Positions 1 to 64,000 of a DNA stretch of 64,000 bases are shown one piece after another. The stretch spans positions 8,866,001 through 8,930,000 of the forward strand of contig OZ004610.1 in assembly GCA_963924565.1 (NCBI GenBank), in the 5' to 3' direction. The translations under genes and the position numbers were made by a program. Within the stretch, counting starts at the first letter, position 1. Each line of letters opens with the position of its first letter. Source of the DNA: Ascidiella aspersa. Lineage: Eukaryota. The notes below the pieces were generated by a model that ran no database searches, was not told the origin of the DNA, and was given only the letters and a program-made list of their open reading frames with translations.

Positions 1-12200: not shown

Positions 12201-15200
12201 ACTTTTCATAAAGGTCTACGACACAGTTCCTGTTATGACACAGTTCCTGAGATGGACTTTTCATAAAGGTCTACATACAATGGTTAGGGACCTAACAGCG
12301 GTGTTCATTTGTCACTGGAAAGCTTGGACATCAGTTTACCAAGATCGACTATTGTCGCATACCATATGAGTTTTATCCACTGTAAATCATATTAAAAAAT
12401 AACAATAATAATCAAATACGCGGTATAGACCAATCGTTAGCAAATAGTAAGAAACGGGAAAAAATGACACAATTGCATGACGTTTACTATGTTAAATATG
12501 GCATTTGTTGAGGCTAATCCTAAATTTAATTAATTTCTTTTCAGTAACATGGTAAATAGGTATAGATTGTCATTAAATTTAATATTTAGAAACTTGGTGG
12601 TACTATTTAATCCAAAGGTTTTCGGCACAAAACGCGTTCTGGCAACTTTTGGATCGCCAGACGCCCCGACTATTTGTTTGTGAGCCGTGCCAAACAAGAT
12701 CGGCGGGCCCCTGTGTCGGTGAGCACAGTAGACAACGTTATATGAAATCAAAAAGATACAGGTAGCCGAATAAAAGCACCATTTTCAGATTTAAACGCAA
12801 TAAAAATATTGGAAAATCGCCTAATAAAGTTTAACACGACGTAAATTATAAGAGCCAATCAGCAATTACATCAAACTTGACCCTTTCTCAACAGTTTACG
12901 TCAAAATAGAGTAATAAGCCCCGCTCAAATCACCCTCCATTTGTAGATACGAGCTGAACGAGTAATACCTCGACCAAGCATCTCCAATCTCGACGTTACC
13001 ACAAAGGGGATAATCAGTCCTACCTGTGGTCGGAGCGGGAAATTGAGGCTTGAGTGGCAGTGAAGAGGGCGAGGCGTGGTTGCGAGGAGAGAAGCTCTGA
13101 CCCAGGTAGCTGTCCAGGCTGGTGCGACGCTGTTCGCCCTGCAATCGCATGTAAAGAGATGTCGAAACATTGACAATGATTAAGAAACAACGATATTTTT
13201 CGAAAAATTCGCTAGTCAGGCCTCGTCGAATTATAATGGTGATGGTTGTTTGTAGTATTATAAGCAAAATTTCACCTAAAATCGTTTACCTGAGTGTTTT
13301 TTGTTTCAATGTGACGTTAAAATCTACTATGTAAATTATAGTTAATACATAAAAAAAAAATATAAAACTAAACATGCAATAATAATGTAGTAATGGTTGG
13401 AGCTTATTGCGGTGCTACTTTTTCGATGTGGCGATAAAACAGCAAATTCGATCATTTTTTACTTGGTTGTTTAAACACTACGCAAACATCACATGAAGGA
13501 CGGATTTAGTCTATGCAGACCAGTTTAAATAATAATATCATGTTATTCGTTGATAAGGAATTTTACCATAGGGAATACGCCTATGACGCCTGTATATACG
13601 CAATATCAGATATACGACAATTATAACTGTTACTTATTAAATGGTTAGAAAACGGGTCCATTTGTAACGATTGTGGCGTGTGTGGGTTTATTATTCAATA
13701 AAGTTTGCATTTATATGTGGATGGCATAAGATCTAACACGAATAGATGATCTTGGTGACGGAAACGTTTAAAACGTACCACTGAGAAATGGAATGTATTT
13801 TCTAAACCTGAAGTCAGCAAACGTGTACGAAGGTGTGGGTAACGCGTCTGTTCGCGAGTTTCGTCACGCAGAGCACTTAAGTTTGTACAACACATCCCAC
13901 ATTCGCGCCGTTGCGCGACGTTTTAATCATACAGCGCAATTGCGCGATAACAATGACCAGATGCCGAGTGGCACAAAGGCGCGCCGTGGTAGAGTCGGCG
14001 TTTGGCCAAAGAAAGTCGCGCGGATTCCAATAAGGGCGTAACGGATAGCGTTTGGTATCGACAGTCCAAACCCCAATCGACCCAATTCGGGTCGAATATC
14101 CCTCCCGTTGAGTAACTGAACGTGCCAAGGCCCCCTGTGCTGGCTTGGCTGGGCTAGCAATGCGCTTCGATCGTAAATCTCTAAGGCAGCTCCTGGCAAA
14201 CGGATCATCATTAAACCTGGCATGGCACAACAGGCGGCTGGCTTGCTAGCCCGCGCATTACCGTGTTAACAGCGCGCCTATGTGTGCGTGTGATCGCGGT
14301 TGTGCGCGCGAGCGTGTGTGTGTATGTGGGTGTGTGTTGCTGCCGATAACTGAGAGGCACAAAACGACAAAATTGCTTTGCCGAAGCGTTAAGTAGTTTG
14401 TTACACAGTCAACTGTACGAGCAGCGGGGGAACAACTAGCCCTTTAAAGCCCAAACCGTTAAGCCTGGCTATAACGGCGACGCAAGTTGGAAAGAGTGCA
14501 TTTTCTGGATGGTTTCTCGTGTACACACACCCCCGGCTCGTCGCTTCGCTGCTCGCTGCCCAAGGCTGTAATGTATGGCGGGGAGAAAACAAACTTCGAA
14601 ATGTCGAACTGGCAAAAATTGGCCGCAACCTTTATGACCGCCGGTATCAGAGAGTATCCAATCTCCTATACGCTTACTTTTGGAAACCAGTTACATCGCT
14701 AGTTCATTGAAAACTCTACACGCTTTGTAGTGCCTTTATTCCCAATCATTCCACGCCTAATAAATACATACCCGGTACTGGCGTAGCAGTTTAAAGACCT
14801 TTTGCCACCCATGGTAATATTCGCCATAGTTACACAAAAACAACTTTTAAACGCTTAACAAGAAGCTGACCACTGAACCGACTCAAAAGTGCTGACGTTA
14901 GCCTGTCGGCAGCGAGTCGTTTTCGCTTGGTCACGGTTGTTGATCAAAAACTTGCTCTATCATCAGCGACGGGCACATTTATAGGCGGGCTGGTAATTGT
15001 CAGCTTGAAATTGACCAACGCTGACGCTTTTTCGTGAAAATTGCCGCCCGGCGATTTCAGATCGAGATTACAGGCGCTGCGGTTTCATATTGATATTTTT
15101 GAAAACGCCTACGCGGGCATAATAATAAGCATAAGCAAGTTTACCGAATGATGGTCCCCGCAGCAGGCGAGATTCAGTCACCGTTGAACGGAAACCGGAC

Positions 15201-17193
15201 GGATTTGTTAAACTTTAAAGATTCGACTGAAACACCGTGTGTCCAATGTAAAGCAGTTAATCCCGCAATTCAACTCCCGCGCTATTCGGCGATTCCGGCT
15301 CATAGTTAATGGCCTAGCATGAGTGCGTGTTTGATCAGGCCAACAAGGTTGTTGTCTATTCAAACACCACGCTGGCGCCACTGCAAGCACATTTACCACC
15401 GTCTCAAAGTTATAATGCGCCTTTCAAAGGCTAAACGTAATAAACTATTTTTTGCCTTCAGTATGTGAATCGAAAAAGTAGTGAAAAACAAATATGAAAA
15501 CTGACAAATTAAACCTACCTGTAGTGCAGGAGCAATTATTACATTTTAATCTATCATTCTAAGCGAAACCAGCATACTAAAGGGGTATAGGTTTATGACT
15601 TTTACTCACCAATGTTAAATCGCTGCAGTTTGACGAAATTTGAATTGTAGCTTGCACCTCTCTAAAAACAGATTTGATTTTAAGTAAAAAAAGCCAAAAA
15701 AATAAATAAATAAAAGCCAAATCCAAATCTTTTTTTTAAATGCTGTTAAAAAAACAGTTCACAAACCTTTCATGTTCAGTTTCTTTGTTCTGGATACCTT
15801 CGAGACTTTCCTCCTAAAAAATCACAGATCATGAGTACAGCAAAACAGCATATAAATTTAGATAAGACAAGAATTTATGGACCAATAATGAAAATTGTTA
15901 AAGAAAAAATACTCAAAATGCGGAAAATCATTCAAGTAAAAACAAAAAATAAAGTTACAAGCTTTGTACACTTGTCAAGTGCATTAACTACAGGGATAGT
16001 TAGAATGTGGATTTACCTTCTTTAGCTGGTGCAAACGCAGCCTGGAACTTGGCCTAGAACCTGAAGCAGGAGACTGCAAAATATTGTTGAATTATTAATG
16101 CTTCTTTTAACTAAAATTGAAAGATGAAGAAATATATTTATACTGGAAAAACAAACACAGGTATATAATACCCCTGTATATAATATATGTGGCAGAAATA
16201 AAAGCATGAAACCACTTAATGGCATCCTACAACTGGATAGCAGTGACAACTAGACAGGTTGTTTTTAAGAAGCTATAAATACTGATATCTGTTTAGATGA
16301 TTTTAATATGTGACATTATGTGGAGCCTTACAGCATTAAGTGAAACTATAGTGGCACTGAACCTCCTCATTCGACCAGACTTTACAGTTGCAAGTCGATT
16401 CGCCGACCAGGAAGCTGACATTTCCTCAATTCTGAAACAAATACCCAATTTGGACACCAATTAAAACTGTTTTTCAAACGAAAACTAGAGCAAAGTTTTA
16501 CCACACATATTCAAAAAATGTTAAAGGCAATACATCTAGTTTAAAGCATTTTTTATGGAAATACCAGTGACTAAATATTTTAATTTTTTAATATTGTTAA
16601 CATGAAACTTAGCAAAAGGTAATAAGCACCACTTACTCAAGGTCAGTTAGAAGTGGGGCACTGTTGCATCTCTTTAGTATGTTACTTTCCCTTTCGATTG
16701 AATTTAGCTCGTTTGGGGCTTGGAACAGAAAGTTTCTAGTGAAGGCTGATGAAGGAGACTTTGCAGAAAACACAAGCGACCGGCGCGAGTCGCCAACACT
16801 ATTTTTCTGCTGCTCTTGGCAACCTGAACTCAGCTTTTTCGCCTTTACACCGTTTTCATGTGAGTTCCGCTGTCGCAGCAGCGCATGGCTTGGGCAAGAA
16901 AGAGGAACTTTTATTGGCTGAGGTGACCTGATGGACCAGGCTGAATTTTCTGACGAGCTTCTATTGTGATTTCCACTATTAATAAAAGTAAAAACTCTGT
17001 CCTTGTCAGCCACTGGGGTTTTACTTCCACCAGAAACACCATTGCTAGACCAGAGTATCCGAGTGCTGTTTCCATTCAGTTTCTCTTCATTTGGTTTGCT
17101 GCTGATAGCAGCAGAATCCTTTTTCAAACAATTCGTCGTAGGCTTTGGATTGGCTGAAGCTACTTCTTCCACATCCATTGCTTCCGATGCCAT
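6252..17193 (-). CDS. FAM122A: FAM122/PABIR family PP2A-B55 inhibitor homologue, 12 coding exons, ~604 aa
   Basis: Phase-consistent GT-AG exons: 17193-16637, 16431-16332, 16073-16017, 15813-15767, 15661-15610, 13138-13024, 11887-11584, 9332-9268, 8267-8123, 7411-7228, 6768-6628, 6299-6252. Family motifs in order: LKRCNSAP, RLHQLKKEE, ETEHEREVQ, IDF, SPTR..GKQCFSPSMQ, RRSQSP..RPS.LG.IKRK. The last exon is the least certain; the paralogue symbol is nominal. Confidence 0.9.
6880..7170. mobile_element. hAT-like MITE in FAM122 intron
   Basis: Ends (a)agtggttctcaaac ... gtttgggaagcactg; repeated gcggcacac subterminal motifs; TSD not clean. Confidence 0.6.
13779..14345 (-). promoter_or_regulatory. 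Putative internal promoter and alternative first exon of the FAM122 gene
   Basis: CpG-rich island inside an intron, CA/GT repeat at 14280-14340, ATG at 13895 open to a phase-0 donor GTG|gtacgt at 13779. Confidence 0.4.
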
Positions 17194-18107
17194 GTTTCAA
17201 ATGGCACAAAAAATATTTGTCTCAATTTTACCTTTTTTCTATTGACCGACTGTGTAACAAAAAACAATACAAAATGCTGTATGATTAAAGAATTAAGGCA
17301 AAGTGTATCTTACAGTACTGAATAAAATATGACTTCCAATAAATAGAAAATTACATTTGCAATTTTGCATTAAACAATTTTAAAACTAGGCAATGTCTTA
17401 TAAAAAATAAATATTTGCCAATTGTTGATGCATCACCATAAATAAATACTATTGTAGTACTATTTGTCTGTAATAAAATCTATATAATATGCAAAAAAAC
17501 AACAAAAAGGCATCTAAAATGTTGAAAATATGCCGATATACAAATTTTTGTGAACTAAATCAGAAAATGTCATTATATTTAACTAAAAAAATTGGACTGA
17601 AATAAATAGTAATATAAACGATATGTAAACTATTGCATTCTAAAATCAAGAGGAAATTTCTGATCAACCTGTTAAACAAAATAAGGGTACCTAAAGCAAA
17701 TGTTTAGTTTAAAAGGTTAACAACTGTTTCAAGTAGAACATGGATTTCAGTAAAAAAAACTGACCCTCAAGGCTAATAAGCATTATTTTCATAGCACTGC
17801 TAAATATACAACTAAGCAGTGTTAAGTGTCAATTATAATATTATTATGACATAACAATCATACTTTGCTAATAATTTGTATATCAGTAGACCGCGAGCCA
17901 GGTAAGTAATAATCTGTGGAATTACCTAAAATAGGCTTGCATAGAAAGTATAGAGGCAGTATTTTGGAAAATAAATTGGCCTAAGCACATTAAATAAAAA
18001 AAATTTTTGGATCAAAAACCCTTTTAAAGTCCTAATGTGTTGTAGTGTTATAAATCCACAAACAGTTCATTGGTTAAAAAAATATATCTAAGTACAAAGA
18101 ATACCAT

Positions 18108-20129
18108 TTAAGGAGATTCACAATTATCTAGCACACCCTTATGTTGGCTAGACCATAGCTGGTGATAGAGGGAATTTTGATTGGCCAAAAGCTGCAAATG
18201 GTTTCCCTCTTCAATAACTTTTCCATTGTCCAGAACAAGAATCTTGTCGCAGTCCATCACAGTGGATAGACGGTGGGCAATAAACACAGAGGTTTTGTCT
18301 TTTGAAATACGTTGCACAGCCGCCAAGATGTTTTCCTCAGTAATTGAATCTAGCGAAGAGGTGGCTTCATCATAAATGAGAATGGTCGGATCTTTGAGAA
18401 TAGCCCTGGCAATCGCCACCCTTTGTTTTTCACCACCGGACAGCTTCAGACCCCTTTCACCTACTTGAGTGTCATAACCCTGGGGCATTTTTATTACAGC
18501 CTCGTGAATGTCGGCCATTCTTGCCGCCTCAAAAACTTCTTCTTGTGTAGCATTTAGGTTTCCATAGGCGATGTTGTGATAAATAGTGTCGTGGAATAAC
18601 ACAGTTTCTTGTGGCACAATGCTGATAGCTTTCCGGACACTCTGAATGTCCTGATCTTTGATGTTTTGTCCACCAAGTGTAATGCTGCCTTGGTCGGGAT
18701 CATAAAAGCGATACAGCAGGCGAACAATCGTTGACTTACCACTGCCACTTCCCCCCACAATTCCAATTTTCTGTCCCGGTTGAACTTCAAAACTCAAATT
18801 ATTGAGAATATTTTTTTCCGGAGTGTAGCCAAATGTCAAATTTTCAATTTTGATTGAGGCTTGGTCTTTGGATAAGACCAGCTTGGGGGCTTCATCTGGC
18901 AGCGCCAAGTCTTGCTTGGTGTTCATTAAACTAAGCATTGACTGCATGTCAATCATAGCTTGGCGCATGTCTCGATAAACAGAACCCAAAAAGTTAAGTG
19001 GCACAGATAGCTGAAACAAAAGTCCATTGACCAACACAAGGTGACCAACAGTTAAATTACCCTCCTGAATACCCTTTGCAGCAAGTAACATAATTGCAGT
19101 TAGGCCACATGTAAAAATGGCTTGCTGACCAAAGTTAAGCAAAGCAAGGGACATGTTGGTTTTTAGGTTTGCTGATTCATAGTCTGCCAAAACCTTGTCA
19201 TATCTTTCTACTTCGTAGGCTTCATTGTTAAAATACTTCACAGTTTCGTAGTTTATCAATGAATCAACAGCAATTGTTCCTATTTTGCCGTCTGCTTTAT
19301 TCATTTGCTGTCTGTACTTTGTCCTCCAAGCCGTAATGGCAAATGTCCAAGTTGCATAAGATGCTAATGTCATTAAAGTGATCAAAGCGAAGTCACCGCC
19401 ACACTTATACCAAAGCAAAGAACTGACCATTGTTACTTCAACTGCTGTGGGCACAATGTTGAAAACAAGGGCTCTCAAAACAAAGTTTATTCCCCTGGTA
19501 CCTCGATCTATAGCCTTTGACAAAGCACCAGTTTGTCGAGACAAGTGAAACTTTAAATCAAGATCATGTAAGTGGGCAAATAGTCTTCTCGCTATATTTC
19601 TGATGGACCTTTGGGCAACTTTGGCAAATACTGCATCCCTTAACTCACCAAACAGTGCTGAACTTGCTCTTGCAGCTCCATAGCCCAAAATAATCATCAT
19701 TCCTGTGGTCAGGGCCATGCCTTCAGGCGTATCGATGTTAATGCCAGCTGTACCATATGCATCTACAACACGTTTAAACAAGAATGGCACTTGTACATTG
19801 AGTACTTTGGCACCAACCAGTAAGGATAATGAAAGGGCAACCCTTCTTCTGACTGAGGGGTTGTTTCTTGGCCAAACATATGATCGCATAAACAGCAGTA
19901 ACCTTTTAGTTCCTACCTCTTGGTGTTCAAGTCCCAGGTCATTTTCTTTTCCTGTTATCATGGAGTGCATTGCGACTTTATCAAAACTTGTCAGGCTTAT
20001 ATTTTGTCTTTGCAGGTTGTGATGTTGATATTCGTTGGCAAACGGGTACTTCCATGATGCTGGAAGAATATGCTGGGTTTTTCTGGTAATATGAAAGCAC
20101 TGTCGACATGTTTGCAACCGAGATAACAT
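18108..20129 (-). CDS. ABCB7: Mitochondrial ABC half-transporter ABCB7/Atm1, intronless CDS, 673 aa
   Basis: LHDLDLKFHLSRQTGALSKAIDRGTRGINF, DSLINYETVKYFNNE, Walker A GGSGSGKST, signature LSGGEKQR, Walker B YDEATSSLD, AHRLST; basic mitochondrial presequence-like N-terminus. Confidence 0.96.
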   Translation of the reverse strand: MLSRLQTCRQCFHITRKTQHILPASWKYPFANEYQHHNLQRQNISLTSFDKVAMHSMITGKENDLGLEHQEVGTKRLLLFMRSYVWPRNNPSVRRRVALSLSLLVGAKVLNVQVPFLFKRVVDAYGTAGINIDTPEGMALTTGMMIILGYGAARASSALFGELRDAVFAKVAQRSIRNIARRLFAHLHDLDLKFHLSRQTGALSKAIDRGTRGINFVLRALVFNIVPTAVEVTMVSSLLWYKCGGDFALITLMTLASYATWTFAITAWRTKYRQQMNKADGKIGTIAVDSLINYETVKYFNNEAYEVERYDKVLADYESANLKTNMSLALLNFGQQAIFTCGLTAIMLLAAKGIQEGNLTVGHLVLVNGLLFQLSVPLNFLGSVYRDMRQAMIDMQSMLSLMNTKQDLALPDEAPKLVLSKDQASIKIENLTFGYTPEKNILNNLSFEVQPGQKIGIVGGSGSGKSTIVRLLYRFYDPDQGSITLGGQNIKDQDIQSVRKAISIVPQETVLFHDTIYHNIAYGNLNATQEEVFEAARMADIHEAVIKMPQGYDTQVGERGLKLSGGEKQRVAIARAILKDPTILIYDEATSSLDSITEENILAAVQRISKDKTSVFIAHRLSTVMDCDKILVLDNGKVIEEGNHLQLLANQNSLYHQLWSSQHKGVLDNCESP

Positions 20130-21311
20130 GTTTATTCAACACAAATCAAATTATTTTTGGCAATTAATATGCATTGCTGAAATGATCCTAGTAAAATATG
20201 AAAATAGTCATTACTAATAGGTAACATAAAAAAACTCTTATAACAAAAAAAAACTCGACGCTGGTCTACAATCCTAATACATTTTTGTCCAGGTGTTAAT
20301 ATTGCTAGCATTATTTTGGGTATCGTTTGAATTTGGTTTTGAATGAGTAAAGTATTACGTTATATTTAATCTCTTGCATATTTATTTCTTTCTTACTATT
20401 TAAATTTGACAACAACTCGTTTCGTAACTGTAAAACAAAGTTAAAGCAGCTCACATACTGGTCATAATAATCAACTGTTTCGGGCTACAGCGCAATAGCT
20501 TGTGCAGTGCACGACTGGCGTAAGCGGCCTACCTGTTGAGCTGAGCAGCTTTACCATTTAAACAAACTGTATAGCTGGGAGTTTAGAGTAATAAGTTTTC
20601 CGAAAGAGTAAATTTAATTCTGAAAAAAATGTTTTGCTATCAGTTTTCATCTACTGCGAAGGGTGCGAAGTGTCGAAGACTTTTTTAGAGGAGCAACTGC
20701 ATAAAAAACGTCAACAATCAACATACTGCAAACTTTGTGGGTGTTTTCAACCGTTAATTGATTAAAATAAGAATTACATGTGGTTATTACGTTGTGTGAT
20801 CCCTAAACTATAATGCTGGTTTCGTTCAATATTAAATATTTAAAGTATAATTTTAATTTATTTTAAAGCTTAAACAACTGGAAAGGTATTTAATAATATT
20901 AGTCGGTCATGAATGAGCTAGGTTGCAATATCTTTGCCCTTATGACGTACGAAATACCACAAATTTACCTTGTATATTTTAACAGAGGGACTTGACCAGG
21001 GCTGCCACTCCTTGGGATTTTAGCCTAGACCTGGGGATCTGGGGATATCTGTTCCATATCTTGGGAATTTTAATTCATTAGCAGGTTGAAATTACAAATA
21101 TTTTTTTGCTTGTATTTAAGGACTCATTTCCTAATAGGAATAAGGAAGAAGCTATTTTCCTGGCTCGTGGGTGTACGCGTCGCATACATTCCTCATGTGA
21201 CGTAACAATGCTAATTCTTGCTTGTTAGACGAAACTGTTCATTTACTCTAGCTTGTGTGACGGCGTTAATGCAACAGACCCAATCGACAATAATAATAGG
21301 AGCTATTAAGG

Positions 21312-22784
21312 AAGGCGTCGGTAAACTAAAACCGGGATCTGGCCCGCAAATGTAATTCATCCGTCCGCCGCCTATTTGACAAACTATGGACACGAGTAAA
21401 TTTTACTTTTTGACTATTTTAACTATACGTTAGTGCAGTGTTTCTCAACCTATTTTACTTGGGGGCGCACGTAGAGACATATGAAAACCTGGCGGCGCAC
21501 CTTACGAGCGAAGCAAGGGCGAACTTTTGGAGGTGTACCGGTATTTGTTTTAAATTGGTGTCAATTTTCATTATATAGGCTTTATAATTGCAAATCTTTG
21601 AAGGATCTCCAGCCTTGAGACCAAAATTGGAACAACATTAACTTCGGAAAAAAATACAGTTAAGAATAAGGCGTAAATAGGACTAATACCTTATAATCGT
21701 AATAAACCTAATTGGCAAAAATATTGCCTATACCACCTTTTATCTAACCCCAAACCCCACCCATAACTATCACTAACTTCCCTGATATTTTCAACCCTAA
21801 CCCAATTGAAGCCAAAACAAGGGAAAAAATCCGGGACCAAAATAGCGGCGCCCAAATGGCGACAACAAACGGCCAATGCCAGACAAGTGGCCCCCAAATG
21901 TCCCATACCCTTTCCCTACAGTCTTAGCATTTTGTCTATTTTAGTCTTATTCAGACTAATTTTGGACTTATTTTGACATGTTTAGGCCTTATCTAGACTA
22001 TTTTAGATCTTATTCTGTCGTGATTACTGCGAATTTGGCGTTATGATGTCGGTGGTCTTAATCTTATGGTGTTATAGATTATCTAATTAAGATATTGCTA
22101 ATTTGTAGGTCTTGTTACGTTTTCTACCTGGAAGTACTGTGAAATCAATGAGCTAAGCTTAATGGGAAAGTAAAATATATTTATATATATATGTTAGACA
22201 TATTAATTTTTCTTCTTTTTGCTCGCGGCGCACCTGGTAGCCTTCCGCGGCGCACAGGTTGAGAAGCGCTGCGTTAGTGCATAAAAGTGTCGCGCTTCGC
22301 GCGAATGATCTTTGTGCATTTGGTTTGTTTATGCTTTGGGCTGTCTTTTTAAACGGCTGAGTGGAAGGCTGACAATTGCGTTGCTGACAAACTAAAAACG
22401 GATTAAAAAATATCAACATTTTCCTATTTTTGGCAATGTAATAAAAAACTTACAAGAAATTTATAAAAAATACCGGTATACCTAAAAAAATCAAGCTCGC
22501 TTCGCTAGAGGTAAAGTTATCGCGTTTCTTCGAAGTAAGTTTTTATTACACTTTTCATTAGTAGTATATGGATGACGAAGTGTGAACTCGAAAAAACAAT
22601 TTACTGCCTCGATCCTTGAATGTAATCAAACTCGTCTTCAAGTGCAAAAAAAGTCGAGGCCCGCCTGATTCACAGTTGTTCTAACATTTTAATACCACGC
22701 TTCTTCGTTAACTTTGTGTGCAGCCCGCAGAGACCTTTCAGTTGGGTATTGGCCCGCGACTAGAAATAAGGTTGCCAAAACCTG
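21312..22784. mobile_element. Degenerate hAT (Charlie-like) MITE, second nesting level
   Basis: Ends aaggcgtcggtaaact / ggttgccaaaacctg; ggcccgc subterminal motifs at both ends; TSD degenerate (tattaagg / tgttagag). Confidence 0.55.
21436..22271. mobile_element. hAT MITE, third nesting level
   Basis: TIR cagtgtttctcaacct / aggttgagaagcgctg; perfect 8-bp TSD cgttagtg (21428-21435, 22272-22279); ggcgcac subterminal motifs. Confidence 0.88.
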
Positions 22785-24958
22785 TGTTAGAGCTTCAATA
22801 CACATGGATGCACACCAGAAAGTCCACCAGTCTCTTATATTTCAGCTTTTTTAATCTATTTCAGCTTTTTTTATAAATTTTTTTCCAATTCTTTTAGACA
22901 TGAAACCTTAGGATAAATTGAAAATCAAAGTGGAAGCCCTGGACTTGACCACCGTGCTACCTGGACTCCGCTAAGTCCAAACTAAGTAAACTGCCATTGC
23001 ATTTCAATTCAAAGGGCATATTGTCAGGTATTTTAAAATCGAAAATTCAGCATACTTCGCTTTTAATAAATTAACTATCTTACAGGGCAGTAAAAACACG
23101 CCTCGTCAGTAAGGCGTACATTTCGTTGTCTCATGCAGTATAATTCAAATACAACTACGTCGCAGGAAAAAGGAATGCGTTAGGGATTGACTGGTCAGTT
23201 TTAACGACCTCAGCGGACAGGATGCAAACGGGAAAAGGAAATAGCCAGAACGACTTTAAGAACCTTTTCGATAGCACACGTAAAACGAAAACGTTAAATA
23301 ACAAAAACAGATGCTCGCTCTCTACCTTCAACCTTATCTTTGTGATTCGAAAAAAGTCAATATTGATAGGGCTATATTACATTGCACTATTAGATCGGTA
23401 ATCTTAACCTTGGTCCTCTGACCCAGGGGACCACGAAACGCTCTTAATTTATTATTGGCCAGTTTAATTCAGATTTGTCGTTTCCATTATGACTTTAAAA
23501 AACTTACTTGTGGTGTCATGTAAAGTACTTCCTGAGCGGGGGAGGGAGAAGGAGGGGTCATGTGCATCTTAAAAATACACAAATAGTTGGCGTTATATGG
23601 AGGACTTAACTGTTAAAAAAAAAAGCGTTAAAGGATTTTATTACCTCCTAAACTATTTTCCAATGTGGTTTAAGTTGGAGAAATTTTTAATTCAGGAACC
23701 ATGTTTACGCTGACAAAACATTTATTTTCAAAGAGCTATCCTACAGTTTTCTTCCAACAAAGAAAATGCGTAAAATCCGAAGTTGCCTATATTAAGGAAG
23801 TGCTACAAATTTCATACTAATGTCAATCTGCAAATAATGTTGTTTTATCGCCTAAACTTGTCAAGATGGATTTTGTAACTAGTTTGTTTTTACCAGATAT
23901 GTAGACTATTTAGTGTTGTGAACATATAAAAGAGTAACAAATGCAAAACTATCTTATATCTTTGCGGTACCGGTATGTTGTTTTGGGGGGCCTTTTAAAA
24001 AAATGACTCATGTCCAAGTCAACTGTTTTGTTTAAATGACTTAAGGCAAGTCAAGTGAACTAATTTAAGAAGTGACTTTAATTAAGTGCACATAAGTCAA
24101 ATTATTTTTTTTTGCCCATGTCTGACCAGAATTTTCCGTGTCTGTCATAAGCATTTCGGATATTTTGGACCACGCAACAAAACAGCAGTGTTAAACAACT
24201 CCGCAAAACCGCACCAATTTGAAAATTTATCTGGTAGCCTGCATTAGTTTTATTTACGTGATGAACAGGCCACTCTAAAAAACGGGAACCAGAGTTTTGG
24301 CTTAGCTATTTGTCATGGGAAAGCTAAATGGGGTTTAATGTAATAGTTAACATTGTTTAGGATGAATTCGGTTTGCAGAAGGGCCTTTAAACGGACCACT
24401 TGCGACGTAAACACATTTTTGCATATTTTGCGATTTCTGATAAACATTTGCAGATTGCGTTTCTGATAGTTGGCGACGTTCAGTTATGCAACAAGGTTAT
24501 TAAATGGCCGCTAGGTAGCAACAAAGAAGTATGTTACGTGGAAATCAGGGATTCTCGATTGTATTTCTTTTACGGATATCTGTTTTTTTTAGTAAACATA
24601 CTATTTAACAAATAAAAAATACAATGCACCGCGGACATATCCAAGTAACTTCTTGCAATCGCACGCTTACCTGTTCGTCTGGGTTTCTAGGATTTGATTT
24701 TTATTTTCGTTCCGCTAGGCCGCTCAAGCAAGGTTTCATGTACTTGTGATTTTTGTATTGCCTAATAACTAACTAACAGTTTACTAATGAAACTATGTTG
24801 ATGAACTAGTCATTAGTTTATTTTAAGGAAAAAAGAAATTAGATGTAAACGAGATGCGAGCGCGCTCATTTGCAAACGTATATACGTGCCAGTGCACGCA
24901 TTTGTTTAATTATGACCTAGGGGTTCTCAAACCTAAAGATTTTCAATTTTACAAAATA

Positions 24959-25160
24959 GGGCGCTGGTCTACAATCCTTCCACAATGCACATTATTTGGG
25001 TTGAGTGCGGGTTAGAGATTTGGGTTAGGGTAGGTCAAGTATTATTCTTAAATAATATAATAACTTGAGTACTTGACCTACCTACACCCAAACGCTAACT
25101 CTCAACCTAACCCAAATATTGTGCGTTATTTTAATATTGTGGTAGGATTCTAGACCAGCG
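24959..25160. mobile_element. Fold-back MITE with telomere-like (taaccc) core, family A
   Basis: gcgctggtctacaatcc ... ggattctagaccagcg; arms are inverted copies of a gggttag-rich core. Confidence 0.8.
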
Positions 25161-25567
25161 GCACTGATCGAACTAAAGGTCAAAAGTTAACTGCGCTAGT
25201 GTAACGTATGGGAAATTCAGATCAACACTGACCTGAATTTCACTGTAAGTTGAACTGTTTTTAACGATATTAATTTGGCTAAATAACTGGTTTTTCATTT
25301 TTATACATGAAGATTGACAAATAGACAAGCAACTATTTATCGAGTGTTTTCTAGATTAGAATTTTCTATGCAAGGCAAAAAACTGTGATATATTGTGTTA
25401 TGCTTTTTGATAAAAGTATTTTGAGTACTTTGAGGGCCACCTGTTAATCTTGTCCAGTTATTTGTTTTTAAGTAGATTTTAAATCCCTCATAAGACACAA
25501 AATGCCTTTACACAACCACTAATTTTACCTCTAGCAAATTACAAGGAATATGTATATATTTCAGCTT

Positions 25568-25756
25568 GGGGTGCCGGTCTACAATCCTACGACAACAAAC
25601 ATTATTTTGGTTAAGATGCGGGTTTGGGTAGGTTAAGCAAAAGAAATAAAAAATATAATAATACTTGGAGCACCCTCACTCAAACACTAACTAACACCCT
25701 AACCCAATTATTATGTGTTGCTTTAATAATTGTTTCAGGATTCTTGACCAGCGCCC
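25568..25756. mobile_element. Family A fold-back MITE, second copy
   Basis: gggtgccggtctacaatcct ... aggattcttgaccagcgccc; agctt on both flanks. Confidence 0.8.
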
Positions 25757-26199
25757 AGCTTAGTAGTAACTTGGTAATTATTATACTTAGAACACTTTAG
25801 TGTGCCTAGTATGTACAACTGTCAAAAGTGTAGCAAGTGGACCAATGAATTTTTAATAAAATACTAAACCTACACTCCCATTTATCAAACATGGCTCTGC
25901 TTTGGGCCAGGCCCCACCATGATCTCGTCGAGTTCGGCCATACTTTCTAGATGGGACTATGCTTTGGTGGGCATTATCCTCTATACTGGAACATAAAAAC
26001 ATTTTTATAGTTTATGATTTTAAGTAAACAGAATTTCTTTTGTTTATTACACTTTTCCTGCTGTTTGATGCTGTTCCATAATTTTAGAGTAATATCAACA
26101 TAGTAACTTATCCGATCTAGTATGGATTTTATTTAACTTGCTATGCACAAAGATTGTCTGTCCTATTTGTTCAATATCTTAATCCAGTAGAGAAGAAAG

Positions 26200-29100
26200 A
26201 TGGCTGGGCTTATTAAGAAGCAAATTTTAAAGCATTTATCAAAGTAGGTTTAGTCAGATTTTCATTGAATATTAATAGTCATTTTTGTCAGTTTTAATGC
26301 TTACTACAAAACAGTTAATTTTGTGCTAAGTTGCCATTGCAATGCATTTGAAATACATACTTTTTTACAGTAAAATGAGTGCTCAAAATTCAAATGAATG
26401 CATTTTAATGAATTTATAGGTTTGCAAAAAATCTCTCTTCGGACAGCATTCAGCTGAGCACTTTGCGTGGTGAGGGCGAACTCTCAAACTTGGAACTTGA
26501 TTGTTCTGCCATACAAAACCTCATAAACCTTCCAACCTGGCTGCAAATTAACCAAGCGAAATGCAACAAAGTGCATGTCAAGGTATACGCAATATTTGCC
26601 AATTTTTCGACTTTCTTAAATGTGATTTTATGGTTACAACACAACTATTTCTCTCATCCTAGACAGAGTAATACAGAAGTATTTTACTTTTATTTTCAGA
26701 TTCCTTGGACAAAACTAAAAGGAACTGGCATTACTATTGTAAGTTGCTAGCTTTATTTCTATACAACTTAAGATTTGTGATATTGCACTGCGACAGATAT
26801 ATAATAATAAAACATCTTGTTTGTAGCATAGGAAATTTGTCTGTTTGGTCACCTAATCAAGGTTTCCACTAAAGGAAACTGATATTAGTTTGTCAATGAT
26901 TTCTGTATTTTGCTTAGTTTCTTGATGCTGTGGAACTTGATATGGTGACTTGTGAGAAACCTAGGCCACCTAATGGACCTTCGCCCATTGAGGCATCTGC
27001 TTCAAGGTCAGATTTACACCAGTATCAAATAACCATGTATATATAGCTTAGCTATTGTTGCTATAAACTCTTAGTATTTAACAATCTACCATAGATCAAA
27101 ATGAATATAATTTTATGTAAAATATTTTTTAGTTTGCAGCTTACAGTTCTAATTATACTATGCTTATAAAATTGAGTGGTTTTGCCCTTAATATTACATA
27201 TTTGAATACAGTGGAGATGCCAGTTATGGATTTATTCAAAAAGTTCTAGAAGGCATTTCTCTTCGAATCAACTCCATCAATGTAAATTTTTCTTCTGCTG
27301 TGTTTAAGGCAGAGTTTCAGGTATGCATATTAAATTTATTCTATTTACTTTCTATAACTTTTTGTTGGTAGTGAGAATAATTGTTGGCATGGCATAATAC
27401 TTAAAATGCATATTTTATGTGGTTGTTAATAAATTACAGTCCTCTTGCAAGCAAACTTGTTAACTGTAGCCGGTACACATTAACTTGTATTTGAAAAATA
27501 TTTTCTGCTAATCACAACCAACATGTTTTGTCAGTTGTCCCAACTCCTGGTTTACAGCACAAATCCCGATGGCAAGCAAGCCGACTTAAGGTTCACCAGA
27601 ATATTAAACAAAGAACTCGGACAGGTGAGGACAAAGAGACTATGTTAATGTGGTATAATTGCCATGAGCTACGAATTTATCTTTCTCTTTCCATACACTG
27701 ATTTAGATCTACTTTTTGTGTATTTCAGGTGCTGACGTTTAAAAAAGTGACATGGCAGACAATGCGTATAGCTGTGGACAGTGCAGCTTCAATTTCACCC
27801 ACTGGGATTGGTTGTGTGACCACTCCTATTCGACTCATCACAAACCAAGCACAGATAAAGATTGTTCTGAGGCGCAAGGTATCTATTCTTGTCACCACTG
27901 AATGCTTAACTTTCTATAGAAAAAATTACTATATGTTGACAGGTCTAGTGTCTACCTTTGTTTAAAATAAATATAATCAACATTCAAAATCAATCGGCTG
28001 TTGCCCTTAACATTAATAATGCATTCTAAAGTGCTTACAAACCACTTAAGTGTCTTAAGCTTTGTTGTGACTCATAAGTATAGTTCACAAATGTATTCTA
28101 TGTCAGATTTCCATGTGTAAAAATGCCAAAATCATAAAAAATATTTTGTTGAAAGTATTCCCGCTATTCTCTATACCTTTTGGACATTTGAGAAATTTTT
28201 ATATTCCTGTGATTAGATTAAACAAAATACCAAAATTAGTTTAACAAAATGCTTTTAATGCCATAAAAGATCCAGTGATCAATTTTATGAATTGATTTTT
28301 GGTTTCTTTTAATTTCATGCATTTTGCGTTTTCTAGGTGTCTGACCTCTCAGTCATTGCCTCACAACTACAAATGCAGTTTGACGACCTTTTGTGGGTTC
28401 TTACGGATGCCCAAGTCCAGTCTGCTTTGCTCTGTGTCAAGTCGATTCGTGAAACCATTGAACGCTCACAACAGCAGAGCAAGCAAAACACTGCTAACTC
28501 AGCCAATGCAAATCTGGTAATGCTTGTATATCTTGTATAACATTAAACAGGTGGGCATCCTACAATGCTCTGCGTAAAGTATGCATTGAGTGTTATTTCC
28601 TTGTAAAACTACATTGTATACTTATCAGTGGATTAAATGCACCCTTTAATAATTCATTTTCCAATACTTGAGTTTAATGAAACCAACTAATACCAATTAC
28701 CTAACTATTTTTTTAAATTGCTTTTGTCTGGTAATTTAGAAGCGTTTATATGGGGTTGCAAAATCCCAAAACATAGAAATTCTTGTCAAACACTGTACAA
28801 CTTGTTAACATAATAATAAAAAATCATCACCTGTCATTTGCTTTTGGCCCACTAAATTTATGTATTTATTTATTTTGTTCTATTGCAATGTTTAATATGC
28901 CACAGTCACTCAGTCAGTGACACTTTTAATACTGCAAATAATACAATGTTATAATATCCTGTTTGATCCTGCAATGCCATGTTTAGACTAGGTATTGTTC
29001 TTTATTTTCCTAGTGAAATTAACTGGCCTTGGTTTGTTTTTCTAACAATTTCTGTGCTGGTGAATTAGTTCACATTTTTGGATGCTATGTTTTAATGTTG

Positions 29101-32100
29101 TTGTAGCTTTTTATAAAGTTGATAAACCCCTCTATCGTGGCTTCAATTGACCTACATCCTTCATATTAAAACAGTGTTCTGTTAACAAGGTTGCTGTGTG
29201 GTCACTAAAACATGTTGATTGTCAGTTGTCAATAATGCTTAATCTATTACTTTTATTGAAATGTTTTTTTGTGTATAGCTACATAAAAAATAGCACAAAA
29301 ATGCTACCACTATAATGTTTTCCTATTGTTGGCAACAAAAACTTTGCAATTACCACGATGTAACCATTGTAACAGCAATGCTAATCTCTTGTTGTTTCAG
29401 GCTGCTTCCCCGACCAACATCCAGCTCCCAGAGTCTGTGCCCGCCTCACCAACCAGTGATCAGTATTTCCTCACTCACAACATACAAGAAACCTCGTTTC
29501 ACATTGACATCGACCGCATTGACTTGCACATTTGCGACGATGGTTCAAATAATAACAAAGAAGGTAATAAGGATTGAATGTACAAAAGCAGTATAAATAT
29601 TTTTAATTGTGTCTTTTTTATTTGTTATGTGTTTAAACTGTTAAAGCATTTAGATGCCATGATTGGGGTTACACTTTTCCTACTTTTATTTTCTAAATTG
29701 TTCCAGTTAATGAAATAGTTGAATTGCTAACAAAGAATAGCAAATAACATAAGAACATTAAATATAGAATAAATTTTATATATTAAATAGTTAGGTGGCT
29801 ACTAACTGGTAATAATATAACGTCACCTTTCAAAGCAAGTAAAATGTACAAAACATGTTTGATAAGGTAAATTTGTTGTTACAGCCACCTACAAAAAGGT
29901 GGTTGAAGGAGGGGCTATTCTGGTTACACTACACTCACTCAAGTTGGATCACTACCCTTATCACAAAGCAGGCAAATATGTTGTTTCAAGATTTTTGCTT
30001 GAGTTCCTTTTTTTAACCATACTAGCAAGATGTAATCCACCACACACATTGTGGGAGTTAATATTCCTGCAGTAGCATTGTCACCAGCTTTGGAGCAACA
30101 TAATTGACAGTTGTCTACCTTAAAATATAATCAACCAATCCATCAATTCGATCTGTTCTGTGATAAATATTCTTTTTGGCCTATGGTTAATAAATTTTTG
30201 TCAGAATGAATACTTCAGTTTAACCTTTTTTAAGAAATGTTTGGTTTAATTATACATGTGAACATTGCTTACCATTTTGTTTGGTAGATTGTTTAAGTTC
30301 AGAACAATGAAGGAACAATAAGATTATTCACCTCACTGGAAGTAAATGCTTTTCTGAACACCTGATTGGCTTTTTAATTCACTACCCTAAAATTATTTGA
30401 AAGTTTGGTTGTTTAACAGGAAAAAGTCGTAAACACTTTCGAGGCTATAATGAGATACTGTCATCGCGGGACAAATGGGCAGATGAGAACATTAATCAAT
30501 TTAGGAAAGATTTTTTGGAATTAAAGAAAGCAGCAATTGCGGCAGGCCACATTGGTAGGTTTGTTTGTAGTAAATTACCAGCATGTTGTCCAAATTTTTA
30601 TAGATGCCTTTAAAAACTGTTTAGTTTTTCGTTAAGAACAAAATAATATAAAACAGGACTGCCCAACCATTCCCGTATTTAGGGTTATTTTGTTTAACAA
30701 CTGAACAGATTCAAGCACTAAAAAAGTAAGTTTTTTAATGAAAAGCACCTAATGAAATTATAAATGACCAACACAACAATTGTTTACCATTTGGATTAGT
30801 TGTTGGGTCATTTTAAGCAAAATTGAACATAATTTTGTAAAATAGAAGATAATTATTGCAAGACAGAGGACTTATAAAGGGCTAGTCTTAAATTATCTTA
30901 GGTAATTTACTAATTGGTGGCTTATGACTGCTGCTACTAGTCTTTTTTTTATACCCACAGCAAAACAAGCCTGTTCGGTAAATAGCATTGAGATATTTTG
31001 AATTGTTTTAGCCTCACCTAATAATTCGAAGCTGCTGGAAAGTTGTTTTGTGGCAAGATTAGGCGATTTGGAAGTCGGGCAGGTGGGTTGTTACTTAATA
31101 AGCTACAGTAATTTTAATTTTAAATTACTATTCTACATATAAGATTCAGTGATGCAGGGTTTCAGCTGGTGACTTGGTTATATTAAGCTAAATGTCGTTT
31201 ATACAACACACTGTTTTTTTATTGAAATTTCTCAAATTACTTATTATCCAGCCATTTTGCTGTACATTTAATTGTATTGTAACAAAATTTAAATATACAT
31301 TGCTTTGAAATTTAATGGAATAATTTAGCGAAGTAAATTTAATTAGGCTATTTACCAGTCAACACTGATTTCATTTGAACGGAAAATTAAATGAATAAAT
31401 TTGTAAATTTAAGCGAAATGTATTTATAATTCTATGTTACATTATTTGTTAAAGAAGGGTAATATACAATGTGGTAATTGCTTTAGCCTACTCAGCTGAA
31501 TATCAGTTATTTTCTTCCTTGTTTTTATGTATAATAAGTTGATGACATGTGTCTTGTTGTATAACTGTGTATGCAAACATGCTTACAGCAATTGTATCAA
31601 CAAATGTTTTGTTCAAAGTGCATGACTCAGCTGATTGATTAATTGCCCCAAATCTAGTTCATTGACTGCATATTTATGGCTACTAGGAATTGATTTTATG
31701 TTGCGATACCTGCATAAGTGCATCCATTTTTAGACATGATGGCCTTGGTTTTTATATTAATCATTTACTTACATAGTTGCCATTTTATGACAGTCTTTTA
31801 ATGGCGAACTTTTCATCATATTATTTATTCGCTTTTTTGTGAAACAATGTCAAACTAGAAGGTGTAAGTAATACATTAAATAACATATTTGGGAGGTTTG
31901 TCTAACTAATACAAAGGATAACTGTTTTTTTACCTTGGCAGCAGCCATTATATTTTGTTTGCATATCAAATCATTATTTGTACGTTTATTTCTGGCGAGG
32001 CAACACATTGTTCACTGATAAACTGGCAGCTGAATGCTCAATTGACATTTTGACATGTCTGAACTACACAGTTTTTGCATTTTTTAACCCTAAAATGTGC

Positions 32101-35100
32101 TTTTAAAGTATAAAAAAAAACTTTTAATTGTGATTGTCATTCAGGTTTCCTCATCTTCGGATAAAGAACGTTCCAGCAACAAAATTGTTTCTTCTCAGCG
32201 AAAAGAACTCCTTTTACCTGAAGACATGCCACTGGCGTGTGCAGTGTTCACTGATTATTTCTTTCCCGATGGAAGAAACTACCCAGGTAATGTCTGGGAA
32301 AATGTAAAATTAAGTTTCTACTATTTTCTAAACAAGTATTTTTGTATCACTGAAGTTTAAATATAGTGCGATTAATATATTTTTTAAGTCAAGTCTTATC
32401 TACAAAACAACAATCTAGTTTGGATCCTTTAACGTTTTTTTCAGCAAAATACTTCTTATTTTTTTCCATAGGCCAGAAATAAATGGAATTTGACCCGAAA
32501 GACCTTATATGAAAAGCAGACACAAAACTTAGTTAAGTCAAAAATGACAAAAATATGCCAAAAAAGGGACACTTAATTGTCAGTCTAGTTGTGTATTACA
32601 GGTATTCAGGTCATGATAAAGTAATTTTGCCTCGGGCCAATTTTAAAAGCAGACATCAAAAAGCACTTGAAATACAGTTGGTGGCTGAATTCGAAAGAAA
32701 CACTGGATAACAAGTGTTTAATTTAGTTGCACATACATTTTGTCCTGTAAATAACCACGCCTGACATGCAATTCGCAACCTCAGCACGACACAACAGCAT
32801 CTTATTTTTTTAGACAAGTAATTTTACTTAGGATAAGGTTGGTTTATCTTAAACAGTTTATTTTGTAATAAAATTCACTTCAACTTAGTTAGTAACTCTT
32901 TTAAAAAAACACTATTAAAACTTTCCGTGACCCTTACAGAGCATTTTAAGAAGCTCCAGTGTTGTAAACAATTCGGAAATACTTAAGCCCCAGTCAAGTC
33001 ATTTGTAAAATAACTTAAGTCCAAGTCAATTTTTTTTAAATAAATGACGAGTCAAGTCATAATTAAAGCAAGTCGATTCCAAGTGACTTAGGTCAAGTCA
33101 TTGACTTAAGTCATTACAACATTGAGAAGCCCTGATCCGACCCAGCAAGCCTAACCCGAAACCTTGTGTCTATCTCAGCACCACACAACAACATCTTCGT
33201 GCGAGTGAACGCGCCTCGCATCTGGTGCCACTGGCCGTCCTTCCTCTGGTGCAACCAGCTCGCCCTCTCCACACTCAAGTCCGTCCAGAAGATGCTTGAC
33301 GACCTGGGCGTTGTCATGGCAACAGGGGACCCGAAGGAGGAAGACCATGTCGACATAAGGATCGAGACCTTGATGCCGAAGGTACACGTTGCTTTCAGGG
33401 TTTCAAAGTGCAGGGGTTCGCAGCCTTTTTTACACCGTGGCACCCTTTAAAAAATTTGAGAAATCAATGCCCCCTTGTTTGTTTCCTGTCTTAGTATTTA
33501 TGATAGAAACGGTCAATGTTAATGTTTTATCATCCATTTGGCAATATTTACAATGTATAGGTGATTTTTACCTGATTTGTTATTGAATGTATCCTCTTCA
33601 GAAGAGTAATAACTTTTACGTTTATTTTACTGCCATAGATATTCGTCCCATCACCAATTGATAATGATGATCCAAACTCGCCTGAAGGACTGGAGATACA
33701 AATATCGCAAGCTGCCGGTATAATGCAATTCTTTTATACTATTTACAGGATGTGCGATTTTGTTTATAATTCCCAATGACTTCAATTAGCAATATGTTTC
33801 CTGTATGCCAACTGCGAGCGACATTTAAACAAATGTTTTACTTTTTAGTTACAAATTGCAGAAGAGGGGAAAACAGCTCACGCAAGTCACTCCTTCTTTT
33901 GTTACAAACCGTCGAAAAACTGTTTATCGCCAAGTAAGTCGAACACAATTTCACCCGAATTGTTGAAGCGAAAATCACTCAGCCTCTCTCTTTTGTGTTT
34001 GATAGAAACCCAACAACGTTTCCGCAAGAGTCCGGCCAAGACCTCGACTTTCTCCACCGATGTTTGCGAACTCACGCGGAGGGCAAGGATATTCCGGTGA
34101 AGATTGCTTGCTCGTCCCCGTTGCCACAACTGATAGGTAAAACAAGCGATTGAATATTCCTAAACACATGTCCTAACCGAATGCATAGGAACCGGACTCA
34201 AATTCCAGGGCGTTAGGTTGTTTGTAGTCAGTGGAAAATTACTTATTAATTAGATAAAAAATGTGCGCTTAGATAACATCTGTTGACTTTTATCACTAAG
34301 CCAACAATTCCTCTTTTCAAAATGTGATTTTCGCGCCTTTAGACTAAAAAAGTTTCCATTGAAATGGACAAAACGTAACAATAAATAGAATAACATTTCC
34401 TAAAACATTAAAAACATAGTTTAGTGATTCTATGGCCTCGTGCCTATGGTAATTCAGGAAAGTTTTAAATACTTTGGGTTAACTAAGATTGTGCTACAGA
34501 AATTATTTTGCACATGTATTGATAGCTTGGTCAAATTCCAGGGCGCTTTGACGCCCTACGAGCAATCCATGGCGTCTAAAAACCTTCTGCACACCCACGT
34601 CCCATGTCCTAACGATCTACAACCCTCAGTTTAATAAAGACTTGCCCTTTCAGGCTCTGCCCTGAAGCAAAAAGCCTACCAAGATGTCTGGTCGGTTTGG
34701 TTGCGGCAGGTTTGGATCGACTTCGTCATGAAGCCGCAAACCGCCGATGCTTCCAACCCAAACTTATCTCCGAGCAGCAACTCGCACAGGACTTGTCCGT
34801 TCATCGACTCGCTCCCAATTTTCATGTGGATCGCTAAAACCGACGTCGACGACCCGAAGCCGCTGAAGGCGAATTCCGATGAAGGTCTTGTGTTGCGTCC
34901 GAAGCAATCCGAGTCGACGCCGATTCCCAAGGACGAAAAACAGTTCGAAGTTGAGGAAAGCACACTTGCCGGACTTGATCACGTGATATCTTACGATCAA
35001 GACCGAAAGGTCAAGTTCAAAGGGTCAAAGGTCGCGAAAAGCAACGGCGTTTATCAAAGCAATTCGCTGCCGTCGCTGGATACTGACGGCTTTATGGCGG

Positions 35101-38100
35101 AACAGTTGCCTGTCGCCACATCTTCTATGTCGTCTGGTGAGTTAGGTCAGCAAACCAAAAACAATGATTCTATTCACTCGTTGGAAGAAGAGCCTGGCCG
35201 GAAGTCTCGGCCTAAAAACAAGATGCTCCTGGATTTTTATAGAGGTACCATAGAAGGTTTGTTGATGTTGTAGTTTTTAATTTGCGTGTTTTGCATGACA
35301 AATTCCCGGTCACTATGATTGATTGTGATTGCATGTTGTAGAAGTTGCTATTTTCTATAGATTTTAACTAATTAACTGGTGCACACACACTTTAATTTTT
35401 TTTATTACACCTACGTTTTTAGAACTAGACTATCTGAGATAGACCGTAAATTGTTTTTTACCATTGTTTTATTGGTAAGGTAGTTTCTATTACTCTGTGC
35501 AAAAAGGGATGGTAACTGTAGAATATTCCATCTATTTTTCCCAACCCTTTATATTCCTAATTTTTAACTGTAAGTTTCAGCTTTGTTTTGTTACTAACTA
35601 ACTCTTTTGCATGGTGGCTATGTTGATTAATTTGATATAAGAGATATGTTTGTTTTGTTTCTGCTTCTATCGCCAGATTTTTACACTTAGCAGATCAATG
35701 ACAACCATATTTGCGCTTTTAAGAATCTCCCGTCGAAACCCCTCTTCCCAAACCTTCCACCATCGATGGACCCGCCTCTACTTATATATTAGTGGACACG
35801 GACAGTGTAAGTAGAAGAATACATCCACTGTTTCTTGTATGCTTGAACATGTATGTTGTAACCAGCCATTGAAAAATGGGGCAAAAATTATTTCAAAAGG
35901 CACAAACGTATCTTACTTTGATATTTTTTTAATTTGTTTTCGTAGCATCTGCGATTGATGCTTGACCACTATCAGTTTCTCTTTCTTCTGCGATTGGCCG
36001 AATCAATGGAAAGTATCGGAGAGAAGGTTTACAATGACACAGACGCCATACTTTCCGACAAGTCGTCTTCGTGTGTAACCCTGAATATAACGTATGTATG
36101 ATAGTGATACCAATATTTAAGTACATAATTCACTGGCAGAGAACGGGCCGCTTTAGGAAAGGACGTTTTGTAATAAGATGCTGCAAGTTTATCCTGAACT
36201 GGAAGTGAAGGGTGTCATTGTAGAGAAGTCTTTGTAAATGGCCGTATTTGTCTAATTCTAAACAGAGGAATCAAGTGACACTTGTAAAGACAAATATTGT
36301 ATGGAACGCTCGACGTTGATGAAAAGAGCATTGATGAACCACGGTTGTGCGAAAGATTGTCGAAAATTCATTACAATTTGTCCTTACATAGTGCCACTTG
36401 ATTCCTTTTTGATTCCGGTTAATTCGATTCTGCCACTTGATTCCTTTTTGATTCCGGTTAATTCGATTCTGCCACTTGATTCCTTTTTGATTCCGGTTAA
36501 TTTGATTCTGCCGCTTGATTCCTTTTTGATTCCGGTTAATTTAAACAAAATGGTTTGTTTTTCAGTCCTCAGCCTGAAAACACGCAATCAAGCGGAGTGC
36601 GTGTTGTCCTACCCGAAGCCAGTCTCTATCTCGTCTTGGAACCGTCGCCCGAGGTAGTTTCAGATCCGCTGAAGGAGCCTTCAGACATCTCAAGCGTCAC
36701 GTCGTCCAATTACAGTAAGGACAAATTATGTACTTGAAACTAATATAAAACACACACCAAAACATAACTGAAAAATACATTTCGTATAAGTTAACTAAGA
36801 TTCCAAATCCCAAAGTAAAGGATTGCTTTTTAATCTATAAAAAAATTGCTGCATTTTTACCTTTTTTCAGTTTACCTACTGTATTTAACTACACAAATTA
36901 TGAAATTTGGTACCGTATTATACGCCCGTCCTTTTTTATAAACAATGCGGTCGTACTTTTTTTATAAACAACAGGTTTTCGGTATCGGAATACATCAAGT
37001 ATCTGATATTTCCAGGTCTAATAATATTGAGTTTCTGATCCGAGTTATATTAATAAATATGTACGAGCGTACAACTGTACTCACTTTAAATGTGAACGTT
37101 TCTTTTTAACTTGTTTAAGCAGTAATTAAACTGTCCACCGATTTTTTAACAATTCCATATTTTTCATTGTACAAAAATATCTACTGTTCAGTGTCCATCC
37201 CAAATTAGCTCACCGTTTTCTAAACAACCTTGCGTTGCAACTTAATTATTCAGGGGTGTGTCTTATACACGAAATGTAGCTGAAAGCCAGGTCAAGTCAT
37301 TTTGCCCAAAAGAAGTAAATTCAAGGCATTTGAAAACAGTGACTTAAGTGCACTTACGTCAAGTCATTACAACACTGGTTGAAACTTTACACAGCGTCTC
37401 AGAAATCCAGTTGTGGCTGAAAACATTAAAATACTGGAAAGCCTTAACAATTATTTCGCGTTGCAACCCAGGTCCCTCGCACGACCCTCTGCTGCCCAGT
37501 CCACCTGTGACGTCACCGCGACATTTGACCCCGGCGCCTTCCGAGTGCAGTTCGTCGGACACAGTCAGTATTCTGGGCGACGACATTCCCCTGTTCAGCC
37601 CTCCCGCTGTGAAGGCGCCTTACGACGAAGCGAGTCAGTCTCTCGTCGCAGCTGCTCCTACAGAGCGAGCCTCGCTGCCAGCGTCGCCAACCTTCGGTAA
37701 TTGTGCTGTTTCAGCTTTGCTCTATATCAGGAATTCTTAAACTGTGGCCTGTCGACCCCTTTGGGGTACGTAGACTAGTTTTAGGTGGTCCATAACACCC
37801 ACATGGAAATCTTGGTGTATAATATCAAAAGCAGGAAGAAAAAAACGCCTATTGTGTAGTTTTAGCTTTGGTCTATCAGGGGTTCTTAAACTGGAGTCTG
37901 AGGGTACGTAGACTAGTTCCAGGTGGTCCATAACAGAAAATAGAATCCTTGTTATATATAGTTTAATTGAAAAAAACGCTCCGGTGCCTTCTTCTTTAAT
38001 GTATTTAGGCTTTATTTCAGTTTCATATTTGTAGAACCGAAAACAGCAGGTTTCATAAGTCTGCAGCGGGTCCACGTTAAAAAAAGTTGAAGAACCACCC

Positions 38101-41100
38101 TGCTCTGCAGAGGCGCACTCATGGTTGGGCATGTTAGCGACCTTAAGTATGGTTCGTATAGCCATACCTAACACTGCTTGGGAGGGATCCTATCAGGCGT
38201 GGACAACTGAATTATTCTAGTTTTCCAACTCAAATAATTAGAGCAAAATGCGGCTAATTCTAATTCTAATCTAGTTCGTGAAATCCTTGTGTGCCCTGAT
38301 TCTAGTTCTAATCTACTTCGGAATTAATTAAAATGCTACTTTGCTTAACGCCAGTTTAGTCTCTCATCCAAACGAAGCGCCAAATGACGTTACTGACGGG
38401 GTCATGCCAAAGATCTTTGTCGGAAACGCACTGGAATGCAATCGCGTTACATTACCAAATTGGGTTACATGGTATTTCATTGATTCTTATAACGTTGCAG
38501 TTTATGTGTAACTTACATTTGCTTGCCACCACAAATAATCGAATCAGGTGAAGTTTTATTTTACGATTTGTGACGTCATCTCTAAAATTCGTAACCCTTT
38601 TTTGTAATCTTCGATAATGCGAATCCATTCAAGTTAACACTGAAAGGCGCGCAAACCTACAATCCGCAACCAAAAAGACGCCGAAACGTTTGCGCTTTTA
38701 ACAAAATCGCTAACAAATCAAACCTTCCCTGTTGTTTATCTAGGTCGAAGGCGGGGCAACACGGACCCGATCCAGACCCTACGACGGAAAGCCGACGACC
38801 GGCTACAAACCAAGATTAAGGTCTCTAACGGGTCGATATCGAGCAGCGTGTCCTTCGAAAACGTATCTTCCCGGTAAGTGTGAGGCTCGAGGGCTTGGCC
38901 AGCTACAGCCGACATTGATCGCCTTCTTGCGCACTTCAAAGCTTTATTGCTTGTTGCATTTCAGGAAATTTCAATTCGTGTTTCGCTATGTAGTGGTTTT
39001 ATTGATTTTTACGTTGGTTCTGTCAAACGCGCGGCTGTCAGAATAACCCAAACTGTTGGCAAACTGTGAAAATAGTTTTCGATAATTTCCTGTTAAGTTT
39101 TACTTTGTGGGCAATAACTTAAAATCGATTTTAAGTATAAGGAAAACTTTTTGAGCTTTCGAATTTTTAAATGTGAAGTTTGTCATTGACCACCAAAGGC
39201 CACAGAAACCTGTAGTACATCTATTAAAATTTGCGATTTTGTCAATTTTTCCAGTTGGGGAAGATTAGTAAATTCGAGTATTTAGTTACCACCCAAAATA
39301 AAAATAATGTTATTTTGCAAACTAGATAAAGTTGGTTGTCTTTTCGATGTCAAAAACTTTGTTTTGATAAGAAAAAAATGCAACACAAACTGTCCGACAA
39401 GACAAATTTATTGAAAATCACTATCTAGAAAATTCCTCCACAAAAAAACCTAAGCTCGTTTAAGTAATTTTACGAATCGATATTTCTAGATCTACCACCG
39501 TTGTGAGCAGCGGTTACGACACAGCGTCCTTCGACTCGTCCATGAATTCGATTGTGTCGTCACACGAGGAGGACTGCACCTCTATCGCCTCCAGCGGTGA
39601 CAGCGACAACCAGTTTGTGTTGCTTGACGTTCCGCCGCCTTTCGGCAAGCCCATATCTGCCAACAACTCGAATCTCAACCTGCAGGATCTTCCTGGGTGA
39701 GAGTTTTATCGCTTTCGTGGTTTGTTTCCTGCGATTTAGCATTTTTTGTCGGGCAAAAAATTTTTTAAATGCATATTTTATCACGGATTACTATATGCGT
39801 AGTTTGCTTACTGGAGCGAGACGGGCAAATAGCTACTATGCACTCCCTAAGGCTATCTTCACGGCTAACAAACTAGTTTAAATGGATTAGCGAATAAATA
39901 GTGGAAATAATGCAAAACTCGGGAATATAAATTTAATTATACCACCATCCGAACGCAAACGCTAACGACGCTAACCCTAACCAAAATCAATGTATCACTC
40001 AAAGCCATGGGTGTGTGCACCTTAGCGATACGGGAAAATAGCCACTTCACATTTTTGCGATAGTTTTGGTCACTTGATCAAGTATTGTGGCACGTTTAAA
40101 TAAACATCGGATTTTATTTAGGTAGGGACTTCTATCTTACAGTTACATACTTAACAGTGGTTGTCAACCTGAGTTTCTCGAATTCCGTGTACAAAACTAT
40201 TTCCAGCGAGTACCTATATGGTTGTTATTGTTTTCCTGTAATTACTTTTTGTATCAAGTTACTGACTAACGGTTATCTTATAACCTCCTTATGTGGTGCC
40301 CGCTTACCGGGGGTTTTAATTTATACAAACCGGGGCTGCTTAAATAGAATGAAGGCGAATGGCACTTTTGTCATGCTTAGCGACAGAAAAATATGCGCGA
40401 TTGTTTTTAACAAACTCGACTGTTTCAGGCCGCCATTTTTAGTATTAAACTCTTGAACACACGTTGCTTTCATCGGATTAGAAATACGGACCTAATGATT
40501 ACTGTTGCGACTTTTCAAATGCGCAACCAAGCGTCACAAATTTTATTATTGTAGCCCTTTTGTGCCGAACCAATGCGTTTTGCCGTCGTTCGGTTCGGCT
40601 ACCCGCCGACACGGGTTCCCTCTCTCCTTGTGTAAATTTCGCAGCCTCCGTTTTATCAGCGCTGCGTGATATCTTTGTGCGCAATTTCGTTTTGTATTGC
40701 GTGGTATTGCATCGTTTTATTCTTCTGGTGGATACCGAGAGAATCGGACGCATTTTAAGGGCAGTCTGTTTGTAATCTCGTGGTTAGAGACAAGCTGTAG
40801 CCTTATGCGAGCCCTTAGTGTGCATGGGTGGCTTAGATGTTTGCCTTATACTGATTGTCGTACCGTCCAATAAACGTCTTGCTCGAGAACCTAAAGTCAA
40901 TCCTTATCCTTAGGACTGCACTGATTTGTTTTTCGGCAGCGTTGGAGGGATGGAAGTCCCGCATCCGAGCATGGTCGACTCCCAGGTGACGATGGTGGAT
41001 GGGCAGGAGGACACAGACTCGCTGGAGGAAGAGCCTGGAGCAACCGTCGACAGATCCGTGCAGACAGCGCAGAACGAGGAAAACACAAAACCTGGATCGC

Positions 41101-44100
41101 GAAAGGTTTTGCTCGCGTTTTCCGCGACATTAAATTTCAATTTTAAAATTTTAGCCCTTCTGTCGAAAAACATGTGCCACAAACATATCCATATATTTTA
41201 GTAATAATAATAAAAAAAAACAGCTTCTATGGTAGTTGTAGTTGTTAACTAACGTTTTGGCAACCAATTCAAATCGCCTTCATCAGGGTAATTGACTCCG
41301 AACGCTGGTAGTACGGTATATGGAAAAAACACAAGAAAAAACTAGAAAAAACGCGAGCAACAACACGATAGGAAAATAATTAGCGATAACGTATAGCTTC
41401 TAGTCTTGAGCAAGTGCTTGTAGCATGCCGAGAGCAGTACGTCTATTTTAATGTTTATGGTGTTACCCTTCTTATGAATGTACCGAGACATATATTATTG
41501 TTTTAGAAATGCGTTTTTTTTGTTATTTTTATTTTCACTATTGCGTTTACATAATCTCAGTAATTCAGCAAAAAGCTAAATACCTGGTAACTGAACCACT
41601 TCTGAATTGCAACTTTTACCAGAAATATCGCACTTTTATAATTGTGAAACAGTAAAACGCTTTTTATGTAGAGGTAATTCAATTGCATTTTAATCTGAAC
41701 TTACTTTTCGTAATGTTCCCTGTTATTGTATCATATCATTACTTTGCAATTGTGGCGTTATTATAAGCCTTTGGCCGGTGAAATAAACAAGCTCGGGGTA
41801 AAAACGTAAAAAAAATCGATTTGTAAACACTAAAAAACCTTAAATTTGTTGCCCAGCCGTTTTCTATCCACGTCTAGAACATTACAATGTAGCTTTGAAC
41901 TTAATATCACGTATTTTTAGGTTTCTGTTCTTCGGATCGCCGCTCAGAACAAGGTCGAGTTAAGTGTGGACGCGCGAGGCGACGACGCTTCCGTGAAGTT
42001 GGTCGTCAATAAAGTCGCGCTGCACGAACTCGGCAACATGACGTTGGATGGCGCCGGAGCGCTGTTTTCTACACCAGGTACGTTTCATCCGCCGTATGCA
42101 ATGAACAGTTCTTTAAAGGCCAGTCGCCTAGTGGTTGTACATACGAAACTGTTCCTAATTAATGGCGGGGTACATTTTCCAGTTGTGCTGTGTTAAATAC
42201 CATAAACCTTCGTCGGATGATTGTTGCGATGTTTTAAGCAAGGCTGCGGAGTGAGTTAAAATTACTCGGGCGTCCGACTTATGCCGAAAAAATAAACTCG
42301 ATTCGACCCCGGCCAAGTACGTGGTATTCCACCTTTACAACTTACAGTTTGTGGCCACACGTGCACACTTCGAACTCTGGACTGCTAGTCATGCGTATTA
42401 TAATAGTACTGAGTTCAACTCTAGCGTAATAAACCGATACCGTCGAGGTTGATTCCGACTCTGCAGCCCTGATTTTAAGTCACCCAATTAGTTGAGACTA
42501 TGTGAAACTAACTTCAAAAAGGGTTTAGCCTTATTTTTATTCTGTTGAGATTCTTTTAAATATGATTCATCACAATATGCCAGACATTACCAACATGGCC
42601 TTGGGAAGATCCACTTGCTGGAGCGAATGTATAATCAGAAGAACGACAATATGGAACCTTTGATAACTGCATTCTAAATGATTTTAGAAACAAAAATTTA
42701 GAGGTTTTAAATGAGGTTGAAAAATGTCTGACAAATCGGCATAGTTTACAGTCCGCATCCTTTAACTACGCTTGTACGTGTTTTTCCTGACTCTTATCCA
42801 TCTGCTACCAACTCTTAGCCAAAGTGCACCACACCACCAATTCCTTCCCGAGCGTGCGAATGCGAATCGACTCCGGCCCGTCCGCCTCTCGCTTCTCGAA
42901 AGCTTCAGTGAAAACGGGGATGCTGCAACTCCACGTCGATCATCTCCACGAAACTGTCAACGCATCCAGTCTCGCCAATCTAGGTAATAACCGGTTAGGT
43001 CGTATAATAGCTTGGTTGCACGAATAACATAAAAGATTGGATATTTTGTGATACAGGTTGCTTGCTGCTAAGTTTGTTTTCTCCTTGGCCTCAATGACAT
43101 AAATCGTGTCTTGGCTATTAATACACCAAGAAATCTATAGCTGGTTGGTCGCAATAGCTTATTTGCACGAATGACATAAAATATTGGATATTTTCAACAC
43201 AGGTTACTTTTTACACAGTTTTGTTCCCATTAGTCTTTACAAAAACTATATAACCGAAAAATGCACGAAGTGAATTTGTTATTTCGTGTCTCGGACTCTC
43301 GGCTTATTGATGCACCAAATAAATCTATACAAAATAGATTTCTTTTGCTATATTTAAAAGTTTATTTAAAGAAATTTTAGGCCTAAAGTTTCACTTGTTT
43401 CGGTTTGCCATTTAACACCGACTTAAACCATTTGGACCTTTCTGAGATGGACATAGGTATGCATTGTTGACTACATTCAACATGTTTTGTGAATATTTAG
43501 TTTTTTTATCTGTGTAAATCGGCGCTTCAAAATAGAAGAATGTCGGTTTACCATTTGAAAGATTGGCTTTAGCATTGATGTAAAATACTCAAATGCCTCA
43601 CTAACATGCTTTTTACGTTGTTTCAGGTGCGTTCTTAGAGGACGAAGTGGTCCCAGAAGTTATGCCGATGTCAATAGAGGCTAATGACGTTCATCTCACA
43701 ATCAGGGTGAGCAAAAAACTTGTTGTGTTAGTTGGACAATGTCACACCACAAATTATCCGCAAATGTTGACCATTGAAACAAATGCATGTCCGAAGTGAA
43801 GCCGTATACTTGCTTACTAAAGTTTTATTTGGCAAAGTTTGACGGAAGTTAATTGCCACGTTTACAATTATTAACTTGACTGTCTTACTAATACAGAGAT
43901 TCCTTGTTTAACGAAACGGCTGACCGATAGCTTTGCCACAGTAGTGTATAGGGCGATTGACAATTTTACCACATGTGTTTTTTGCTGGGTAACGCTATTT
44001 ATTCGTGAATTTTTATTATAGCAGAGCAAATAAAGATCCGAAGCTCTGTGGAATGGTATAACTGTAGCGCCGAAAAATGTTAAGCAAGGTGTACCGAAAA

Positions 44101-46111
44101 TTAATACCGGGAACGCGGGAAGCTAGGAAATATTTTTCGTCGTGAGAAATTGAAAACTTATTTACTCCACAATATTTTCAAACAGCAGCAGAAAAATAAA
44201 CCAATCTCAAAAAGCAATGGAGCTTTCCAAAAGACAGTGTTTCAAATAAGGGGGTCTTCAAACTTCTGGCCAAAAGTGGACAACGAAAATTTACATTGTT
44301 TTTGGTGCCTGCACCTATTCGAAATCTATGCTGTGAGAATGGGGCTCGCTGTGCTTCACAGTTCAACACACACTTAACGCTGCTATATGCCGTTTGTGGT
44401 TTTCAGGACGACGGCAAGTCGGTTTACGCGTCGACTGCAAAATTACCGCCCATCGCACTCCACGTGCATCAAGCCTCGGTGAAGCGAGTCGACGATGGGA
44501 CATTCCATGTTTCGAGTAAGTAACCACACAGTACTTAGAGGCCTTCTTTCCTGATCTAAGCCCTCTTTCACTCGTCGCAGTCGAGCATTTTGGCTTAAAT
44601 ACCAATTCGAACTTTGGGTACATGTAGGCAATTTTAAATTTTACGATTTCTTTAAAAAGTTGAATATGTGCTGTGCAATCCAGAAATCTCTAAATAACAC
44701 ATTTGTCCATCTAATCTACATTAAGTTACTTTTTCGACCGATATTCGTTGCCACTATGTTGTAATTTGACACTAAAATGTAAATCAAACGACGTGTTTTG
44801 ACTTATTTTCTCTACTGTAGGATATTTTTTTATAAAAGTTAAAACATGTATTTGTGTTGGTTTTATTTAACGTTCTTTTTTATCTATGTTGTGGGCGCTC
44901 ACTCAAGTAACAAAACGCTTTTAGCGAAATTGAAAAAACATAAAACACATTCTCCACAACTTAACATGTGTTACGAAACACTCCCGGATTACGATATTAA
45001 AGTATAATTATCAATTTTGTAAATTCCTTGTTGTTGTTTTATTTGACAGTGGATTCTACGGGCAAGTCAGTCACTGAAATCGCCGAAGTGCTCAAGACCA
45101 CGCCGACAGTGACCTGTAGCGAAGCGGCGAGCACTCCTGAATACGTGGACACGATTATTTCGCCCATAGCTACTGTTACGCTGAGCCAAAGCCCCGACCA
45201 AGCTAAACACGCGAAAGTTTCCGAACGTCTCGCGAACGGCGAACTGCCCGCGAAACCGTCCGAGTCTCCGGCGATTGTTAGTCTCGGTAGTAGTGTTGCG
45301 CAACAGCGAATCCACGGCGACCTCGAGCGGCTGAAGATGGAGAAGGACATCGAGGTGATGTGTCTCAACCAGCAGCTGGTCGATTTGGGAAAGGAACGCG
45401 ATTCGCTGGTGGCCGCGCTACAAATGATGCAGGTGAGTGACTTGGTGCGAACTAGCATGTACCTGTCGATATGTTAGACGTTACCATTCTTATCGCCTTT
45501 TACTCGCGCTTGTGCTTTTACGTGTAGTTTAGTTATTTTCATTTATACTTTGACCTGATTAAGCACGGTTGTGCGAAAGCTTGTCGAGAATTTAATACAA
45601 TTTGTCTTTACATAGTTCAACCTGATTCCCTAATTTAAAATTAGACAAAATTTCGCGATTTACAAAGATTGGTACAAACGCTGCAACATACGCCATGTCG
45701 ATCTGTACATTAGCCGTTAGAAGAGTGTTAGTTCTTGCTCTATATCCACTGTAAGATTTAATCTTATACTTGTTGTTGTGTCATTTTTGTGTGTATAAAA
45801 TGCAGTTACCACATACTCTGCCAACCAGAGGGAACAAGGGTACTTAAAATATCTAAGCAATTTTTGATTAAGCTTAAAGCTATTGTCGTGCCTTTAATTG
45901 AACCTGGTAAACCCAGAATACACATGCGGTGTTTCCAGTTGTTTCGCGACCCAATTACACAATAGAACTATCAGATGATACCCTGATTTCTGGGGTGTTC
46001 TTACACAGGTTTAAATCAGCAAGAGTTTCTGTTTAGGACGATCTGATGGTGTCGGAACAAGAACGCAAGTCGCTTCGGGATCGGCTTAAGCTGGTGTCGG
46101 CGCAAAGGTGA
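26200..46111 (+). CDS. BLTP3: Bridge-like lipid transfer protein family 3 (UHRF1BP1/UHRF1BP1L/SHIP164-like), ~31 coding exons
   Basis: Chorein-N-type start MAGLIKKQILKHLSK|FAKNLSSDSIQLSTLRGEGELSNLELD...LPTWLQIN..CNKVHVKIPWTKLK; later DDLLWVLTDAQ, ETSFHIDIDRIDLHICDD, DHYPYHKAG, FTDYFFPDG, DHYQFLFLL, RIDSGPSA, FLEDEVV; coiled-coil C-terminus ending DDLMVSEQERKSLRDRLKLVSAQR* (last exon 46037-46111). Exon phases are consistent wherever I checked them. Confidence 0.92.
32957..33124. mobile_element. hAT MITE, aagtc-repeat family
   Basis: TIR cagtgttgtaa / ttacaacattg; TSD agaagctc / agaagccc (7/8); internal caagt/aagtc arrays. Confidence 0.85.
36392..36541. repeat. 39-bp intronic minisatellite, ~3.8 copies
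   Basis: Unit gccacttgattcctttttgattccggttaattcgattct, ending ~25 nt before the acceptor at 36565. Confidence 0.92.
37289..37378. mobile_element. 3' fragment of aagtc-family hAT MITE
   Basis: gtcaagtcatttt...cagtgacttaagtgcactta...tcattacaacactg matches the end of 60904-61294. Confidence 0.7.
37728..38102. mobile_element. hAT-like MITE with duplicated left end
   Basis: caggaattcttaaactg and caggggttcttaaactg left ends, gggtacgtagactagt repeated, right end aagttgaagaaccaccctg. Confidence 0.6.
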
Positions 46112-47697
46112 TGGCGGAAAAGGCAAAATATATTTAATCTTACTGTTCAAGTATGAAAATGAAATCTTGCGTCATGGCAGCAAACGTCGCCGCCTCCGTC
46201 CTGTGACATATGAGCGTTTTTTAATAGATTTTCTTGCATCGTGTCACATTGTTTTCTTTTTGTCCATCGGCGGCCGAGTTATCGCATTTACTTCACTTAA
46301 AGCGTCGTTGTTCGCTCAACTTCGATGGGCGCCCTCAGTGCAATAAGCCTGCGTGGGTTTTCAGTAGCTCAGTTCTCGCACTCGTGTACATCCACGCTCT
46401 AAAGTTCATTTCACACAAAACGAATGCGGTCGACAAAAATCGGCTGAATTCTCTACGTTTGTTGCACATCCTCCAGTGTTAAACGCCGACTTTGCGTCCA
46501 AGAGCTTTCCGTTGGTGCCCGCTGGGAAATACATTCGGTTGCGTGCTTTGTGCTCACTGGCTTAACACATCGTAAACACTATTACCCAAGTCGCTGTATG
46601 TTTACCACCGTAAAGCAGTAACGTAAGTTGCTCATTTCAATTAAATACCTAAAAGATTTCGTAATTTTCTTTAAAAATGGCAAAACTGAAAAGATCTTTA
46701 AAAAAATTTGTGATCTCATCTGCTAAAGCAATCTTATACAAGTCACCTGGAGTAATTCTATTTTTGAAAAACGTAATATAGGATCAATATATGTCCACCC
46801 TTAAAAAAGTAATGATGTAGGACACCCCTACTGACAATCCGATCCGTTTGCTTGCACAACAGTTTTCAGTTCTTTGCGTAGAAAAAGAAAACAGAAAATT
46901 TTAAGTGCGTAAACGATTTCTCGTTTGTACAAAATTTGCCTGTCGATTTCAAGCGGCCGGATGATACACTTTGCATTTATTTATTTATGTATGTATGCAA
47001 CGAATAATTTCATATTTTGTGGCGAAATGTTGTGCAATTTTATTTCGTGGTACTATAAAGTGCTGCCCGTAACAACCGACATTTTTAACCGAGTTATGAA
47101 ATCAATCTCTTTAGGAACTGATCGTAGAGGTGATTCGGAAATGGTCCTGGATGAAATTAGTAAAACACCGCTTTGGATATTCGTTTATTAATAAGCGTGC
47201 ATTTCCTTATGCAACAAATTTCACTGTGTCGTAGTTTTGGTCGAAAGGGTCATTTGTTCGTCAGCATGTCATTTTGATTACCGTGCTTTTTTGAAAAGCT
47301 TTGGCTTTTTTGTGATTGATTGCAAAATAAATAGATCAATACTTAACATTTGTGTGATAACATCGACCTAAAACATTTTATCCAAATACTGTCTTGTAAA
47401 TATATTGGTTTATTTTTAAAGCGTATACATTTGTTCCGTCTTAAAACGATATATCATGCGAGTAATGCACACGACTGCAGACAGGTGAAAATAAATCGCG
47501 CTTACATGGCCACCTTTCAACAAAAAAAGGCTTTTGAAGCCAGGGCCAAATCCTTGAGATAAATTAGCAGGAATTACCCGGACGTAATCGTCTGTGAATT
47601 AGAGTTTAGAAGTCGGCCATGAAAATACAGTAATAGGCCATTTGACGCGGCTGCACAACATTGAAATAAACCAAGAAAGGCGAGAAGGCATTAGACT

Positions 47698-47946
47698 AGG
47701 GGTCATCAACATTTTTGTAACGGAGAGCTACTTCGTGTGTAGTGATTTATTCCAAAGGCAAACAGTTTGGATATGTATTATAAGAATCTTGTCGTTTCCG
47801 TATACATATAAATTTACAGTGTGATTAAAAGAAATAGTTTATTAGACGCAGCTCACTGATGGCGAGTAAGCTATTTTTTCGGCCTGTGGGCGCCTTATAT
47901 CGGGCGACCTGGTGCCAGTGGCAAGTGTGTTTGTTGGCGACCCCCG
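47698..47946. mobile_element. hAT-like MITE between BLTP3 and EXOC4 3' ends
   Basis: taggggtcatcaaca ... tgttggcgacccccg inverted ends. Confidence 0.55.
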
Positions 47947-48359
47947 CGTTATATTAGTATAGAAAGAAAATCACATTAGCACTTGTTAACGGAATCTGAT
48001 GGATTTTTTAATGCCCAACCAAAATCTACAATACCAACTGAACTTATCAGCTTAAAAAGGGCCTGTCTTATTCCAATAAGCGAATTTAATACTTATGTGA
48101 CATTTAATTAGGGTGTAGGTTATCCGTTGGCAGGCGCTTTAGTCCAGGTGGTTCAAATGGGTAATTAGAAAAAAATGAATTCCGCCAGTTACCGAATTTC
48201 CATTGAAATGACCAGACTTGGTAAACGACAGTTACTCGGAAATCGCGCTCACAACATGATAAATCAAAAAAATAAAAATAAAAATCCTATTGCATTTCGA
48301 CACAAGCGTCTGAATAAAACGAAAAGAACAAAAAAAGTGCTTAAACGCAAGCTAAGGGA

Positions 48360-51300
48360 CTAAGAGTCGGGGCCGTTCTTCTGCTGCTGCTCCATCTGCT
48401 CGGCGTACTCGCGTTTGTAGGTTTGCTCGCGCACGATCGCACGCAGTCGCTGAGCGCGTGACAACTGGACGCTGTCGCTTCCCGAGCCCGGCTTGCTTCG
48501 GTGCAGGAGATGTAAGGCCTCCACGTAATCCTCTTCGTTGTAGCGCACGCCCTGCTCCACCACTTGCACCTGGAACCGTAACGATATGAATTGTGTGCCT
48601 GTTGTGATGCGCGTTTACAATGAGGCTACAACTTGTTTCTATAGATCCAAACGAGGACACTTATTTAATTTGTCCAGCAGATGAGATCTAGTTTTTATGT
48701 CTTGTAATATGTTGATAAACAACTGTTAGGTATGCTGTGATTAGTAAAGTCAGGCATTTATTTAGACCAGGGGGAACAACTTTTTTATACCTTGTGGACC
48801 TCAGTGGGCAAGAAATTTCCAAAAATAACATTATGTATTCACAATACAATACAAATAAACTTCAGAAATATACTGATTTAAGTCCAACAATGTGAAAGTG
48901 AAATGGAGTCTAAATACATTGAGTGTTAAAACGATTTATTTGTGATTGAACTATTTTGTTTGAAAATTGTTGACTTCTTGAATATACACTAACATTTCAA
49001 TTTGGCCTTCATGGACCCCAGTTCAAGTACCCCTGATCTCAGAGGTGTAGCCAGGGTATTTTACGCTTGGGGGCAAACTGTTGAATTGGTGCCCCTTCTC
49101 CATGTTTAATCACATTTTCTATTACAATGACATAATATACCCATTCAATTTTTAATAGAAGATTGCATTTAAAGAAGCAGCAGCCTCATTTTGGCACTCC
49201 TGTACTTTGGCGCCCGGTAAATATGTACCTCACCGCCCTCCCCTAGCTACGCCTTTGTCTGAGAAACAGAAGGCTTTTGTAATTGCGATGTGGAACAGCT
49301 GAATGGTAAATTATTCTGTATGGAAAAAATACCTGCAGATCATCAGGAAGCAAGTTCAGCATCTCGTAAAACTGACGAGCCATGTCCAGGTGTGACTCGC
49401 GAGACATCGTGAAGTTGGTGAGGCACTGTTGTAGGGTGAAGATGTTCCTACACATTTTCTTTACTCCAGATGGTGAGATTCGCTTGATATACTTTGCTCC
49501 TCCGATAATAATAGCCGCCATTTGATGACCAAGACCCTCAAAGATGTAGCGGTACTTTGTGTTTTGTAGAGAAGGACTAAGATTTTCTTCTGCTGCCTGC
49601 AAATCCTTAATAAGCTTTGTGATTTGGAAATCATGCTCCATGCTTTCCAGCCCACGGATGTCATAGTTGGTGTTCTTCAGCATTGGCGTCAAGTGGTAAA
49701 AGCACCTGAGTCGCATTTCGATGTGCAAACAGAGAAGACATATTTCTGCCATGCGTACATAATCTTGATTCAAGTTTCTCAGCATTTGCAAAGTGTCGGG
49801 CGGGGCAAGGTTCTGTATTTTATCGATAAACTCTTCCAGGCGACTTGCATACCATTCTAGGCTCTCATGAAGGCAGGCAATGTCCTTTAGACATGTTGGA
49901 TCCTCCATGAGGGAATTTTTCCCCAAGGCTTCTGATCCCTGCCTGTCAACAAAGAAGTGGGCTTCTTCCATAAAAGCTTCTCTAAGAGATGTTGATGACA
50001 CCGCTGTAGAAGAAGTAATTGCCTTCCAGTTGTCAAAGTTGCGTAATACTTCACTTACTTCTTGTTCTCTTACCCACGATGCACTGGCCACCCTTTGGTC
50101 TTCCGATTCTGGCTGCACCACTCCTCTATAAGACTGTATGGACATCTCTTTGTACTCTTGAATCAAGGAACAGGCCATGGTAAGAAAATGATCGTGGTAG
50201 CTATCGAGGCTGGTTGTCAGGTCATAAAGAAACCACATGCAAGAATTAGCAACTACTGCACTTTGTAGGAGACTTTTGCCCTTGGCTATATCCTTTTGCA
50301 AACTGGGATCTGCCAAAACCTTTAAAGGGTCTGTAACTTTTAGTGCAGCATCAAAATCCTTCTTCAACTCATACTGAATCTGTCTGATAAACACATCCTG
50401 CACATAGTCAGTAATGTACTCATGCAATGCACATTTCTTGCCTTTAGGGTATCCCAAGGAGGTTTCTATTTCATTAAAGAACTTCTTAAGTGGACCGAAT
50501 ATGATGGTAATGTTTCTTGGATTCGGCTTGCATACTTTCTGTGTTGACAAAACATGATCCATCAAAGGGGAGGTTACACCACCCAACGAGTTAGTGCGTC
50601 GCTGGGCGCGCTGTTCTCTCAGGTATGTGTTCATAGAAATAGCATGTGATGAGCTGTCAAAGCGAAACAACTTGGCAACTTGAGGTCGACTTGCCTTCTT
50701 ACGGGCAAAGTGCTGAGACAAACTGCCTCCTTCGGCAAAGCTCAGCCCTGACAGTTGCTGAGAAGCATCGGTAACATTGTCGGCATCAAGGTAATCGTGA
50801 AGGAGCATTTGTAACACTGACTGTATTTTAGCCCATACATCTTCAATTTCGTAAATCTGGACATCAACATTTGTTTTGTTTTCAATCTTTTTCAGACACT
50901 CCAGGATGTGAGCGTGGGCGGAGACAACACAGTGAAACTTTTTAAATAGCAGCTTAAGAAGCTCTAACAACCTCTTTGGGCTATCCTCACTCCTCGACTC
51001 ATCCTGAAAAGCCATGTCTGTGACTTCCACAGTTGTATGAGTTACCAGTGAGTTTATATGTCGGTCCATTCTTGTCTTATTTGCTTCTACCATATCGGGA
51101 AGTTTCTTTAGATAGGACAAGGACTCTACCAGGATGGTCATCAACCTAAAAGGGTCTTCTTCAGGGTTGCCATCCAAATCTTCAAGTTGCAAAACAGATT
51201 TGCTAAATTTTCCAATCTTGCCCTCGTCCTCAAATGATTCCTTTCTTTCAAGCTTTGATGCCTGTGGTTTCTCAGAAGACTGACTCTTTGCTGACTTTGA

Positions 51301-51957
51301 TATAGAATTTATGTATATTTGTTTGTGTAGTTCTCCTATCAGGGCCTCATGCATTATTAGCTTTTTGCTGATCAGCTCATTCCTGATGTCATGCAGTGCC
51401 TCAACTTTGATTAACTCCCCTTCCAAAGCAGTAAGGGTTTGTGTAAGAAGCTCTGTCGCGTGGAGGTAAAACTTTTTACCCAAGTAACCTTCAATGCTCT
51501 GCGGAGCCTGCTTTACCCTTTCAATTTGATCCAGGAGGTAGAGAACCTTTTTATGTTCCACACCCTCTATCCACAGCTTTCTGAGCTCATCCTGGCGACA
51601 GTATAGAAGTGACTTACACTGTTGCAAATCCTCCTTGACATTTTTAATGCGCTTTCTCGACTCTGAAATGCGATCGCCAATCTTCCCAAACTGCTTGATA
51701 GACACAGCCAACTCCTCGTAATTATCAGCGACTAATTCATCAAGCTTCTCATCATTTTCAGTAAACGCCTCTTCCAGTCTCTCTTTTTCCTGGTCACGTT
51801 GTCGATCATCCTCGCTGGCTGAAAGGGTGCGAATGATTGACATCAACAAACCAGAAGGATCCCGAATAAATCCAGATCGGCTTACCCCTGCCATGGGTTT
51901 TGCACCTGTATGTCTGACATTCCGAATAGCAGGACTACTGTCAAATGGATTAGACAT
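48360..51957 (-). CDS. EXOC4: Exocyst complex component 4 (Sec8), exons 51957-49333 and 48569-48360, ~944 aa
   Basis: DPSGLLMSIIRTLSASED..QRDQEKERLEEAF, LFRFDSSSHAISMNTYLREQ, LHIEMRLRCFYHL, YRYIFEGLGH, GVKKMCRNIFTLQQ; donor CAG|gtattt phase 0 joins VQVVEQGVRYNEEDYVEALHLLHRS. Confidence 0.95.
48768..49257. mobile_element. Two adjacent MITEs filling most of the EXOC4 intron
   Basis: cagggggaacaac...gttcaagtacccctg (~48768-49035), then cagaggtgtagccaggg...ccctagctacgcctttg (~49040-49257). Confidence 0.6.
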
Positions 51958-52181
51958 TTTAAAGAAGTATACAGCACTAAGACCTAAGAGTGTAAAAAAA
52001 GGACTAATATATTAAATTTATTCCTTTTTAATTCAATCAAAAATTTTTAGTCAATATTTTCTTTAAACACAGCTCAAAATACTTTTATATACCTATTTAT
52101 TGAGCTGTAATTACATTCTATACAATTATATACATAGCATAGTTCTATATATAACTCTTTTTTTAACGAGTGACCATTAGA

Positions 52182-52466
52182 CAGCGGTTCCCAAGCTTGG
52201 CGCCAAAACTTTGCCATGGGTTCAATGGAAGCAAGTGAAAGTTGTTGCGTTTTTAGTGTTATCCTCTCACGCATGAAGTGTTTTGTTTCCATGTATTGCA
52301 AATTGCGATGTTTTTAACCTTTTGTAACTCAGGCATTAAAATCTTTCAATGTTTTGCATTTTGAACAAACGTGATTTTTAATCTGCAATATTTGAATTCA
52401 TTACGGCGTCACAAGTTTTGATATGTTTTCAAAGGGCACATTCAACAATAAGTTTGGTAACCACTG
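52182..52466. mobile_element. hAT-like MITE between glutaredoxin and EXOC4
   Basis: cagcggttcccaagctt / aagtttggtaaccactg; TSD ccattaga / ctattgga (6/8). Confidence 0.65.
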
Positions 52467-53219
52467 CTATTGGAGAAATATTCTTTTAGGAGGTAGTAAT
52501 AAGGAATTATATAAAAATATAAAATTTAACAAACTCAAGCAACTTTGCATTCCTGTTTATAAAATATATGTATCAGGAATAAGCAAAATTGTTATTGAAA
52601 AGAGTCAAAACAAGACAAAAAATCAGGTTGTCAATACTTTTGATTACTATCAGCTAAAGAAGTCTTAAACATAGTTGCAGCTTTGCCCACACCTATGATA
52701 TGTAAATTTCTAACATTTTGAAAGACTGTAACAAATACAATGCACAACATACCTAAAAGTTTCAAAAAGAATACAAACACTAAATTAATTTACACTATAG
52801 GTAGTATGTATTTTACAGTTACAGTGAAAAAATAGTTTGTATAGTAGAGACACTAGTTATTACTGTGCATACTTTCCCATAGCAGTATGGATAAAACTAC
52901 ATAATGCGGATGATCAAAAAGTAAATCAGTTTGGTCTCTTCGAACTTATAAACATAAACAATAACTTTAGTGCTTGTATAATGTATGTAACGAAAGTGCA
53001 GTCATAATATCAGTTGATAACAAAGAAACAAAATCTGTTATGAAACATTGCATCTACATATACCCAACTTTATGCAGTTGCTAACAAACTTTTTGCATAT
53101 TATCAAAAATAAACTAGGTATACACAAACAAAATAGGTTACATGGTTACCAACAATATGAAATGTATTTAAGTAAAGTAAAATATGAATAAAATGGACTT
53201 TTAGAAATAAAAAGAATAG

Positions 53220-53576
53220 TTAGTTATCTTGTCCTTCATTTAGTACAAGATCCCTCAGTTTGTTTTGCTTGTTCAGTGCACTTGTTTCGTTTCCCCCACC
53301 AATGCATTTTCCATAAATGAAAACTCTTGGAACAGTTCTCGCCCCAGTTAGTTCCAGTAGCACATCCTGAATGACATCACGATCAGATCTGCCCGTCAAA
53401 GAAACATCGTGATACCGAACTTTAATGCCTTTGAATGCTGATTTTGCTTTGATGCAGTAAGGACAGGTCAGTTTGGAAAACATCACAACAGGATGTGCCG
53501 ATATTGTTTCGTTAATAAATTGTAGGGCTTCATCTGGATTACTGTACCTTTTACTATTGGAAGACCCCATTTTCAT
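53220..53576 (-). CDS. Dithiol glutaredoxin (class I, GLRX/GLRX2-like), single coding exon
   Basis: VVMFSKLTCPYC, TGARTVPRVFI, CIGGG; splice acceptor (aacag) just upstream of the ATG. Confidence 0.93.
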   Translation of the reverse strand: MKMGSSNSKRYSNPDEALQFINETISAHPVVMFSKLTCPYCIKAKSAFKGIKVRYHDVSLTGRSDRDVIQDVLLELTGARTVPRVFIYGKCIGGGNETSALNKQNKLRDLVLNEGQDN

Positions 53577-53623
53577 TCTGTTTAAAATGCAGAACTATAC
53601 CAATACCAAATGTTAGAAATGTT

Positions 53624-53828
53624 GCTGGTCTAGAATCCTACCATTTTTTAAGTAACAAAACGAGTTGTCAAAAATGAAATCGCAAAGAACAAGTTAATAT
53701 GGGGTATTAAATATTATAATAATAATACTTGATCCCCCTAACTAAAACGCTAACTCGCACCCTAACCCAAACAATGTTGGCAATATATTCCCCCCAATAA
53801 AAATGTGGTAGAATTGTAGACCAGCGCC
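53624..53828. mobile_element. Family A MITE with telomere-like core
   Basis: gctggtctagaatcctacca ... tggtagaattgtagaccagc; core aacgctaactcgcaccctaaccc. Confidence 0.8.
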
Positions 53829-54891
53829 GTTAAAAATATCTTTCAAAACACTTTACACTTATCAAACACTATAATCTGTATGGTGTACCCGAATCCGATT
53901 ACTGGCAGAAATAAACATCAAAATGATTTTTTTGATTGGTGTGAAAGTAAGCAAACGGATTGTCCAGCTCGGTTGAATTCTGTAACTTATTAATGTGTCT
54001 GCAACATTTCGAGAAAAGTGTAACTGTGCACTTCCTTTGCCTTCAATTTCCATCAACACCGATTGGCAAATGGCTAGCTAAACATTGCGTCACGTGGATA
54101 AGCAGTCAGCTGTATGAATGGTAGGAAGGAGAATATGCGGGCTTGCAAATGAAGATTTTTGCAACATTAGATGTTTTTCGTGCTACATTGAATACACCTA
54201 GGTGATGGACATGATATGTCTAACATTTTTACCATTCTTTATTCGAAATAGGATTAATTTAATAACAAAAATACCGAAAACCATTCTGGGATTTCTCACA
54301 TTCTTTTTAAATATTTTGTCTGTAAGGCGTTGCTCCAAGACATTTCGAAATTTGTTTTGGGCGGTGGAGTTTTTGCAGCCTCGTATTTCAAATCATCATG
54401 ATTGCACGAAAACTTATATGCCAGCATCACGCATGTTAGTTTTCCGCCACGTTTTCTGCGGATGTTTCGGAATATCCGAATTGGCGATAATTGATTGGCA
54501 AGCTGTTGTCTGTAGGGTCACCATAAGTTGTCGATTCAGGCAAAAGCTGGTTGTCGTATAAGATAAATTCTTTCATCTGAAATAAACTATTAGGCAAAAA
54601 ACGAAGCTTGCAACGAAAACGAAAAAATTACCACGTAGTGTTACTCAGTAGCGGCATGTAATTGGAGAGAGAAACCAAGAGAATTGCGCACTAATCTATT
54701 TTAACCGTATGGTCTCAAGTTACATTATCATCATCTGGCCGAGTGGCTAAGGCGTGTTTTTCCACCTTGGCCTTTTGGTTAAGATGTTGCACGCCTGCTA
54801 AAGACACAAATTTACTACTTAACATTAGGCATACTATGCTTATGTTATAGGTTTAATTGTAACAAATTATTGTATATATATTCAAGCAATT

Positions 54892-56820
54892 ATGTCAAGC
54901 ACTAAACCTCAGGTTATTCCAGCACCAGTGAAGTTCCTTTTTGGAGGATCAGCAGGGTAAGATATATATAAATGTTTTATTGCTTTTTTGTCTGTTACCT
55001 ATCTAAATAAGCCGATTTGTATTATTTAGAATGGGTGCCACACTTTTTGTCCAGCCACTAGATTTGGTGAAAAACCGCCTTCAATTAAGTGGAGAAGGTG
55101 GCCAAAAAAAGATGTACAAAAACAGTTTTGATGCAATTTCCAAGATTCTACGCAGTGAAGGCATTGTTGGAATGTACAATGGGTAATTAGTAGAGCTGCA
55201 ATGTCTTGTATCATTGAGAGTACTAAACAAATAAAACATAAAAATAAGCGTGTGTAATGCAATTCTTGTTTAACCTTGCAGTCTATCGGCTGGCCTTCTC
55301 CGCCAAGCTACGTACACCACAACAAGACTTGGCGTGTTCACTTTTTTGATTGATGCATTTGCAGAACCAGATGGAACACCACCTGGCTTTTTCAAAAAAG
55401 CAGCCTTAGGTCAGTCATAATAAAACTATTTTGTTTAGGCAGTGTTTCTTAACACATAGTTCGCAACCCAAAGATTGGTCGTCATTTAATTAAATTTGAA
55501 CTTAATGTTTGCCTATTTCTTATCGTTTGTTCACTTACAAAAAGTTCAGTGATGAGAATTCTAATGCCAAAGCTTTGCTGTTAAACTTGTGCCTGGTATT
55601 TGGGTTGCCGGCCGCCACGCAAAAGGTTGAGAAACAACGGTTTAGTACAACACGAAAATGATTATAATTCATAATTTTTATATTATACAGGAATGACTGC
55701 AGGTGCATGTGGTGCTTTTGTTGGTACCCCGGCAGAGATTTCACTCATTCGCATGACAGCAGATGGCCGTTTACCAGTTGAACAAAGAAGGGGCTACACC
55801 AGTGTTTTTAATGCTTTGTCGCGAATGATTAGTGAAGAGGGCCTCTTCACTTTATGGCGAGTAAGTAACTTCGTCAAATATAAATTTTATCCCCTTTTAT
55901 AGGAAATATTGTAAAATTTAAGGCTAAGAAAAAAGTAGGGTGATATATATGCTAGAATTTTGTTTGTAAATAGCAATAAGAAGGAACTTTTCTTGTACAT
56001 TTTAAAACAAGTATAAATATTTAACCTGTCATCAGTAAACTGTTGTTTTTCAATGTTTTTGTTTTTAGACATTATTTTCAATGCAATGTTTCTTCCTTTA
56101 AGGGCTGTATCCCAACAATTGGCAGGGCTGTTGTTGTCAATGCTGCTCAGTTAGCCTCTTATTCGCAAGCGAAACAAATGTTGCTTACTACTGGTAAGTT
56201 TCTAATTAACATCACTGTCTTGTGCTAAAAGCACTGCAAATTTATATTAAAAAACAATATTTTGTGTTGAAACAGATTACTTCAACGATAACATTTTTTG
56301 CCATTTTGTTGCAAGTATGATTAGTGGTCTGATAACCACGGCTGCATCAATGCCTGTCGATATTGCAAAAACCAGGTAAATAGAGTTATTTGCATCATAA
56401 TTTTTTCTGTTCCATCCGGCATTGTTCACATTATTTTTAACTTCTCAGAATCCAAAATATGAAGATAGTTGATGGAAAGCCAGAATACAAGGGTGCAATT
56501 GTAAGTTATAATTTTGTTTACTACAAAATATTGGGTTTATGGCAGTTACAAATACAAAAATATATAATATGATATGTATAATATGTAAAGTGTTAACTAA
56601 GTAAGTGAGGAATAACAGATGTAATTTTTGTTTACTGGGGCCTAACCTACTCCTTATTGATTTATAGGATGTTCTTACAAAAGTTGTGCGCAATGAAGGT
56701 CCGTTCAGTTTGTGGAAGGGCTTTACACCATACTACTTTCGACTGGGCCCACACACTGTCCTCACCTTTATCTTCCTCGAACAGTTGAATAAGTTTTATA
56801 AGAACAAATACATGAGCTAG
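54892..56820 (+). CDS. SLC25A11: Mitochondrial 2-oxoglutarate/malate carrier, 8 coding exons
   Basis: VKFLFGGSAGMGATLFVQPLDLVKNRLQLSG, GLSAGLLRQATYTTTRLG, GTPAEISLIRMTADGRLP, RAVVVNAAQLASYSQAKQ, ASMPVDIAKTRIQNM, WKGFTPYYFRLGPHTVLTFIFLEQ; three PX[DE]XX[KR] repeats. Confidence 0.96.
55440..55639. mobile_element. hAT-like MITE in SLC25A11 intron
   Basis: cagtgtttcttaac ... ggttgagaaacaacg, with gtttag on both flanks. Confidence 0.6.
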
Positions 56821-58646
56821 GAACCTTGTTTCTTATGTTGAAAGCATTAAACTGTATAGATTTATATGGTGGCTTACTTTCTAGCCGAAGAAGGAGTATA
56901 TTTTTTTTTTGGTTTCACTTTAAAAATTTTCTTTACTTCAACATAATGTAAATCGTTGCGCCTTAATATAAGAAAAACATAAACTTGTAGAAGATTTTAT
57001 TTTATTTTTGCCATTATCAATTTACATTGTACTGTAGTGAGTATTACTGTATTAGCTTGTAATAAGCAAAATGACCAGAAACTCAATGGCAGTGATGTGT
57101 AATGTTGATGTGCATGTCTTTCTCCGCAGTCTTATCTACTCTGTGTGTTGAGAGTGGTCAAGTGATTTTAGATCACTGTATTGTATGTGTGCTTTTTTAG
57201 GTCATGTATACCCTTTAATTAAAGAATCGTTGTTTATCAAATGGCCGTTAAAGGTACTACGCTGAATTTTATACACCTTTCTACACTAGCCAAACAATTG
57301 TATATTTTGTAACTTTCTGTCAGTTGGTTTGGTTTTGTGTGGTAAATCTTCTCTCGACATTTTGGCGGTCGCTGTTTGCGTTATTTCAAGAAAAAGTCAC
57401 AGCGTTGTCTGTGAGGCTATGAAATTGCCAGTCAACTTTTGTGATAGCAGAAACTCAAAGGTAGAAATAGGCTTTTTCACAAACGCAAATGTTAGTTAAT
57501 TTAATCTTTGTTTCCGAAACGAAACTATAACCATGCAAATATATTATCAAAATAAGGTAATTCCAAAATTTGATCTTTATTCCTGGTAGTTTTGGTCAAA
57601 TGCTAACTCGTTTTGATATTAAAGACCCTGCAAACCCTTTTAATATCTCAACATTTTGGTTAGCATTGTTGCCACATCTACCAAAATTTAGAAACATAAA
57701 TTGTTTGTTGGGGCGCTGTTCCAATTCGCGCTGTTAACGATTTTTTCGCTAAAACTTAATCTGAAAGGGCATTTAAAAAAGTTTATTTCTAATTCGTGTT
57801 AACGTGTACAACACGAAAAAAAAACATGCAATCATCATTTGAAGAGCACAACAGAGGTTAAACTTATTGCTTAGCAATCTCACACGCCAGTTGCGCAAGC
57901 AAATAGCAAAACCAGTCACGTCGACCGTTAATCAAACATCACTCCGCAGCCTTCCGCTAACTTATTAAAACAATATTCGGCGGTTTACAGTTGCTATGGG
58001 ATTGATGTGGACCGATTAATATGCTGCATATCGTATCAGTGTAGAATAAAATCGACCTAAAATGTTTATACAAATTCTAAATATTTGGTACATTTTTAGA
58101 AATAATTTGCATAGTGAATTGGCGGGGTATAAAGGTTTCGCACCCACTGCAAATGCGTTAGCAGTAAATAGGGCTTTTAATTAGACCCAGGCCAATTAGA
58201 CAAAGCCCATTTGATAATATTATAGTACAACTTGTTATTGAAATATTAAATGGTACCTGTACACTGTACAGAATACTTGCGAATTAATCGATCAGGCATC
58301 CCTCACTAGTCCGGGTTTACAAGCAAGGCTTGATTTGTTTAAATCATGGGTATATCGATTTTATGTTAACACAAAAATGAGCTAATTTCGTCTGTAGACG
58401 AAATTTTGTTTCGTCCGGTAACTGAATTGAAAGTTACTTGGGCATTCACTAATTTGGCAAACCTATGGTAACTAGACAGTCTCCGACTGTCATTTTATAA
58501 ACATTTTGGTTTCTTGGTAGAAGAAATAAAACAATAAGCTAGGTCAGGGGTGCTTTTGCACGAGTTTGTTAGAGAACACCATGTCTTTTTAGGAGTAATT
58601 GTTTTATGAAGTCACGTTGTGACCCCGTTACTGGTCAGCCAACATG

Positions 58647-61600
58647 TCAAGGAACCTGCGTGACCTGGTCAGCCAACATGTCAAGGGTCCTGCGTTTTGG
58701 GACGGGTGGGACATTTGGGCTACGCGTCACCGGCATGACTTTGGGTGTTTTTCCCACCCCGACGTAATGGGAATCTTGCTTGAGGCTTTTCGGGAGTTTG
58801 ACAAAGGTCTCGGCCTCCGAGTCGATTTGCAAAAGTTTCGGATTAGTTTCACTGTCGTCCAAATTAGGTTCTTTCCGAGGAGGCGTTCCGGTTGGGCTCC
58901 CCTTTAAGCTACGAAACATAAAGGTGAAAAAAAGACATTTGTATATTTATTCGTAAAAGATATCGTTTAAAACAGGTAATAAATATTTAAATTAATCAAA
59001 ATATGCCTACATCTACCTACCTTACTAGTTTAGTAAAGTGTTAAAGTTATATTATTAAAGTAAATATTAATTAAGCTAACTTTAACTAAAATAATTTGAA
59101 ATGAATTTGTTTAAAGGAAGAGCCTTACGAAAATACACACTACATTAAACTTCACACAACTTCCTAAATCCGCTCTTTTGAAACCGATTTTTAAGTTTTT
59201 CTATACGGTACCGACATTACTTGGTGAAAACAACAAGTTATAAATGAAAACAAATTCACCGCTTACATCGCTTTTACTGTGTTCTGCCACTTCTTAGTGT
59301 GCTGTCCGATAATTGCATATTTATGATCCTCGACAGTCTCGTAGTCGATTTCTTCGTTCTGCCAGGGATAGGGCATTTTTTGGCGATGGCGGTAAACCGG
59401 GTGCCTTGTAAATATTACAGCAAAAATTTAGTTTTCTTAGCTAAGTTGTTACCCAGCCTATCATCCGCAATGTTTCACCTGGCGCTGCCCATGAGTCAGT
59501 ATCTCCAGGGATTTATTTTTGTTTGAGATGTAAATCGATTTCATTTCTATCTTATTTGCTCTCAAATATGCATTAAAACAGAAGACTGCAGCTGTTTTAT
59601 ATTGCACAAAAATAAGTGGACCGCTGTATGTCGCTAAATACATTACACCCATTATTTGATTGTTTGCGATAAAAAAGCATATTGGGCTTTGCAAACTGAA
59701 AACGAATATGTAAAATATGATTTCATCTGTATAAGGGTTTTCCAAACTGGAGGTCCTGACCCTTTGTATAAAGATACCAGTTAGGCTACATCTATTTCAC
59801 TGAAGTGTTAAATCTATGTAAATTCTACTTTTTTTTGGCTTTCGATGTACAAAGTCAAAACTAATGCAAAACGCTGTCGATATGCATGCAAGCGCAGACA
59901 AAGTGATATGTTCTGCTTAACACTCGCAAACTTTGTGGTTAATGAAACTGAAAAGGTTTTATAAGGTAGCCTACGTTTGAAGCAAACCGTACTTTTGAAA
60001 AGTTAACAGTTGAGGCCTAAACAGAAATATAACCGGTGTGATTAACAGAACCTCCTACGGTCCTTACGTTAGAGTTACAGTTATCTTCTTGGCCGAAAAA
60101 TTTGGTATTCCGTTTTGCGAGTAGTAGTCGAGCAGGTGCTGAAGTTCAGCGAAACTAACGCCATCTTCCATGTAAAACTGGCCTTTTTTCGAAACGAAGA
60201 TTAAAGCATGATCAAGCGTGTCCGCAGCGATTCTGTTGCAAAAAAATTTTGTTGTGTTTGAATGGCAGTGATCTTTGGAAAAAACAAAATCGTGAAGCTA
60301 AATTATAGATTTACAATAAATCTGTAAGCAAGATAAGTCGGTCGACATTAATTTGGTTTTACTTTGCTTAAACTTCATTTTTTGTTTTATTAAAACACTA
60401 ATAGAGCACCTGGCTTTTTATGAAATAGTAATTTTCTTAGCAATCAACACTTCATACCACTGGAAAATAATTTACTTTTAAACTATTTTATATTTTTATT
60501 CTATAAGTAGAAGTATAGGCTACTGGTTTACCAGAAAACGCCTTAAAAATCGCTTTGGTAAGCTAACCCAACATTTTATCCTTTTCGAGAAAAAATTGGG
60601 TGTCCACACTTACTTACACACAAGACACTGCTATCTTGCCGTAGCTGCTACTCCATCTCAGCAGGTAGGTGCCAGGTTGAAAACTGTATCTGCGTAGTAT
60701 ATCTTCTGCCTACCATGAAACGAAAAAAAAAAATAGTAGAAGTAAGTGAGCCGCGAATTTTGTTTCTAATTTAAAAAAGTAAACTATGAAGCTATTTTTT
60801 ATATACAACCAAGAATACAAGACTTAAAAAGATTGTTAGTTTTAGGGATGTCCTATAACGTCGAATCGGAGCCGATGCCAAGTGGTAGTCGATCGTTCGA
60901 TAGCAGTGTTGTAAACAAGTCATTTTGAAATGACTTAAGTCCAAGTCAAGTCTTTTTGAATAAATAACAAGTCAAGTCCCGGTCCAAGTCATCAGTTGCG
61001 CAAGTCAAGTCCCAGTCAAGTCATAATTAGAGCAAGTCAACTTCAAGTAACGTCCTTGTCGTAAAAATAAAACGTTGAACTATTTAATTTTTTTTTAATA
61101 TGTTTTATGTGCAAACATTTGGATAAATAGCTCAATTTTATTAAAAAAGGCATACAGAAAGCACTAATTTGGCCAAAAAGACTTAAGTCAAGTCAAGTCA
61201 TTTCGCCCAAAGATTTAAGTCAAGTCAAGTCATTTGAAAACAGTGACTTAAGTGCACTTAAGTCAAGTCATTGACTTAAGTCATTACAACACTTTTCGAT
61301 AGTACGGTGGTATCGGTACCGATCCGATACAGGAGTAATATCGGAATTTAAGCCCTAATTTTCGATCCAACGCCGCGACTTATAATGATAAATTTATGAT
61401 AAAAATAGTTGGTTAACAAGTATACAGGCAACTGAACTTTTCAACGCTAAACCAAATTTTGGCCCAAACGGTAAAAAATACCTTAAACGTTTTAATTTCA
61501 TCTATTTTGCTTAGTAATTACGTCATTTGGTATCTTCGGGTCGCGTTACTTCTATTAAAAATGAAAAGTCAAGTATCGGACGTTCCCAGTTATAGTGTTA

Positions 61601-63279
61601 TACTAGACGAAATACCCGGCGTTGCCCAGGTTACAAAGAATAGGGTAATACTATAATTTACGGAATTATGAATGGTCGGAATGGTCGGAACGCTCACTAA
61701 TTTAAGTGTTACCCCGTTAAAACAATTATTAAACCAACGCACAATATTTGAGTTAGGGTGGGGGTTAGCGTTTGGGTGAAGGTGGGTCAAGTGTTATTAT
61801 ATTTAATAATAATACTGTGAGCGTTCCGACCATTCCGACCAAAAGAATATTTACCGGTTATTCGTACGATCTTCGTAAATGACATAAATAAAACAAACAT
61901 ATTTTTTTAAATGTCATAACAAATTTGCATATGCCTAAACATTTGAAATGAGTGTCACTACATAGAAATTTTAAATCATGTGATGTGAAGTCGGTTAACT
62001 ATAGCGCACAACACTTGGCTAAGCATGCAATACATCTTTTAAGTAACGAAAACCCGTGACGTTTGTCAATTGAGAATAACTCCCAAACGTAAAACTTTAG
62101 GTTGCAGCAGCAATTGTTTAGACTTGCTTGATAGCGCCATGTTTAAGCAAATACGTAATCCCGGTGCTAAACTGCGTCAAACGTAAGAAAAATCATCATT
62201 GAAAAAACAAATGCTTCCGGTAACTACTGCAATAAACGCAATATTTCGCGAACTCTGATAAGTATTGCGTGGGTAAACACATTGTAAGAAGTCATTAGGC
62301 TTTGGCCTCAATCACTATCGCTAACAAACGGCTTAAAAATAAAAATTCAATTCTTTCGTAAATTTGCGAACTCTCTTGCCACACACTTACATCTCACAAA
62401 CTTTCTCTTTTATTATGTAGATGCTTATCAGCAGAGCCTATACTCACGTCTCAGGTATTGTTTTTTAATTTGATACGGCTAAAAGCTGTTTTTGATACGG
62501 TTGAATAAGATAAAACAATGATGACGCAGTTCAGTGAATCGCTTCACCTAACAAACTTTCGTATCCATTAAGGGGAATGAAATATACCTATTTAACTCCG
62601 ACACCAAAAGTGTTTTTAATTGGTGTTTTTACTGGCAAGCTTCATAGGAGCCGTCTAAATGGCCTTTAACAGAAAGGACATGATTTGAAATTTCTATTTA
62701 GTGACACTCAGTTCAAACGTTTAGGCATAAGCAAATTTGTTATGACATTTAAAAAATATGTTTCCATTATTTATGTCTTTTACTAAGATTTTACGAATAT
62801 CCGGTAAATATTCTGTTTCACCTGGGCAACGCCGGGTATTTCGTCTAGTTACACATAAACCAGATTACGATCATAAACAGTTTGGCAAAATGTAAACATT
62901 TCTAGATAAATTATTTCACAATTTGGCAAGAATGTTCGGATTTACACCAAAAGCATGCACAAGTAATTAAAGTTGCGGTTTGGGGTTATTTTCGTCAAAC
63001 GTAACCTCCATAATTTTCTTTATCAAATTAATTATTCCAGCTGAAAAGGTAAATATTTTCTTTTATAGTTTAGCGTTTCCCCTCTACTTCTCAATTTGCC
63101 TGTTTTAAACTTGGCTATGTTATTAGGTGCTTAACAACGCCTGTTTAGTATCAGTCCTATTGTAGTTGTATAAAACCTCATAAGACTACCTGGTTCCTCG
63201 TAATTGAAACAAAGAAGCAAGGATTGGTTTCCACTTCTCGATTTTTTATCAAACTAGCACTTGCTTGTTCATTGGCCAT
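58647..63279 (-). CDS. SH2-domain adaptor protein (single SH2 plus Tyr/Pro-motif tail), 5 exons, 248 aa
   Basis: Exons 63279-63190, 60709-60618, 60232-60068, 59404-59267, 58908-58647, all GT-AG and phase-matched (747 nt). MANEQASASLIKNREVETNPCFFVSITRNQ-AEDILRRYSFQPGTYLLRWSSSYGKIAVSCVIAADTLDHALIFVSKKGQFYMEDGVSFAELQHLLDYYSQNG...LTHPV fits the SH2 pattern; in-frame TAA 9 nt upstream of the ATG. Confidence 0.85.
60843..61356. mobile_element. Older MITE (tagggatgtcc...gcccta, ccgat-rich) hosting a younger hAT MITE
   Basis: Ends tagggatgtcc / aagcccta; tatcgg/ccgat motifs also seen at ~2615-2657. Confidence 0.55.
60904..61294. mobile_element. hAT MITE, aagtc-repeat family, longest copy
   Basis: TIR cagtgttgtaa / ttacaacactt; perfect 8-bp TSD ttcgatag (60896-60903, 61295-61302). 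Confidence 0.9.
61603..62421 (-). mobile_element. Non-autonomous Helitron
   Basis: Minus strand reads A|TCTACATAATAAAAGAGAAAG ... CCTGGGCAACGCCGGG (hairpin) TATTTCGTCTAG|T: 5' TC, 3' hairpin plus CTAG, A/T target, no TSD. Confidence 0.75.
61643..61841. mobile_element. MITE with telomere-like core (family B) inserted in the Helitron
   Basis: 8-bp TSD aaagaata (61635-61642, 61842-61849); perfect 24-bp IR ggtcggaatggtcggaacgctcac / gtgagcgttccgaccattccgacc; absent from the opposite Helitron arm. Confidence 0.8.
62679..62848 (+). mobile_element. Second Helitron 3' end (same family, opposite orientation)
   Basis: cctgggcaacgccgggtatttcgtctag|t plus ~140 bp that is the inverted copy of 61845-61981. 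Confidence 0.7.
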
Positions 63280-63430
63280 CGATGTTTACTTACTATACAG
63301 TTAACCGGCCATTGTTACACTTTTTATTCTTTCGATTAACTATTTTCAAACAATAAAAGCCGAAACCTAAACTCCTACACGGTAGGCTACTTATATTATT
63401 CTTTGTATATGGCCGTATTTGTCCTAATTT

Positions 63431-63574
63431 TAAATAGAGAAATCAGGTGGCACTGTATAAAGACAAATTGTATTTGATTCTCGACAAGCTTTCGCACAAC
63501 CGTGCTTCATCAGGTCAAAGTAGCATACTTTGTTCAATTTGTCTTTATACAGTGCCACCTGATTTCTCTATTTA
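63431..63574. repeat. Perfect 40-bp inverted repeat with 64-bp spacer (young MITE or hairpin)
   Basis: taaatagagaaatcaggtggcactgtataaagacaaattg (63431-63470) / caatttgtctttatacagtgccacctgatttctctattta (63535-63574). Confidence 0.9.
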
Positions 63575-64000
63575 TATTATTCTGTTGAAGCAAACACTTA
63601 AAAACACGTACAAAAAAGTTCGAAGTTTGTCAGTGCAAGTATACCCTGTTACCTGCCAGCTATATTTAATTTTTAGTTCCCCTTTTTGCTTGTTTGTCAA
63701 ATAACCTTCACGCCCAACTGCTGGCGTTACGCGCCAACTATACACAGTACACACGCAAGTCGATACGAAGAAAGATCCCATTACGTCACTCCTTTATTTG
63801 CTATGAATACTGTCGCGATTTCGAAGTAAAGTATGCATTTGCGGTACCGCAATTAAGCAAACATTTGCCACTGATTTAGATTTATTTGAGCTACACTCGA
63901 TCGCAACAGAAAGTCTCCTGTTTAATCGCGATATATCCTGGTATAAGTTAGACACAAAAGTATTCTATGAACGTAGGTATGCCTATTTTAATTGTAATTT

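Follow-up and report, generated by a model that had tools for sequence, protein, structure and literature searches.

The window analysed here (the whole 64,000-nucleotide stretch) carries on its minus strand a single-copy, spliced and transcribed tunicate gene for a 248-aa protein with a divergent SH2 domain, no enzyme domain, and a tail bearing tyrosine and proline motifs. The reading that we favour, with a probability of about 0.55, is that this gene specifies a fast-evolving, enzyme-less docking adaptor that would serve as a mixed or tunable relay through its SH2 domain and motif-bearing tail.

Gene structure, transcript and locus

The gene has five coding exons, and its four introns (2480, 385, 663 and 358 nt, in order) are all of the GT-AG type. 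Spliced translation of the 747-nt coding sequence gives 248 aa followed by TGA. Exons and other features of the locus are as follows.

63280-63390, minus strand: 5' UTR part of the first coding exon; an X3 contig over 63189-63390 matches with two differences and no gap
63279-63190, minus strand: coding exon 1, aa 1-30; ATG, start of the SH2 domain, Cys21, Arg28 (alphaA2)
60709-60618, minus strand: coding exon 2, aa 31-61; alphaA, betaB with Arg48 (betaB5) and Ser50, betaC; Pfam SH2 match and RNA joint 60232/60618
60232-60068, minus strand: coding exon 3, aa 61-116; betaD with His69 (betaD4), Ala70 (betaD5) and Leu71 (betaD6), betaE/F, alphaB; Pfam SH2 match and RNA joints
59404-59267, minus strand: coding exon 4, aa 116-162; end of the SH2 domain and start of the tail with Y120, Y128, Y137 and Y145; RNA joints
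58908-58647, minus strand: coding exon 5, aa 162-248 and TGA; Pro/Lys/Thr-rich tail; RNA joint 58908/59267
57698-58646, minus strand: 3' UTR, reaching at least to about 57700; stranded X5 reads and an X3 contig
60751-62500 (approximate limits, from depth bins), no strand assigned: high-copy repeat elements in intron 1; X1 DNA depth 10^4 to 10^5 and clustered loose ends
58631-58695, no strand assigned: a 31-nt sequence in two copies 34 nt apart, which together span the stop codon

One spliced contig (depth 190) of run X3, which we took to derive from RNA in view of its spliced contigs, has joints at introns 2-4. Raw RNA reads of run X5, of which about 6 in 100 were read, also span introns 2, 3 and 4 (4, 1 and 1 reads, respectively); their cover of the coding exons is thin (depth 0.2-5). 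The exon 1-2 junction is represented by loose ends with exon-1 letters in four X5 reads and one X3 contig. An in-frame TAA at 63288-63286, three codons 5' of the ATG, lies inside the gap-free X3 contig 63189-63390. Low-depth, near-identical pieces from run X4 (organism B) cover the unique parts of the gene; this run was left out as a source of orthologues.

The open reading frame set by the RNA joints includes no catalytic or further folded domain, exons 1, 4 and 5 having no Pfam match, and a kinase domain of the Syk/Shark or Src type is absent from the gene. A search of 44001-62000 and 20 kb beyond for kinase or SH3 exons, with JAK, two Syk-like ORFs and one Src-like protein as probes, returned only the gene's own SH2 exon (E 0.65). 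The complete, kinase-less 248-aa gene proposed in the initial annotation is thus borne out, with five exons, all four junctions in RNA, a stop 5' of the ATG and no kinase nearby.

The flanking genes encode a mitochondrial carrier, which is convergent and towards which the 3' UTR heads, and a WD40 protein on the opposite strand. The CpG-retaining, repeat-rich setting described initially was also found: CpG o/e is 1.0 in the coding sequence versus 0.44-0.61 in all six neighbouring genes or regions measured, and the high-copy repeats lie in intron 1, where one element has its ends near 60904 and 61293. Judging from this unmethylated-type CpG content, expression is probably restricted or regulated, not ubiquitous. 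The 34-nt duplication at the C-terminus looks recent and reshapes the end of the protein. The variants listed include eight coding ones, four of them synonymous; the tail tyrosines, the pocket residues and the PxxPxR pattern are unaffected by them, and a 4:4 split between synonymous and changing variants is based on too few to show selection. The tail reading frame is open in every haplotype seen.

The SH2 domain and its predicted pocket

The SH2 domain (aa 19-119) is complete, with the alphaA-betaB-betaC-betaD-alphaB pattern. In the Pfam check that had been proposed, SH2 (PF00017) was matched by exon 2 with 15.5 bits over model positions 11-39 and by exon 3 with 14.4 bits over positions 45-77, both singly below the 21-bit cut-off. 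On an SH2 profile of our own, the domain after splicing reaches 42.5 bits over profile positions 3-97 of 101, and 1000 shuffles gave 7.0 bits or less. A spliced aligner using a generic SH2 profile alone found the same two SH2 introns, and the nearest Atlas clusters are SH2. When exons were aligned on full-length SH2 scaffolds, most came out misaligned, and one alignment that put exons 2 and 3 in the right place diluted them; the one profile search from such an alignment mirrored the scaffold and went unused.

Two residues singled out initially, the phosphotyrosine-binding Arg (GTYLLR) and a Cys for the first Trp (PCFF), are both present in the spliced frame. Alignment shows that Arg28 (alphaA2), Arg48 (betaB5) and His69 (betaD4) are kept; PMC9783222 lists these three positions as key phosphotyrosine contacts. 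Cys21 occupies the usual betaA Trp site and the following His-Gly is also absent; betaD6, where a basic residue often aids binding, is Leu71. Phosphopeptide affinity could be reduced because of the loss of the betaA Trp and His-Gly and the Leu at betaD6. The residue at betaD5 is Ala70, which under the betaD5-based SH2 classes (PMC9783222 Table 2; PMC12470777) would point to a pY-hydrophobic-x-hydrophobic ligand of the group IIA type. The protein's one hydrophobic stretch (aa 56-74) is inside the SH2 fold, and no transmembrane stretch occurs elsewhere.

Relationship to other SH2 proteins

Is this a new type of SH2 protein or a diverged member of a known family? As the initial annotation had it, no orthologue was recognised, in searches with single exons; nor did 59 SH2 domains from the same genome include a close paralogue. 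The closest of the 59 has about 30% identity. This census is a lower bound and its scan missed the present gene; many of the reconstructed reference domains are partial or have wrong end residues. The highest pairwise raw scores were with the Shark C-terminal SH2 (84-100; 26/82 identical) and a Src/Frk-like kinase SH2 domain (91-99; 29/99 identical), mostly owing to the C-terminal half; pairs within a family score 181-381, and single-member families 74-156. Shark and the Src/Frk-like protein differ from the present one in being kinases and in intron positions, and they score against it as unrelated SH2 families do.

The quick tree took in 54 of 60 rows (five of less than 55 aa were dropped, as was the poorly reconstructed L066). 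In it 33 of 51 inner branches are open, and our SH2 domain falls in no starred clade; its junction with STAT/Cbl (SH-aLRT 80) is unstarred and among long branches. The SH2 phylogeny called for initially therefore gave the domain no supported place. The N-terminal half of our SH2 can be aligned to the genome's Cbl SH2, in which the first Trp is likewise missing, with one gap of one residue (score 57, third of 59); Grb2- and PLCgamma-like domains reach equal scores there. The C-terminal half of the present SH2 is canonical and Cbl does not match it (24), and the introns differ. We also compared the domain with the genome's own STAP, p85 cSH2, JAK, Shc, Cbl and tensin members, which it might resemble, and none stood out (JAK 21-31, Cbl 57, p85 45-56, tensin 44-48). 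The gene has the betaC intron, the commonest SH2 intron in the genome (12 of 57 other domains). Its alphaA phase-0 intron is common only to tensin among the 57, and sits at a CAG/G site; independent gain is plausible.

The initial annotation likened the protein to SAP/EAT-2 and the SH2D family, which holds for layout but not for the betaD5 residue or for closeness of sequence. SAP and EAT-2 (SH2D1A/B) are likewise small, enzyme-less SH2 proteins; SAP is about half as long as the present protein, which adds a tail of ~130 aa. The genome's SHIP/SAP-like SH2 has the betaC phase-2 intron in common with it, scores 42 (rank 42 of 59, in a set from which vertebrate SAP is absent) and is not joined to it in the tree. 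Nor is the domain that we take to be SH2D4-like, the only member of that family compared, which scores 47-54. Our SH2 is no closer to either than to most others in the genome. STAP1 and STAP2 have a PH domain followed by SH2, whereas here the SH2 begins at aa 19 and a stop in the same frame precedes the ATG; the score to the STAP-like domain, a weak label (STAP1 was third in PDB, E 0.33), is 31-39. Members of the SH2D2 family carry a tyrosine- and proline-bearing tail after the SH2, which is N-terminal in HSH2D and SH2D7. They (SH2D2A/TSAd, HSH2D/ALX and SH2D7) resemble the present protein also in having a single SH2 and no enzyme domain, and are classed as adaptors in PMC9783222 Table 1. Table 2 of the same source gives a Tyr/Phe betaD5 and pY-x-N specificity for HSH2D and an aromatic Tyr/Phe betaD5 (group IB) for SAP/EAT-2, in contrast to Ala70 here.

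Word-indexed searches gave nine candidates for exon 3, all of them beyond E 10, and zero candidates for exon 4. As a control, one exon of this genome's Src-like kinase SH2 was searched and was empty as well, so these blanks carry little weight. phmmer with exon 3 against 1.84 billion representatives gave six matches and no orthologue: five were repeat proteins without SH2 and one was a coelacanth multi-SH3/SH2 protein scored by summed domains. The sole metagenome match proved to be bacterial cytochrome b/c1 DNA of which the wrong strand had been translated. In the PDB, exon 3 gave 24 matches at E up to 10, whose only SH2 domains were those of Hck, Src and Blk, all weak (E 0.098 or worse); exon 2 matched no SH2 and exon 1 gave no match.

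It is unlikely, in our judgement, that the gene is a strongly diverged orthologue from a family that the census did not recover (SH2D2/HSH2D/SH2D7, SAP/EAT-2, SH3BP2, SLAP, SH2D5), or that it arose from a kinase gene such as Shark or a Src-like one by duplication and truncation, and works by that family's mechanism. The likeness in layout to HSH2D and SH2D7, the commonplace betaC intron, the identity of the top-scoring domains and the incompleteness of the census are all consistent with such an origin. Those top scores, however, are far under the within-family range and typical of single-member families, the introns are placed unlike those of Shark and Src-like genes, exon 3 drew only the weak PDB matches, and the domain is in no starred clade. 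Ala at betaD5 also argues against it, the residue being Tyr/Phe in SAP, EAT-2, HSH2D and SH3BP2 according to PMC9783222.

Tyrosine and proline motifs of the tail

The tail of ~130 aa (132) is encoded by two exons, matches no Pfam family, and has no similarity to any locus fetched for comparison (best E 0.82). Its FoldIndex is -0.09 versus +0.23 for the SH2 domain, so that it is predicted to be disordered. All four motifs named in the initial annotation are in the spliced frame:

59332-59349, minus strand: IDYETV (Y137), ITIM consensus; three of the five preceding residues are acidic, with Glu at +1
59308-59319, minus strand: YAII (Y145), YxxI; His at -2, hence not an ITIM
58755-58772, minus strand: SHYVGV (Y210), ITIM consensus; hydrophobic at +1 and +3
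58692-58709, minus strand: PPVPKR, class II SH3-ligand consensus PxxPxR; a K233R variant retains the motif

The single variant seen in the Y137 codon is synonymous. How far might such motifs arise by chance? In 100,000 shuffles of the tail, two [VILS]xYxx[ILV] sites had P=0.010, a single ITIM match P=0.16, PxxPxR P=0.078, and two ITIMs together with PxxPxR P=0.001, all for patterns chosen after the fact. The genome rate (8 of 265 tyrosines in 16 long ORFs) gives P=0.009 for the ITIM sites. With a menu of nine common phosphotyrosine patterns, four of the five tail tyrosines match something in ~10% of shuffles. Matches to the ITIM consensus are widespread, occurring in 40,063 of the 96,457 isoforms of human proteins (PMC11460946).

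The coupling to inhibitory phosphatases proposed initially did not find support. According to PMC9783222 Table 2, the SHP-1/2 group binds pY-hydrophobic-x-hydrophobic and the SHIP group pY-x-x-hydrophobic. Y210 (pY-V-G-V) alone has the hydrophobic +1 of the former, while the SHIP-group pattern accepts either site; Y137 (pY-E-T-V), with acidic +1 and hydrophobic +3, is nearer the Src/Nck/Syk group. A dedicated inhibitory adaptor, with its SH2 on a phosphorylated immune receptor and its ITIM-like sites recruiting SHP2/SHIP in blood cells or allorecognition, is something we consider unlikely. The two strict ITIM matches in 132 aa do count in its favour, and their excess passes the shuffle threshold of 0.25 used in PMC11460946. 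So does the genome's content, since it encodes SHP2, a possible partner, and an SH2 exon ~240 kb away has SHIP1/SHIP2 as best single-SH2 PDB matches. In Botryllus, moreover, ITIM/hemITAM co-receptors exist and SHP-1, SHIP and Grb2 homologues are expressed, as reported in PMC12582321. Against it are the Glu at +1 of Y137, outside the SHP-1/2 pattern, the 73 residues that separate Y137 and Y210, and the lack of a paralogue family, unlike the tendency of allorecognition genes; further, ITIMs are defined as lying in receptor tails (PMC11460946), whereas no transmembrane segment is present here. The Botryllus fester co-receptors (FcoRs) are comparable as ascidian proteins with ITIM-type tyrosine motifs (PMC12582321), but are receptors of a large polymorphic family, whereas the present gene encodes a soluble, single-copy SH2 protein.

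A variant of the inhibitory reading makes the protein an ascidian SH2 adaptor of its own lineage that would dock on phosphorylated receptors and bring two inhibitory motifs and an SH3 ligand to those without ITIMs, leading to SHP/SHIP inhibition; we regard this as very unlikely. If it were true, inhibitory motifs would be borne on a soluble adaptor, and a non-vertebrate chordate would have evolved, independently, an inhibitory equivalent of the SAP-type adaptors.

Alternatively the protein could be a competitor or decoy that, like a free SH2 domain, occupies phosphotyrosine sites and blocks or shields them, its tail mostly neutral and its motifs due to chance. The missing enzyme domain, a tail without family match or locus similarity, the alteration of the C-terminus by the recent-looking duplication and the unremarkable frequency of each motif taken singly (one ITIM P=0.16) would all fit. 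We nevertheless find this quite unlikely, because a tail of 130 aa over two exons is open in all haplotypes seen, the acidic context of Y137 resembles a kinase substrate, and the combined motif set is above shuffles.

Proposed function and significance

As the docking adaptor that we favour, the protein would bind phosphotyrosine on an activated receptor or scaffold through its SH2 domain. A Src- or Syk-type kinase would then phosphorylate the predicted disordered tail, most likely at Y137 with its acidic context, and the phosphorylated tail would recruit SH2 and SH3 partners. An SH2 domain of the Src/Nck type would be a good fit for pY-E-T-V and SHP2 for pY210, while PPVPKR would engage an SH3 domain of the Grb2/Nck/Src type; hence a mixed or tunable relay is the likely output, not a purely inhibitory one. 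Genes with what we take to be Grb2-, Nck-, Src- and Syk-like SH2 domains are present in the genome and are candidate partners.

A literature search listed no paper on such a tunicate protein, and neither SH2 nor ITIM occurs in the main text of a Ciona blood-cell preprint (10.1101/2025.05.20.655184). On present sequence evidence the protein is of an ordinary kind; its SH2 domain is unplaced and its tail roles are putative. Standard SH2 scans overlook such genes, as the scan of its own genome did this one. In tunicates, which are sister to the vertebrates, tyrosine-motif signalling is under study (PMC12582321). An expressed SH2 adaptor outside the recovered families of its own genome is a new candidate link between receptors and effectors.

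Gene model and transcript

The SH2 gene (58647-63279, minus strand) is an expressed, complete gene for an enzyme-less SH2 protein that lacks close relatives and ends in a Tyr/Pro tail. It comprises five coding exons with GT-AG introns and specifies 248 residues. Introns 2, 3 and 4 are joints in a single 2085-nt RNA-derived contig (depth 190) and are crossed by 4, 1 and 1 raw RNA reads, respectively; at the exon 1-2 junction, loose ends bearing exon-1 letters occur in four raw reads and one contig. First mates of the stranded raw reads over the exons map to the plus strand, which fits minus-strand RNA, as in most stranded libraries. One RNA-derived contig covers 63189-63390 without a gap, so the transcript includes an in-frame TAA ahead of the ATG; 110 more 5' bases of this contig were unplaced, and no coding sequence can be added from them in the gene's frame. 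Kinase and SH3 probes of the surroundings matched nothing beyond the gene's own SH2 exon. Together with the upstream TAA this argues against additional coding exons, and the complete, kinase-less gene of the initial annotation stands.

The assembly (308.6 Mb; the window is G000:C4:8866001-8930000) has two loci matching glycoside hydrolase family 6 (GH6). Tunicates have cellulose synthase plus a separate GH6 gene, and GH6 loci are a tunicate mark among animals. Neighboring genes in or beside the window are:

end 56820, plus strand, mitochondrial-carrier gene flanking the SH2 gene
start outside the window, plus strand, WD40 gene flanking it on the opposite side
49246-52011, minus strand, exocyst Sec8, long single open frame, CpG-depleted
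18111-20135, minus strand, ABC half-transporter, long single open frame, CpG-depleted
53223-53594, minus strand, glutaredoxin, long single open frame, CpG-depleted

In RNA-derived contigs the 3' UTRs of the SH2 gene and the convergent mitochondrial-carrier gene merge (56900-58650); the stranded reads have a gap between them at ~57430-57700. A duplication of 34-nt period (58631-58695) spans the SH2-gene stop codon, and with its second copy removed the frame would end six residues sooner. Immediately upstream of coding exon 1 is a small element (63431-63574) with perfect 40-nt inverted arms and a near-identical 16-nt direct repeat on either side, high-copy in DNA reads.

CpG content across the window is a mosaic. 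The CpG retention noted initially is borne out, the coding sequence having an observed/expected ratio of 1.0 versus 0.44-0.61 in six neighbors. Since gene-body methylation accompanies broad expression in Ciona, as PMC3827831 describes, a housekeeping role is improbable for the SH2 gene; CpG has no bearing on which tissue expresses it.

The SH2 domain and its relatives

The Pfam SH2 profile matches exons 2 and 3 weakly, in the correct order; a genome scan gave 70 exon-level matches, this gene not among them. Against a profile built from 11 reference SH2 sequences the spliced domain (residues 19-119) scores 42.5 bits (best of 1000 shuffles, 7.0), and a spliced aligner given this generic profile alone recovered both internal introns. 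As read initially, the phosphotyrosine-binding Arg is kept (Arg48, betaB5) and Cys21 replaces the usual first Trp. Also retained are Arg28 (alphaA2), Ser50 and His69 (betaD4); betaD6 is Leu. PMC9783222 lists Arg betaB5, Arg alphaA2, His betaD4 and Lys betaD6 as phosphotyrosine contacts. The likeness to SAP/EAT-2 and the SH2D family holds for a small enzyme-less adaptor but not for betaD5, which is Ala70 here and Tyr or Phe in SAP, EAT-2, SHIP, HSH2D and SH3BP2; Ala at this position goes with group IIA, pY-hydrophobic-x-hydrophobic (PMC9783222, Table 2).

Are there relatives? Single-exon orthologue queries found none; a control exon from a classifiable kinase was also blank in the word-indexed search and, at E 0.001, brought up no SH2 structure from PDB, so the blank means no close relative rather than no relative. 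Lineage specificity is plausible. A metagenome match proved to be bacterial cytochrome b/c1 DNA and was rejected as false; its contig end resembles a sequencing adapter. Genome searches with exons 2, 3, 4 and 5 singly returned the gene itself only, among the best candidates scored.

For comparison, 45 loci were fetched and 51 domains reconstructed, which with six single-exon domains, Cbl and JAK gave 59. Family names (e.g. Src-like, Shark) are those we take the sequence signatures to imply, the SHP2, tensin, BLNK-like and Cbl labels having other grounds and the STAP-like label being weak. Other SH2 loci, on contigs C1, C2, C5 and C6 of this assembly (G000), include:

G000:C2:33456581-33456715 (L079), BLNK/SLP-76-type SH2; the exon's sole PDB match is BLNK (E 4e-4)
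G000:C2:12038366-12038560 (L063), BLNK/SLP-76-type SH2; pairs with L079 in a quick tree (SH-aLRT 94)
G000:C1:16270505-16270684 (L076), divergent SH2, presumably STAP-like by signature; weak in PDB (STAP1 E 0.33, ranked after BTK)
G000:C1:3416139-3416708 (L009/L010), intronless tandem-SH2 kinase ORF, Syk type, 606 aa
C1:31715643-31716230 (L015/L019), intronless tandem-SH2 kinase ORF, Syk type, at least 586 aa
G000:C5:29526473 (L080), C6:13889177 (L081), L069 and L075, four loci presumed STAT-like
G000:C5:19587570-19587821 (L087), JAK-like gene, one 1118-aa open frame; Arg kept in the SH2-like domain

Two of the STAT-like loci have identical exon translations on separate contigs. PMC12582321 reports that LAT and SLP-76 homologues were not found in ascidian genomes, whereas L079 and L063 may be overlooked BLNK/SLP-76 family members.

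The highest-scoring references were Src-like kinase SH2 (91 and 99) and Shark C-terminal SH2 (84 and 100, in the same two comparisons), at ~30% identity. These scores lie within the range for single-member families (74-156) and below that for within-family pairs (181-381), so the gene behaves as a family of its own. No starred clade of the quick tree includes it, and the phylogeny joins it to no known family with support. Membership of a known family, in diverged form, is unlikely; this likelihood is separate from those of the functional readings. Its betaC phase-2 intron is common to 12 of 57 other domains (after a one-residue register slip was corrected by eye); its alphaA phase-0 intron is shared only by tensin among the domains compared, the Shark intron in this region lying one codon earlier.

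Tail motifs and proposed function

The tail (residues 117-248) is predicted to be disordered. The two ITIM-consensus tyrosines (IDYETV, Y137; SHYVGV, Y210) and PxxPxR (PPVPKR) of the initial annotation are present, though chosen post hoc, after sequence inspection: shuffled tails contain two strict ITIMs in 1.0%, PxxPxR in 7.8% and both in 0.1% of cases. The natural rate (8 of 265 Tyr in 16 long ORFs of the genome, some not proven genes) predicts two ITIMs at 0.9%. In 9.6% of shuffles, four of the five tail tyrosines each fit one or another of nine common patterns, and PMC11460946 counts the ITIM/ITSM consensus in 40,063 of 96,457 human isoforms. Eight coding variants from other runs comprise four synonymous and four changing; one in the Y137 codon is silent, and K233R leaves PxxPxR intact. 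That the domain is simply a decoy SH2 seems improbable.

By motif, pY210-V-G-V and pY145-A-I-I (YAII) fit group IIA, which includes SH2 domains of SHP-1/2, Vav, p85 and PLCgamma, and pY137-E-T-V (acidic +1, hydrophobic +3) is nearer to group IIB or to group IA (Src family, Nck, Syk; pY-acidic-acidic-hydrophobic) (PMC9783222). The initial annotation had the protein couple receptors to inhibitory phosphatases. All three sites would be acceptable to SHIP's group. The SHP2 N-SH2, according to PMC7337045, requires a hydrophobic residue at -2; this is Ile before Y137 and Ser before Y210, and given the acidic +1 of Y137, neither ITIM-consensus site is an ideal SHP2 ligand. A strictly inhibitory adaptor is an unlikely reading. 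We favor, at a probability of roughly 0.55, an adaptor of mixed output, which would work as a small adaptor like the SH2D2/SAP class: its SH2 domain would dock on a receptor, a Src/Syk-type kinase would phosphorylate the tail, and the tail would then recruit both SH2 and SH3 partners.
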